Shown here: in pieces, positions 1 through 32,000 of the stretch
Layout of the letters: the number at the start of each line of letters is the position of its first letter
How positions within the stretch are numbered: the stretch's first letter is position 1
Source: Oleidesulfovibrio alaskensis DSM 16109
Lineage (GTDB): Bacteria > Desulfobacterota > Desulfovibrionia > Desulfovibrionales > Desulfovibrionaceae
Assembly (NCBI RefSeq): GCF_000482745.1
Contig: NZ_AXWQ01000007.1
Location: 122,865 to 154,864, forward strand
Reading direction: 5' to 3'
DNA: 32,000 nucleotides
Notes under the pieces: model-generated
Seen by the model: the letters and a program-made list of their open reading frames with translations, nothing else
What the model was told of the DNA's origin: nothing
The model's database searches: none
Position numbers and translations under genes: made by a program

Positions 1-204
1 ACTTCGCTCGACTTCATCGGATTCGGCATGCCGCCGGGATCGCCGTCGCTGGGCGAACTGCTGGCACAGGGCAAAAACAATCTTCAGGCTCCGTGGATAG
101 GGCTGACCGCATTCGGCGTGCTGGGCACGCTGTTGTGTCTGCTGGTTTTCATCGGCGAGGCCGTGCGCGATGCGTTTGATCCCAACGGAGGGAAAAAATC
201 ATGA
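1..204 (+). CDS. ABC transporter permease, Opp/Dpp (peptide/nickel/opine) family, C-terminal fragment; 5' end lies outside the window
   Basis: Frame-1 reading frame is open from the window edge to stop TGA 202-204. The translation ...APWIGLTAFGVLGTLLCLLVFIGEAVRDAFDPNGGKKS has a final TM helix and the GE-x-x-RDA-x-DP tail typical of OppC/DppC permeases. The stop overlaps the next ATG (ATGA at 201-204). Confidence 0.7.
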   Translation, partial: TSLDFIGFGMPPGSPSLGELLAQGKNNLQAPWIGLTAFGVLGTLLCLLVFIGEAVRDAFDPNGGKKS

Positions 205-1859
205 CACAGGCAGACAATGACGTGCTGCTGGCCGTGGAGGGGCTGCGTATCCGCTTTGACGGTCCCGCCGCGGAAGCGGAAAAAACGGGCGGAACCGGAC
301 AGGACGTGGTGCGGGGGGTCAGCTTTTGCCTGCGCCGCGGCAGGGTGCTGGGCATAGTGGGCGAGAGCGGTTCAGGCAAATCGCTTACGGCACGGGCCCT
401 TATGGGGCTGCTGCCCGCCGGGGCGCGCATCTGCGGCGGCACCATTGAATACGGCGGCAACAATCTGGCCGGACTGGATGACGACGCCATGCGTCTGCTG
501 CGCGGCAGACGCATAGCCATGCTGTTTCAGGATCCGCTGAGCAGCTTTAATCCGCTGCACCGCATCGGCAGACAGATCGGCGAAACACTGGCTGTACACA
601 GCGGCTGGAAAACAGCCCGGATCCGCCGCAGGGTGGCTTCGCTGCTGGAGCAGGCAGGCATGGACGAGCCGCAGCGCATCATGGATTCGTTTCCGCATCA
701 GCTTTCGGGCGGACAGCGGCAGCGCGCCATGCTGGCCATGGCTCTGGCGGGCGGGCCGGAAATCCTTATTGCCGACGAACCCACTACGGCGCTGGATGCC
801 GCCGTGCAGCGTCAGGTCATTGATCTGCTGCTGGCGCTGCGCGCCTCACTGGGGCTGTCGCTGGTGGTTATCAGCCACGATCTGCCCATGATGCGGCTTC
901 TGGCCGATGACCTGTGCGTCATGCAGGACGGCTGCGTTGTGGAGTCCGGCCCTGCGGAACGTGTGTTTGCCGCCCCGCAGCACCCGTATACACGCATGCT
1001 GCTGGACAGCGGGGCCGACGAACAGCCCGTGCCGGTCGATGCCGCAGCGCCGGAAGTGCTGCGTGTGCAGGGGCTGGACGTACGCTACCCCGCCGGACAG
1101 GCACTGCCCTTTACGCCCCGCCGTTATCACCATGCGGTGCGCGATGTATCGTTTACGGTGCGCCGCGGCGAATGTCTGGGCGTGGTGGGTGAAAGCGGTT
1201 CGGGCAAGTCTTCGCTGGGGCTTGCCGTACTGCGCCTTATAAGGTCGCAGGGCAGCATTTTGTTTGAAGGCGCCCCGCTGCACACGCTGGATGAAAAACA
1301 GCTGCGCCCGCGCCGCAGCCGTCTGCAGATAGTTTTTCAGGATCCGCTGGCCGCGCTTAATCCCAGACTGAGTGTGCAGGAATGCATTGCCGAAGGGCTG
1401 CATGCCCGCGGAGAACTTTCCCGTGCCGAAACAGAAGAGCGCGTCATCAGGGCCATGCGTGAAGTGGAACTGGATCCCGCCATGCGGCACCGGTATCCGC
1501 ATGAGTTTTCCGGCGGGCAATGCCAGCGTGTGTGTCTGGCACGGGCGCTGGTCATGCAGCCGGGGTGCATCGTTTTTGACGAGCCTACTTCCTCGCTGGA
1601 CCGCAACACGCAGTTTCAGGTGGTGCGTCTGCTGCGCGCTCTGCAGCAGCGCCACGGCATGGCGGGAATTTTCATAGCGCACGACCTGTCGCTTGTGCGC
1701 CGCATCTGCCATCGGGTGCTGGTGATGCAGGGCGGGCAGGTGGTTGAGGCCGGCGATACTGCAACAGTGTTTGCCGCACCGCGGCATGCTTATACACGCC
1801 GCCTGCTCGAGGCCGCTCCGGCGGGGCTGCAGAGTGCGGCGGGAGGAATAACCGGATGA
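201..1859 (+). CDS. Fused double ABC ATPase of an Opp/Dpp-type importer (DppD-DppF fusion; YejF/GsiA-like architecture)
   Basis: 552 aa with two full nucleotide-binding domains. Walker A is GESGSGKS in both halves. Signatures are LSGGQRQR and FSGGQCQR. Walker B is ILIADEPT and CIVFDEPT. There are two Opp/Dpp C-terminal HPYT-type motifs (PQHPYTRML, PRHAYTRRL). Confidence 0.9.
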   Translation: MTQADNDVLLAVEGLRIRFDGPAAEAEKTGGTGQDVVRGVSFCLRRGRVLGIVGESGSGKSLTARALMGLLPAGARICGGTIEYGGNNLAGLDDDAMRLLRGRRIAMLFQDPLSSFNPLHRIGRQIGETLAVHSGWKTARIRRRVASLLEQAGMDEPQRIMDSFPHQLSGGQRQRAMLAMALAGGPEILIADEPTTALDAAVQRQVIDLLLALRASLGLSLVVISHDLPMMRLLADDLCVMQDGCVVESGPAERVFAAPQHPYTRMLLDSGADEQPVPVDAAAPEVLRVQGLDVRYPAGQALPFTPRRYHHAVRDVSFTVRRGECLGVVGESGSGKSSLGLAVLRLIRSQGSILFEGAPLHTLDEKQLRPRRSRLQIVFQDPLAALNPRLSVQECIAEGLHARGELSRAETEERVIRAMREVELDPAMRHRYPHEFSGGQCQRVCLARALVMQPGCIVFDEPTSSLDRNTQFQVVRLLRALQQRHGMAGIFIAHDLSLVRRICHRVLVMQGGQVVEAGDTATVFAAPRHAYTRRLLEAAPAGLQSAAGGITG

Positions 1860-2644
1860 ACCGTATCATGATGAACCGCGCCGTTCCGACGGGCTGCGCG
1901 GCATTGGCCCTGTGCCTTGTTGTTATGTGGGGCGGCTGCCGCGCTCTGGCGGCCCCGGCGTCACCGGATGCACTGCTGGATACAGTGACATCGGCCATCG
2001 CCATAGAAAAAGCAGCGCATGAACGCGGCTCCGAATGGGAGCGCGAGCAGGCCCTGCTGCAGGAAGAACTGCGGCAGGCGCGTCTGGAAGAGGCGTGGTA
2101 CGCGCTGCAGGTAAATACTTTTACCCGTTATGTGGATACGGCCCGCAGCCGTGTGGATGAGCTGACGAAAACCCGTGACGAGCTGGTGCGCATGGAGACA
2201 GAGCTTGAGGGTTCGCTGGTGGAAAGCGTGGAGGCGCTGGAAAACTTTGTGCGGCAGGATATGCCTTTTCTGCAGCAGGAGCGGGACCAGCGTCTGCGGT
2301 TTCTGCATGCAAGCATGAATGACTATGAACTGGGCGGAGCGGAAAAGCTGCGCAGAGTGCTGGAGGCGTTGCAGGCGGAACTCGGCTACGGCCGGGGTGT
2401 GGAACTGGCCGCCGCGCAGATAGACGTGCAGGGCGTTTCCCGCCGTGTGCAGTTGCTGAGGACGGGACGCGCAGGGCTGTATGCGCTGTCGCCGGACGGT
2501 TCCGCCGCATGGCGCTGGACCCGTGCCGCGGGGTTTGTACCCGTGGAAGACGTGTATCTGGATTCGCTGCGTGAGGCTGCGGAAATGACGGAATCGGGCA
2601 GTGCGTTCTCGCTGCCGGTGTTGCCTTTCGGGGAGGTGCGGTAA
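1856..2644 (+). CDS. DUF3450-like periplasmic coiled-coil protein (TtpB-like first gene of TonB2-type clusters)
   Basis: 262 aa. N-terminal signal-like hydrophobic segment (AALALCLVVMWGGCRALAAP), an E/R/L-rich coiled-coil region, then MPFLQQERDQRLRFL...EKLRRVLEALQAELGYGRGVE...LLRTGRAGLYALSPDG, which matches my recollection of the DUF3450 family. ATG 1856 overlaps the upstream stop (ATGA). It sits directly upstream of a large MotA-family gene, as in Vibrio TonB2 loci. Confidence 0.65.
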   Translation: MNRIMMNRAVPTGCAALALCLVVMWGGCRALAAPASPDALLDTVTSAIAIEKAAHERGSEWEREQALLQEELRQARLEEAWYALQVNTFTRYVDTARSRVDELTKTRDELVRMETELEGSLVESVEALENFVRQDMPFLQQERDQRLRFLHASMNDYELGGAEKLRRVLEALQAELGYGRGVELAAAQIDVQGVSRRVQLLRTGRAGLYALSPDGSAAWRWTRAAGFVPVEDVYLDSLREAAEMTESGSAFSLPVLPFGEVR

Positions 2645-4041
2645 TGCGGCGTTTGTTAACGGCAGTGATGCTGGTGGTGCTGGCCGCATGGCCTGTATAC
2701 GGCGCCGAAAGGCAGGAAAAACCCGTACTCGGGCGCGTGGCCGAGGATGTTTCGCAGATGCGGCGCGAGACTGTGGAAAATGTGGAGGAGGTCCGGCGCT
2801 CCATAGACGCGCAGCGCAAAGAGCTGAAGGAAACCCTGCAGCGTGTGAAGCGCGATGCCGCGGCAGCGCGTGAACATGCCGGAAGGCTGGAGACCGAACT
2901 GGCCGGCCTGAGAGCCCGCGAAGCCGAACTGACCGCTGAACTGGGCGGCAGGCAGGAGGCCATGCGCAAAATACGCAGTGCCGTGCGCGACAATGCTGCC
3001 CTGCTGCTGGAATCCGGCCCCATATATGATGTTCCCGGCATGGCGGAAGGCTGGCGCGGTGCGCTGGAGGGCATGACCGCTCCGGAACATTTTCCTTCGC
3101 TGGAGGAAGTCAGACTGCTGCTGCACTCCATGCTGCTGTCCGTGGAGGCGGGAGGCCGCATGGCCGTGGTGCGGCAGCCTGTGCATATCCGCGACGGCAG
3201 TCTGGTTGAAGCGCAGGTGCTGCATTATGGCGCGTTTCAGGCTGCATATGCCGCGGGTGACGAAACAGGTTTTCTTACAAGAGTGCGCGGTGCTGATGCG
3301 CCTCAGGCTTTTGCCTACCGGCCGGACAGTGCCGAGTCCGGCATGATTGCGCAGGCCGTGAGCGGTACCGGAAAAGGGCCGGTACCTCTTCCGGCGGATG
3401 TCACCGGCGGCAGAGTTCTGGCTGACCCCCCTGCGCGGCATACCATGCTGACGGCTGTCATGGACGGCGGCATGTTTCTGTGGCCCATTATGCTCATAGG
3501 CGTGGTGGGACTGCTGCTGGTGGCAGAGCGGTGCGTGACGCTGGGCAGGGTGCGTGCCAACGGCAGGCAGGCCGTGGAGCAGGTGCTGCACGGGGACCGG
3601 AACATGACTGCACAGGCCGGGCGTACTCCGGCGGAACGAGTGGTCCGGCGTATGTGCACGCCGGGCGGCACACCGGATGATGCCGAACAGATGGAGCGCC
3701 GTCTGGAACAGGCGGTGCTTGAAGAACTGCCGCCCCTTGAGCGTTTTCTGCAGACCATACGCGTGCTTGCCGCCATATCTCCTCTGCTTGGTCTGCTGGG
3801 TACGGTGTCAGGCATCATCCAGACGTTCCGGATTATCACGGCGCACGGCAACGGCGATCCCAAGCTGCTTTCCGCAGGGATATCCGAAGCGTTGCTCACA
3901 ACGGAGGCGGGCCTTCTGGTGGCCATTCCCCTGCTGCTCTGCCACCATTTTCTGACCCGCAGAGTCAACACGGTGATGCTGGACATGGAAGCCGCCGGAA
4001 CATCGCTCATCGCGGCGGGGAGCAGCGGGAGGCAGCAATGA
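2644..4041 (+). CDS. Large MotA/TolQ/ExbB-family proton-channel protein with a long periplasmic coiled-coil N-domain (TtpC-like)
   Basis: 465 aa. Signal/TM at the N-terminus (MRRLLTAVMLVVLAAWPVYGA), roughly 250 aa of E/R/A-rich region, and a C-terminal channel core (LLGLLGTVSGIIQTF ... ISEALLTTEAGLLVAIPLLL). The start overlaps the upstream stop (TAATG at 2642-2646). Confidence 0.8.
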   Translation: MRRLLTAVMLVVLAAWPVYGAERQEKPVLGRVAEDVSQMRRETVENVEEVRRSIDAQRKELKETLQRVKRDAAAAREHAGRLETELAGLRAREAELTAELGGRQEAMRKIRSAVRDNAALLLESGPIYDVPGMAEGWRGALEGMTAPEHFPSLEEVRLLLHSMLLSVEAGGRMAVVRQPVHIRDGSLVEAQVLHYGAFQAAYAAGDETGFLTRVRGADAPQAFAYRPDSAESGMIAQAVSGTGKGPVPLPADVTGGRVLADPPARHTMLTAVMDGGMFLWPIMLIGVVGLLLVAERCVTLGRVRANGRQAVEQVLHGDRNMTAQAGRTPAERVVRRMCTPGGTPDDAEQMERRLEQAVLEELPPLERFLQTIRVLAAISPLLGLLGTVSGIIQTFRIITAHGNGDPKLLSAGISEALLTTEAGLLVAIPLLLCHHFLTRRVNTVMLDMEAAGTSLIAAGSSGRQQ

Positions 4042-4703
4042 TGCCGGGTATCTTTTCCGAAGGCTTCATGAGCGGTCTTGCTTCGCTTTCTTCCGGCGCC
4101 GGTATTCTGGCGTTGCTGGGGGTGCTGTGCGTCTGGGTGTGGACGCTGATCATTCTGACGGCGGTGGCCCTGCGCGATGCCGCGCGCGGCACTGCATGCA
4201 CCGGCGCTGCCGCCGGGCAGCAGGATGACGGATGCCCCGCTCCGACGGCGGCAGGTGCGGCGGGGCTTGTCGCCGCACATGCCGTTTTTTGCCGCGGGCT
4301 GCGTCATGGCGGGCTCAGCCTGCGGTTGCGGCGGCGTATTGTGCGGGCCCGTATGGATATGGTGCTGCGGCAGGTGACAAAAAATGTGGGCACCATTCTG
4401 CTGCTTTCGTCGCTGGCGCCTTTGCTGGGGCTGCTGGGCACGGTGGAAGGTATGGTGGGTACATTCCGTGCGCTGGCAGAGGCGGGCAGCGCAGACAACG
4501 CCGCACTGACCGGCGGTATTTCAAAAGCGCTGGTGACCACGCAGGGCGGCCTGCTGGTAGCCATTCCCAGCCTGCTTGCGGGCGGCATTCTGTACCGTAA
4601 AAGCCGCAAGCTGCGTAATGCGCTGCGTTCCGTTTCGCTGCGGGCCGCAGAAGCATCGGGCCGGACGGCGCCCGCCTGTTCCGGGCAAGGAGATATACAA
4701 TGA
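4038..4703 (+). CDS. exbB: ExbB/TolQ-family biopolymer transport protein
   Basis: 221 aa with MotA/TolQ/ExbB core motifs LLGLLGTVEGMVGTF and ISKALVTTQGGLLVAIPSLL. ATGA overlap with the upstream gene at 4038-4041. Confidence 0.8.
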   Translation: MMPGIFSEGFMSGLASLSSGAGILALLGVLCVWVWTLIILTAVALRDAARGTACTGAAAGQQDDGCPAPTAAGAAGLVAAHAVFCRGLRHGGLSLRLRRRIVRARMDMVLRQVTKNVGTILLLSSLAPLLGLLGTVEGMVGTFRALAEAGSADNAALTGGISKALVTTQGGLLVAIPSLLAGGILYRKSRKLRNALRSVSLRAAEASGRTAPACSGQGDIQ

Positions 4704-5104
4704 GATGGCGCGGTACGACACAGGATGAAGTGGTCAACGATATCGATCTGACACCCATGATCGACATGGTTTTCATTTTGCTGATCTTTTTTATTGTATC
4801 CACAAGTTTTATCAAAGAATCCGGCGTGGTGGTGGAACGTCCCGCTGCGGCTACGGGCGAAGGCCGTCAGGTGCAGGTGGTTGTGGCCATAGACAGCGAC
4901 AACGTGCTGTGGATGGAAGGTGAAAGTGTTGATATCCGCTCGCTGGAGTCGCGCATGGCGGGGCTGCTGGCGGAAAAAGACAACCTTGCGGTGATTGTGG
5001 CTGCCGATGTGCAGTCCAGTTCCGGTGTGCTGGTGCGCGCCATCGACCTGTGCCGTCAGGCCGGAGTGCGCGATGTGAGCGTGGCCACCAAGGATGCGCC
5101 ATGA
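4700..5104 (+). CDS. exbD: ExbD/TolR-family biopolymer transport protein
   Basis: 134 aa. Single N-terminal TM with the conserved Asp context (DLTPMIDMVFILLIFFIV), then a periplasmic domain (VVVAIDSDNVLWMEGESV...AVIVAADVQSSSGVLVRAIDLCRQAGV). ATGA overlap at 4700-4703. Confidence 0.9.
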   Translation: MRWRGTTQDEVVNDIDLTPMIDMVFILLIFFIVSTSFIKESGVVVERPAAATGEGRQVQVVVAIDSDNVLWMEGESVDIRSLESRMAGLLAEKDNLAVIVAADVQSSSGVLVRAIDLCRQAGVRDVSVATKDAP

Positions 5105-5772
5105 CGGATTGGTGCGTGCGGATGGCGGCCGTGGGCGGCGGAGTGGGGGTCACGCTGTTGCTGCTGCTTTTCCTGCTGGCAGGAACTGCTCCCCGCGTGG
5201 TGACAGATGAGCCTGTGGTGCATGGCGCGGTCAGGCTGTCTTCGTTTACCGAAGCTCCGGTACGCGAGACCGAGACCTATGCCACCCGCGATGTGCAGCA
5301 GGTGCAGCCCCTTGAAAAGATGTCAGAAATGGATGTGTCTCTTGATTCGCCGCAGTTGGAAATGGACATGCCCTCCATGGAAATGGATTTCGCGCCCGAG
5401 CTGGCAGGCACCGTGCCGCTGAGCGGAGTCCCTTCCGTGGCTTCGGCCGGCGGGTTGTCGGCGCCGTCGGGCGGTGCCTTTACGCTGGGCGAGGTTGATG
5501 AACAGCCGCGCCCGCTTTATGCGCCGGCCCCGCTGTATCCGATGCAGGAAAAACGTCTGGGGCGTGAATGCACCGTGGTGGTGCGCATTCTGCTGGCTGA
5601 GGACGGAACGGTGAAACAGGCGACTCCCGTGTATGCGGAAGACGATACCCGGACGTTTCATGAGGCCGCCGTGGAAACGGTGCTGCGGTGGCGTTTTGTA
5701 CCCTGCCGCAAAGACGGCAGGGCCGTGCAGTGCATTGCCGAGCAGCCTTTTACCTTTTCACTGCACCAGTAA
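5101..5772 (+). CDS. tonB: TonB-family energy transducer
   Basis: C-terminal TonB_C-like domain (RPLYAPAPLYPMQEKRLGRECTVVVRILLAEDGTVKQATPV...ETVLRWRFVPCRKDGRAVQCIAEQPFTFSL) and an N-terminal TM (VGVTLLLLLFLLAG). I chose ATG 5101 (ATGA overlap with the exbD stop) over the track start at 5050, which would overlap exbD by 55 nt. Confidence 0.8.
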   Translation: MTDWCVRMAAVGGGVGVTLLLLLFLLAGTAPRVVTDEPVVHGAVRLSSFTEAPVRETETYATRDVQQVQPLEKMSEMDVSLDSPQLEMDMPSMEMDFAPELAGTVPLSGVPSVASAGGLSAPSGGAFTLGEVDEQPRPLYAPAPLYPMQEKRLGRECTVVVRILLAEDGTVKQATPVYAEDDTRTFHEAAVETVLRWRFVPCRKDGRAVQCIAEQPFTFSLHQ

Positions 5773-5789
5773 AGGGCATGGAGGTGGTT

Positions 5790-7043
5790 ATGACCGGATA
5801 TGCCATGCTTGAACGATTGTGGCACACCCCGGCGCGGCAGATGCGGTTGGCGGTGCTGTGCGTGGCTGTATGCACAATGCTGCCGGTGCTGTGCGACAGC
5901 GCGTTGGCGGGCGTCCGCTCCGTGACGGCCATGGAATACGAGATATTCACGGAAGCCAAGCGGCTTGCGGACAAAGGCCGTCACGATATGGCCGCAGAAA
6001 AGATGGCCGTGTACTTCCGCCGTTATTCGGACAGGCATCAGTACGCGTACGAGCTGTACGGGGCCGTGCTGCTGGAGATGAAACGCGAAGACCTGGCGGT
6101 TTCCGTGCTGCGTGAAGGCGCCGGAGAGTATGCCGACAGCGGGTCGCTGGCCCAGATGCTGGGCACGGCGTTGTACCGGGCCGGAAAGCCGCTTGAGGCT
6201 GCCGACGCCTTTTTGAAGGCGTATGCGCTTTCGGGAGAGGCCAAAACGTATCTGGCATATTCGGCCGCGGTGTTTCTGGCCCGCGGCGAACAGTACGGCA
6301 GGGCCGCCGCCGTACTGCGCCCTCTTACGGGCAGGGCGGAAGCGAAAGCCGACTGGCATATTCTGCTTGCCCAGTGCCTTATGCGGCAGGACAAATTGCA
6401 GGAAGCGGCGCAGGGACTGCGCGCCGCAGTGCGGGTGTACCCTGAAGATGCCAAGGTGTGGCGCATGCTGGGCCTTGTTTATTACCGGCAGGGACTGCGC
6501 GACAAGGCTGCGGCAACCTATGAGATAGCGCACAAACTTGCACCGCCCAGCAGCCGCGAATCAGCCCAGCTTGCTTCGCTGTATTGTTCGCTGGGGGCTC
6601 CCTCTCTGGGGGCCCGCGCGGTGGGTGAAGCTCCGCCGACTCCGGAAATGCTGGACAATCTGGCACATTCGCTGGCCCGCGGAGGCGATCTGCCCGCTGC
6701 GCTGGAACATGCGCAGAAGGCCTTGGAACAGGCCCCCACTGATGACCGCCGTTTCAGAAAAGGGCAGATACTGCTGCGTATGGAAAAAAAGGCCGAGGCT
6801 GCGGTTGTTTTTGGCGATCTGGCAGCAGGCGGGGGGCGTCTGGCGCGCAAGGCCCGCTGGATGCTGGCCGTGATGGCGTGGAATGACGGGGACTGGCAGC
6901 AGGCGCGGGTCGAGCTTGAAAAACTGGCTTCGGGAGGGGACCGCATGGATAAACGTGCCAGAAGGCTGCTGGGAATTCTTGATCAGGTTTCCGGCGGCGC
7001 GGAACATGAAGGCAGACAGCAGAAAGAGGGCTCCGCTTCCTGA
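5790..7043 (+). CDS. Tetratricopeptide-repeat protein (TtpD-like last gene of TonB2-type clusters)
   Basis: About 417 aa. Signal-like N-terminus (MRLAVLCVAVCTMLPVLCDSALAG) and repeated TPR-like helical pairs (e.g. AKVWRMLGLVYYRQGLRDKAAATYEIAHKLAP). I chose ATG 5790 because GGAGGTGG sits 2-9 nt upstream; the track start at 5688 would overlap tonB. Confidence 0.7.
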   Translation: MTGYAMLERLWHTPARQMRLAVLCVAVCTMLPVLCDSALAGVRSVTAMEYEIFTEAKRLADKGRHDMAAEKMAVYFRRYSDRHQYAYELYGAVLLEMKREDLAVSVLREGAGEYADSGSLAQMLGTALYRAGKPLEAADAFLKAYALSGEAKTYLAYSAAVFLARGEQYGRAAAVLRPLTGRAEAKADWHILLAQCLMRQDKLQEAAQGLRAAVRVYPEDAKVWRMLGLVYYRQGLRDKAAATYEIAHKLAPPSSRESAQLASLYCSLGAPSLGARAVGEAPPTPEMLDNLAHSLARGGDLPAALEHAQKALEQAPTDDRRFRKGQILLRMEKKAEAAVVFGDLAAGGGRLARKARWMLAVMAWNDGDWQQARVELEKLASGGDRMDKRARRLLGILDQVSGGAEHEGRQQKEGSAS

Positions 7044-7307
7044 CGCTGTGACGGTTTGTGAACCGGACTCCGGCGCGGGAGGCAGGGGAATGCCGCACGG
7101 CATCCTGCCCGCGCGGAACCCGCTGTCCGCCTGCGGGGGCGCCGGTCTCTTTTGCGTTTAAGCGTGCGCCTGCGGGGTGGCGGCAGTGCGTGCTGCGGCA
7201 ACGGGTCAATCGTATTGCGATACACTGGCTCTGCCTTGTGCCTGAAAAGAATGCCTGCGGGAGATTCCGGCTTTGCCGGAAGCGGCGCTTTGCATGCACA
7301 CGGGCGG

Positions 7308-7354
7308 AAAAAGCGTTCAGGCCGCCCCGTACGGGGCGGCCTGTCTGTTTTTTT
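7308..7354. terminator. Bidirectional rho-independent terminator between the convergent TPR gene and the MCP gene
   Basis: An A-run (7308-7312), then a perfect GC-rich hairpin caggccgcccc / ggggcggcctg (7318-7343, 3-4 nt loop), then a T-run (7348-7354). The A-run/T-run flanks give a U-tract on either strand. Confidence 0.6.
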
Positions 7355-7433
7355 GTGCGGGGTCTGCCGGATTGCACCTGTGTGCGGTTCATCACGCGGG
7401 TGCAGGCGCTTTACGCTGCTGTTTGCGTGCAGT

Positions 7434-9614
7434 TCATGCTGTTTTTCCGGCTTCTTCCAGCGACTGGATGAGCGAACGCAGTTCGTTGGCCTGCGTGGCC
7501 AGTTCCTGCACTGCTTCCGCCGCCTGCATCATGCCTTCGGTGGTTTCGCTGACTATCATGGTCACCTCTTCCACCGAGCGGTTTATCTGCTCCATGGCCG
7601 CGGCCTGTTCTTCGGCTGCGGTGGCGATGCTGGAAACCTGCAGTGCAGTGCCGTCCGCCACGGTGACAATGGAGTCCAGCGCCGCGCCGGAGTCGTTCGC
7701 TTTGCCTGTGGCCTGCTGGATGGCGGCCACGGCCTTGTCCATGCTTTCAATGTTTTTGCCTGCGGCCTGCTGAATGCTGCTGATGCGGTCGCCCACTTCC
7801 TTGGTGGCGCTCATGGTTTTTTCTGCCAGTTTGCGCACTTCATCGGCCACAACGGCAAAGCCGCGTCCCGCATCACCGGCGCGTGCGGCTTCAATGGCCG
7901 CGTTGAGCGCCAGCAGGTTTGTCTGGTCGGCTATATCGCTGATAACGGTCATCACCTGTCCGATGGAATCGGCCTGTTCGCCCAGCGACCGCATGCTGTC
8001 CTTGAGCGACAGAGCAGTGGTGTTAACCTGATCTATGGCCTCGATGGCCTGCTGCACGATGCCCGCCCCGTCCTGTGCGCGGTCCCGTGCTTCGGAAGAG
8101 CTGGTGGCGGCCAGTGTCGAGTTCTGGGCCACCTCGTTCACCGTGGCGTTTATCTGTTCCATGGCGGTGGCTGTTTCCTGCATTCTGTCGCGCTGTATGG
8201 AGGCACCGTTGCTTACCTGATCGACCTGTGCGGTCAGTTCGTCGGCGGCTGATGACATGCGTTCGGCAATATTGTTTGCCCGGCCGGAAAGTTCCTGCAT
8301 ATGTTCCACAAGCTTGGCCACGCGGGCCTGCTGCTCTCTGGCCTGCTCCAGAGCCTGCTGCGCATTGTCGGCCTGTAGCGAGGCTTCTTTGCTTTTGGCG
8401 TTGGCCTCGGCCATTTTTTCTTTCAGCGATCCCACCATGGTGGCAATGGAATGTTGCATGGAGGCTATTTCGGGCGAGAATGAGCCGCTTACCTGCGCAT
8501 CCAGATTGCCGCCGGCCACGTCGCTGGCGTAATGTTCGATGATGGAAAGCGGAGAGATGAGCTCGCGCCTGAGGATGAACAGTGTGGTGGCGGTGACCAG
8601 CAGCAGTATGCCCGCACCGGCGATGAAAAGGGCGTTGCGCAGTGCCGTTACGCCGGCAAAGGCTTCAGCCTCGTCTATTTCGGCGATGATGCCCCATTTT
8701 ACGCCGGACAGCACTTCCAGCGGTGCGAATGACGACAACACCGGATTGCCGTTGTAGTCGGTGATGATGCGTGTGCCGGACCTGCCCTCAAGCGCGCTGC
8801 GTGATGCTTCGGTATCCACCTTGCCTTTCTGCGGATTGCGGAATGATCCGGCAACGGAATGAAATTCCGGTTCAAGGAATGAATCCGAGCGCATCAGCTT
8901 GTCCTGACCTACAAGATAGGTTTCACCCGTTTGACCCATGCCGTCGCGCAGCTGCATGAGCGCGTTGATGCGGTCGAGGGGTATCTGCAGGATGACGGTG
9001 CCCTCAATGCCGCTTCTGTTTTCCATCTTTCTGGCGATGAAGGCGGCGGGCTCTCCGTTTGAGGGGGCATAGGGCCGGAAATCGGCAAAGCCTATATCGC
9101 TCTGCTGTGCGGTCTGCCATGCCTGCGCTATGCTGCTGCCGGCAAGCGGTCCCTGTGTCAGACTTTGTCCCAGGTCTGATTCTCTGGCCTGTGTAAAAAG
9201 AATGCGTCCTTTTCCATCCACCAGAAAAAGGTCGTAATAGCCTTTTTCGAGCACATAGTTTTCAAAGTGCGGCACCGCGCGTTTGTGCAGGCGGGTATAT
9301 GCAGCGGAGGTGATATCAAGGCCTGATGCCGTGTTTGCATCCGGTGTTTCGGCATACATGATGAAGCGTGAAAGAAAATCCGCAGCCGCCGTGCTGCGTG
9401 CCAGCTGCAGTATTTCGTTGTTCCATGAGCGGATGATTTCCTGCGCGGCATGCTGCTTGATTGCCCTGAGCGAGGTAAGCTGACCGAAATACTGTTCTTC
9501 GAGTTTGTCTGAAGCTGATGTGAAGGCGTAATACCCCATGCCGATGAACGGCAGAAGCCCGATGGCAAGGCAGAACGCGATCATTTTGGTCTTGAGCGAT
9601 ATGGTTCCCTTCAT
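7434..9614 (-). CDS. Methyl-accepting chemotaxis protein with a double-Cache-type periplasmic sensor
   Basis: 726 aa. TM1 ([21 protein letters not shown]), a periplasmic region of about 290 aa, TM2 ([20 protein letters not shown]), HAMP, and the canonical signalling hairpin [48 protein letters not shown] lies upstream of ATG 9614 on the minus strand. Confidence 0.95.
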
Positions 9615-9775
9615 GCTGAATCCTCCGGAATGTGCATGTGCACAGAAAAAATAAGCGTGCTGTCAGGTGAGCCCGGCGGCAATGATAACTCCGCAGGCTG
9701 CGCGGATATGTCGGCTCCGGCGGCGGAACAACAGGTTATCATCTGTCTGCCTGCGGCTCCGGATCTGCAGGGTGG

Positions 9776-10543
9776 TCACTCCTGCCCGGGCATGAAGTAT
9801 GCCCGGTACAGATCCCGGTACCCTTCTGACGCTTTGTACTCCTTCAGCCGGAAGGAAAACTCCTGTACAAATTTTTCTGTCACGGTGTTTTTGTTGAAGA
9901 TGGCGTACAGACCGTCAGTCTTTACTACAATATCGGTATGCGGTCTGATTCCCTTTAGGTGGAGGGAGTTCAGCACATGCCGCCCGTTGCCGTATTCCGC
10001 GGCAATGGCGTCCAGCCGGCCCATGGCCAGTTTTTTAAAGTTGATGGCGTCGGAATGCACCTTTTCCACCACGCAGTGGGTCTCGATGTAGTCCCAGAAT
10101 TCCAGAGTATAGCTGTAACCGCTTACAACACCGATTTTAAGCCCCCGCAGGTCGTCAAGCGAGCGCAGGTTTTTCTTCCTGCTCCAGAGTATCCATGGTG
10201 AATCCACCAGAGATTCTTCCGGGTAGCGCGCAAACATCTCCCGGTCGGCCGTATGGTTTGCCGAAAACAGCACATCGGCCCCGCCTGCCTGAAAAATGCC
10301 CATGGCGCGCTGCCATGGAAACGCCTTGGTGCTTTTTACCGGCACCCCCATGCCGTTAAGCACGTGGTGCACAACGCGTGTGGCAAACCCGTTGACACGC
10401 CCGTCGTGCTGGGTCTGATAGGGTGGCCATACGTCGCATACAAGCACCAGCGGCCGTTCCGTTTTTTGCGCGGCATAAAACGGCAGCGCCGTAACGGCCA
10501 GCAGAAGCATGATGAAAACAACTGTACGTATGGAATACCACAT
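9776..10543 (-). CDS. Periplasmic solute-binding protein, family 3 (PBP type 2, amino-acid-binding-like), orphan
   Basis: 255 aa. Signal peptide (VVFIMLLLAVTALPFYAAQ) and an SBP_bac_3-like pattern (VCDVWPPYQ...GFATRVV...FPWQRA...GGADVLFSANHTADRE...LKIGVVSGYSY...GRLDAIAAEY). No permease or ATPase genes are adjacent. Confidence 0.75.
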   Translation of the reverse strand: MWYSIRTVVFIMLLLAVTALPFYAAQKTERPLVLVCDVWPPYQTQHDGRVNGFATRVVHHVLNGMGVPVKSTKAFPWQRAMGIFQAGGADVLFSANHTADREMFARYPEESLVDSPWILWSRKKNLRSLDDLRGLKIGVVSGYSYTLEFWDYIETHCVVEKVHSDAINFKKLAMGRLDAIAAEYGNGRHVLNSLHLKGIRPHTDIVVKTDGLYAIFNKNTVTEKFVQEFSFRLKEYKASEGYRDLYRAYFMPGQE

Positions 10544-10916
10544 GGTTGAGGATACTACAGAAAATGCGGGGAACCAGACAGTATTTTTTTAAGTCGGCTT
10601 CTGTCCGGCGCGCACATGGCACGAGGCGCGGGTGAGCATTTTTTCACAAAAAGGGCAGACTGTAGCAAATGCTACGGTGCGGGACTGCGGGTGCCGCTAG
10701 AGTCTGTCATGCTGTCAGGCGGCGGACACAGGCGGTAGTATGGTGGCGGACACCTTGCGCACATTGCCCTTGTGCGGAATATAAAATGACTGATATGCGC
10801 TGTGGTGCCGGACTGTTCCGGCGCGCGGAAGCTGCCTGAAAGCGGCGGACCGGCCGCACGGACGCGTGCGGAGAACCGGTTGATGTTGCGCAACTTTTAC
10901 TACGCGAGGAGTGGAT

Positions 10917-12368
10917 ATGAGCGGGTCTAACAACAGAAACACGCAGGACGCCGGTGCCGGTCCCAGACCGGGATTGCTCTGGGCCGTGCTGTGCTTCACG
11001 CTGCCTGTGGGCGTCATCCTGTACGGAACCGTTTTTGTGGGAGTGCGCCCGCCCGTGCTGCCGTTGCTGGCCGCCGTGGCGCTGGCCGGATTGATGTGCC
11101 TGCCTGTGGGCTACACATGGAAAGAGCTGCAGGAAGGCATGCTGGAGTCTCTGGGCAGGGTGCAGCTTGCCGTGGCCATTCTGGTCATGGTGGGCATGAC
11201 CATCAGCGCGTGGCTGGCATCGGGCACCATTCCGGCCATCATCTACTGGGGGCTTAAACTTATCGCTCCGCAGTATTTTTTTGCATCGGCTTTTGTGCTG
11301 TGCGCCGTTGCTTCTGTGGCCACAGGAACATCGTTCGGCACCATGGGCACCATCGGTGTCGCCCTGCTGGGCGTGGGCGGGGTGATGGGTTTTTCGCCCG
11401 CCATGACCGTGGGGGCCATCGTTTCCGGAGCCTATTTCGGTGACAAAATGTCTCCGGTTTCCGACTCCACCAACATTACCGCCACCATCTGCGAAACTCC
11501 GCTTTTCACGCATATCAGTTCCATGATGTGGACCACCGTGCCCGCCGCGCTGGTGGCCATGGCCGGCTTTATGCTGCTGGGGGCCACGCAGACGGCTGCC
11601 TCCGGCAGTCTGGAAAGCCTTTCCGGCATTCTGGCGGGCCTTGAAAACGGCTTCAACCTGTCGCCGGTGGTATTCATTCCTCCGGTGCTCATGGTGATAC
11701 TGGCTTACAGAAGATACCCCGTGCTGCCGGTCATGGGCGTATGTCTGCTGAGCGCGCTGCTCATCGCGCTGGCAGGCGGCGCCACGCTGGATGTGCTGGC
11801 AAAGCAGCTGACCACCGGCTACAAGGCCGCCACGGAATCGGCACAGCTTAACAAGCTGCTTTCGCGCGGGGGGCTTATGTCTGTCATGCCCACCATTCTG
11901 CTGCTGACTTCGGGTATGGCTTTCGGCGGCATTCTGGAGCGCGCCCGCGTGCTGGAAGTGCTTCTTGATGCCATGCTGCGCGGTTCCAGGTCGCCTGTGC
12001 GGCTTGTGGCGTCCACGCTGGGGTCCGCATATATCATACTGCTGGGCACCGGCAGCCAGATGCTGGCTGCCATTATTCCCGGCCGTGCCTTTCTGCATGC
12101 CTACGATGAAAACGACCTGCACCGCTCCGTGCTTTCGCGCACCTGCGAAGACGCCGGTACGCTTGGCTGCCCGCTGGTGCCGTGGAGCGTGCACGCATTT
12201 TATATAATGGGGGTGCTGGGTGTCAGCGCCTATGAATTTGCCCCGTACGCTTTGCTTAACTGGGGCGTTCCCGTGTTTTCCATTCTGTGCGCCATGACCG
12301 GCATCGGCATGCGCAGGCGCGACGGTTCGCCCGTGCGCCGTGCACCCGCACAGGTGGAAAACGCCTGA
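10917..12368 (+). CDS. nhaC: NhaC-family (Na+/H+ antiporter-type) membrane transporter
   Basis: About 483 aa and polytopic. NhaC-family motif region GAIVSGAYFGDKMSPVSDSTNITA. ATG 10917 follows GAGGAG (10906-10911); the track start at 10911 is a GTG two codons upstream. Confidence 0.85.
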   Translation: MSGSNNRNTQDAGAGPRPGLLWAVLCFTLPVGVILYGTVFVGVRPPVLPLLAAVALAGLMCLPVGYTWKELQEGMLESLGRVQLAVAILVMVGMTISAWLASGTIPAIIYWGLKLIAPQYFFASAFVLCAVASVATGTSFGTMGTIGVALLGVGGVMGFSPAMTVGAIVSGAYFGDKMSPVSDSTNITATICETPLFTHISSMMWTTVPAALVAMAGFMLLGATQTAASGSLESLSGILAGLENGFNLSPVVFIPPVLMVILAYRRYPVLPVMGVCLLSALLIALAGGATLDVLAKQLTTGYKAATESAQLNKLLSRGGLMSVMPTILLLTSGMAFGGILERARVLEVLLDAMLRGSRSPVRLVASTLGSAYIILLGTGSQMLAAIIPGRAFLHAYDENDLHRSVLSRTCEDAGTLGCPLVPWSVHAFYIMGVLGVSAYEFAPYALLNWGVPVFSILCAMTGIGMRRRDGSPVRRAPAQVENA

Positions 12369-12402
12369 CAAAACATGAAAAAACGGGAGACCGGTGTATA
12401 GT

Positions 12403-13965
12403 ATGGCTTCAGAATCCATAAAGAACGTCATCTTCATCATGCTGGATACTCTGCAGTTCAACTATCTGGGCTGCTACGGCAATAAAGAGGTGAAGACGCC
12501 TAATCTGGACCGTTTTGCCGGGGAAGGCTTTCTTTTTGAAAACGCCTACAGCGAAGGGCTGCCGACCATCCCTGTGCGCCGTGCGCTGATGACCGGACGC
12601 TACACGCTGCCTTACGGCGGCTGGAAGCCGCTGGACCCCGAGGATACCACGCTGACCGATATTCTGTGGTGCCGCGAGGTGCAGACGGCTCTGGTATACG
12701 ATACGCCGCCCATGCGGCTGCCCAAATACGGCTATTCGCGCGGGTTTGACTATGTGCGGTTCTGCAACGGGCACGAACTGGATCACGAGACCTTCAGCAA
12801 GGTACCGCTTTCTGAAAAGTTCAAGCCGGAAGACTATGTTTCGCCCAACTGGCTTACGCGTGATGCGGACGGCGAACTGGACAGCTCCGGCAAATCGCTG
12901 CTGCGCGAGACGGAATGCTATCTGCGTCAGCGGCAGAAGTGGCAGTCGGACGCGGACAACTATGTGGCTGTGGTTGCCCGCGAAAGTGATGACTGGCTGC
13001 GGACCAAGCGCGATCCCGAACGTCCGTTCTTTTTGTGGGTTGATTCCTTTGACCCGCACGAACCGTGGGATCCGCCTTCGGTGTGGGAAGGCCGCCCCTG
13101 CCCGTACGATCCCGACTACACGGGCAATCCGCTGCTGCTGGCGCCGTGGTCCGAAGTGGCCGGTGTGCTGACTGAAGAAGAATGCAGGCATATCCGCGCC
13201 CTGTACGCCGAAAAGGTGACTCTGGTGGACAAGTGGATGGGCCGTCTGTTTGATTCTCTGAAAGAACAGGGGCTGTGGGACAACACCATGGTTGTGGTCA
13301 CATCGGACCACGGACAGCCCATGGGCGAAGGCGAACACGGCCACGGTATCATGCGCAAGTGCCGTCCGTGGCCCTATGAAGAGCTGGTGCATGTGCCCCT
13401 GATGGTGCATGTCCCCGGTCTGAAAGGCGGTAAGCGTATCAGCAGTTTTGTGCAGAACGTGGACATATCGGCCACCATCATGGACGCGCTCGGATACTAT
13501 AATACGGAAGCCCTGCATGATGCGGGGCACGAAAGCATAAGCACCTACGATGCGGAAGATATGCACGGCATCAGCCTGCTTCCGGTCATGCGCGGAGAAA
13601 CGCAGACCGTGCGCGATTTTGCCATTGCCGGGTACTATGGCATGTCATGGTCTATTATAACACATGATTACAGCTATATACATTGGATAACGCGCGAGAT
13701 CGACACAGACTCCATGAACAAGATATTCTACGACGGTTCCGGCAAGGGCGGTAACGCCGGCAGGCAGTCCGCCCAGCTGGAGGTCAAGGAAGAGATGTGG
13801 ACCTGTGTGCCCGGTGCCGAGGTGGCATTGCCGCAGCAGGACGAGCTGTACGACCGGAAAAACGATCCGTTCCAGCTTAACAACATCATCGCCGAACAGC
13901 CGGAAAAAGCGAAAGAGCTGCTGCAGCAGCTCAAGCTGTTCATCGGCGAGCTGAGAACAACCTGA
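12403..13965 (+). CDS. Sulfatase-fold (alkaline-phosphatase superfamily) hydrolase with Thr at the formylglycine position; no signal peptide
   Basis: About 520 aa. N-terminal metal-site strand VIFIMLDTLQ, then FENAYSEGLPTIPVRRALMTGRYT, which aligns without gaps to the sulfatase signature (C/S-x-P-x-R-xxx-x-TGR). Later family motifs are DSFDPHEPW and VVTSDHGQPMGEGEHGHG. The start is ambiguous between GTG 12394 and ATG 12403. Confidence 0.85.
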   Translation: MASESIKNVIFIMLDTLQFNYLGCYGNKEVKTPNLDRFAGEGFLFENAYSEGLPTIPVRRALMTGRYTLPYGGWKPLDPEDTTLTDILWCREVQTALVYDTPPMRLPKYGYSRGFDYVRFCNGHELDHETFSKVPLSEKFKPEDYVSPNWLTRDADGELDSSGKSLLRETECYLRQRQKWQSDADNYVAVVARESDDWLRTKRDPERPFFLWVDSFDPHEPWDPPSVWEGRPCPYDPDYTGNPLLLAPWSEVAGVLTEEECRHIRALYAEKVTLVDKWMGRLFDSLKEQGLWDNTMVVVTSDHGQPMGEGEHGHGIMRKCRPWPYEELVHVPLMVHVPGLKGGKRISSFVQNVDISATIMDALGYYNTEALHDAGHESISTYDAEDMHGISLLPVMRGETQTVRDFAIAGYYGMSWSIITHDYSYIHWITREIDTDSMNKIFYDGSGKGGNAGRQSAQLEVKEEMWTCVPGAEVALPQQDELYDRKNDPFQLNNIIAEQPEKAKELLQQLKLFIGELRTT

Positions 13966-13971
13966 CAGAAA

Positions 13972-14005
13972 CCCGCCGCGGCAGGCAGCCGCCTGCCGCG
14001 GCGGG
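13972..14005. repeat. Perfect 15-bp GC-rich inverted repeat (hairpin) without a U-tract
   Basis: cccgccgcggcaggc (13972-13986), loop agcc, gcctgccgcggcggg (13991-14005). It starts 7 nt after the sulfatase-like stop and ends 31 nt before the crp-family start. Confidence 0.6.
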
Positions 14006-14035
14006 CATGGCGCGCAGGGCGCGCCGGAGAACATC

Positions 14036-14701
14036 ATGGAAGATTTCTGGAGAATACGCGCCACGGACACCGCATGGAAAGGTGTGCTGCATCTGGCGTC
14101 GCCGCGCAGGTACAGCAGGGGCGAAGTGATTATCCGCGCCGGAGAAATGGTGGACAGCCTGTTTTATCTCGAATCCGGCGAAGTGCGCATGATCCGTACC
14201 AGTATGGAAGGATCGGAAAAGATCCTGATGTACATCGAGGAAGGCACTCTGTTCGGCGAAACGCCGTTTTTTACCGGTCAGCCCATCCTGAGCACGTTTG
14301 TGTGTTCGCGGCCTGCGGTTATCTGGCGCTTTTCGCGGCACAGCGTCTATGCCGATCTGCTGCCCAACCATCCGGAAATCGTCAGTTCGCTGCTGCACAC
14401 GTTTGCGGCAAAGGTGAGCACGCTCAGCAACCAGTCCGCCTCGCTGGGACTGCAGAATGTGGCGGAGCGGCTGTGTACGTTTTTGTATGTCACCAGCGGC
14501 GAGAGCATATCCGGTGCCCATGGCGCCGAACTGAAACTTTCCATGAAAATGCGCGATATCGCCAACCTGCTGGGCGTGCATCGCACCACGCTGTACAAAG
14601 CCATCCGCGATCTTGAAAAAGAGGGTGTGCTGGAAAATTTTACCAGAGACAGTGTGCGCATTGCCGATGTGACGCGGTTTCTGGAAATGGTGCATAAATA
14701 A
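14036..14701 (+). CDS. Crp/Fnr-family transcriptional regulator
   Basis: 221 aa. N-terminal cNMP-binding-like beta-barrel (GEVIIRAGEMVDSLFYLESGEVRMI...GTLFGETPFF) and a C-terminal HTH (MKMRDIANLLGVHRTTLYKAIRDLEKEGVL). There is no FNR-type N-terminal Cys cluster. A GGAGA RBS sits 5 nt upstream. Confidence 0.85.
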   Translation: MEDFWRIRATDTAWKGVLHLASPRRYSRGEVIIRAGEMVDSLFYLESGEVRMIRTSMEGSEKILMYIEEGTLFGETPFFTGQPILSTFVCSRPAVIWRFSRHSVYADLLPNHPEIVSSLLHTFAAKVSTLSNQSASLGLQNVAERLCTFLYVTSGESISGAHGAELKLSMKMRDIANLLGVHRTTLYKAIRDLEKEGVLENFTRDSVRIADVTRFLEMVHK

Positions 14702-14702
14702 C

Positions 14703-14724
14703 GGACCGCTGCGGCGGTTTTTTT
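14703..14724 (+). terminator. Putative weak rho-independent terminator after the crp-family gene
   Basis: Short hairpin accgc-tgcg-gcggt (14705-14718) followed by a 7-T run (14718-14724). Confidence 0.4.
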
Positions 14725-14790
14725 CTCACGCAGGGGCGGGCTGCATTGCCCGGCACCTGCCGTGCGGAACATGACGGCAAGGAGCTGTAT

Positions 14791-15102
14791 ATGAGTTTGC
14801 AGACTGTGACGCCGGGCGATCTTGATGCCCGCATAGAACAGACCGCGCAGGGTATTGTGCTGTTTCACAAGGAACTGTGCCCGCATTGCAAGAATATGGA
14901 AAAAGTGCTGGCCAAATTCGGCGCCAAAAATCCCGATGTGGAACTGCTGGCCGTGGACAGCGAAGCAGACCCCGCGGTGATGGAAGCCTACGGCGTGGAG
15001 CGTGTGCCGTCGCTGGTCATCGTGCGCGGGGGGCGGGCCGTGTATACCCGCACCGGTCTTATGAATCCTAAGGAACTGACAACACTGTATCATTCAGTAT
15101 AG
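14791..15102 (+). CDS. Thioredoxin-fold protein with a CPHC active site
   Basis: 103 aa. The C-P-H-C motif (14878-14889) lacks the canonical preceding Trp, and a cis-Pro context is present (VERVPSLVIV). ATG 14791 follows AAGGAG (14779-14784); the track start at 14746 adds 15 unsupported residues. Confidence 0.85.
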   Translation: MSLQTVTPGDLDARIEQTAQGIVLFHKELCPHCKNMEKVLAKFGAKNPDVELLAVDSEADPAVMEAYGVERVPSLVIVRGGRAVYTRTGLMNPKELTTLYHSV

Positions 15103-15133
15103 CGCCGCGGCGCGGGGAGTATGGCTGAGCACC

Positions 15134-16051
15134 ATGGAAACCAGACAGGTTGATGTGCTTATACTGGGCGGCGGGGTGGCCGGCATGACCGCCGCCGTTT
15201 ACGCCGCCCGCGCGGGGCTGCGTGTGACGCTGCTGGAGGAGAATGCCTGCGGCGGGCTGGTAAACTGGACGCGTGTTGTCGAAAATATGCCGTCCTACAT
15301 CAGCATACCCGGCATGGAACTGGCCGACCGCATGGCGGAACAGGTGGCCGCGCTGGGGGTGGATGTGGAAGAGGCCGCCTGCATTGAAGAAATATCACTC
15401 GCGGCCGGAGACAAAACTGTCGTGGCCGACGATGTGCGGTATGAGGCCCGTGCCGTCATTGCCGCCACGGGGCGCAGGCCGGTGCTGCTGGACTGTGCCG
15501 GCGACTGCTGTCAGGTGCATTACTGTGCCATATGCGACGGCAGCGCGTACAAGGGCCGGCACGTGCTGGTGGTGGGCGGCGGCAACAGCGGATTTGACGA
15601 GGCTCTGGCCCTGCTGGACACGGGTGTGGCACGGGTGACTCTGATCGAGGCGCAGGACAGGTTTTTTGCCGCGGCCGCGGCGCAGCGTGCGCTGGCCGCC
15701 CGTGAGGGTGCAGTCATGTATACCTCCACGCGGGTGACGCAGCTGCACGGGACGGATGCTCTTGAGTCCGTCACGCTGACCCGTGCAGACGGTTCGGAAC
15801 AGCAGCTGCCGTGCGACGGAATATTTGTGTTCATGGGGCAGGAGCCAAGCACGCAGCTTTTCCGCGGGCAGCTGGAACTGGACGCACAAGGCTACGTAGT
15901 CACTGACGGCCTGATGGCCACATCGGTGCCCGGCGTGTTCGCGGCGGGTGACGTGCGGCCCAAGCGTTACCGGCAGATAACCACGGCCCTGTCTGACGGC
16001 ACCGTGGCCGCGCTGGAGGCGGAAAGGTATATCCGCCGTACGGCGGGCTGA
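15134..16051 (+). CDS. trxB: Low-molecular-weight thioredoxin-reductase-like flavoprotein (TrxB family) lacking the NADPH 2'-phosphate motif
   Basis: 305 aa. FAD GxGxxG (ILGGGVAGMTAA), redox-active CAIC (15524-15535; compare CATC in E. coli TrxB), a second dinucleotide fold (VVGGGNSGFDEA) and the C-terminal GVFAAGDV...YRQ...A..DG motif. Where the HRRDxxR motif is expected, the sequence reads IEAQDRF (15644-15664). Confidence 0.88.
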   Translation: METRQVDVLILGGGVAGMTAAVYAARAGLRVTLLEENACGGLVNWTRVVENMPSYISIPGMELADRMAEQVAALGVDVEEAACIEEISLAAGDKTVVADDVRYEARAVIAATGRRPVLLDCAGDCCQVHYCAICDGSAYKGRHVLVVGGGNSGFDEALALLDTGVARVTLIEAQDRFFAAAAAQRALAAREGAVMYTSTRVTQLHGTDALESVTLTRADGSEQQLPCDGIFVFMGQEPSTQLFRGQLELDAQGYVVTDGLMATSVPGVFAAGDVRPKRYRQITTALSDGTVAALEAERYIRRTAG

Positions 16052-16085
16052 TGCCGGTTTTTTACTGCGGTCGCCGGGCAGGGGC

Positions 16086-16502
16086 ATGATGCGCGGCGGC
16101 TCCGGATTTTCGCGTCCTTTCCGGCTGACGCTGTATGACCCAGACCCGCGCCGGTGCCGGGCCACGGCGGATATGCTGCGTCGCGAGCTGGGCCGGCATG
16201 TGTTTCGGGACTTGCGCGGCGGCGTTGTTTCGGCCAATGTCACCGAAGTTGCCTGTTATCTGGCCATAGCCCGGCAGGGATACGCCGACAGTGTTCCCGT
16301 GCTGGAGCTTGACGGCGTTCCGCTGAGCCGGTGTCTGGTGCTGGAACCGCCTCATGTGCGCAGCTTTGCCGCATGGCTGGAGCAGCAGGCGCAAAAGGAA
16401 GACAGGGGCGGTTCTCAGCCGCCCTATCTGCAGCATTGTGGCGGCAGGTTCCCCGACAGGAGTCAGGAGAGCGAACTTATTTTTCCGGAGGATAAACCGT
16501 GA
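16086..16502 (+). CDS. Hypothetical small protein, possibly a degenerate thioredoxin/glutaredoxin-like fold
   Basis: 138 aa, with genome-typical G/C-ending codons. Its last codons carry the GGAGGA RBS (16487-16492) for the next gene, and its TGA overlaps the GTG start of that gene (GTGA at 16499-16502). The pattern RLTLYDPDPRRCRATADMLRREL ... SVPVLELDGVPL loosely resembles a Grx beta-alpha-beta / cis-Pro layout with only one Cys. I recognise no family confidently. Confidence 0.5.
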   Translation: MMRGGSGFSRPFRLTLYDPDPRRCRATADMLRRELGRHVFRDLRGGVVSANVTEVACYLAIARQGYADSVPVLELDGVPLSRCLVLEPPHVRSFAAWLEQQAQKEDRGGSQPPYLQHCGGRFPDRSQESELIFPEDKP

Positions 16503-18997
16503 ATCCCATTGAGAAACTGTGTAGGGACGAGGCCGGCAACTCTGCCGTGCTTCAGGGGAACATCGCTTTTGCCGTGGGCTGCGTGCGCGCCGGCATCCAT
16601 GCCGCGGACGGTTATCCCGGCACACCCAGTTCCGAAGTGATAGATAAAGGCCTTTCGCAGGTGCAGGACATGATCGCCGTGGGATGGTCCGTCAGCGAGG
16701 CCGTGGCCGCCGGTGTGGGGCACGGACATTCTCTGGCCGGACGCGACTGCGTCGTGACCATGAAAATACCCGGCCTGTATCAGGCGGGTGACATATTCAC
16801 CAGCGTGGCCACCTATACCGCTGACCGCGGCGGGCTGATATTTTATGTGGCCGCCGACTATACACCCAGTTCCACGCAGCACGTCATCGACCCCCGCTAC
16901 CTGTACAAAAGCTGCTTTGTTCCCGTTTTCGAGCCGCGAACCCATCAGGAACTGCACGAGTCGGCGCTGGTGGCGGTGGAAATAGCCCGCCGGTTCAATA
17001 CGCCCGTGGTTATCCAGCCCAGCGGCGTGCTGTGCCACAGCGAAGGCCTCGTGCGCATGATGCCCGTCACTTCCCGCGAGCCTGCTCCGGTGTCTCCGCT
17101 GCGGCTGCAGAACTCTCTGCCCGTGTTTGCCCGCGCCAACTACGACAAAGTTATGGCCGAACGCATGCCCGGTCTGCTGGAAATGGTGGAGCAGAGCCCC
17201 CTCAATGTGCATATCAAAGGTTCGGGCAAGCGCGGTGTCATCACCCACGGCATCAACTCCATGTACATGGATGAGTACCGGGCGCTGTTCGACAACGACA
17301 TCGATATCCTCTCGCTGGGATTCACCAACCCGCTGCCCATGGAAAAAATCCGCAATTTCTGCGAATCCATCGAAGGCGAAGTGTTTGTCATCGAGGACGG
17401 CTACCGCTTTATTCAGGAAGCATGCGGTGCCGCAGGTCTGAAGGTGACCGGCAAGGAAGAATACAGCAACGTGACGGAATGGACGCCTGCCAGCATTGCG
17501 GCATTTCTGGGCCAGCAGGCCGCGGCGGCTCCCCGTCCGCAGGCTGCGCCTGTGCCGCGTCCGCCCATGATATGCGCCGGATGCCCGTACCGCCTGTTCG
17601 GCGAAGTGGTTGCCCGTATGAAGCGCAAAGGCGAGATTGAAGCCGTTTTCGGTGACATAGGCTGTAATACGCTGCTGTATTTTCTGGGTGCGCTTGATAC
17701 AGGCCTTGCCATGGGCGCCAGCGAAAGCAAGCGTACCGGCTATGTTCTTTCCAAGCCCGAATCGGTGAGCAAATGCATCAGCCTGCTGGGCGACGGCACA
17801 GAATGCCACAGTGGCATGGATGCCACCAGAAATGCCGTGTTCCGCAACGTGGCCGGTGTAAAGGTGGTGCTGGACAACGAATGGACAGCCATGACCGGCG
17901 GTCAGCCCGGTCCTACTTCTCCCGTCAACCTTGCGGGCGACCCCACACGGTTTGATCTTGTGGCATCGCTCAAGGCGCAGGGGGCGGAAGTGGCGCTCAT
18001 CGACGCATACGACATGAAAAGCGTGCGCAAAGGGCTCAGGGCAGCGTTGAAAGCCGCGGAAGACGGCACCTTTACCACGCTTGTCATCCGCGGCACCTGT
18101 ATCCGCAAGGTACCCGCAGCCGATTACGGCCAGAAGCTTATCGTGGATACCGAAAAATGCGTACAGTGCGGCGCGTGCAATATCTGCTCGGGCATTCAGC
18201 CTGATGAAAACGGTGTGCCTTTCTGGAACAACCTGTGCACCGGCTGCGTTTCCAAGACTCCGGCCTGTCTGCAGATGTGCCCCAAGGGTGCCATAGCGGT
18301 GGATACCGAATGCAGCACCGGCGCCTGTGCCGAAAAGCCCGTACTGCCCGAAGCTCCTGAACATATCGATGTGCCTGTGCTTACCGATGCCCAGCGTCCC
18401 GCTCGTCTCAGCCTCGGGATCCGCGGTGTGGGCGGGCAGGGCAACCTGTTCTTCGGCAAGGCGCTGGCGCAGATGGCGTTCATCGCCGGTTACGGCGAAA
18501 AGAATATCCTGAAGGGCGAAACCCACGGTATGGCCCAGATGGGCGGTCCCGTCATTTCCACATTTGCCTGCGGCGACGTGCACAGCACCCAGTTTGTGCC
18601 GGGTACGGCTGATGCGCTTATCGTCATGGAGCAAAGCGAAGTGCTGCGCCCCGGTTTTCTTGATATGCTGCGCCCCGAAGGCACTGTTCTGCTGGCGGAA
18701 ACCGTCATTGTGCCGCAGGGCTTCGACCCGGAAAAATACCCCACCAGACAGGCCATTGACGAGCTGCTTTCGGGCTGCAACGTGGTGCGTATCGACGTGC
18801 TGAAGATGGCCCTTGCACTGGGAGACGAACGCGGCCGCTGCGCCAACGTGGTCATGCTGGGTGCGCTCAGCAGGCTGTCGCCGTTTGACGCCTTCCCCGT
18901 TGAGGTATGGCTGCAGGCGCTTAAAAAAGTCAGCCCCCGTCCCGCGGTATGGACACTGAACCACGCCGCCTTTCTGCAGGGGCGCACACTGGTGTAG
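16499..18997 (+). CDS. Fused IorA-IorB-type 2-oxoacid (indolepyruvate/arylpyruvate):ferredoxin oxidoreductase
   Basis: 832 aa. IorA-like N-terminus (LQGNIAFAVGCVRAGIHAADGYPGTPSSEVID), a TPP-binding region (GDIGCNTL ... LLGDGTECHSGMDA...VLDNEWTAMTGGQP), two ferredoxin-type Cys motifs (CVQCGACNICSG; CTGC...CLQMCPKGAI), then an IorB/gamma-type domain (LGIRGVGGQGNLFFGKALAQ). GTG start with a strong RBS. Confidence 0.85.
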   Translation: MNPIEKLCRDEAGNSAVLQGNIAFAVGCVRAGIHAADGYPGTPSSEVIDKGLSQVQDMIAVGWSVSEAVAAGVGHGHSLAGRDCVVTMKIPGLYQAGDIFTSVATYTADRGGLIFYVAADYTPSSTQHVIDPRYLYKSCFVPVFEPRTHQELHESALVAVEIARRFNTPVVIQPSGVLCHSEGLVRMMPVTSREPAPVSPLRLQNSLPVFARANYDKVMAERMPGLLEMVEQSPLNVHIKGSGKRGVITHGINSMYMDEYRALFDNDIDILSLGFTNPLPMEKIRNFCESIEGEVFVIEDGYRFIQEACGAAGLKVTGKEEYSNVTEWTPASIAAFLGQQAAAAPRPQAAPVPRPPMICAGCPYRLFGEVVARMKRKGEIEAVFGDIGCNTLLYFLGALDTGLAMGASESKRTGYVLSKPESVSKCISLLGDGTECHSGMDATRNAVFRNVAGVKVVLDNEWTAMTGGQPGPTSPVNLAGDPTRFDLVASLKAQGAEVALIDAYDMKSVRKGLRAALKAAEDGTFTTLVIRGTCIRKVPAADYGQKLIVDTEKCVQCGACNICSGIQPDENGVPFWNNLCTGCVSKTPACLQMCPKGAIAVDTECSTGACAEKPVLPEAPEHIDVPVLTDAQRPARLSLGIRGVGGQGNLFFGKALAQMAFIAGYGEKNILKGETHGMAQMGGPVISTFACGDVHSTQFVPGTADALIVMEQSEVLRPGFLDMLRPEGTVLLAETVIVPQGFDPEKYPTRQAIDELLSGCNVVRIDVLKMALALGDERGRCANVVMLGALSRLSPFDAFPVEVWLQALKKVSPRPAVWTLNHAAFLQGRTLV

Positions 18998-19013
18998 GCC
19001 CATGTGATACCAA

Positions 19014-19045
19014 GGCCCGGAGTGTGACGCTTCGGGCCTTTTTTT
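19014..19045 (+). terminator. Rho-independent terminator/attenuator between the oxidoreductase and the acyl-CoA synthetase
   Basis: Hairpin ggcccgga (19014-19021) / ttcgggcc (19031-19038) with a 9-nt loop, followed by a 7-T run (19039-19045). Confidence 0.6.
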
Positions 19046-19085
19046 ACCCCGCAACACACTGTAAAAAATTTGAAAGAGCCTCCGC

Positions 19086-21548
19086 ATGAGCATGACCATT
19101 CCCATTGATTATTCGCGCATAACGGATCTGTTCCGCACCGCGCGGGAAGAAGGCCGTGATTTTCTGTATGAGTACGAGGTCTACACCCTGCTTGCCAGTT
19201 CCGGAGCGGAAACCCCGCCGCGGGCGAATCTGATTCCCCGCGGGGCCAGACCCTCGGACGAGGAACTGATGGCCATTCCCGGAGACAGGGCCGTGCTCAA
19301 GATTGTCTCGCCCGCCATTGTGCATAAGACCGAAGTGGGCGGAGTGCGCATTGTGGAAAAAACGCCGGACCGCATCCGCTCCGCCATGCGGCGCATGCTG
19401 TATGAAGTGCCGGAGAATTTTGCCGCCTGCATAGAACGCGACCCCGACCATGCCCCGCTGCCGTACAGAGGCCTGCGCGGAGAAACATTACAGGCTGCCA
19501 TCAGCAGAGACCTGAAGGGGGTACTGCAGGTACAGTTCATGCCGCCGGATTCCGGTGCGTTCGGCAATGAACTTATTGTGGGCCTGCGGCGCACGCGCGA
19601 GTTCGGAACTGTGATAAGCGCCGGTCTGGGCGGTACGGATACCGAGCTGTATGCCGAGCGCTTCCGCAAAGGGCAGGCCGTTGTGGCCGCGTCCACCCAG
19701 CTGACGGACGAGGATGCTTTTTTCGAGCTGTTCCGCAAAACCATTTCGTATCGCAAGCTGGCCGGTCTGACACGGGGACAGCAGCGCATTGTCACCGATG
19801 AACAGCTGGTGGAATGCTTCGGGTCGTTCATCCGCATGGCACGTTATTTTTCCGACGCCAACCCGCAAGCGCCTTTTGTCATTGATGAGCTGGAAATAAA
19901 TCCCTTTGCATTCAGTGATTACCTGATGGTGCCGCTGGACGGCCTGTGCCGTTTCAGTGAACCGGCACAGCCGGCCAACGTCCGGCCCGTGGCAAAAATA
20001 GACAGACTGCTGCACCCGCGGTCGATCGGTATTGCCGGTGTTTCAGCTTCCCGCCGCAATTTCGGGCGTATTATTCTGGAAAACGTGCTCAACGAAGGTT
20101 TCGGGGCTGAAAACGTCACGGTGTTCCGTCCCGGTGCTGCTCCGGGCGATACGCAGGAAGGCGTACGCGTGCTGCCGGAACTGGCCGCGCTGGGGCTTGA
20201 TGCGGCAGGCGGCAAGGTGGCGCCGCAGAATGCGCTTGATCTGTTTGTAGTGGCTGTGGGGGCACAGCAGGTGCCCGATATGGTGGATGAGATCATCAGA
20301 CTGGGGGCTGCCCACAGTGTTATGCTCATACCCGGCGGCATGGGTGAAACAGAAAACAGCCGTGAACGTGCGGCGCGCGTCATAGCGCGCATCAACGATG
20401 AACACGGCAGGGGCGACGGCGGGCCGGTGTTTCTGGGCGCCAACTGCATGGGGGTGGTTTCCCGTCCGGGCCGGTATGATACATGGTTCATTCCGGAGCA
20501 GAAACTGCCCAAGGACAGAAGCGGCACCTGCCACAGGGCCGCGCTTGTCAGCCAGAGCGGCGCGTTCATGCTGCACCGCAGCAGCCAGTGCCCCGAACTG
20601 AAACCCGCCTATATGATATCCATGGGCAACCAGACAGACCTGACGCTGGGAGACATGGTCACATATTTCAAGGACAGCGATGCGGTGGATGTCATCGCTG
20701 TATACGCCGAAGGATTCAATGATCTTGACGGGCTGGCATTCTGCCGCGCTGTGCGCGAAGCTGTCATAGCCGGAAAGGAAGTTGTTTTTTACAAGGCCGG
20801 GCGCACGCCGGAAGGCCGCAGCGCCACCAGCGGACACACTGCTTCGCTGGCCGGCGATTATATGGTCTGCGAAAGCTGCGTACGTCAGGCCGGAGCCATT
20901 GTTGCCCGCACCTTTACCGAGTTTCAGGAGCTTTTTCTGCTGGCGGAGAAGCTGTACGGCAAAAAAGTGCGCGGCACCCGGCTGGCGGCTGTGAGCGGAG
21001 CGGGCTTTGAGGCCGTGGGCATGGCGGACTCCATCCAGTCCGACGATTACCGCATGGAACTGGCGTCGTTTTCCGCTTCAACAGTGGCAGCCATAAGCGA
21101 ACTGCTGCGTGGCAAAAAACTTGATGCGCTGGTTACGGTAACCAACCCGCTGGACATCAATCCCGCCGCCGATGACGAAGTGCACGCCGAAGTGGCCCGC
21201 CTGCTGGCGGCAGACCCCGCTGTGGACGCCGTTGTCATCGGACTTGACCCGCTGTCACCCGCGGTGCACACGCTGGACAGTCCCGATGTGCCGGATTTTT
21301 CCATTCATGAAGAAGGTGCCGTGACACGCCGCATCATACAGGTGGCTGCCTGCAGTGATAAGCCCGTGGTGGGCGTGGTGGACGGCGGCAGGTTGTTCGA
21401 CCCCATGCGGGCGCAGGTGCTGGCCGGCGGAGTGCCGGTGTTTTCCGTATGCGACAGGGCTGTCTCTTCACTGGCTGTGTACATAGAAGGCAGGCTGCGG
21501 GCGGACATACTGCGGGCCTGTGTCCATGACAACAGCTGCAACGGCTGA
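19086..21548 (+). CDS. ADP-forming acyl-CoA synthetase (NDP-forming acetate/aryl-acetate--CoA ligase family), fused beta-alpha order
   Basis: 820 aa. N-terminal ATP-grasp part (YEVYTLLASSG...LKIVSPAIVHKTEVGGVRIV), then a CoA-binding Rossmann part (RSIGIAGVSASRRNFGRIILENV), a phospho-His loop (SGHTASLAG) and a CoA-ligase flavodoxin-like part (RLAAVSGAGFEAVGMAD). Confidence 0.85.
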   Translation: MSMTIPIDYSRITDLFRTAREEGRDFLYEYEVYTLLASSGAETPPRANLIPRGARPSDEELMAIPGDRAVLKIVSPAIVHKTEVGGVRIVEKTPDRIRSAMRRMLYEVPENFAACIERDPDHAPLPYRGLRGETLQAAISRDLKGVLQVQFMPPDSGAFGNELIVGLRRTREFGTVISAGLGGTDTELYAERFRKGQAVVAASTQLTDEDAFFELFRKTISYRKLAGLTRGQQRIVTDEQLVECFGSFIRMARYFSDANPQAPFVIDELEINPFAFSDYLMVPLDGLCRFSEPAQPANVRPVAKIDRLLHPRSIGIAGVSASRRNFGRIILENVLNEGFGAENVTVFRPGAAPGDTQEGVRVLPELAALGLDAAGGKVAPQNALDLFVVAVGAQQVPDMVDEIIRLGAAHSVMLIPGGMGETENSRERAARVIARINDEHGRGDGGPVFLGANCMGVVSRPGRYDTWFIPEQKLPKDRSGTCHRAALVSQSGAFMLHRSSQCPELKPAYMISMGNQTDLTLGDMVTYFKDSDAVDVIAVYAEGFNDLDGLAFCRAVREAVIAGKEVVFYKAGRTPEGRSATSGHTASLAGDYMVCESCVRQAGAIVARTFTEFQELFLLAEKLYGKKVRGTRLAAVSGAGFEAVGMADSIQSDDYRMELASFSASTVAAISELLRGKKLDALVTVTNPLDINPAADDEVHAEVARLLAADPAVDAVVIGLDPLSPAVHTLDSPDVPDFSIHEEGAVTRRIIQVAACSDKPVVGVVDGGRLFDPMRAQVLAGGVPVFSVCDRAVSSLAVYIEGRLRADILRACVHDNSCNG

Positions 21549-21580
21549 CGGAGGCACTCTGTCCGGCCTGTTGACATTCA

Positions 21581-21611
21581 GCGGCCGCGGCATCAGTCGC
21601 GGCCGCATTTT
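21581..21611 (+). terminator. Possible weak terminator hairpin after the acyl-CoA synthetase gene
   Basis: 9-bp perfect stem gcggccgcg (21581-21589) / cgcggccgc (21598-21606), followed only by a short T-stretch (attttcat). Confidence 0.3.
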
Positions 21612-22246
21612 CATAGAACTGCGGACGGAGTGGCATGCTGTGTAAAGCCGATGTGACAGTGGCGGCCAGTGCGGTCGGTGCGGCCGGTGTGTGCTGCACA
21701 AAACCATTCCGTTGTTCTGTGTTCCCGCGCATACGGTCACGTTTCTGCTTCCGGCGGCGCTGCAGACACTCTTTGTCGCCCTGCCGGGCATAGTGCGGGG
21801 GGCTGCCTGCCATGGCTGCCCTGCGCAGTCCCAAAGCGCGGTCTGATTTTTTTATATCTATCCAGTCGGCCTTCCCGGGCGGCGCGGGCTGTAAAGACGC
21901 CTGTGCCGCCCTTTTTATATGCGGCACGCAAGTCCGTCACGGCATAGAGCAGTATCCGTGCGTGCGGTACCTGATGGCGTCTGTACCGGCGTTACCTTTA
22001 TTTTTTGCCGTAAACACACATGTACTTTATGATTGATAGTCAAGATGAATGGCGTGAGTGCATGCTTGAACTGTGTTCATGCAGCAGTTTTTTACAATGC
22101 ATAAAAATGACTTGTCCTTTTTATCTGTACGGGAGTAAGGCAGGCGTGTCCGTAAGCCAAGTGTAAAATGCGGCTGCTACGGAATGCAACAGCAACGCCG
22201 GAATGCAGTTACTGCTTTCCGGCATACTGCGTACAGGTGGTAAAAG

Positions 22247-24406
22247 ATGAAAGAAGTATTAACAACGTGTCCTTACTGCGGTACAGGGTGCGCTTTTTAC
22301 CTTCAGGTGCATGACGATACTGTGACAGGAGTCCGTCCGGCCGTCAGCAACACGGTGAATAAAGGCAGGCTGTGTTCCAAGGGGCATTTCGGCTTTGATT
22401 TCATTCACCATGGTGACCGGCTGAAAACTCCGCTTATCCGCAGGGATGGCCGGCTGGTGCCCTGCAGCTGGGAAGAAGCCTACGATTGTATCACATCGCG
22501 GCTTTCAGAGATTATCCGTCAGAGCGGGCCCGATGCCGTGGCAGGATTCAGTTCCGCCCGTTGTACCAACGAAGAAAATTATCTGATGCAGAAGTTCATG
22601 CGTGCGGCCGTCGGCACCAATAATGTCGACCACTGCGCCCGTCTCTGACACGCTCCCACCGTGGCCGGTCTGGCCGCAGCATTCGGAAGCGGAGCCATGA
22701 CGAATTCCATTGATGAACTGGAGAGCATGGGGGCCGGCGATGTGATTTTTGCCGTGGGTACAAACACCACGGAATGCCATCCGGTCATAGGGGCCAATAT
22801 GCTTCAGGCCGTGCGTCAGGGGGCCCGTCTGGTGGTGGCCGACCCGCGCGCTGTTACGCTTGCGGCGCACGCCGCGGTGTGGCTGCGTCTGCGTCCCGGC
22901 ACTGATGTGGCGCTGCTGAACGGCATTGCTCATGTGATTATTTCCGAAGGTCTTGCCGACGAGGCATTCATCGCGCAGCGCACCGAAGGATATGCGGCGT
23001 TCCGCGAAACCGTGCTGCGCTGCACGCCGCAAAAGGCATCGGCAATCACAGGCGTACCGGCGGACGACATCCGCTCCGCGGCACGCATTCTGGGCTGCGC
23101 CGCCAACGTCTCCACCTATTACACCATGGGCATCACGCAACACACCTCCGGCGTGGACAATGTGCGCGCCGTGGCCAACATCGCGCTGCTTACCGGTAAT
23201 GCGGGGCGGCCGGGTACAGGGGTCAATCCGTTGCGCGGACAGAACAATGTGCAGGGCGCATGCGATATGGGTGCCCTGCCCGATGTTTTGCCCGCGTACC
23301 AGCGTGTGACCGACCCTGCCGTGCGTGAGCGCTTTGCGGCCGCGTGGGGCAGAGAAGTTCCCGGAAAGCCGGGGTTGCGCATACCTGACGTGCTGCACGG
23401 GCTGGAACACGGCACTGTGCGGGCTTTGTATGTTTTTGGTGAAAATCCCATGCGCAGCGATCCTGATGTGGGCCATGTGGAACACTGTCTGGACGCTGCG
23501 GAGTTTCTGGTGGTGCAGGATATTTTTCTTACCGAGACAGCCGCAAAGGCGCATGTGGTGCTGCCGGGAGCGTCCTTTGCCGAAAAGGACGGCACGTTTT
23601 CCAGTACCGAACGCAGGGTGCAGCGCATCCGCAGGGCGGTGCCCCCCGCAGGCGGCAGCCGCCCGGACTGGCAGATACTCAGCGAGCTTCTGACCCGTAT
23701 GGGGGCAGGGCCGGAGTATGGTTCGCCGGAGGAAATATTTGACGAAATGCGGGCGCTGACCCCCAGTTACGCAGGCATAACCTATGCCCGTCTGGAAAAG
23801 GGCGGCCTGCAGTGGCCTTGCCCGGATGTTGATCATCCGGGCACGCCGGTGCTGCACCGGAACGCATTTATGCGCGGCCGGGGGGCTTTTCTTGCCGTGG
23901 AGCACCGTGAACCGGCGGAACTGCCGGATGACGCGTATCCGCTGATGCTGACCACCGGAAGGGTTGTTGCCCATTATCATACCGGCACCATGACCCGCCG
24001 CTGCTGGGGGCTGAACGGCGTGGCCCCTGAAGAGCAGGTGGAGCTGCATCCTGACGATGCGGCGCCTCTGGGAATAGCCGACGGCGATATGGTGCGGCTC
24101 ACTTCGCGCCGGGGCAGTATGACCGCGCGGGTGCATGTGACCGAAAAAACCATGCGCGGTCTGGTCTTTGTCACATTCCACTACAGCGAAAGCTGCGGCA
24201 ACGTGCTGACCAACAGCGCGGCAGACCCTGAAACAGGCACCGCGGAACTGAAAATATGTTCGGTGCGCGTGGAAAAAGCAGACCGGCAGGGCCCCTGTCC
24301 GGCGGATACCGCCGAACGGCGGCCGGTGGCGGCTGCTCAGAAACACTATTCCGAACCGGCGGTGCATCCTGCCGGAACACCGGAGAAAATATGCAATCCC
24401 AGTTGA
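22247..24406 (+). CDS. fdhF: Selenocysteine-containing cytoplasmic formate dehydrogenase (FDH-H type, Mo/W-bisPGD), UGA-134 read as Sec
   Basis: Track ORFs 22247..22648 and 22661..24406 are in the same frame and separated only by TGA 22646-22648. The joined sequence reads [30 protein letters not shown], the conserved FDH active-site context (Sec followed by His). The N-terminus MKEVLTTCPYCGTGCAFYL is the FdhF-type [4Fe-4S] motif, with no Tat signal. The joined product is 719 aa, close to E. coli FdhF in size. An AGGTGG RBS lies 6 nt upstream. Confidence 0.9.
22649..22677 (+). promoter_or_regulatory. Bacterial SECIS element directing Sec insertion at UGA 22646-22648
   Basis: 12 nt after the UGA there is a hairpin gtggcc (22661-22666) / ggccgc (22672-22677) with loop GGTCT. 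As I recall it, the E. coli fdhF SECIS has the same 12-nt spacing and the same GGUC(U) apical loop. Confidence 0.65.
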
Positions 24407-24996
24407 GTGATTTTGTGGTGGCAGATGCCTCGCGCTGCATAGGCTGCCGCGTGTGCGAGGTGGCCTGCGCCGTGGCGCACAACGCTACAGGCAAGGAACA
24501 CCCCGTGGCCGGCAATCTGGACAGCCCGTTGCTTCCCCGTCTGTATCTGGTGCGCACGCCGCTGGCCACAGCCCCTGTGCAGTGCCGTCACTGCGAGGAT
24601 GCCCCCTGCGCTGCAAGCTGCCCCGCAGGTGCCATCAGACGTAAGGACGGCGCACTGGTGGTGGAAGAGGCCCGCTGTGTGGGCTGCAAGACCTGTATGC
24701 TGGCCTGCCCGTTTGGCGCCGTGGAACTGGTGCCTGTATACGCGCAGGGTCGTGCCGTCATGCAGACCGTGCAGACAGAGGACGGGGGTGTATGCACGGT
24801 TTCTCCGGTCATGGTGGCCGTCAAATGCGATATGTGCACCGGCAGGCAGGCAGGACCGGCGTGTGTGCAGGCCTGCCCCTGCGGCGCTTTGCGCATGGCC
24901 GCGGTGAGTGATCTGCGCCGCAGACGCTGCGCGCAGGCTGCGGCCGGACTGGCAAAATACGTGACGGCATTGCATCCGGAGGACGGAAGGTCATGA
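24391..24996 (+). CDS. hycB: HycB/HydN-like poly-ferredoxin (four [4Fe-4S] binding motifs), electron-transfer subunit
   Basis: 201 aa. Cys motifs CIGCRVCEVAC, CRHCEDAPCAASCP, CVGCKTCMLACP and CDMC...CVQACP. ATG 24391 follows GGAGAA and overlaps the fdhF 3' end by 16 nt; the track start at 24256 lies inside fdhF. Confidence 0.85.
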   Translation: MQSQLSDFVVADASRCIGCRVCEVACAVAHNATGKEHPVAGNLDSPLLPRLYLVRTPLATAPVQCRHCEDAPCAASCPAGAIRRKDGALVVEEARCVGCKTCMLACPFGAVELVPVYAQGRAVMQTVQTEDGGVCTVSPVMVAVKCDMCTGRQAGPACVQACPCGALRMAAVSDLRRRRCAQAAAGLAKYVTALHPEDGRS

Positions 24997-26369
24997 ATGG
25001 ACAGCAGAATGTGATACGCATTGACAGCGATATATGCACGGGCTGCGGCCGGTGCAAAGATGTCTGCCCCGTGGGGGCGGTGGAAGGGGTGCAGGGGACG
25101 CCGCACAGTATCAGAGAGGATGTCTGCGTATTGTGCGGGCAGTGCGTGCAGCAGTGCAGTGCTTTTGCCTCTTTTTACGAACAGCACCCTGCCTGCATTG
25201 CCGAAAAGAAGCGGGAAAGAGGCCTTTTTGTTTCGGAGGCAGCACCGCTTTTTGCCGCATGGCACACGGGGGATGCACCGCGGGTGGCCAGTCGTCTGGC
25301 AGAAGGCTGCCACAGCATGGTTCAGTGTGCGCCAGCCGTGCGTGCTGCCATCGGCGAAGAGTTCGGTATGCCTGCGGGGGCGCTGACCCCCGGAAGGCTG
25401 GCCGCAGCATTGCGCAGGCTGGGATTCGACAGGGTTTACGACACCAATTTTGCAGCCGACCTGACCATAATGGAAGAGGGCAGTGAGCTGCTGCAGCGTA
25501 TGGAAGGCGCCGGACCGCTGCCCATGTTCACGTCGTGTTGCCCCGCATGGGTCCGTTATGCCGAACAGCAGTTCCCCGACCTGCTGGAACATCTTTCATC
25601 CTGCAAGTCTCCGCAGCAGATGGCCGGAGCCGTTTTCAAGTCGTACGGGGCGCAGCTGGACGGTGTGGACCCGCGGCAGGTTTTCAGCGTGGCGGTGATG
25701 CCCTGTACCTGCAAAAAGGCAGAAGCGCAGAGACCCGGGATGGAGCATGACGGGGTGCGTGATGTGGATGCGGTGCTGACCACCGGCGAGCTTGCGGCCA
25801 TGCTGCGTCAGGCGCACATAGATTTTGCCGCTTTGCCCGACGAGCCGTTTGACCGGCCTTTGGGCAGCTACTCAGGTGCCGGGAACATTTTCGGACTGAC
25901 CGGCGGAGTGATGGAAGCCGCGCTGCGTACTGCCTATGAACTGGTGACCGGAGAACCCGTGCCCTGCACGGAACTGGTGTATGTGCGGGGCGGCGAAGGA
26001 ATCCGGCACGCAACCCTGACCATGGACGGCCGCACCTTCCGCGTGGCTGTGGTGGCCGGATTGCAGCATGTGCGTCCGCTGCTGGAAGCCGTGCGCGCGG
26101 GTACCTGTGATGTGAATTTTGTGGAGGTGATGTGCTGCCCGCAGGGCTGCATAAGCGGCGGGGGCCAGCCCAAAGTGCTGCTGCCTTTTCAGCGGGATGA
26201 GGTGTATGCCGCGCGCAAGGCGGCGCTGTACCGCCACGATGCCGAGCTTGCCTGCCGCAAATCGCATGAAAATCCGCAGGTGCAGGCGTTGTACCGTGAG
26301 TTTCTGGGCGAACCTCTGGGCCATGTTTCGCACAGTCTGCTGCATACTGTTTACGGCCAGACGCGTTAG
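24993..26369 (+). CDS. hydA: [FeFe]-hydrogenase catalytic subunit (two N-terminal ferredoxin-type clusters plus H-domain), cytoplasmic
   Basis: 458 aa. All three H-cluster signatures are present: FTSCCPAWV (L1), MPCTCKKAE (L2) and EVMCCPQGCISGGGQP (L3). N-terminal motifs are CTGCGRCKDVCP and CVLCGQCVQQC. No signal peptide. ATGA overlap with the upstream gene at 24993-24996. Confidence 0.92.
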   Translation: MNGQQNVIRIDSDICTGCGRCKDVCPVGAVEGVQGTPHSIREDVCVLCGQCVQQCSAFASFYEQHPACIAEKKRERGLFVSEAAPLFAAWHTGDAPRVASRLAEGCHSMVQCAPAVRAAIGEEFGMPAGALTPGRLAAALRRLGFDRVYDTNFAADLTIMEEGSELLQRMEGAGPLPMFTSCCPAWVRYAEQQFPDLLEHLSSCKSPQQMAGAVFKSYGAQLDGVDPRQVFSVAVMPCTCKKAEAQRPGMEHDGVRDVDAVLTTGELAAMLRQAHIDFAALPDEPFDRPLGSYSGAGNIFGLTGGVMEAALRTAYELVTGEPVPCTELVYVRGGEGIRHATLTMDGRTFRVAVVAGLQHVRPLLEAVRAGTCDVNFVEVMCCPQGCISGGGQPKVLLPFQRDEVYAARKAALYRHDAELACRKSHENPQVQALYREFLGEPLGHVSHSLLHTVYGQTR

Positions 26370-26379
26370 GGAGGCTAAG

Positions 26380-26874
26380 ATGAATGCTTTTATTGTGGCG
26401 GACCCGCACCGGTGCATCGGGTGTGCCGCGTGCGAGGTGGCGTGTGCCGCGGCGGCGGCAGGTCAGTCCGTGTTTGCCCCCGGGGGACAGTCAGCCGTAT
26501 TCAGCCCCCGGCTGCATCTGGTGGCGGAAGCTGCGGTTACAGCGCCGGTGCAGTGCCGGCAATGCGCCGATGCTCCCTGTGCGGCAATTTGTCCGCGCGG
26601 AGCCATACGGATGGCGGAGGGCGTGGTCACCGTGGACAGCGGGCTGTGCATCGGCTGCAAAATGTGCATGGTGGCGTGTCCGGTGGGGGCCATTGAGGTG
26701 CGGGGCGGCAGGGCGTCCAAGTGCCAGCTGTGCACGGACCGTCCGGAAGGTCCGGCCTGTATGCAGGTGTGCCCTGCGGAAGCATTTACGCTGGTGCGTG
26801 CGCAAACCCTGCGCGCCGAACTGGTGCGCCGCAGAGCGGCCGGATTATGCCCGGCTGCTGATGCGCGGCCCTGA
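26380..26874 (+). CDS. hycB: Second HycB/HydN-like poly-ferredoxin (four [4Fe-4S] binding motifs)
   Basis: 164 aa. Cys motifs CIGCAACEVAC, CRQCADAPCAAICP, CIGCKMCMVACP and CQLC...CMQVCP. ATG 26380 follows GGGAGG (26369-26374); the track start at 26197 lies inside hydA. Confidence 0.85.
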   Translation: MNAFIVADPHRCIGCAACEVACAAAAAGQSVFAPGGQSAVFSPRLHLVAEAAVTAPVQCRQCADAPCAAICPRGAIRMAEGVVTVDSGLCIGCKMCMVACPVGAIEVRGGRASKCQLCTDRPEGPACMQVCPAEAFTLVRAQTLRAELVRRRAAGLCPAADARP

Positions 26875-26920
26875 CAGTAGGTCGGGCTGTAATGCCGGAT
26901 GCTGTCTGATGTGCATTGAA

Positions 26921-26954
26921 CGCCGTATCCTGTAAAAGGATACGGCGTTTTTTT
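26921..26954 (+). terminator. Rho-independent terminator of the fdhF-hycB-hydA-hycB operon
   Basis: Perfect 10-bp stem cgccgtatcc (26921-26930) / ggatacggcg (26938-26947), 7-nt loop, then 7 T (26948-26954). Confidence 0.8.
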
Positions 26955-26981
26955 ATTTGCGGCCGGTAGGGTGCGGCAGGG

Positions 26982-28082
26982 TTACCAGACTGTGCCGGAC
27001 AGGGCGTCGCCGATAAGTTTTTCCATACGGGTGCGGAAAAACGGGGCATCCCATGCGGCAGCATGTGCGGCGATGTCAGCGGCTGAAAAGTCCACCCCGC
27101 TGGATTCAAAGCGGCTGATGGCTTCTGCCAGACATTGCGCGGTCTGCTGCCCGAAAAACAGTCCCGTGCGGTTGTCCTGCACCGTTTCCAGCGCGCCGCC
27201 TCTGCCGTAGGCGATGACAGGAGCGCCTGAAGCCATGGCTTCCAGCGGTATGATGCCGAAGTCTTCCGTTCCGGGAAAAAGGAGTGCCTTGCAGCGGGAG
27301 TAGTGGTCTGCAAGTACGTTGTCCGGCTGGCGCCCCATGATGTGCACCGTAGGGCCGGCCATGCGGCGCAGCATCGGTTCCATGGAGCCGCCGCCTATGA
27401 CGACAAGGGGTTTTGCCAGCGCGTTGCAGGCCTGCACGGCAAGCTCGGGCCGCTTGTAGGGTGCCAGTTCGCCGGCATACAGATAAAAATCGTCGCGTTG
27501 TGGAGAGTATGAAAACTGTTTTACATTCACAGGAGGATGTATAATGCGGCTTGCCCGCCTGTAGCATTTGTCAATGCGTTTTGCTACGTACTGCGAATTG
27601 GCGGCAAAGCGGTCAACCCTGTCTGCTGATGCTCTGTCCCACAGGCGCAGGTAATGCATCACGGGTGCAGCTAAAAGACGCTTTATCCGGCCGCTCTGCT
27701 CCATATAGTCGTGATACATGTCCCACACATACCGCATGGGGCTGTGGCAATAGCACAGATGCAGTGTGTCAGGCGAGGTTATTATTCCTTTGGCAGGTCC
27801 GGATTCGCTGGAAATGACCAGATCATAGCCGCGCAGGTCCAGCTGTTCGAGAGCCAGAGGCATGAGCGGCAGGTAGTACTGGTACAGTCTGCGCGCGCGG
27901 GGCAGACGCCCGATGAACGATGTGTGTATGCGGTGGCGGGTAATGACGGAAGACGCGAACTGCGCGGGGTCGTACATATGCGTGTAGATATCCGCATGGG
28001 GAAACATGTGGCAGAGTTCTTCAAGAACCCGCTCCCCCCCGCGTCTGTTGACCAGCCAGTAATGTACAAGTGCAGTTTTCAC
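26982..28082 (-). CDS. Glycosyltransferase family 4 (group 1, retaining GT-B)
   Basis: 366 aa. N-terminus typical of this subgroup (MKTALVHYWLVNRRGGERVLEEL) and a C-terminal E-x7-E region (FPGTEDFGIIPLEAMASGAPVIAYGRGGALETV). Confidence 0.85.
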   Translation of the reverse strand: MKTALVHYWLVNRRGGERVLEELCHMFPHADIYTHMYDPAQFASSVITRHRIHTSFIGRLPRARRLYQYYLPLMPLALEQLDLRGYDLVISSESGPAKGIITSPDTLHLCYCHSPMRYVWDMYHDYMEQSGRIKRLLAAPVMHYLRLWDRASADRVDRFAANSQYVAKRIDKCYRRASRIIHPPVNVKQFSYSPQRDDFYLYAGELAPYKRPELAVQACNALAKPLVVIGGGSMEPMLRRMAGPTVHIMGRQPDNVLADHYSRCKALLFPGTEDFGIIPLEAMASGAPVIAYGRGGALETVQDNRTGLFFGQQTAQCLAEAISRFESSGVDFSAADIAAHAAAWDAPFFRTRMEKLIGDALSGTVW

Positions 28083-28187
28083 AAAGCATATATACCGGTT
28101 GTGATGATGTGAGTCCAGTGCGGACTATACAAAAAGTCTTATAGATGCTAGTGCGCTGAACGTTATACCCGACTGTTGGAGTCTTCG

Positions 28188-29546
28188 ATGCAAGAGACCG
28201 GTTCGTCTGATATGCGACATGTTTTGTGCCGGAAAGGGGGCTGGGCACGCGCTGCCGCTTTTTCCGCGTCTGCTCTGCGCCGGCTGAAAGTCTGGCTCGG
28301 GCAGGAAAAGATTGTGGCGCAATCGTATGCCCTGCTGCGTGTTGTTTTTTTTGCCGGTTGTCTGCTTTTTCCGCTGGGCAAGGCGTTTCAGGTGGGTGCC
28401 GGTGTTGCCGGACTTGTTCTGCTGGCGGCGTATTACACCGGCGGGTATGCCCGTTCCAATCTGGCCCGTCTGCCGTTCCGCTGGATTTTCGCAGTTTTTT
28501 TCCTCTACCCGTTTGCCGCGACGATTTTTTCGCAGTGGCCGGGGCACAGCTTCGGCTACACACGACATATTCTGCATGAATCTCTTGTGTTTTTTTTCAT
28601 GGGACTGGAATGCATCAGGTCGCCCCGTGACATGCGCACGGCGGGCGTGTGTCTGCTGCTGGCAGTATTCGGGCAGGGGGCCGACGGCATATGGCAGTTT
28701 GTGACGGGATACGATCTGGTCAAGGGTACCCCCGTAACTGTTGACGGCAGACTGACAGGGTCCATGGGGACATACCGCGTGGGCAATTATCTGGCCATCG
28801 CCATGGTGCCGGCACTGCTCACGTTCTGGGCTCTGCCCCGAAGCCTGTCCGTCCGGTGGCGCAGCCTGTTTGTGGCCGCTGTTTCCGTCCCTCCGTTTTT
28901 TGTGCTGGTCATGTCGCAGACGCGCAGCGCCATGCTGGGGCTTGCCGGTGCGTTATACTGCTATGCCGTGCTCTGTCTGCGTGTGCACCGCAGGCTGCTG
29001 ATGGTGCCGCCTGTGCTGCTCGGTATTCTGCTGCTGGCAGGGCCGGACAGAATCCGTCTGTCCACCGCGCTGCGTGACGGCCGCTGGGAGCTGTGGGAAG
29101 CGGCATGGCGTATCTTCCGCGAGCATATGTGGTTCGGCACGGGAGCAAGCACTTTCAATCCGGCGTTTAACAGCATGGGCATAACGCTTGTCATCAATGA
29201 CAACACCATTCCGCATCCGCATGGTATTTTTGTACAGTTTCTTTCAGATGGCGGCATTGCGGGTTTTCTGCTGCTTGCCGGTGTTCTGGCGGGTATAGGT
29301 TTTATCTGGTGCGGCATCCGGGTATGGAAAGGTGTCCGTGCGGCAGACGTGGATGAAATCCGCTACTGGCGTATGGCCGGTCTGTTGTGGGCGGGGTTTG
29401 CCGCATATCTCGGAACCGGTGTGTTCGGCCATAATTTTTACCGGACATGGTGGCTTGCCATGGGACTTATGATGTTCGGGTGTATCATGGGAGCGGTGGT
29501 TTCCGCCGGCAGGTGCACCCGCGGGGAGGCTGTGCCCCATGAATGA
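28188..29546 (+). CDS. O-antigen ligase / polymerase family (Wzy_C domain) polytopic membrane protein
   Basis: About 452 aa with about 10-12 predicted TM segments. The periplasmic-loop region has the family-like pattern (VMSQTRSAMLGLAGAL ... WEAAWRIFREHMWFGTGASTF ... HPHGIFVQFLSDGGIAGF). I chose ATG 28188; the track start at 28176 is a TTG. Confidence 0.75.
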   Translation: MQETGSSDMRHVLCRKGGWARAAAFSASALRRLKVWLGQEKIVAQSYALLRVVFFAGCLLFPLGKAFQVGAGVAGLVLLAAYYTGGYARSNLARLPFRWIFAVFFLYPFAATIFSQWPGHSFGYTRHILHESLVFFFMGLECIRSPRDMRTAGVCLLLAVFGQGADGIWQFVTGYDLVKGTPVTVDGRLTGSMGTYRVGNYLAIAMVPALLTFWALPRSLSVRWRSLFVAAVSVPPFFVLVMSQTRSAMLGLAGALYCYAVLCLRVHRRLLMVPPVLLGILLLAGPDRIRLSTALRDGRWELWEAAWRIFREHMWFGTGASTFNPAFNSMGITLVINDNTIPHPHGIFVQFLSDGGIAGFLLLAGVLAGIGFIWCGIRVWKGVRAADVDEIRYWRMAGLLWAGFAAYLGTGVFGHNFYRTWWLAMGLMMFGCIMGAVVSAGRCTRGEAVPHE

Positions 29547-30939
29547 GGGATGTACGCTGCAGGGCTGTTGCCGGCTGATGACTTCCGGCATGCGTATGAC
29601 GCTGCTGATGCTGGCATCGGATATCTTTGCACTGGTCTGCGCCATCGGGGCCGCTGTGGTGGTCCGGTATCTGTTTGACGGGCAGTTTCATCTTTCCTTT
29701 TATCTGCGGTGTGCGCCGGTGGTGGTGTTTTTTCTGGCGGCATATGCCATGCGCGGGCTTTATCCCGGAGTACTGGTGGCTCCTCATGAGGAACTGAAAA
29801 GCCTAACACTGGGTACCACATTGATTTTCTTCTTTCTCATCACCACCACCTTTTTTTTCAAAGCCAGTGAAGAATTTTCGCGTCTGGTGATGCTGGGCGG
29901 ATGGCTGGGGTCGGTCATTCTGGTGCCGTTCTGCCGTATTGCCGTGCGCCGGCGGTTTTCACGCCGGCCGTGGTGGGGGATTCCCGCCGTGATATGGGGG
30001 GCAGGAGCCGACGCCGACACATTGGCCGGGCGCTTCAGTAAAGACCGGCGGCAGGGGATCAGCGTGCTTGGCACGGTGCAGCCCGATGATGCAGGCGATG
30101 ACCGCCTGCAGCCGCTGAGAGAGTACGCCGCCATGCGACCGCAGCCCATGCTGGTGTGCACGCCTGAAAGTCGCGATTTGTTTTTTTCCGACGAGGTGCT
30201 GCGTATCGAGGAATTGTTTGAGCGGACGCTGGTCATGCCGCCCAAGGCTTTCGATGCACTTAATGTTCAGGTGCGCGATGTGGGGGGTGTGCTTTTTTTC
30301 CAGATGCAGACCAAACTGCTCGACCCTGTGCGCCAGCGGCTTAAGCGGGCACTGGACCTGACGGTCATCATGCTGGCGCTGCCCGTGCTGCTGCCGGTCA
30401 TGGCGGTGCTGGCCGCCGCGGTGCGTCTGGAAGGGGGCGGACCGGTCTTTTATTCACAGCCGCGCATCGGACGGTGGGGCAGACACTTCAGAATCATCAA
30501 GTTCCGGACCATGGTGTGCAATGCGGATACGGTGCTGCAGCAGCATCTGGCGCAGCACCCCGAACTGGCCGAAGAATGGGCTGAAAATCAGAAGCTGCGC
30601 TGTGATCCGCGTATAACCGCCATTGGCGGCTTTTTGCGGCGTACCAGTCTGGACGAACTGCCGCAGCTGCTTAATGTGCTGCGTGGTGAAATGAGTCTGG
30701 TGGGGCCCCGGCCCATAGTGGATGCGGAAGTACCGCGTTATGGCGAGGCGTTTGAACTGTACAAGCGCACTCTGCCGGGCATTTCAGGCTTGTGGCAGAT
30801 ATCCGGACGCAATGACACGACATATGAAGAGCGTGTGATGCTGGATACCTATTATTCACGCAACTGGTCGGTGTGGATGGATCTGCATGTGCTTTCACGC
30901 ACATTGTGGGTGGTTATTAAACGCAGCGGTGCATACTAG
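29539..30939 (+). CDS. wbaP: Polyprenyl-phosphate hexose-1-phosphate transferase (WbaP-like initiating bacterial sugar transferase)
   Basis: 466 aa. N-terminal TM bundle plus a C-terminal bacterial sugar-transferase domain ([57 protein letters not shown] ... [21 protein letters not shown] ... [13 protein letters not shown]). It overlaps the upstream gene by 8 nt. Confidence 0.88.
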
Positions 30940-30968
30940 CTGCGGTTTTGCATGCGGACTGTGACAAG

Positions 30969-30996
30969 CCCCGCCGGTAACCGGCGGGGTTTTTTT
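30969..30996 (+). terminator. Rho-independent terminator after the wbaP-like gene
   Basis: Perfect 9-bp stem ccccgccgg (30969-30977) / ccggcgggg (30981-30989), loop taa, then 7 T (30990-30996). Confidence 0.8.
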
Positions 30997-31435
30997 CGTG
31001 GTGCGGCAGTCTGACCGGATGCGTTGTCCGGCAGGCGTGCTGCAACGTACGCTGCGCACTGTGCTGTACACTATGCGCCATGGCACGCCGTTTTCTTCTC
31101 CCCGCTGTGCAGGCGCAACTCCGCACGGTGTCAGAGTTCTTTCCGGCTTTTTCAGATGCTCCGGTGCAGCGGACGTGGCCGTCCGGCATGGCAGGAGAGC
31201 TTTGCGGCGGGTGCGGAGGCTGTGCGGTCTGCCTGCAGCATTCCGGAACTGTGGTATGTGCCTGCAGCATCCTGTCATGTTTTGTGCTGGCGGCAGTATG
31301 GCTGTGTACGCGTACCGCCCGCAGTCATGCATATGCCGTCCGCATGCCTGCACCTGCAGCCCGGCACAGACGTTTTTAGCGTAATACCCGCAATGGTCTT
31401 GCCGCGGGCACCATCTGCACGGGCGTATCTTCGGG

Positions 31436-31464
31436 TTGACTCTGAGATTGGTTTTCAATATCAG
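31436..31464 (+). promoter_or_regulatory. Candidate sigma70-type promoter for the AAA+ ATPase gene
   Basis: TTGACT (31436-31441), 17-nt spacer, TATCAG (31459-31464), in a locally AT-richer stretch about 80 nt upstream of ATG 31543. Based on sequence match only. Confidence 0.3.
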
Positions 31465-31542
31465 TCTTGAAAGAAGAACGTCCGCCTTTGAGGTCGCCGT
31501 GTGTTCTTCAGTTGAAAATGAAATTTATAGTCAGGAGGCGCA

Positions 31543-32000
31543 ATGCGTCCTACGGAAATAAAAAAGGCTCTGGAGCTGCTTGTTCCTCTCGGGCAGCCCG
31601 CCTTTGTATGGGGTGCCCCCGGAGTGGGAAAAAGTCAGATTGTGGCCCAGACAGCCCGCCTGCTCGGCCGCGAACTGGTGGACCTGCGGGCGGTTCTGCT
31701 CGATCCTGTGGATCTGCGCGGCATTCCCAAGATAGGGCAGGATGATGTGGCCCGCTGGTGTCCGCCCTCGTTTCTTCCCCGCTGCGGCAGCGGCATTCTT
31801 TTTCTGGACGAGCTTAACGCGGCACCGCCGCTTGTTCAGGCGGCCTGTTATCAGCTGGTGCTGGACAGAAAGCTGGGTGAATACGAACTGCCCGCGGGGT
31901 GGACTGTTGTTGCCGCGGGTAACCGCGAGTCTGACAGGGCGGTCACGCACAGAATGCCTTCCGCCCTTGCCAACAGGTTTGTCCATCTCGATTTCGAGCC
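31543..32000 (+). CDS. AAA+ ATPase, MoxR/CobS-like (AAA_5-type), N-terminal part; 3' end lies outside the window
   Basis: Absent from the ORF track because no stop is reached. My translation from ATG 31543 (AGGAGG RBS at 31533-31538) is MRPTEIKKALELLVPLGQPAFVWGAPGVGKSQIV...GILFLDELNAAPPLVQAACYQLVLDRKLGEYELPAGWTVVAAGNRESDRAV...LANRFVHLDFE. It has Walker A GAPGVGKS, Walker B ILFLDELN and a sensor-1-like AAGN. Confidence 0.8.
   Translation, partial: MRPTEIKKALELLVPLGQPAFVWGAPGVGKSQIVAQTARLLGRELVDLRAVLLDPVDLRGIPKIGQDDVARWCPPSFLPRCGSGILFLDELNAAPPLVQAACYQLVLDRKLGEYELPAGWTVVAAGNRESDRAVTHRMPSALANRFVHLDFE

What the first reader, a model, noticed from the sequence alone, without database searches (positions are those of the whole stretch)
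12565..12579. Sulfatase-fold enzyme with Thr replacing the formylglycine-precursor Cys/Ser (T-I-P-V-R)
**Seen in sequence:**
- FENAYSEGLP-T-IPVR-RALMTGRYT aligns residue for residue with the type-I sulfatase signature (..C/S-x-P-x-R-xxxLTGR..). The key position is Thr (codon ACC, 12565-12567).
- The rest of the fold's metal- and substrate-binding motifs (MLDT.., DPHEPW, SDHGQPMGEGEHGHG) are present.
- There is no signal peptide.

**Established knowledge:**
- FGE and anaerobic sulfatase-maturating enzymes act on Cys or Ser; I know of no evidence that Thr is converted to formylglycine.
- Several other alkaline-phosphatase-superfamily enzymes use an unmodified Thr nucleophile. Examples are nucleotide pyrophosphatase/phosphodiesterases, LtaS-type and phosphoethanolamine transferases.

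**Inference:** this is probably not a classical sulfatase. It is more likely a Thr-nucleophile phospho-, phosphono- or sulfo-ester hydrolase or transferase of unknown substrate.
Basis: partly seen in the sequence, partly recalled or inferred. Interest (0 to 1): 0.65.

Follow-up and report, generated by a model that had tools for sequence, protein, structure and literature searches.

The report
Threonine-type sulfatase-like enzyme beside desulfothioredoxin
A cytoplasmic enzyme of a sulfate-reducing bacterium has the sulfatase fold and signature but a conserved threonine where sulfatases need formylglycine; it belongs to a large uncharacterised clade that usually sits next to an unusual thioredoxin system, so it probably works without the usual maturation step.

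Summary
Codon ACC at 12565-12567 encodes Thr55 of a 520-aa protein (12403-13965, +). Sequence, profile and model alignments all place Thr55 at the Cys/Ser (formylglycine) position of the S1 sulfatase signature.

It is not an error. Thr occurs in 119/119 close homologues and in 102 of 112 more distant cluster representatives. All four Thr codons are used at this site.

The remaining active site is kept as Asp15, Thr/Ser16, Pro57, Arg59, His219, Asp302-His303 and Lys319. This is the Asp/nucleophile/Asp-His metal site of phosphonate monoester hydrolase-like sulfatases and of Thr-nucleophile relatives. No signal peptide or maturase gene was found.

New findings:
- The gene lies in the Crp/Fnr, desulfothioredoxin (CPHC) and thioredoxin reductase locus of Desulfovibrio.
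- The enzyme-Trx-TrxR trio recurs across distant lineages and twice in Bilophila, usually with an anion importer.
- Gut Desulfovibrionaceae carry tandem paralogue arrays.

Best reading: a formylglycine-independent, Thr-nucleophile esterase for imported small anionic esters. Sulfate esters are favoured, and the enzyme is functionally tied to the thioredoxin pair. Substrate and chemistry remain untested.

I rate it a new variant of a known kind, with moderately high interest.

The parts
10911..12368 (+). NhaC-type (PF03553) anion/cation carrier. It ends 34 bp upstream of the enzyme gene and is the likely importer or exchanger for the substrate. The start codon is uncertain.
   Evidence: Pfam E 6e-45. 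The same gene precedes the orthologue in D. vulgaris, Maridesulfovibrio and Bilophila loci.
12403..13965 (+). Thr-type sulfatase-like enzyme: 520 aa, cytoplasmic, full sulfatase fold.
12445..12450 (+). Asp15-Thr16. This is the first metal ligand, followed by a hydroxyl residue in place of the second Asp of classical D-D.
   Evidence: Aligned to the D-D of 7lha and the D-Q of 7oz8/4upi. It is D-[T/S] in 100 of 102 Thr-type representatives.
12565..12579 (+). T55-I-P-V-R59, with Thr at the formylglycine position. This is the finding itself.
13051..13074 (+). D217-P-H219-E-P-W-D-P, the clade signature. His219 aligns with the substrate-binding His of the P-H-x-P motif.
   Evidence: Invariant in alignment A1. 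Aligned to the PH of sulfatases. Also used as a search pattern.
13303..13314 (+). S-D302-H303-G, the metal ligands Asp-His. This is the PMH/EfAS-type His rather than Asn.
   Evidence: EfAS D311/H312 are described in PMC12421950.
13336..13359 (+). H312-G-H314-G-I-M-R-K319, an invariant loop ending in the conserved active-site Lys. The model has low confidence here.
13972..14005 (+). Perfect 15-bp inverted repeat (GC-rich hairpin) between the enzyme gene and crp.
   Evidence: Read directly from the sequence. Its function was not tested.
14036..14701 (+). Crp/Fnr-family regulator.
   Evidence: Pfam cNMP_binding plus HTH_Crp_2. In the tblastn screen it aligns next to the enzyme gene in about 18 distinct loci (L001/L002 and L003/L004 each counted once), but at only 23-42% identity, so these are Crp/Fnr-family genes, not shown to be orthologues. 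12 loci fall in one ORF cluster.
14791..15102 (+). Desulfothioredoxin (Trx3/Dtrx) orthologue, with active site C-P-H-C at 14878-14889.
   Evidence: PDB 2L6C/2L6D match at E 4e-29; the next best thioredoxin scores 1e-8. CPHC is present in 14 of 16 neighbouring Trx genes.
15134..16051 (+). Thioredoxin reductase (TR3 type), with C-A-I-C at 15524-15535.
   Evidence: Pfam. Adjacent in at least 26 loci. CAIC occurs in 14 of 23.
16086..16502 (+). Possible small gene after TrxR. By eye it resembles conserved ~100-aa ORFs in other loci. It has no Pfam match, and its boundaries and reality are uncertain.

Best explanation
The gene encodes a cytoplasmic metallo-esterase of the arylsulfatase/phosphonate-monoester-hydrolase branch of the alkaline-phosphatase superfamily. 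It does not depend on formylglycine.

**Proposed mechanism (inferred, not shown)**
- A divalent metal is held by Asp15, Thr55, Asp302 and His303.
- The metal activates the Thr55 hydroxyl, which attacks the sulfur or phosphorus of a small anionic ester.
- Arg59, His219 and Lys319 bind the oxyanion and assist the leaving group.
- A covalent Thr-O-XO3 enzyme forms and must then be cleared by water or another nucleophile. The hemiacetal elimination used by formylglycine is not available.

**Substrate and setting (inferred)**
- The substrate is imported by the adjacent carrier: NhaC here, and DASS, TRAP, TTT or MFS carriers elsewhere.
- I favour sulfate esters (aryl or small alkyl) over phosphate or phosphonate esters.
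- The enzyme works together with the neighbouring desulfothioredoxin/thioredoxin-reductase pair and a Crp/Fnr regulator. In Desulfovibrio this is the 'trx3' locus; my recollection is that the same locus was called the 'mre' operon in strain G20, but that paper could not be read here.

**Status of the steps**
- Shown: fold, register, conservation, synteny.
- Inferred: Thr as nucleophile, identity of the metal, substrate class, and what the thioredoxin does.
For: **Register and fold**
-.

**Thr under purifying selection**
- 119/119 close homologues, 102/112 distant representatives, and four synonymous codons in use.

**Catalytic set conserved with the Thr**
- D15 100/102, T/S16 100/102, R59 100/102, H219 101/102, D302 101/102, H303 100/102. 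This argues for an active enzyme.
- The Asp/nucleophile/Asp-His ligand set equals that of EfAS and PMH (PMC12421950). From memory of established structures, it also equals that of the Thr enzymes NPP, LtaS and EptA.
- Oxidising Thr would give a ketone, not formylglycine (PMC5066984).

**No maturase nearby**
- No anSME- or FGE-like ORF was found in the window or in about 87 related loci.

**Cytoplasmic**
-.

**Context**
- Trx(CPHC) plus TrxR lie within 7 kb in at least 26 loci, mostly within 0.5 kb.
- These loci span Desulfovibrionaceae, Desulfomonile, Desulfopila, Desulfarculia, Dethiosulfatarculus and an Acidobacteriota MAG.
- Bilophila ATCC 49260 has two separate clusters, each with its own Trx/TrxR.
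- Anion importers are next to the gene in most loci.

**Lean towards sulfate esters**
- A DASS 'sodium:sulfate symporter' family carrier is present in 8 loci.
- Arylsulfotransferase genes sit beside the enzyme in L015 and L027.
- Cys-type members of the same clade share an operon with a classical S1 sulfatase in L090.
- D. vulgaris trx3-operon mutants lag on sulfate and thiosulfate but not on sulfite (bioRxiv 10.1101/2024.09.27.615472).
Against: - No biochemical data exist for any member of the Thr clade, at least in PDB or the searchable literature.
- To my knowledge (from memory, not checked here), every characterised Ser/Thr-nucleophile enzyme of the superfamily natively transfers phosphoryl groups and no native sulfatase uses Ser or Thr. 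A sulfo-Thr intermediate would be very hard to hydrolyse.
- The sulfate-leaning context is thin: two ASST loci and one mixed operon.
- The enrichment in sulfate reducers partly reflects where the query came from.
- In this window the enzyme gene and trx-trxR are separated by crp, a hairpin and a terminator-like site, so co-transcription here is doubtful.
- The role of thioredoxin is unexplained. The clade-specific Cys233 is absent in two Trx-linked members.
- The invariant loop 312-324 is modelled with low confidence.
Confidence: 0.45

Rival explanations
1. The enzyme uses the same Thr-nucleophile chemistry, but its native substrates are phosphate monoesters, phosphodiesters or phosphonate monoesters. 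It would then resemble NPP, PhnA or PMH in function. The sulfur-flavoured context would be incidental.
For: - From established knowledge, all known Ser/Thr nucleophiles in the superfamily act on phosphorus.
- The metal set Asp/Thr/Asp-His is that of NPP, LtaS and EptA.
- The motif T-x-P-N-R in many clade members resembles the NPP motif T-F-P-N-H, which I recall from memory.
- The PF01663 and LtaS/EptA models give local matches around the D-H-G motif.
- PMH-type structures are among the best fold matches.
Against: - I saw no pho or phn genes and no phosphate transporters among the neighbours that were annotated. Only a subset of neighbour ORF clusters was annotated.
- Importing phosphate esters into the cytoplasm to hydrolyse them is unusual.
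- Linkage to DASS, ASST and Trx, and the expansion in sulfite-respiring gut bacteria, are not explained.
Confidence: 0.25
2. The enzyme, desulfothioredoxin and the reductase form an NAD(P)H-dependent reductive desulfation system. Thr55 takes the sulfuryl group from a sulfate ester. The low-pKa thiolate of desulfothioredoxin then clears the sulfo-enzyme as a thiosulfonate. The second Cys releases sulfite, and the reductase recycles the thioredoxin. The net reaction is sulfate ester to alcohol plus sulfite, with no ATP used.
For: - The enzyme-Trx-TrxR trio is tight and recurs across distant lineages.
- Each of two Bilophila clusters carries its own Trx/TrxR. This suggests stoichiometric use rather than housekeeping.
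- From memory, Bilophila respires sulfite but not sulfate.
- Thr cannot clear a sulfo-enzyme by the formylglycine route, so an external nucleophile is an attractive solution.
- Desulfothioredoxin has no known physiological substrate and lacks normal reductase activity.
- trx3 mutants lag on sulfate but not on sulfite.
- PAPS reductase is a precedent for a thioredoxin-resolved sulfuryl intermediate (from memory).
Against: - There is no direct evidence.
- My own estimate, from remembered values (methyl sulfate hydrolysis about -37 kJ/mol; sulfate/sulfite -516 mV; Dtrx -181 mV), makes the thioredoxin step uphill under standard conditions. It would be feasible only if sulfite is kept very low.
- Most paralogues have no adjacent Trx.
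- An interactome study of Trx3 does not mention a sulfatase.
Confidence: 0.12
3. Thr55 is modified after translation by an unlinked radical-SAM or other maturase. The product could be the beta-keto residue, whose hydrate would mimic formylglycine. The enzyme would then be a cryptic 'keto-type' sulfatase.
For: - The whole maturase recognition context is retained: x-P-x-R-xxx-TGR.
- Cys-type members are nested among Thr-type members in a rough tree. That would be easy to explain if the two are functionally equivalent.
- Maturases are often unlinked to their substrates.
Against: - No maturase-like ORF was found in about 87 loci.
- Thr conversion has never been reported (PMC5066984).
- Pro and Arg also have structural and catalytic roles in sulfatases, so their retention has another explanation.
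- The His thought to drive hydrate elimination has no detectable counterpart.
Confidence: 0.05
4. The protein is a non-catalytic sulfatase-like protein, such as a binding protein, sensor or scaffold, that lost its nucleophile.
For: Loss of the canonical nucleophile is a common route to pseudoenzymes.
Against: - Near-invariance of all metal and oxyanion ligands, and of Thr itself, over hundreds of divergent clusters.
- Operons with importers and sigma-54 activators look catabolic.
Confidence: 0.04
5. The Thr codon is a sequencing or assembly error in a classical Ser/Cys sulfatase.
For: ACC is one substitution away from TCC or AGC.
Against: 119/119 homologues, and 90 genes from independent assemblies, have Thr using all four codons.
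Confidence: 0.01

Closest known systems
Phosphonate monoester hydrolases and PMH-like arylsulfatases (RlPMH 2VQR, BcPMH 2W8S, ArPMH 4UPH, SpAS1/2 4UPI/4UPL, EfAS 9KOQ)
   Same: - Same two-domain fold (TM about 0.6).
- Cytoplasmic, mononuclear site with Asp, nucleophile and Asp-His.
- D-x rather than D-D after strand 1.
- x-P-x-R-xxx-TG nucleophile helix, P-H motif and conserved Lys.
   Different: - Those enzymes use formylglycine made from Cys; this one has an invariant Thr.
- Identity is only 18-21%.
- The K-x-H segment is not detectable.
- It carries the clade-specific FDPHEPWD and HGHG(I/L)MRK motifs.
- Linkage to a thioredoxin system is not known for them.
S1 formylglycine-dependent sulfatases (SulfAtlas family S1, e.g. 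PAS 1HDH, BuS1_11 7LHA)
   Same: - PF00884 fold.
- The signature context is aligned residue for residue.
- These are the best sequence and structure matches.
   Different: - The defining Cys/Ser is Thr.
- The second Asp is Thr.
- Asn is replaced by His.
- There is no signal peptide and no maturase nearby.
Thr-nucleophile alkaline-phosphatase-superfamily enzymes (NPP, phosphonoacetate hydrolase PhnA, LtaS, EptA/MCR-1)
   Same: - Thr at the N-terminus of the equivalent helix.
- Asp/Glu + Thr + Asp-His metal site.
- From memory, NPP has T-F-P-N-H-xxx-V-T-G, a motif of the same shape.
   Different: - It is not a sequence member of those families. There are only local hits around D-H-G and none in the top 50 fold matches.
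- It has no membrane domain.
- Whether a second metal site exists is unknown.
Desulfothioredoxin (Trx3, DVU0378; PDB 2L6C) / TR3 locus of Desulfovibrio vulgaris. From memory, this is the same locus as the 'mre' operon of D. alaskensis G20.
   Same: - The window carries the orthologous Trx (CPHC), TrxR and Crp/Fnr genes.
- Gene order is the same as in D. vulgaris: nhaC, sulfatase-like gene, crp, trx, trxR, then a POR-like gene and an acyl-CoA synthetase. D. vulgaris has two further genes (a small ORF and a Glu/Leu/Phe/Val-type dehydrogenase) between trxR and the POR-like gene.
   Different: The published work I could read discusses Trx3, its reductase and the regulator, but never the sulfatase-like gene. 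The G20 paper could not be read.

Membership tests
S1 formylglycine-dependent sulfatase | Alkaline-phosphatase-superfamily sulfatase fold (PF00884) over the whole catalytic domain | tested here: met
   PF00884 E 1.9e-46 against profile 1-301. Foldseek top 50 are all S1 sulfatases or PMHs.
S1 formylglycine-dependent sulfatase | Cys or Ser at the first position of (C/S)-x-(P/A)-x-R, the precursor of formylglycine | tested here: not met
   Thr55 is at that position. Thr occurs in 119/119 homologues.
S1 formylglycine-dependent sulfatase | Pro/Ala and Arg of the signature, plus the downstream T-G | tested here: met
   P57, R59 and T64-G65 are invariant or nearly invariant (T64 at 90% or more) in A1.
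S1 formylglycine-dependent sulfatase | Metal ligands D-D ... D-(N/H/Q) | tested here: inconclusive
   D15, D302 and H303 are present, but the second Asp is Thr16. D-Q occurs in solved PMH-like enzymes, so this variant is not disqualifying.
S1 formylglycine-dependent sulfatase | Lys-x-His pair (PAS K113/H115), where the His drives elimination from the formylglycine hydrate | tested here: inconclusive
   One pairwise alignment puts K-W-H on R105-L-P107. Profile alignments do not cover residues ~99-181 at all.
S1 formylglycine-dependent sulfatase | A formylglycine-generating maturase (FGE or anSME) in the organism | not testable with these tools
   None in the 32-kb window or in about 87 related loci. 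The genome is not available and maturases are often unlinked.
Phosphonate monoester hydrolase / PMH-like arylsulfatase | Asp / formylglycine / Asp-His mononuclear site in a cytoplasmic enzyme | tested here: not met
   Asp, Asp-His and cytoplasmic location are met. The nucleophile is Thr, not a formylglycine precursor.
Thr-nucleophile AP-superfamily enzymes (NPP, PhnA, LtaS, EptA) | Thr at the nucleophile position with Asp/Glu + Asp-His metal ligands | tested here: met
   Met by alignment and by the model's secondary structure. Catalytic use of the Thr is not testable here.
Thr-nucleophile AP-superfamily enzymes (NPP, PhnA, LtaS, EptA) | Sequence membership in PF01663 or in the LtaS/EptA/YejM models | tested here: not met
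   PF01663 matches only residues 268-305. The NCBIfam LtaS, EptA and YejM hits are local and far below their cut-offs. None appear among the top 50 fold matches.
Thr-nucleophile AP-superfamily enzymes (NPP, PhnA, LtaS, EptA) | Second metal site (NPP/AP type) | not testable with these tools
The extra invariant residues D214, D217, H312, H314 and H427 could form such a site, but this was not examined.
Desulfothioredoxin/TR3 (trx3) locus | CPHC thioredoxin orthologous to DVU0378, with an adjacent TrxR and Crp/Fnr regulator | tested here: met
   2L6C match at E 4e-29. Pfam matches. Synteny with D. vulgaris.

The most novel reading that the evidence does not exclude
The Thr-type enzyme and its dedicated desulfothioredoxin/reductase pair form a previously unknown, ATP-independent reductive desulfation pathway. 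It would convert imported sulfate esters directly to sulfite, via a sulfo-Thr enzyme that is resolved by the thioredoxin thiolate.

This would give sulfite-respiring bacteria such as Bilophila, and sulfate reducers, an electron acceptor from organic sulfates. It would also identify the long-missing physiological partner of desulfothioredoxin.
Probability: 0.12. Interest if true: 0.9.

Novelty: new variant of a known kind. Interest (0 to 1): 0.62.

Why it matters
**Sulfatase biochemistry**
- Formylglycine is regarded as the hallmark of the arylsulfatase/PMH branch, and its maturation is the bottleneck for expressing these enzymes.
- A large, ancient clade keeps the whole signature but uses Thr. 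Cys-type members appear nested in it in a rough tree.
- That clade is a natural experiment in nucleophile switching. It may also be a source of maturase-independent sulfate or phosphonate esterases.

**Annotation**
- These proteins are annotated as 'sulfatase' or 'arylsulfatase A-like enzyme' in NCBI, JGI and UniRef.
- This could inflate sulfatase counts in Desulfobacterota, Poribacteria, Planctomycetes and archaeal MAGs.

**Thioredoxin biology**
- The conserved pairing with desulfothioredoxin and its reductase gives a concrete, testable candidate partner.
- The function of that thioredoxin was 'not determined' in earlier work, according to the 2024 preprint read.

**Gut microbiology**
- Tandem expansions in gut Desulfovibrionaceae suggest an unrecognised route by which H2S-producing bacteria use host or dietary esters.

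Tried and rejected
- **Sequencing error:** rejected by the orthologue and codon survey.
- **Alternative Cys/Ser nucleophile motif elsewhere in the protein:** none found.
- **Membership in the manganese-dependent arylsulfatase (EfAS) family:**
  - The NCBIfam hit scores 80 bits against a cut-off of 850.
  - EfAS uses Cys61.
- **Conserved cysteines as the thioredoxin target:**
  - Cys24 lies in the L-G-C-Y-G motif, which I remember as common in ordinary sulfatases.
  - Cys233 and Cys468 are conserved in paralogues with or without adjacent Trx.
  - Cys233 is Tyr or Asn in two Trx-linked members.
  - The association is not significant (Fisher p 0.17).
- **Co-localised maturase:** a regex scan for radical-SAM and FGE motifs found only glycyl-radical activases and MoaA.
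- **Crp/Fnr operator search around the locus:** no palindrome within one mismatch of the FNR, CRP or HcpR consensus.
- **Literature:**
  - Ten searches found nothing on a T-x-P-x-R sulfatase-like clade, nor on this gene in D. vulgaris or G20.
  - The last search was wasted on an ambiguous term.
  - Three relevant papers were not held: the G20 mre operon paper and two Trx3/Dtrx papers, whose DOIs I recalled from memory and may have got wrong.
- **Neighbour-joining tree:** rough, with no support values. It is used only as a hint.
Full report
**1.

Bases 12565-12579 read ACC ATC CCT GTG CGC, which is T-I-P-V-R. They lie in an ORF whose likely start is ATG 12403 and whose stop ends at 13965, giving 520 aa. 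A database protein of the same length is 100% identical.

Several independent lines fix the register:
- Pfam Sulfatase (PF00884) matches from end to end, E 1.9e-46.
- Pairwise HMMER alignments to solved S1 sulfatases put Thr55 on the Ser of S-T-P-S-R (7lha, 7snj) and of S-G-P-S-R (7p24).
- A profile built from 27 family members puts Thr55 on the first residue of S-T-P-A-R in 7oz8. It also puts it on the residue written A in A-G-P-S-R of SpAS1 (4upi), which I take to be the recorded formylglycine.
- In an AlphaFold2 model (mean pLDDT 83.8, pTM 0.89) Thr55 opens helix 55-64 after strand 43-49.

The first strand begins at residue 8, so there is no room for a signal peptide. No other (C/S)-x-P-x-R motif exists in the protein.

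**2. It is a conserved feature, not an error**

- All 119 homologues at 55-100% identity that include the N-terminus have T-[IV]-P-x-R-R.
- In 90 homologous genes from independent assemblies the site uses ACC 42, ACG 18, ACA 16 and ACT 14 times. This is selection on the amino acid.
- An exhaustive HMMER search of 1.84 billion cluster representatives found 850 with E <= 1e-30.
- Among the 112 full-length proteins in the best 150 (33-51% identity), 102 have Thr, 7 Cys and 1 Ser at the aligned column.
- The clade reaches Poribacteria, Planctomycetia, Chloroflexota, Acidobacteriota, Bathyarchaeia and Thermoprotei.
- In a rough neighbour-joining tree the Cys-type members (F-P-C-M-P-A-R-R-D) form a small group nested among Thr-type members. 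A classical S1 sulfatase sits on a long branch outside. The tree has no support values and is only a hint.

**3. Active-site anatomy**

The following residues are conserved together with Thr55:
- Asp15
- a hydroxyl residue at position 16 (Thr 56, Ser 44 of 102)
- Pro57 and Arg59
- Asp217 and His219, within F-D-P-H-E-P-W-D
- Asp302-His303, within S-D-H-G
- His312, His314 and Lys319

Three departures from classical S1 sulfatases stand out:
- D-D has become D-T. D-Q occurs in solved PMH-like enzymes such as SpAS1, 7oz8 and EfAS, so this is a known variant.
- The fourth ligand is His, as in PMHs and EfAS, not Asn.
- The K-x-H segment has no detectable counterpart. One pairwise alignment puts K-W-H on R105-L-P107, and profile alignments skip residues ~99-181. 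The SulfAtlas paper describes this His (His115) as catalysing the elimination that frees the enzyme from sulfate (PMC5066984). Its apparent absence fits an enzyme that no longer uses that chemistry.

The ligand set Asp/Thr/Asp-His is, from my knowledge of the structures, the one found in the Thr-nucleophile enzymes NPP, LtaS and EptA.

**4. Where it belongs**

- The 50 best Foldseek matches in PDB are all formylglycine sulfatases or phosphonate monoester hydrolases. They have TM 0.54-0.63 (normalised to the query) and 18-21% identity.
- NPP, LtaS and EptA are absent from that list. Their sequence models match only locally around D-H-G.
- No solved structure has the Thr variant.

By descent, then, the protein belongs to the arylsulfatase/PMH branch. 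By nucleophile it resembles the phosphoryl-transfer branch.

**5. Genomic context**

The window is from a Desulfovibrionaceae genome. The best named match to the enzyme is an Oleidesulfovibrio protein at 91% identity.

The local gene order is:
1. NhaC-type carrier (10911-12368)
2. The enzyme
3. A perfect 15-bp hairpin
4. Crp/Fnr regulator (14036-14701), followed by a terminator-like site
5. Thioredoxin (14791-15102, active site CPHC)
6. Thioredoxin reductase (15134-16051, CAIC)

The thioredoxin is the orthologue of D. vulgaris desulfothioredoxin. It matches PDB 2L6C at E 4e-29, while the next best thioredoxin scores 1e-8. D. vulgaris has the same gene order, except for two extra genes between trxR and the POR-like gene.

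Across 87 related loci:
- A Trx and a TrxR gene lie within 7 kb of the enzyme gene in at least 26 loci, mostly within 0.5 kb.
- For homologues of at least 55% identity, my hand tally of the table gives about 22 of about 28 loci.
- The lineages include D. alaskensis, Desulfomonile tiedjei, Desulfopila, Desulforhopalus, Desulfarculia, Dethiosulfatarculus and an Acidobacteriota MAG.
- Fourteen of 16 neighbouring thioredoxins carry CPHC.
- Bilophila wadsworthia ATCC 49260 has two separate clusters on one scaffold. Each has its own importer, Thr-type enzyme, Trx and TrxR (L016, L035).

By my rough estimate, not a computed figure, a genome has only a few TrxR genes. The chance of one falling in a 16-kb window is then about one percent. 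The association is therefore very strong.

Other neighbours point to a catabolic role:
- The importer varies: NhaC, a DASS 'sodium:sulfate symporter' family carrier (8 loci), TRAP, TTT or MFS.
- Gut Desulfovibrionaceae and Mailhella MAGs carry tandem arrays of up to four or five paralogues. These come with sigma-54 activators and TRAP or other carriers, but no Trx (L041, L043, L044, L073).
- No other catabolic enzyme is consistently linked.

Occasional neighbours give further hints:
- Arylsulfotransferase genes occur in L015 and L027.
- A glycyl-radical enzyme with its activase and an aldehyde dehydrogenase occurs in L029.
- Cys-type clade members sit in sugar or TTT operons. In one case (L090) they share the operon with a classical D-D/C-S-P-A-R/D-N-G sulfatase.
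- No anSME- or FGE-like gene occurs in the window or in any locus.

**6. Literature**

- The SulfAtlas paper notes that many PF00884 seed sequences carry Thr (the T-x-N-x-E, LtaS-like type). It also notes that Thr oxidation would give a ketone, not formylglycine, and that such proteins cannot be called sulfatases (PMC5066984). It does not describe a T-x-P-x-R clade.
- A 2024 preprint on D. vulgaris thioredoxins reports several things about Trx3:
  - It has an atypical active site and lacks normal activity.
  - It has few interaction partners.
  - Mutants of its operon lag on sulfate and thiosulfate but not on sulfite.
  - The preprint never mentions the sulfatase-like gene.
- A review cites the G20 'mre' operon (Crp, thioredoxin, reductase, oxidoreductase) as needed for U(VI) and Cr(VI) reduction. 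The primary paper was not available.
- Nothing in the searchable library describes this clade.

**7. How it most likely works**

*Shown:* fold, register, conservation, cytoplasmic location, synteny.

*Inferred:* Thr55, activated by a metal bound to Asp15, Asp302 and His303, attacks a small anionic ester that has been imported. Arg59, His219 and Lys319 bind the oxyanion. A covalent Thr ester forms and is then cleared.

I favour sulfate esters because of the descent of the clade, the DASS and arylsulfotransferase neighbours, the mixed operon with a classical sulfatase, and the trx3 phenotype. This evidence is thin. To my knowledge (from memory, not checked here), every characterised Ser/Thr nucleophile in the superfamily acts on phosphorus, so a phosphate or phosphonate esterase is the main rival.

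The thioredoxin link is the least understood part. One attractive idea is that the very acidic thiolate of desulfothioredoxin clears a sulfo-Thr enzyme and releases sulfite, by analogy with PAPS reductase.
- My back-of-envelope estimate from remembered values makes that step uphill under standard conditions. It would be feasible if sulfite is kept low.
- It would explain why Bilophila keeps a dedicated Trx/TrxR with each copy. From memory, Bilophila respires sulfite but not sulfate.
- I give this idea about 12%.

The clade-specific cysteines do not track the Trx linkage.

**8. Verdict**

The protein fails the defining test for a formylglycine sulfatase but descends from that branch. It represents a large, uncharacterised Thr-type clade with a conserved and unexplained partnership with desulfothioredoxin. 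I rate it a new variant of a known kind, with moderately high interest.

Noticed in passing
window 22247-24406 (+), in-frame TGA at 22646-22648: A molybdopterin oxidoreductase reads C-A-R-L-[TGA]-H-A-P-T-V across an in-frame TGA. This looks like a selenocysteine-containing formate dehydrogenase alpha subunit that ORF listing splits in two. It is followed by a 4Fe-4S protein (24256-24996) and a [FeFe]-hydrogenase (24993-26369).
   Followed up: partly
window 16086-16502 (+); L038 10950-11252, L027 9591-9932, L035 4701-4970, L059 4266-4535: A small ORF follows the thioredoxin reductase gene. By eye it resembles conserved ~100-aa ORFs next to the Thr-type enzyme or TrxR in other lineages (V-P-V-L-E-[IL]-D-G motif, possibly a thioredoxin-like fold without CxxC). 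It has no Pfam match.
   Followed up: partly
L041, L043, L044, L073, L049, L040 (gut Desulfovibrionaceae / Mailhella MAGs): These loci carry tandem arrays of two to five Thr-type paralogues (45-50% identical to the query). They come with sigma-54 activators and TRAP or other carriers, and no adjacent thioredoxin. One MAG contributes about ten separate loci.
   Followed up: partly
L088 7548-7823 and L089 2754-3029: In Cys-type relatives of the clade, a 91-aa 2Fe-2S ferredoxin (PF00111) gene overlaps the end of the sulfatase-like gene by 4 bp. The context is GH38/GH4/ROK sugar genes.
   Followed up: no
L029 9661-14649; L005 1-3037: A glycyl-radical enzyme and its activase lie beside the Thr-type enzyme in two loci. 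In L029 an aldehyde-dehydrogenase-family protein follows. The enzyme's product might feed a radical dehydratase or lyase.
   Followed up: partly
window 16499-21548 (+): A fused 2-oxoacid:ferredoxin oxidoreductase-like protein (832 aa) and an ADP-forming acyl-CoA synthetase (820 aa) lie downstream of trxR. Both also lie downstream of trxR in D. vulgaris, after two intervening genes.
   Followed up: no
window 1856-7043 (+): A DUF3450, ExbB, ExbB, ExbD, TonB and TPR gene cluster follows an ABC ATPase. It is a complete TonB-type energising system in a Desulfovibrionaceae genome.
   Followed up: no
window 13336-13374 (residues 312-324): The loop H-G-H-G-I-M-R-K-C-R-P-W-P is almost entirely invariant across the family: 10 of its 13 residues are invariant in A1, M317 is conserved at 90% or more, I316 varies with Leu, and Cys320 is only about 79% conserved. 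Yet it is the least confident part of the AlphaFold model (pLDDT below 50). It may order only on metal, substrate or partner binding.
   Followed up: no

Follow-up and report, generated by a model that had tools for sequence, protein, structure and literature searches.

The locus is the known Trx3/TR3 (desulfothioredoxin) operon as it occurs in Oleidesulfovibrio alaskensis, and it is in print as the mre operon of strain G20. Across genomes, the oxidoreductase encoded downstream is a much rarer companion of the thioredoxin/thioredoxin reductase pair than are a sulfatase-like gene upstream and a transporter. The window (the whole stretch of DNA analysed, 32,000 nucleotides) comes from O. alaskensis, and its proteins are 99-100% identical to O. 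alaskensis proteins. Taken as a whole, the locus is best explained, with somewhat better than even confidence, as the known Trx3/TR3 operon with sulfatase-like, transporter and small Trx-fold partners, to which the fused IorAB oxidoreductase and acyl-CoA synthetase (ACS) were attached later. The preliminary description of this DNA was mainly a correct identification of the published system; the mechanism that it proposed is downgraded here.

Gene order and regulation of the unit

In G20, these genes were described in 2009 as a Crp-controlled "mre" metal-reduction operon (Li & Krumholz 2009, as cited in PMC8963506), and the names given in PMC8963506 and PMC4142287 are MreD for the thioredoxin, MreE for the reductase and MreG for the fused IorAB-type oxidoreductase. 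The six ORFs first described, from the Crp/Fnr regulator to ACS, are all on the + strand in the order reported and keep their family assignments, the 138-aa ORF having no Pfam match. The features of the locus are:

10883..10892, + strand: palindrome GTTGCGCAAC, adjoining the nhaC ribosome-binding site
10911..12368, + strand: NhaC-family transporter gene nhaC (Pfam Na_H_antiporter, E 6e-45; TIGR00931, 368.8 bits, cut-off 370)
12394..13965, + strand: sulfatase-like (alkaline-phosphatase superfamily) gene (Pfam Sulfatase, E 2e-46)
14036..14701, + strand: Crp/Fnr-family regulator (cNMP_binding PF00027, E 1e-19; HTH_Crp_2 PF13545, E 9e-12)
14705..14727, + strand: terminator-like hairpin, then seven U, between crp and the thioredoxin gene (z-score -3.7)
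14791..15102, + strand: desulfothioredoxin (Trx3/Dtrx, MreD), CPHC at 14878-14889 (PF00085, E 7.5e-12; PDB 2L6C)
15134..16051, + strand: TR3-type thioredoxin reductase (MreE), CAIC at 15524-15535 (TIGR01292, 254 bits, below the cut-off of 343)
16086..16502, + strand: small 138-aa protein of predicted Trx fold, lacking CxxC (no Pfam match; AF2 model, Foldseek)
16499..18997, + strand: fused IorA-IorB-type 2-oxoacid:ferredoxin oxidoreductase (MreG; POR_N, TPP_enzyme_C and POR domains)
19012..19047, + strand: strong intrinsic-terminator-like hairpin, 13-bp stem then seven U (-25.2 kcal/mol, z-score -3.8)
19086..21548, + strand: ADP-forming acyl-CoA synthetase (ATP-grasp_5, CoA_binding_2 and Succ_CoA_lig domains in one chain)
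21581-21606: terminator-like hairpin after ACS

The conserved unit starts upstream of these six genes, with nhaC followed by the sulfatase-like gene, whose translation probably begins at the ATG at 12403. The nhaC gene is probably mreA, the first gene of the unit, judging by the A-G lettering; in 18 clade-A loci it immediately precedes the sulfatase-like gene. Toward the other end, the 138-aa ORF proves to be a genuine and conserved gene. Its stop codon overlaps the GTG start of IorAB, and the two genes are predicted to be translationally coupled. Terminator-like hairpins lie 3' of crp, of IorAB and of ACS; because the strong one stands between IorAB and ACS, ACS is probably a separate transcript. 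In the window, then, IorAB would be co-translated with the small Trx-fold gene and ACS would lie behind a terminator.

The regulator contains a cNMP-binding domain and a Crp-type HTH. A Leu is aligned with the cAMP-contacting Arg82 of CRP, no FNR-type N-terminal Cys cluster is present, and no equivalog model comes near its cut-off, features that set it apart from both the cAMP type and the FeS-FNR type as far as sequence can tell. Control by this protein, suspected in the preliminary description, was reported by Li & Krumholz in 2009 (cited in PMC8963506) for G20, whose published transposon insertion lies in the crp gene (via PMC8963506). The palindrome TGTTGC-N4-GCAACA is confined to the DNA upstream of nhaC, where 15 of the 18 clade-A loci have it. 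This canonical operator was looked for in the window and not found; the zero-spacer palindrome GTTGCGCAAC of the window, which is also present in locus L001, is a possible variant of it and a putative operator. The embedded regulator would control the unit, most likely from the operator upstream of nhaC.

The thioredoxin pair

The CPHC thioredoxin is identified by its sequence as the ortholog of the D. vulgaris desulfothioredoxin (Trx3). It aligned with PDB 2L6C, the structure of that protein, with an E value of 4.2e-29 over residues 12-103, and is about two thirds identical to the 2L6C chain as estimated by eye from the alignment. The active site reads L-C-P-H-C with no Trp before the motif, and an alignment of 29 sequences, the window protein among them, shows CPHCKNMEKVL and GLMNP(K/R)E as invariant. 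The redox potential of D. vulgaris (DvH) Trx3 is reportedly about -181 mV (from the work of Garcin in 2012). The DvH protein, from which alone the biochemistry comes, had no protein-disulfide (insulin) reductase activity and did have isomerase activity (PMC5627308).

The reductase is 64% identical to the NADH-preferring DvH TR3. Its sequence, G-D-C-C-Q-V-H-Y-C-A-I-C-D-G, has C-x-Q rather than GR/KG and V-H-aromatic before the CxxC, matching the markers given for TR3, a low-Mr TR, in PMC5627308. The HRRD 2'-phosphate motif is replaced by IEAQDRFFA in the window reductase and VERMDRFFA in DvH TR3, and the acidic residue found in its place fits a preference for NADH. Following CxxC-D-G, the window protein has S-A where DvH TR3 has A-P (CDG-S-A-Y versus CDG-A-P-Y), so that the Pro of the Trx-contact 'FF' position is absent; this Pro is a minor marker, described as 'mainly P' (PMC5627308).

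The earlier proposal that this is not the housekeeping system was upheld, since the pair is of the Trx3/TR3 type by sequence and a reductase of the TR1 group, YP_388558.2, is encoded separately in G20 (Valette 2017, Table S3). Electrons would pass from NADH to TR3 (FAD, CAIC) and then to Dtrx (CPHC), a step known from the DvH orthologs, and Dtrx would be a specialised dithiol protein with partners encoded just upstream and downstream.

Conserved and occasional neighbours

Synteny was assessed over 81 Dtrx loci; of the denominators below, 69 counts the loci with enough upstream sequence and 54 those with enough downstream sequence. TR3 is directly downstream of Dtrx in 63/70 loci, and the sulfatase-like gene lies near Dtrx in 60/69, in 51 of them directly upstream on the same strand, and is absent from 9/69. 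Most loci also carry an anion transporter of varying family (NhaC, DASS, MFS, EamA or TRAP), and many carry the small Trx-fold protein represented here by the 138-aa ORF. Seen from the sulfatase side, the order is Sulf-Trx-TR-small-MFS in Desulfomonile tiedjei and Trx-TR-SBP-DctM-Sulf-small-Sulf on a metagenome contig. Conservation of IorAB and ACS beside the pair, whose absence the preliminary description had named as refuting its proposal, proved poor. Of 54 loci outside the window, only 2 have an IorAB ortholog after the pair and 3 an ACS ortholog, both genes in Oleidesulfovibrio and Nitratidesulfovibrio and ACS alone in one Desulfovibrio MAG.

The window IorAB shares 62% identity with its DvH ortholog, which occupies the same relative position. 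It scored below the equivalog cut-offs for IorA and IorB (TIGR03336, 320 bits against 651; best IorB model, 94 against 237) with matching domains, and therefore only family-level membership by domain content is assigned; ACS likewise fell below its equivalog cut-offs and is assigned at the domain level. In DvH, an ELFV amino-acid dehydrogenase lies between the small ORF and IorAB. IorAB and ACS, with this dehydrogenase in D. vulgaris, would form an ordinary module converting an amino acid via its 2-oxoacid and acyl-CoA to acid and ATP, attached downstream only in the Oleidesulfovibrio/Nitratidesulfovibrio lineage.

It had been proposed that the Trx/TR pair serves specifically to activate or repair the adjacent IorAB, through a PFOR-like thiol/disulfide switch. 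In D. africanus PFOR, a C-terminal extension carries the switch cysteines; such a Cys extension was sought in IorAB and none was found, the Pfam POR domain ending at residue 829 of 832. DvH Trx3 showed no oxidative-stress response, and TR3/Trx3 is said to have failed to reactivate oxygen-protected PFOR in the 2011 work of Pieulle, in which only TR1/Trx1 did so. The lack of protein-disulfide reductase activity in Trx3 and the rarity of IorAB beside the pair also weigh against the proposal, which nonetheless draws on the contiguity of the genes in G20 and D. vulgaris, the overlap of ORF138 with the IorAB start codon, the status of PFOR as a known Trx1 target (PMC5627308) and the report, as cited in PMC4142287, that in vitro MreG works together with the pair to reduce metal. 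On this evidence the proposal is distinctly improbable, and of the original interpretation the non-housekeeping pair and the Crp control stand while the dedicated activator is weakly supported.

The G20 model, in which electrons from NAD(P)H pass through TR, Trx and MreG to U(VI) or Cr(VI) in cytoplasmic metal reduction and detoxification, is decidedly unlikely as the role of the unit. In its favour, the 2009 study by Li & Krumholz is said to have found that a crp::Tn mutant tolerated U, Cr and As poorly and that U(VI) induced the operon. Against it, adventitious reduction of chromate and uranyl by flavoproteins and FeS proteins is common. Deletions of trx3, trxR3 and the regulator in DvH left U(VI) reduction like that of the parent strain, and the core module is kept in gut and marine Desulfobacterota, most of them without MreG. 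The model comes from Li & Krumholz (2009) and from Li et al. (2014), whose work PMC8963506 and PMC4142287 summarise.

The sulfatase-like protein is a conserved genomic partner of the pair and is predicted to be cytoplasmic. It is 60-80% identical across orders, with 141/523 residues at least 98% conserved among 61 orthologs. PDB alignments of T58-I-P-V-R62 put T58 at the formylglycine Cys/Ser position of C/S-x-P-x-R; T-x-P-x-R is invariant, and Thr occupies this position in all 61 orthologs, 119 close homologs and 129/139 cluster representatives. D18, R62, H222, D305, H306 and K322 are aligned and conserved as metal ligands and oxyanion-pocket Arg/His/Lys. Assignment as a type I formylglycine sulfatase proper was rejected on the Thr in place of Cys/Ser, the metal ligands and pocket being those of that class.

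The small-ORF family comprises 70 proteins, all annotated as hypothetical. The window member has an invariant Cys57 and a cis-Pro-like Pro71, and is extended at the C terminus when compared with its homologs of 84-103 aa. Its AF2 model (pLDDT 78) has a beta-alpha-beta-alpha-beta-beta-alpha topology, and Foldseek gave weak matches (best E 4.7e-3), the top 50 being nearly all Trx-fold proteins; the model thus indicates a Trx-like fold.

Proposed role and related systems

In the explanation favoured here, we infer that the partners of Dtrx are the cytoplasmic Thr-type sulfatase-like enzyme, the anion transporter and the small single-Cys Trx-fold protein, and that the module would import an anionic ester-type compound, one processing step of which needs dedicated thiol/disulfide exchange. 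Several observations run against it: the DvH Trx3 trapping study names neither a sulfatase nor DVU0380 as a partner, IorAB/ACS adjacency is common to two genera, G20 MreG is reported to act with the Trx/TR pair, the sulfatase-like gene is missing from 9/69 loci, and the canonical operator was not found in the window.

Majumder et al. place Trx3 in sulfur transfer upstream of sulfite in sulfate/thiosulfate reduction, with APS carriage or a route to organic sulfur as examples. DvH mutants of the trx3 operon show a lag on sulfate and on thiosulfate but none on sulfite, and the lag is rescued by cysteine and not by sulfide; the restriction of the Dtrx module to sulfate- and sulfite-reducing Desulfobacterota is consistent with this role, and the sulfatase-like partner and DASS-type transporters fit sulfur-oxyanion chemistry. 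The phenotype is only a lag, however, the marker-replacement mutants are possibly polar on downstream genes, no APS-binding component was identified, and the source is a preprint; we regard this role as unlikely.

A bolder form of the favoured explanation, and a highly improbable one, is that Dtrx/TR3, the Thr-type enzyme, the single-Cys Trx-fold protein and the anion transporter make up an unrecognised pathway of these organisms with sulfuryl-transfer chemistry yielding sulfite. The sulfuryl (or similar oxyanion) group of an imported ester would be transferred to the enzyme Thr, which could not release it hydrolytically as formylglycine does; the low-pKa Dtrx thiolate would then remove it reductively, by analogy with PAPS reductase, giving sulfite without ATP-dependent sulfate activation.

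The question of the physiological role of Trx3/TR3 dates from 2011, and the metal-reduction role proposed for G20 was not reproduced in D. vulgaris. The present result redirects the search for targets from the oxidoreductase to concrete proteins, namely the transporter, the small Trx-fold protein and the sulfatase-like enzyme, the last a new, testable lead.

The mre operon of D. desulfuricans/alaskensis G20 is the same set of genes (CRP, MreD, MreE, MreG) in the same organism, with no sequence difference; in contrast to the reading of Li & Krumholz 2009, comparative genomics here points away from MreG and toward the sulfatase-like gene and the transporter as conserved partners. The DvH TR3/Trx3 system (DVU0377/DVU0378; PDB 2L6C) shares CPHC, C-x-Q with V-H-aromatic, the lack of HRR and the order NhaC-Sulf-Crp-Trx-TR-small, then IorAB and ACS, and differs in its intervening ELFV dehydrogenase and in lacking the 40-aa C-terminal extension of the G20 small ORF. 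Trx1/TR1 acting on Desulfovibrio PFOR, a case from the same bacterial family, likewise pairs a thioredoxin with a 2-oxoacid:ferredoxin oxidoreductase, with a canonical WCGPC Trx1, an NADPH-dependent TR1 and a target that has the C-terminal Cys extension. Type I sulfatases and phosphonate monoester hydrolases (e.g. the E. faecium Mn-arylsulfatase) share the fold, the Asp/Asp-His ligands and the pocket Arg/His/Lys with the window protein, which differs in its Thr, its unaligned K110/H112 counterparts and its lack of a signal peptide. In clostridial glycine/betaine reductase operons a Trx/TrxB pair is likewise encoded with, and serves, one enzyme system, and in Trx-dependent PAPS/APS reductase a thiol attacks the sulfuryl group and sulfite is released (PAPS reductase); the window system has no homology to the Grd proteins or CysH, and its partner is an alkaline-phosphatase-fold protein of putative chemistry.

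The thioredoxin pair and its locus

ORF reading and profile searches bore out the six genes named in the preliminary description, in the same order and all on the plus strand, as well as its view of the pair as atypical, the thioredoxin active site being L-C-P-H-C with the Trp absent and the reductase having a CAIC motif and no HRR motif. The upstream context (201-10543) appears unrelated to the module.

Genes of the window, those on the plus strand assigned by profile search
within 201-10543, ABC ATPase
1856-7043, DUF3450/ExbB/ExbB/TonB_C cluster with a TPR protein
7434-9614, minus, dCache-type methyl-accepting chemotaxis protein
9776-10543, minus, divergent solute-binding protein
14036-14701, plus, Crp/Fnr-family regulator
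14791-15102, plus, thioredoxin
15134-16051, plus, low-Mr thioredoxin-reductase-like flavoprotein
16086-16502, plus, 138-aa ORF with no family assigned
16499-18997, plus, fused IorA-IorB-type 2-oxoacid:ferredoxin oxidoreductase (IorAB)
19086-21548, plus, ADP-forming acyl-CoA synthetase (ACS)

Further downstream, the reading frame of a formate dehydrogenase alpha subunit (22247-24406, plus) is split into two ORFs just past HCARL by an in-frame TGA (22649-22651) that is probably a selenocysteine codon.

The window thioredoxin matched 2L6C/2L6D, the NMR structure of a D. vulgaris Hildenborough (DvH) thioredoxin, with an E value of 4e-29, the next PDB matches lying at about 1e-8, and the exact 2L6C sequence is encoded on a DvH-type contig; by its sequence, the protein is identified as Trx3, or desulfothioredoxin (Dtrx). 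Dtrx relatives form a tight family in which the motifs CPHCKNMEKVL and GLMNP(K/R)E are invariant. The window reductase is 64% identical to TR3, the product of the gene adjoining Trx3 in DvH, and carries the markers that Valette et al. (2017, PMC5627308) give for TR3, namely C-x-Q replacing GR/KG, V-H-aromatic preceding CxxC, and the absence of HRRD. TR3 prefers NADH and is specific for Trx3, which has disulfide isomerase activity and no protein-disulfide reductase activity (PMC5627308). In these orthologs, electrons have been shown to pass from NADH through TR3 to Trx3.

Proteins of the window share 99-100% identity with those of Oleidesulfovibrio (Desulfovibrio) alaskensis, and the system is one already known. 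PMC8963506 and PMC4142287, citing Li and Krumholz (2009), describe the mre (metal reduction) operon of O. alaskensis strain G20 as controlled by a CRP-type regulator and encoding the thioredoxin MreD, the thioredoxin reductase MreE, and a member of the pyruvate ferredoxin/flavodoxin oxidoreductase family, MreG. We infer that the seven letters A-G stand for nhaC, the sulfatase-like gene, crp, trx, trxR, ORF138 (the 138-aa ORF), and iorAB. Since G20 has a second, separate reductase of the TR1 group (307 aa, YP_388558.2; Valette Table S3, PMC5627308), the window pair is not the housekeeping system, as had been proposed.

Gene neighbourhood across genomes

Scanning one genome for each species by alignment gave 80 loci that encode Dtrx relatives, distributed over Desulfovibrionaceae (including Bilophila and Mailhella), Desulfoluna, Desulfopila, Desulfomonile, Syntrophobacteraceae, and SAR324, to which one DvH-type locus (L081) was added. 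Neighbours were scored by tblastn and clustering of all ORFs, with counts taken over the loci having sufficient flanking DNA. TR3 lies immediately downstream of Dtrx at 63/70 loci, and an ortholog of the sulfatase-like gene at window 12394-13965 is found near Dtrx at 60 of 69, immediately upstream and on the same strand at 51/69. In one clade (18 loci, window included) the gene order is NhaC-Sulf-Crp-Dtrx-TR3-small ORF, and outside this NhaC clade the module adjoins a transporter of the DASS/CitMHS, MFS or EamA type or a TAXI-TRAP system. A search from the sulfatase side agreed, giving the order Sulf-Trx-TR-small-MFS in Desulfomonile tiedjei and Trx-TR-SBP-DctM-Sulf-small-Sulf on a metagenome contig. 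A second, paralogous Crp...Sulf-Dtrx-TR3 module (sulfatase-like protein 67% and Dtrx about 50% identical) is present in an Oleidesulfovibrio sp. (locus L025; proteins P0150, P0055), and two copies also occur in several other genomes (loci L009/L032, L014/L019, and L017/L035).

The adjacency of the oxidoreductase is seldom kept, an IorAB ortholog following the Dtrx/TR3 pair at 2/54 loci and an ACS ortholog at 3/54. Both genes follow the module only in Oleidesulfovibrio (the window and locus L001) and D. vulgaris; one Desulfovibrio MAG retains ACS without IorAB, and the remaining members of the NhaC clade have unrelated genes past the small ORF, some on the opposite strand. A first reading of the 80 loci, which limited this adjacency to Oleidesulfovibrio, was overturned by the D. 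vulgaris-type locus. For G20 and DvH, we consider it unlikely that Dtrx/TR3 is a dedicated activator of the adjacent IorAB, because the synteny is this rare, Trx3 lacks protein-disulfide reductase activity (PMC5627308), and the PFOR-like Cys extension at the C terminus is absent from IorAB. The interpretation in the preliminary description is supported in part, well for a non-housekeeping pair and weakly for the activator role.

The 138-aa ORF is a real gene. Its family counts at least 70 hypothetical proteins, whose genes follow either TR3 or the sulfatase-like gene, and Cys57 and a cis-Pro-like Pro71 are invariant. An AF2 model (pLDDT 78) has the topology beta-alpha-beta-alpha-beta-beta-alpha, and the top 50 Foldseek matches are nearly all thioredoxin-fold proteins with weak scores (best E 4.7e-3); the family profile gave no significant match to the Dtrx profile or in a search of PDB sequences. 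The structure prediction tentatively suggests a thioredoxin-like fold. At locus L085 (5001-6823), which has no Trx/TR genes, the gene next after a sulfatase-like gene is a small-ORF relative without the invariant Cys, a single case that hints at a tie between this Cys and the presence of Dtrx/TR3. Between the small ORF and IorAB, D. vulgaris carries an ELFV-type amino-acid dehydrogenase gene (L081 11849-13078). This gene is absent from the window, where the small ORF is about 40 residues longer and runs into the IorAB start, its stop codon overlapping the GTG start codon (AAACCGTGAAT) with GGAGGA upstream; no remnant of the dehydrogenase was found in a comparison with 16330-16502.

Transcription signals and regulator

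Terminator-like hairpins with U-tracts lie 3' of crp, IorAB, and ACS, that after IorAB having a 13-bp stem (-25 kcal/mol, z -3.8). This arrangement fits an mre unit ending at mreG, with ACS on a separate transcript. Upstream of nhaC, at a distance of about 120-170 bp, 15/18 loci of the NhaC clade (L004-L020 and L081) carry a 16-bp palindrome, TGTTGC-N4-GCAACA, that is present at no other place in the operon; it is a putative operator for the Crp-family regulator encoded within the unit. Searches for it in the window gave chance-level matches only. A variant palindrome at 10661-10676 was rejected as the window operator, as it is not common to L001; GTTGCGCAAC at 10883-10892, adjoining the nhaC ribosome-binding site, is common to the window and L001. 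The regulator lacks the Cys cluster of FNR, and Leu stands at its CRP Arg82 position. A sigma-70 promoter scan was at background level, and a riboswitch or leader RNA search gave no Rfam match.

The sulfatase-like partner and possible function

The sulfatase-like partner offers a new and useful lead; it is conserved, and its gene lies beyond the coordinates given in the preliminary description. The protein has the type I sulfatase fold with metal and oxyanion-pocket residues, and Thr58 (motif T-I-P-V-R) at the Cys/Ser position that is the formylglycine precursor. This position is Thr in 61/61 orthologs, in which 141/523 residues are at least 98% conserved, and likewise in all close homologs. 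At E<=1e-30, 866 clusters match, and of 139 cluster representatives (P0305-P0454) 129 have Thr, down to about 25% identity, which places the protein in a large, apparently uncharacterised Thr-type branch of PF00884. Thr is general across this very large branch and so does not single out the present clade. No signal peptide was found in the sulfatase-like protein, indicating that it is cytoplasmic. Naming the product of 12394-13965 a sulfatase is not safe. The nearest named characterised enzyme, the E. faecium Mn-arylsulfatase, has a formylglycine derived from Cys61 (PMC12421950).

The published physiology of G20 and DvH conflicts. G20 genetics and in-vitro assays, as cited in PMC8963506, link the mre operon to U(VI) and Cr(VI) reduction, whereas in DvH deletions of trx3, trxR3, and the regulator left U(VI) reduction normal, gave no response to oxidative stress, and caused a lag on sulfate and thiosulfate, not on sulfite, that cysteine rescues; that study nowhere mentions the sulfatase gene (bioRxiv 10.1101/2024.09.27.615472). 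We lean towards a role for Dtrx/TR3 in serving the conserved module of sulfatase-like enzyme, transporter, and small Trx-fold protein, which would act on an imported anionic ester. In this reading, IorAB and ACS, joined in DvH by the ELFV dehydrogenase, would form a lineage-specific module for amino-acid or 2-oxoacid oxidation fused to the same transcript.

Reductive release of sulfite from a sulfuryl-Thr enzyme, as in a PAPS-reductase-like reaction, is attractive because Thr cannot release sulfate as formylglycine does. It is thermodynamically doubtful, given a Dtrx redox potential that we take to be about -181 mV against an estimated -320 mV or so for a simple sulfate ester/sulfite couple, and we regard it as very improbable.

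Follow-up and report, generated by a model that had tools for sequence, protein, structure and literature searches.

The window, a stretch of 32,000 nucleotides from Oleidesulfovibrio alaskensis DSM 16109, contains a gene for a thioredoxin reductase-like flavoprotein preceded on the same strand by genes for a Crp/Fnr-family regulator and a small thioredoxin (Table 1). The thioredoxin gene, which lies 31 nt upstream of the reductase, truly starts not at the TTG at 14746 but at the ATG at 14791, which follows an AAGGAG ribosome-binding site. Two genes downstream of the reductase, an 832-aa fused IOR-type 2-oxoacid:ferredoxin oxidoreductase is encoded. The start of this gene is overlapped (GTGA) by a 138-aa ORF at 16086-16502, which has no match in Pfam or NCBIfam and of which weak homologues (33-36% identity) follow the corresponding reductase in two other genera (L019, L020) without an IOR gene.

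The interval between the regulator and the thioredoxin gene (14702-14790) measures 89 nt and contains a terminator-like hairpin. It extends to about 270 nt in a congeneric metagenome-assembled genome (MAG), whereas it is short in D. vulgaris Hildenborough (DvH) and amounts to some 15-40 nt, without such a hairpin, in most relatives (Halodesulfovibrio, Maridesulfovibrio, D. vulgaris). The transcriptional coupling of crp and trx3 may therefore differ in the genus of the window. A promoter scan returned nothing above chance near the genes.

Table 1. Features of the thioredoxin-reductase locus, with positions in the window.
Feature	Position	Strand	Basis
Crp/Fnr-family regulator	14036..14701	+	Pfam cNMP_binding 1.2e-19, HTH_Crp_2 9e-12
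Terminator-like hairpin with T-run, between crp and trx3	14703..14720	+	consensus scan only
Trx3/desulfothioredoxin-type (MreD-like) thioredoxin, 103 aa, active site C30-P-H-C33	14791..15102	+	ATG, ribosome-binding site, PDB match
TR3-type (MreE-like) low-Mr thioredoxin reductase, 305 aa	15134..16051	+	translation, profile, alignment, tree, model
FAD-binding GxGxxG, G12-G17	15167..15184	+	translation; invariant across family alignment A1
C125-C126-Q127, the TR3 'CxQ' signature	15506..15514	+	alignment; published signature (PMC5627308)
Redox-active disulfide C131-A-I-C134, preceded by V-H129-Y	15524..15535	+	alignment of 119 relatives
Pyrophosphate-binding motif G148-G-G-N-S-G-F-D-E156, GxGxxG type	15575..15601	+	alignment
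Box B, V168-TLIEAQDRFFA-A179	15635..15670	+	alignment and AlphaFold model
Weak terminator-like hairpin (5 bp) with T-run, overlapping the reductase stop codon	16041..16056	+	consensus scan only

The reductase reading frame is free of stop codons on translation, and a protein identical at 304 of its 305 positions is found on further NCBI contigs and in many metagenomes, within the same eight-gene neighbourhood. With the frame intact and such copies present on many contigs, a pseudogene was ruled out. The protein is recognized by the Pfam profile Pyr_redox_2 at 3.7e-47 and obtains 253.8 bits against the NCBIfam model TIGR01292 (thioredoxin-disulfide reductase), under the cut-off of 343.45. This shortfall, together with the E-A-Q...F residues that replace HRRxxxR, places it outside the canonical NADPH-dependent thioredoxin reductases. 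With E. coli TrxB, a TIGR01292 enzyme, it shares the two-domain fold, the FAD motifs, the CxxC in the nucleotide domain and the GxFAAGD motif (GVFAAGD in the window reductase). It differs from TrxB in lacking HRRxxxR, in carrying GxGxxG for GxGxxA, and in lacking the G[R/K]G and FF thioredoxin-docking residues. In the alignment, CxQ substitutes for the G[R/K]G docking motif after a deletion of four residues relative to TrxB, and the glycine motif reads GGGNTA in E. coli TrxB as against GGGNSG in both the DvH-type TR3 and the window reductase.

The preliminary description had reported that the FAD fold, the CAIC and the second GxGxxG are retained, and this is borne out by the translation (G12-G17, C131-A-I-C134 and G148-GGNSGFDE-E156). 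It had also placed the stretch VTLIEAQDRFF at the position where TrxB has HRRDxFR, and the mapping to nt 15635-15667 is exact. Box B of the window reductase is VTLIEAQDRFFA, compared with HLIHRRDGFRA in E. coli TrxB; the aligned position reads EVHLIHRRDGFRA in the E. coli K-12 protein (L045) and LHLIHRRDDFRA in the canonical TrxB of the same genome (L001). The reported absence of HRRxxxR was likewise reproduced by alignment with E. coli TrxB, in which Glu172, Ala173, Gln174 and Phe178 occupy the places of His175, Arg176, Arg177 and Arg181 (in the E. coli numbering of the literature), and no arginine is present at the positions of R176, R177 and R181.

Conservation was counted over the columns of a MAFFT alignment of 119 relatives. 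Glu172, C131 and C134 are invariant (119/119), as is the pattern GGGNS[GA]FD[ED], and H129 is found in all but one sequence (118/119), while C125 and Q127 occur in 104/119 and 92/119, respectively. The position after Glu172 is occupied by Lys in 60 of the 119 and by Arg in 2 (DvTR3 having Arg), as against Ala173 in the window reductase, and residue 176, within D-R-F-F, is Arg in 96/119 and Lys in 14/119. An AlphaFold model of the reductase, built on a 44-row alignment (pLDDT 91.7, pTM 0.86), contains a strand at residues 167-171 that stops just before Glu172. Foldseek searches with this model returned low-Mr thioredoxin reductases, with the top TM-scores for structures in the FR conformation (1F6M, 0.90; 5VT3, 0.90; 4UP3, 0.91). 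The segment encoded by 15494-15535 (residues 121-134) holds five cysteines in 14 residues, in the arrangement C121-x3-C125-C126-x4-C131-x2-C134.

The classes of thioredoxin reductase (TR) in Desulfovibrio were defined by Valette et al. 2017 (PMC5627308). In the TR3 class of that scheme, GGGxxAxE is kept and HRR is lost, CxQ stands for G[R/K]G, the His of V-H-Y appears in place of V-S-Y, and a non-canonical Trx3 accompanies the enzyme. The window reductase displays the FAD GxGxxG, GxFAAGD, CxxC, a glycine motif without HRR, CxQ and V-H-Y; a CPHC Trx3 gene adjoins it, and it groups with DvTR3 apart from the TR1 and TRi classes. Judged by its sequence, it is an orthologue of Desulfovibrio vulgaris DvTR3 and a member of the TR3 class, not a new type of enzyme. 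The preliminary description had left the TR3/Trx3 system unrecognized, although it was already characterized for DvTR3 (PMC5627308). The class and its NADH preference are published, and the missing HRR of the window reductase is real and already explained.

The identity of the window reductase to the DvH-type TR3 in genome G044 is 64%. The Trx3 of that genome (3.8 Mb, 2 contigs) is identical to PDB 2L6C over residues 13-104, which identifies G044 as D. vulgaris Hildenborough or a strain almost identical to it. Genes resembling TR3 were found in 19 of the 151 family genomes searched, and a locus search with the window reductase as query gave relatives at 63-75% identity, the closest named genome being an Oleidesulfovibrio MAG at 75%. 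In a maximum-likelihood tree (IQ-TREE), the TR3 clade has a support of 100/99 and is separated from the TR1 and TRi of the same genome, from EcTrxB and from AhpF, and the window reductase and the G044 TR3 fall within a single 11-row subclade, also supported at 100/99.

Among the closest known systems is DvTR3 (YP_009601.1) with DvTrx3, or desulfothioredoxin (DVU0378, PDB 2L6C). The reductases have in common CxQ, V-H-[YF], CAIC, GGGNSGFDE and E-x-x-D-R-F-F-A, and the loci share the upstream CPHC thioredoxin, the Crp regulator and the sulfatase-like gene. They differ in box B, where DvTR3 has TLVERMDRFFA, with Arg after the Glu, and the window reductase has TLIEAQDRFFA, with no basic residue. 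The extra cysteines C121 and C126 of the window enzyme are absent from DvTR3. The genes for the IOR-type oxidoreductase and an acyl-CoA synthetase (ACS) downstream of the window reductase are not found in DvH. The window, Maridesulfovibrio, Halodesulfovibrio and G044 all have the genes in the order NhaC, sulfatase-like, Crp, Trx3, TR3. Among the members of the 11-row subclade with enough flanking DNA, the sulfatase-like gene precedes Trx3-TR3 in all and the Crp gene lies between them in all but L014, and NhaC is also found upstream in the loci with 6-kb flanks. A Crp gene directly upstream of Trx3 is conserved in L009-L013, L015 and L018-L021. The counterparts of the Crp gene of the window are the CRP gene in the mre operon and, in D. 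vulgaris, the regulator beside trx3.

The HRR...R arginines of TrxB hold the 2'-phosphate of NADPH, and in Rossmann folds GxGxxG combined with an acidic residue ending beta-2 constitutes the classical NAD(H) fingerprint. Both signatures, the GxGxxG and the invariant Glu that terminates beta-2, are carried by the window reductase. NADH would be favoured over NADPH because the three arginines that contact the 2'-phosphate in TrxB are gone and because the invariant Glu would pair with the ribose hydroxyls and repel the 2'-phosphate. In E. coli, AhpF uses NADH and TrxB uses NADPH (PMC4960239 Table 1). The C-terminal thioredoxin reductase-like, NADH-using module of AhpF, whose box B is TLLEFAPEMKA, resembles the window reductase in its glycine motif GGGNSG and in the Glu ending beta-2 (TLLEF vs TLIEA). 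This Glu, of a kind that the preliminary description had called typical of NADH preference, is invariant in 119/119 relatives and aligns with that of AhpF. AhpF, whose substrate is AhpC, additionally possesses a double thioredoxin-fold domain at its N-terminus, whereas the 305-aa window protein consists of the thioredoxin reductase module alone; an identity as AhpF was rejected, since the N-terminal tandem thioredoxin-fold domain is lacking.

In PMC5627308, DvTR3 is described as an 'NADH-TR' favouring NADH over NADPH, with strict specificity for Trx3, and the cofactor preference and Trx3 specificity of the window copy would follow from this published orthologue and from the rules of the Rossmann fold. 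Alongside the motifs, orthology, synteny, fold and plausible Trx3 interface observed here, the window enzyme can be regarded with considerable confidence as a TR3-class reductase, the orthologue of DvTR3 and counterpart of MreE, that transfers electrons from NADH through FAD and C131/C134 to the adjacent Trx3. In the proposed mechanism, NADH would donate a hydride to the reductase, the electrons would pass from FAD to the C131/C134 disulfide and, after the FO-to-FR domain rotation usual in the family, would reach the CPHC disulfide of Trx3.

The preliminary description had considered NADH or ferredoxin as the donor. The first part of that proposal is sustained by the orthology with DvTR3, the GxGxxG and Glu172, while the second is not supported, the glycine motif being intact. 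A reductase that is ferredoxin-dependent (FFTR-like) or NAD(P)H-independent (TRi/DTR-like), fed with ferredoxin that the IOR-type enzyme encoded two genes further downstream has reduced, would agree with the missing HRR...R, with the ferredoxin-rich anaerobic character of the organism, and with the presence of that oxidoreductase, which in D. alaskensis G20 is reported to belong to the same mre operon. Such a reductase is nevertheless very unlikely here. FFTR and TRi are recognized by having lost the GxGxxA-type motif as well as HRRxxxR, the two motifs for NAD(P)H (PMC10880999; PMC5627308). DvTRi and clostridial FFTR thus resemble the window reductase in having no HRR but differ from it in that the glycine-rich pyrophosphate motif is also gone. 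Assignment to the FFTR/TRi class was rejected, as this motif is intact in the window reductase and invariant among the 119 relatives. What actual loss of the site looks like is seen in the TRi-type TrxB homologue of the same genome (L005, contig C2), which is distant in the tree and carries GEGIYAAN and VTIITQGKKSSI. It matches the signature VxxxTQGKxxSI published for the NAD(P)H-independent DvTRi, which makes it the enzyme of this genome that is a real candidate for a different donor than NAD(P)H.

Against ferredoxin there is also the statement in PMC5627308 that the orthologue DvTR3 is reduced by NADH, and terminator-like hairpins, as consensus matches only, flank the trx3-tr3 pair on both sides. 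The argument that had been drawn from the IOR neighbour was correct as to its position two genes away, but the conclusion does not hold, since this neighbour is confined to the genus: of the genomes compared, only the congeneric one (L009/L018) has an IOR gene and an ADP-forming acyl-CoA synthetase gene after the reductase, and neither was found after TR3 in the compared loci of Maridesulfovibrio, Halodesulfovibrio and G044. A ferredoxin link should accordingly not be assumed for a TrxB homologue without HRRxxxR, and an intact GxGxxG together with a Glu ending beta-2 is instead the mark of the TR3 class, published as NADH-preferring. The cofactor question on the window reductase is essentially answered.

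An enzyme using both cofactors, with NADPH serving as a physiologically relevant donor although HRR is lost, is unlikely, if less so than a ferredoxin-dependent one. Some turnover of NADPH is implied by the wording that DvTR3 'preferentially' uses NADH, and the conserved Arg176, four residues past Glu172, could still touch the 2'-phosphate. In a 2009 study by Li and Krumholz, the metal-reduction assay of the G20 MreG reportedly contained thioredoxin, thioredoxin reductase and NADPH. The same G20 work is paraphrased as 'NAD(P)H-dependent' in PMC4142287. Opposed to this are the replacement of all three 2'-phosphate arginines, the invariance of Glu172, and Ala173 at a position where 62 of the 119 relatives, including DvTR3 (Arg), carry Lys or Arg. 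It is conceivable, though rather doubtful, that strict NADH specificity has evolved in the species of the window, whose enzyme has E-A-Q and no basic residue at this site and has also acquired the C-x3-CC-x4-C-x2-C cluster.

The assignment of the partner as Trx3 agrees with structural data, as the window thioredoxin matches PDB 2L6C/2L6D with E = 4.2e-29, the next best structure reaching 1e-8. The 2L6C entry is DvH DVU0378 Trx3, and Trx3 pulls down TrxR3 in DvH (bioRxiv 10.1101/2024.09.27.615472). The CPHC motif is invariant in 25 thioredoxin neighbours of TR3 genes, and a CPHC thioredoxin adjoins TR3 in 24 of the related loci examined. A model of the complex of TR3 and FAD with Trx3 obtained a score of 0.72, compared with 0.01 for the best of three controls, a mark that 58 of 80 solved complexes attained, as did 2 of 110 mismatched pairs. 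Agreement of contacts between runs was at least 92%, with a partner pLDDT of at least 88. In the modelled interface, which links residue 126 and C131-D135 of TR3 with L29-H32 of Trx3, TR3 residues 126, 131, 133-135 and 138 contact Trx3 residues 29-32, which brings the two active sites face to face. The passing score may reflect likeness rather than this particular pair, given that a structure of a similar complex, E. coli TrxR-Trx, exists (1F6M). The species-specific Cys126 of the window reductase lies within this modelled interface.

The mre operon of D. alaskensis G20 comprises the MreD thioredoxin, the MreE reductase and the MreG oxidoreductase of the PFOR family, and is implicated in the reduction of U(VI) and Cr(VI) (PMC8963506; PMC4142287). 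The published letters D, E and G fit the window order of Crp, Trx3, TR3, the 138-aa ORF and the 832-aa IOR-type enzyme, and on this gene order the window gene is very probably MreE of the Desulfovibrio (Oleidesulfovibrio) alaskensis G20 mre operon or a strain variant of it. By position, the 138-aa ORF would be 'MreF'. In DvH, the growth of trx3/trxR3 mutants on sulfate and thiosulfate lags, a defect rescued by sulfite or cysteine (bioRxiv 10.1101/2024.09.27.615472).

That the protein is not a thioredoxin reductase in vivo but a flavoprotein disulfide or metal reductase acting directly through its cysteine-rich loop is the least credible of the readings considered, to the point of being extremely improbable. 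The five cysteines within 14 residues, the link between the G20 mre operon and the reduction of U(VI)/Cr(VI), and the in vitro reduction of tellurite by related flavoproteins would suit it. Yet C121 and C126 are species-specific, Cys126 being found in 1/119 relatives; the CPHC thioredoxin accompanies the enzyme in related loci; and in DvH the pull-down of TrxR3 by Trx3 and the normal reduction of U(VI) by the trx3/trxR3 mutants (both bioRxiv 10.1101/2024.09.27.615472) speak against it.

Five TrxB-like genes are present in the genome (Desulfovibrionaceae; 3.55 Mb, 26 contigs). The canonical TR1 (L001) carries GKGISYCALCDG in addition to the box B given above, and L002 on contig C6 encodes a 555-aa AhpF homologue, similar to TIGR03143, that has a thioredoxin-like part (CPYC) at its N-terminus and a thioredoxin reductase module containing HRRD. 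The TR3 pattern is seen twice, in the window gene and in a paralogue located on contig C9. The latter, TR3b, is 305 aa in length, carries ITLVEKMDRFFA, is 58% identical to the window reductase and belongs to a different TR3 subclade in the IQ-TREE analysis. It forms part of a second, paralogous module (L003 1-3795, equal to L036) with the order sulfatase-like, Trx3b, TR3b and transporter, in which Trx3b is a CPHC thioredoxin of 102 aa, the transporter is a 461-aa member of the CitMHS/Na_sulph_symp family, and the sulfatase-like gene is 63% identical to that of the window.

The sulfatase-family gene of the window (12394-13965) has Thr at the formylglycine position (T-I-P-V-R). Of 29 related loci, at least 16 have a Thr-type sulfatase-like gene beside Trx3-TR3 (L009-L015, L018-L022, L029, L036-L039), and this gene, at 80-90% identity, is more strongly conserved than TR3. 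It is conceivable, though rather doubtful, that the Thr-type sulfatase-like hydrolase and its transporter have a dedicated, NADH-driven redox helper in TR3/Trx3, which would then not be a general or metal-reducing system.

Follow-up and report, generated by a model that had tools for sequence, protein, structure and literature searches.

Organization of the locus

The window, meaning the whole 32-kb stretch of Oleidesulfovibrio alaskensis DNA analysed here, contains a unit of four genes on the forward strand: fdhF (22247–24406), a first hycB-like gene (hycB#1, 24391–24996), an [FeFe]-hydrogenase gene, hydA (24993–26369), and a second hycB-like gene (hycB#2, 26380–26874). fdhF and hycB#1 overlap by 16 nt, the ATG of hycB#1 at 24391 lying before the fdhF stop codon. 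The hydA ATG at 24993 and the stop codon of hycB#1 share the sequence ATGA. Between hydA and hycB#2 there is a gap of 10 nt, with the hydA TAG followed by GGAGG and then by the hycB#2 ATG at 26380. Re-reading of the sequence reproduced exactly the reading frames, both overlaps and the gap that had been given in a preliminary description of this DNA. The 3′ terminator proposed there is also present: after hycB#2, an intrinsic terminator on the forward strand (26918–26957) consists of a 14-bp stem, GAACGCCGTATCCT...AGGATACGGCGTTT, and a T-run, TTTTATTT. The gene beyond it encodes a glycosyltransferase and lies on the opposite strand (26982–28082). A 2-oxoacid:ferredoxin oxidoreductase-like gene also adjoins the four-gene unit in the window.

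On the 5′ side, the limit of the unit is a forward-strand terminator-like hairpin of the upstream acyl-CoA synthetase gene (21581–21606; 11-bp stem with ten G–C pairs, then a T-rich tail), which sits 33 nt past the stop codon of that gene at 21548. The 698-nt intergenic region 5′ of fdhF, called a long leader in the preliminary description, is at most a putative transcript leader; it holds what is left of the 3′ end of a decayed gene. A sigma-70-like site, TTGCCG-17-TATGAT (22005–22033, forward strand), is a weak promoter candidate; it is the sole consensus match in 21400–27200, and shuffled sequence averages 1.8 such sites. A scan of the region upstream of fdhF found no Rex-like and no sigma-54-like site. 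The ribosome-binding site of fdhF can be read as AGGTGG (22235–22240, forward strand), 6 nt before the ATG at 22247, and the block ACAGGT.G..AAAGATGAAAGAAGT around it is conserved in Oleidesulfovibrio sp. Judged from the sequence, the four genes are one transcription unit, bounded by terminator-like hairpins.

The order fdhF–hycB–hydA–hycB recurs in Oleidesulfovibrio sp., Maridesulfovibrio and Paenibacillus, and in Sporomusa with mobA inserted. Several Desulfovibrionaceae genera retain the cluster; Solidesulfovibrio carries a hycB–hydA–hycB trio whose upstream 7 kb contain no fdhF. The hycB–hydA–hycB order is common. The four proteins share 64–77% amino-acid identity with their Oleidesulfovibrio sp. 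counterparts, and dN/dS is 0.07–0.12 in all four genes, values that are rough because dS is saturated. This comparison indicates that purifying selection acts on all four genes.

The formate dehydrogenase subunit

The fdhF product (719 residues) is a predicted cytoplasmic, selenocysteine-containing Mo/W-bis-PGD formate dehydrogenase or CO2 reductase. Pfam profile searches assign it the Molybdop_Fe4S4, Molybdopterin and Molydop_binding domains, and it scores 846.6 bits against TIGR01591 (cut-off 666). Its best PDB match is FdhF of the hydrogen-dependent CO2 reductase (HDCR) of Thermoanaerobacter kivui (7QV7; 2.6e-229). The residues Cys8, Cys11, Cys15 and Cys43, the Sec134–His135 pair and arginine 330 of RGQNNVQG are all present. 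No Tat motif was found in any of the four products. These results agree with the initial description of the protein as a cytoplasmic FDH-H containing selenocysteine.

The selenocysteine codon is the single in-frame TGA of the gene (22646–22648, forward strand; residue 134), within the motif HCARL-U-HAP. Oleidesulfovibrio sp., Maridesulfovibrio, Sporomusa and Ca. Adiutrix also have TGA at this position, and Paenibacillus and Pelosinus have the Cys codon TGT. A bacterial SECIS element is matched at 22643–22701 on the forward strand over the full length of the Rfam SECIS_3 model, at 49.1 bits (E = 6e-10), which falls below the Rfam gathering score of 63. SECIS_3 matches occur at the equivalent place in three orthologous loci. 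In the minimum free-energy fold, the element forms an apical hairpin of 6 bp whose loop is GGUCU; against the G+C-rich coding background, the z-score of the fold does not reach significance.

The hydrogenase subunit

The 458-residue product of hydA is a cytoplasmic HydA2-type [FeFe]-hydrogenase, built from two N-terminal [4Fe–4S] motifs, an H-domain and a fused small-subunit-like tail. Pfam matches are Fe_hyd_lg_C (1.3e-97) and Fe_hyd_SSU (7e-23), and the TIGR02512 score is 437 bits (cut-off 406). All three H-cluster signatures that had been claimed are found, namely TSCCPAW (residue 180), MPCTCKKAE (236) and EVMCCPQGCISGGGQP (378); the eight accessory cysteines are present and invariant, and the lack of a Tat motif fits the claimed cytoplasmic location. 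The best PDB match is HydA2 of the T. kivui HDCR (7qv7_D; 6e-185, 619 bits, residues 2–455). The runner-up is a periplasmic hydrogenase at 404 bits, so that HydA2 leads any other hydrogenase by about 215 bits. By this similarity to HydA2, the protein would be placed in group A4.

The affiliation of HydA bears on whether the enzyme might be an electron-bifurcating formate dehydrogenase/hydrogenase of the Clostridium autoethanogenum FdhA/HytA–E type, which would also reduce NAD(P)+ and ferredoxin. The top NCBIfam score of HydA is indeed with the NADH-dependent group A6 model (537 bits), and some database entries call its homologues HndD. However, the group A6 score lies below the cut-off of 765 and covers the H-domain only, and bifurcating HydA1 structures reach about 350 bits against the 619 bits of HydA2, a comparison by score that sides with the HDCR-type affiliation first put forward. 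With its two accessory clusters, HydA has no counterpart of the additional N-terminal clusters found in bifurcating HydA. Neither an NAD(P)/flavin bifurcation module nor a membrane-integral subunit was found in the four-gene unit, and no NuoE/NuoF-like gene (HytB/C/D, HydB/C) lies within or adjoining the hairpin-bounded unit. A bifurcating enzyme is thus extremely improbable, and we treat HydA as the hydrogenase of an HDCR-like assembly.

The two HycB-like ferredoxins

Genes 2 and 4 encode ferredoxins of 201 and 164 residues, and each contains four complete Cys motifs with 16 ligand cysteines, as expected from their description as four-cluster HycB/HydN-type proteins. Cys motifs, PDB searches and AlphaFold2 models with Foldseek searches were considered for both. 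HycB#1 is of the T. kivui HycB4 type: in the PDB sequence search it scores 2.3e-55 (191 bits) with HycB4 versus 1.6e-39 (139 bits) with HycB3. Its model has a pLDDT of 71 (moderate confidence), and the best Foldseek match is 7qv7_B (TM 0.69/0.75). It clusters with HycB proteins whose genes immediately precede hydA, at a bootstrap of about 0.6. HycB#1 is therefore the probable partner of HydA.

HycB#2 is more compact. Its scores are closer together, 7.5e-34 (120 bits) for HycB4 versus 4e-30 (108 bits) for HycB3, and its model (pLDDT 69, moderate confidence) matches 7qv7_A and 7qv7_B equally in Foldseek. A neighbour-joining tree joins it, with a bootstrap of about 0.7, to the HycBs that neighbour FdhF in Pelosinus and Ca. 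Adiutrix. We tentatively regard it as the FdhF partner, equivalent to HycB3. It is without a segment of about 35 residues between cluster motifs 3 and 4 that is present in both T. kivui HycBs, and thus the subunit contacts may differ from those in T. kivui. Both models end in a predicted C-terminal helix (residues 172–194 in HycB#1 and 141–156 in HycB#2), and these helices align with the filament-forming helices of TkHycB4 (190–210) and TkHycB3 (159–184), respectively, the aligned stretches being residues 190–207 of TkHycB4 and 159–170 of TkHycB3.

Comparison with known complexes

All four products have their best solved-structure relative in the T. kivui HDCR (7QV7), and we conclude from this homology that the operon very probably encodes a soluble cytoplasmic HDCR, or soluble formate hydrogenlyase (FHL), complex of the formate dehydrogenase-linked group A4 type. 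The same assignment, an HDCR/FHL-like complex with an [FeFe]-hydrogenase, had been made in the preliminary description. Its statement that no membrane subunit is present also holds: the unit contains none, and none of the four products has a hydrophobic stretch of the kind expected for a membrane helix. The subunit types are those of the T. kivui enzyme (FdhF–HycB3–HycB4–HydA2), which is soluble, as is predicted here. The predicted clusters amount to 12 [4Fe–4S] (1 + 4 + 4 + 2 + the H-cluster cubane), as stated for T. kivui HDCR, and the C-terminal HycB helices of that enzyme are likewise matched by prediction. The differences lie in the shortened HycB#2, in the catalytic residue, which is Cys in T. 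kivui FdhF and Sec here, and in the host, which is an acetogen in the case of T. kivui and a sulfate reducer in ours. The gene order differs from the acetogen loci, and fdhD is absent from the cluster, both as originally noted: T. kivui has fdhF–hycB3–hycB4–hydA2–fdhD, whereas the window has fdhF–hycB(B4-like)–hydA–hycB.

The HDCR of Acetobacterium woodii (FdhF1/2–HycB1/2/3–HydA2) also combines a soluble formate dehydrogenase, an [FeFe]-hydrogenase and two HycB subunits, and its FdhF2 isoform contains Sec, like FdhF of the window. Its cluster, however, has seven genes, with duplicated fdhF and hycB and an internal fdhD, and the enzyme serves the first step of the Wood–Ljungdahl pathway. In Clostridium beijerinckii, likewise a non-acetogen, the two hycB genes flank hydA as in the window; the upstream HycB is TkHycB4-like and the downstream HycB TkHycB3-like, the same pairing that we infer here. 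This host is a Firmicute, its FdhF uses Cys rather than Sec, and its fdhF and hydrogenase genes are divided between two predicted operons, together with maturation genes, whereas the window has one unit. On purification, the CbFdh/Hyd complex proved to be a heterotetramer that is active both as an FHL and as an HDCR (PMC12905484, 2026). Lastly, E. coli FHL-1 (FdhH + Hyc; 7Z0S/7Z0T) catalyses the same overall reaction as proposed for the window complex, and there is homology between FdhF and FdhH (2.1e-183) and between the window HycBs and E. coli HycB (about 1e-27 to 1e-31). In FHL-1, however, the hydrogenase is [NiFe] (HycE/G) and is mounted on the membrane subunits HycC/D, and no genes for any of these subunits were found in the window. 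The enterobacterial (Hyc) type was rejected, since the hydrogenase is [FeFe] and no NiFeSe_Hases, Complex1 or Proton_antipo domain was found in the scanned window ORFs of at least 150 residues.

The same four genes could instead specify two separate ferredoxin-linked enzymes, a formate dehydrogenase (FdhF with one HycB) and a hydrogenase (HydA with the other), joined only via the soluble ferredoxin pool. Such a division is conceivable, as truncated T. kivui FdhF–HycB3 is active alone with viologen, the C. beijerinckii fdhF and hycB–hydA–hycB genes lie in two predicted operons (PMC12905484), the Solidesulfovibrio trio has no nearby fdhF, and the 2-oxoacid:ferredoxin oxidoreductase-like gene stands beside the window genes. 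The translational coupling through the 16-nt and ATGA overlaps, however, speaks for stoichiometric co-assembly, and so does the interleaved order, in which the HycB of the HydA-partner type comes right after fdhF. Furthermore, the predicted C-terminal helices of both HycBs align with those that tie T. kivui HycB3 and HycB4 together, and in C. beijerinckii the proteins assemble into a stable heterotetramer even though their operons are split (PMC12905484). We therefore consider two separate enzymes unlikely and prefer a single complex.

Proposed mechanism

By analogy with the T. kivui structure, FdhF in the single complex would oxidize formate or reduce CO2 at its Sec-containing Mo/W-bis-PGD site. 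Electrons would pass through its own [4Fe–4S] cluster to a chain of eight [4Fe–4S] clusters in the two HycB-like polyferredoxins, and HydA would then lead them over its two accessory clusters to the H-cluster, the site of H+/H2 turnover. The net reaction, H2 + CO2 ↔ formate, would be reversible and uncoupled from the membrane and from bifurcation. HycB#1 would probably pair with HydA and HycB#2 with FdhF. The C-terminal helix, which is predicted to be kept in both HycBs, corresponds to the element that polymerizes the T. kivui enzyme into filaments. That the four proteins form a complex, that it has direct H2:CO2 or formate:H+ activity, how its subunits pair, whether it builds filaments and in which direction it works in the cell are all matters of inference. 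No fdhD, hydEFG, selABD or tRNA-Sec gene was found within the 32-kb window; the species presumably possesses H-cluster maturation and Sec insertion, since strain G20 employs [FeFe] and [NiFeSe] hydrogenases in its periplasm.

Relation to the G20 fhl locus and physiological role

The locus is not new, and the novelty implied at the outset was overstated. It is the published "formate:hydrogen lyase" (fhl) locus of O. alaskensis, Dde_0473–0475 plus the following gene. HydA has exactly the sequence of WP_027181722.1 from O. alaskensis. HydA and HycB#1 share 90%-identity clusters with the G20 proteins ABB37276.1 and ABB37275.1, respectively, and HydA is 99% identical to the representative of its cluster. 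All six G20 fhl PCR primers (Price et al., 2014; PMC4215793) match the window with no mismatches: those for Dde_0473 at 23112 and 23778–23797 (fdhF), for Dde_0474 at 24403 and 25012–25031 (the hycB#1 entry), and for Dde_0475 at 25356 and 25966–25985 (hydA). The two loci are the same locus in different strains of one species and differ at the strain level only. Dde_0473–0475 were proposed as a cytoplasmic FHL by Pereira et al. (2011), as cited in Price et al. (2014; PMC4215793), and D. alaskensis was named among organisms with HDCR-like clusters by Schuchmann et al. (2018; PMC6288185). The published G20 fhl work consists of genome annotation and mutant growth, and our literature search found no biochemistry of such an enzyme for any sulfate reducer.

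The mutant data raise the question of whether the operon is cryptic or physiologically dispensable, with intact genes that make no measurable contribution under known growth conditions. With either formate/acetate/sulfate or lactate/sulfate as the medium, G20 fhl insertion mutants grow as the parent does (Price et al., 2014; PMC4215793). In pooled fitness assays in G20, no formate dehydrogenase among the four mattered, and fitness values for Dde_0473 and Dde_0475 were near zero in the 12 energetic conditions tested. However, all four reading frames are intact, with dN/dS of about 0.1 in comparison with a relative that shares 64–77% amino-acid identity in the four proteins; conservation extends to the costly Sec codon and to the SECIS match; and the cluster persists in several Desulfovibrionaceae genera. 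If periplasmic formate dehydrogenases and hydrogenases are redundant with the operon, the absence of a mutant phenotype is what would be expected. We regard a cryptic operon as very unlikely and retain the reading of a functional HDCR/FHL complex.

O. alaskensis, a sulfate reducer, is not expected to run the Wood–Ljungdahl pathway. In such a host, the likely role of the complex is to act as a cytoplasmic valve for formate and H2, and not to start CO2 fixation.

Organization of the four-gene unit

A six-frame list of the ORFs, together with a reading of the nucleotide sequence itself, reproduced all of the structural details claimed for the four-gene unit in the preliminary description. The fdhF gene runs on the forward strand, as do all features of the unit, from an ATG at 22247 to a TGA at 24406, and its single in-frame TGA (22646–22648) forms part of HCARL-U-HAP, the signature of formate dehydrogenases. 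The first of two hycB-like genes (hycB#1) overlaps the end of fdhF by 16 nt, starting with an ATG at 24391; hydA starts with an ATG at 24993 through an ATGA overlap with the hycB#1 stop; and the second hycB-like gene (hycB#2) starts at 26380, 10 nt past the hydA stop, with GGAGG in front. The end of the unit is marked by a hairpin with a 14-bp stem and a T-run (26918–26950), and the end of the preceding gene by an 11-bp G+C-rich hairpin (21581–21606, also on the forward strand). Among the window ORFs of at least 150 aa, no membrane-subunit or NuoE/F-like gene was found in or beside the unit, in line with the description of the unit as lacking a membrane subunit. A bifurcating Hyt-type complex, the defining subunits of which are missing from the unit, has next to no probability.

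The products were assigned using NCBIfam and Pfam. FdhF scores 846 bits against TIGR01591 (cut-off 666), and contains Cys8/11/15/43, Sec134-His135 and the arginine of RGQNNVQG; no Tat motif or membrane-helix-like hydrophobic span was found in any of the four products. This agrees with the proposed description of FdhF as a Sec-containing cytoplasmic FDH. HydA scores 437 bits against TIGR02512 (cut-off 406, NCBIfam) and is composed of two ferredoxin-type motifs followed by Fe_hyd_lg_C and Fe_hyd_SSU (Pfam). The three H-cluster signatures attributed to this [FeFe]-hydrogenase are all intact (TSCCPAW, MPCTCKKAE and EVMCCPQGCISGGGQP), and its eight accessory cysteines are invariant among relatives. 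HycB#1 and HycB#2 contain Fer4-type domains only (Pfam/NCBIfam), with four complete cluster motifs in each, in agreement with their designation as four-cluster HycB-type ferredoxins.

A match to the SECIS_3 covariance model begins at the in-frame TGA (49 bits, E = 6e-10, under the Rfam gathering score of 63), and a TGA with a SECIS match is present at the equivalent site in Oleidesulfovibrio sp., Maridesulfovibrio hydrothermalis and Sporomusa carbonis. The fold energy of the candidate SECIS is no better than that of shuffles (z = −0.2); the case for it rests on the covariance-model match and conservation, not on fold energy. All four genes are under selective constraint, with dN/dS values of 0.07–0.12 against Oleidesulfovibrio sp. 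that are rough, dS being saturated. This purifying selection and the conserved Sec/SECIS site speak against a cryptic, dispensable operon, which we consider very improbable.

The C-terminus of FdhF (residues ~677–719, 24275–24406) is a Pro/Ala-rich tail extending ~43 residues past the Molydop_binding domain, and the start of hycB#1 overlaps the last 16 nt of its coding sequence. This tail is unaligned in the Oleidesulfovibrio sp. orthologue, where the tblastn match ends at residue 678, and is probably disordered and fast-evolving.

Comparison with the T. kivui HDCR

We compared each product with all PDB chain sequences. The best match of all four products is a subunit of the HDCR from Thermoanaerobacter kivui (PDB entry 7QV7), which is composed of FdhF, HycB3, HycB4 and HydA2. 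FdhF matches its namesake (E = 2.6e-229), and HydA matches HydA2 over residues 2–455 (619 bits, E = 6e-185), with periplasmic [FeFe] enzymes (404 bits) and bifurcating HydA1 (about 350 bits) as the next-best matches. HydA groups with HDCR-type HydA2 and not with the bifurcating or sensory enzymes; the opposite placement had been named beforehand as grounds for refuting the HDCR/FHL-like reading, which these best matches support. HycB4 is the best match of both HycB#1 (E = 2.3e-55; HycB3, 1.6e-39) and HycB#2 (E = 7.5e-34; HycB3, 4e-30). The predicted cofactors of the four products are 12 [4Fe-4S] clusters, a di-iron site and bis-PGD, and the stated [4Fe-4S] count of the T. kivui HDCR is also 12.

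Judged by sequence, the four-gene unit very likely encodes a soluble, uncoupled H2 + CO2 ⇌ formate oxidoreductase. The four products would form one active complex, in which electrons would pass between the pterin site of FdhF and the H-cluster of HydA via the HycB cluster chain.

The two HycB subunits

In a bootstrapped neighbour-joining tree of HycB proteins, HycB#1 clusters with T. kivui HycB4 and the other HycBs whose genes directly precede hydA (bootstrap about 0.6), and HycB#2 with those HycBs of Pelosinus and Adiutrix that are encoded next to fdhF (about 0.7). These clusters suggest a tentative assignment of HycB#1 to HydA and of HycB#2 to FdhF. Similarly, in Clostridium beijerinckii hydA lies between hycB1 and hycB2, HycB1 resembles T. 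kivui HycB4 and HycB2 resembles HycB3, and the same pairing conclusion was reached independently (PMC12905484). On purification, the four C. beijerinckii proteins formed a stable complex that showed FHL as well as HDCR activity (PMC12905484). The unit belongs to a known kind of enzyme, the gene arrangement of which has meanwhile found biochemical validation elsewhere.

The AlphaFold models of the two subunits are of moderate confidence (pLDDT 71 for HycB#1 and 69 for HycB#2). The best structural match of the HycB#1 model is HycB4 (chain 7qv7_B, TM 0.69/0.75), and for the HycB#2 model HycB3 and HycB4 are not separable by Foldseek. C-terminal helices are predicted at residues 172–194 of HycB#1 and 141–156 of HycB#2, and these align with the helices that cross-link the T. 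kivui nanowire (HycB4 190–210 and HycB3 159–184); filamentation may be shared. Two independent ferredoxin-linked enzymes, rather than one complex, could also be encoded by such a set of genes; the translational coupling, the interleaved gene order and the retained HycB helices speak against this, and we regard it as improbable.

One difference from the T. kivui subunits is the length of HycB#2. In the two Oleidesulfovibrio genomes it is a minimal protein of 162–164 aa (26380–26874 in the window; 9384–9872 in the Oleidesulfovibrio sp. locus L082). Missing from it is a segment of ~35 residues that separates cluster motifs 3 and 4 in T. kivui HycB3 and HycB4, in E. coli HycB and in most of the homologues. 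The equivalent segment in the HycB#1 model consists of beta-strands. Maridesulfovibrio, Adiutrix and Pelosinus have forms of intermediate length.

Gene order among relatives

The preliminary description was correct in stating that the gene order differs from the acetogen loci and lacks fdhD: the order is fdhF-hycB-hydA-hycB in the window, fdhF-hycB3-hycB4-hydA2-fdhD in T. kivui and fdhF1-hycB1-fdhF2-hycB2-fdhD-hycB3-hydA2 in A. woodii. This order is not peculiar to O. alaskensis. Exact-protein look-ups recovered it in Oleidesulfovibrio sp. (GCA_047973035.1), where flanking synteny is also retained, in M. hydrothermalis and Paenibacillus brasilensis, and in S. carbonis with mobA inserted and fdhD upstream. 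Ca. Adiutrix has the T. kivui order, and Pelosinus has two separate pairs, hycB-hydA and hycB-fdhF; the look-up for Desulfotalea P0109 gave no result. The motifs by which contigs were scanned with the HydA alignment (ADLTIMEE and PMFTSCCP) are shared by all [FeFe]-hydrogenases, and unrelated Firmicute hydrogenases predominate among the matches listed, where only four loci (L001, L002, L004 and L005) are HydA2-like in appearance. The flanks of L004 gave no FdhF match above 200 bits.

In Solidesulfovibrio sp. (GCA_054813325.1; locus L085, 4728–15383), a hycB-hydA-hycB trio follows focA-like and mobA-like genes and directly precedes genes of a Hyf/Ech-type [NiFe] membrane hydrogenase (Proton_antipo_M, NADHdh and NiFeSe_Hases). 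Its HydA is 61% identical to that of the window in a MAFFT alignment, and no fdhF was found within 7 kb upstream of the trio. This juxtaposition of an HDCR-type [FeFe] module and a membrane [NiFe] FHL-like module is unusual.

Upstream region and neighbouring genes

The intergenic region in front of fdhF (21549–22246) had been described as a long leader. It contains a 51-codon ORF (21691–21846, forward strand), of which 28 residues (21691–21774) match residues 182–209 of a 230-aa membrane protein with 75% identity (tblastn). The gene for this protein, for which a Pfam search gave no family, is intact in Oleidesulfovibrio sp. between the acyl-CoA synthetase gene and fdhF (L082 4126–4818). In the window the first ~180 codons are missing and the C-terminal part alone survives; thus, part of the supposed leader is a decayed gene. 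No Rfam family matched anywhere in the window at the gathering threshold, so that neither a Moco riboswitch nor one of another class lies in the leader, and at the E-value threshold SECIS_3 alone was meaningful. Upstream of fdhF, no Rex-box-like or sigma-54-like site was detected, and such motifs were no more frequent than in shuffled sequence. Around 22055–22145, short blocks are kept against Oleidesulfovibrio sp. amid diverged sequence (GTGAGTGC, AACTTGTC and GGAGTAAG.CAG); they match neither the Rex nor the sigma-54 consensus, nor any Rfam family.

Directly upstream of the unit, 16499–21548 (forward strand) encodes an 832-aa fused 2-oxoacid:ferredoxin oxidoreductase-like protein (POR_N, TPP_enzyme_C, POR) and an 820-aa NDP-forming acyl-CoA synthetase. 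Oleidesulfovibrio sp. retains their synteny with the fdhF unit (79% nucleotide identity) and Maridesulfovibrio does not; a functional link of the pair to the unit through ferredoxin is possible. Some 8 kb in front of the operon, a CRP/FNR-family regulator gene (cNMP_binding and HTH_Crp_2; 14036–14698, forward strand) adjoins a pyridine nucleotide-disulphide oxidoreductase gene (15134–16048). A TonB-type energy-transduction cluster (DUF3450, two MotA/ExbB, ExbD, TonB_C and a TPR protein; 1856–7040, forward strand), downstream of an ABC ATPase gene, is unrelated to the unit.

Published locus and physiological role

An exact-sequence look-up identified HydA as WP_027181722.1 and HycB#1 as WP_034618801.1, both from O. 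alaskensis. In the supplement of Price et al. 2014 (PMC4215793), a "Formate-hydrogen lyase" of strain G20 appears as Dde_0473 (FDH alpha), Dde_0474 and Dde_0475. Each of the six PCR primers given for it matches the window perfectly (0 mismatches), within fdhF, across hycB#1 (the reverse primer just inside hydA) and within hydA; the published Dde_0473–0475 locus therefore has its orthologue in the window. An HDCR-type unit in the Desulfovibrio group was published as early as 2011 (Pereira et al. 2011, as cited by Price et al. 2014, PMC4215793), and mutants exist. A list of 18 organisms that carry putative HDCR gene clusters, five of them sulfate reducers, also includes D. alaskensis (Schuchmann, Chowdhury and Mueller 2018, PMC6288185). 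The feature is real and its functional interpretation sound, in a locus already described and a well studied species. We found in the literature no biochemical characterisation or purification of the enzyme from any sulfate reducer, and apparently no report of a condition where it matters. The present analysis strengthens the homology case behind the published fhl annotation and contributes a tentative assignment of the HycBs to their catalytic partners, along with evidence that the hycB-hydA-hycB order is widespread.

The fhl mutants grew the same as the parent on formate/acetate/sulfate and lactate/sulfate (Price et al. 2014, PMC4215793). These neutral phenotypes fit redundancy with periplasmic FDHs and hydrogenases. 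Desulfovibrionaceae are not expected to run the Wood–Ljungdahl pathway; therefore, a cytoplasmic formate/H2 valve is a more likely role for the enzyme than CO2 fixation. The 164-aa HycB without the inter-cluster segment, and the synteny with the 2-oxoacid:ferredoxin oxidoreductase and NDP-forming acyl-CoA synthetase, may point to a functionally distinct HDCR variant in sulfate reducers, acting mainly as a ferredoxin-fed, H2/formate-releasing sink in fermentative or syntrophic 2-oxoacid oxidation, with the filament possibly altered or absent. We hold this unlikely; if true, it would contrast with the H2-driven CO2 reductase role in acetogens. Soluble HDCR-type enzymes link the H2 and formate pools of anoxic habitats and are the fastest known biological CO2-hydrogenation catalysts. 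The presence of such an enzyme in Desulfovibrio-group sulfate reducers would bear on formate/H2 cycling, syntrophy and biotechnology.
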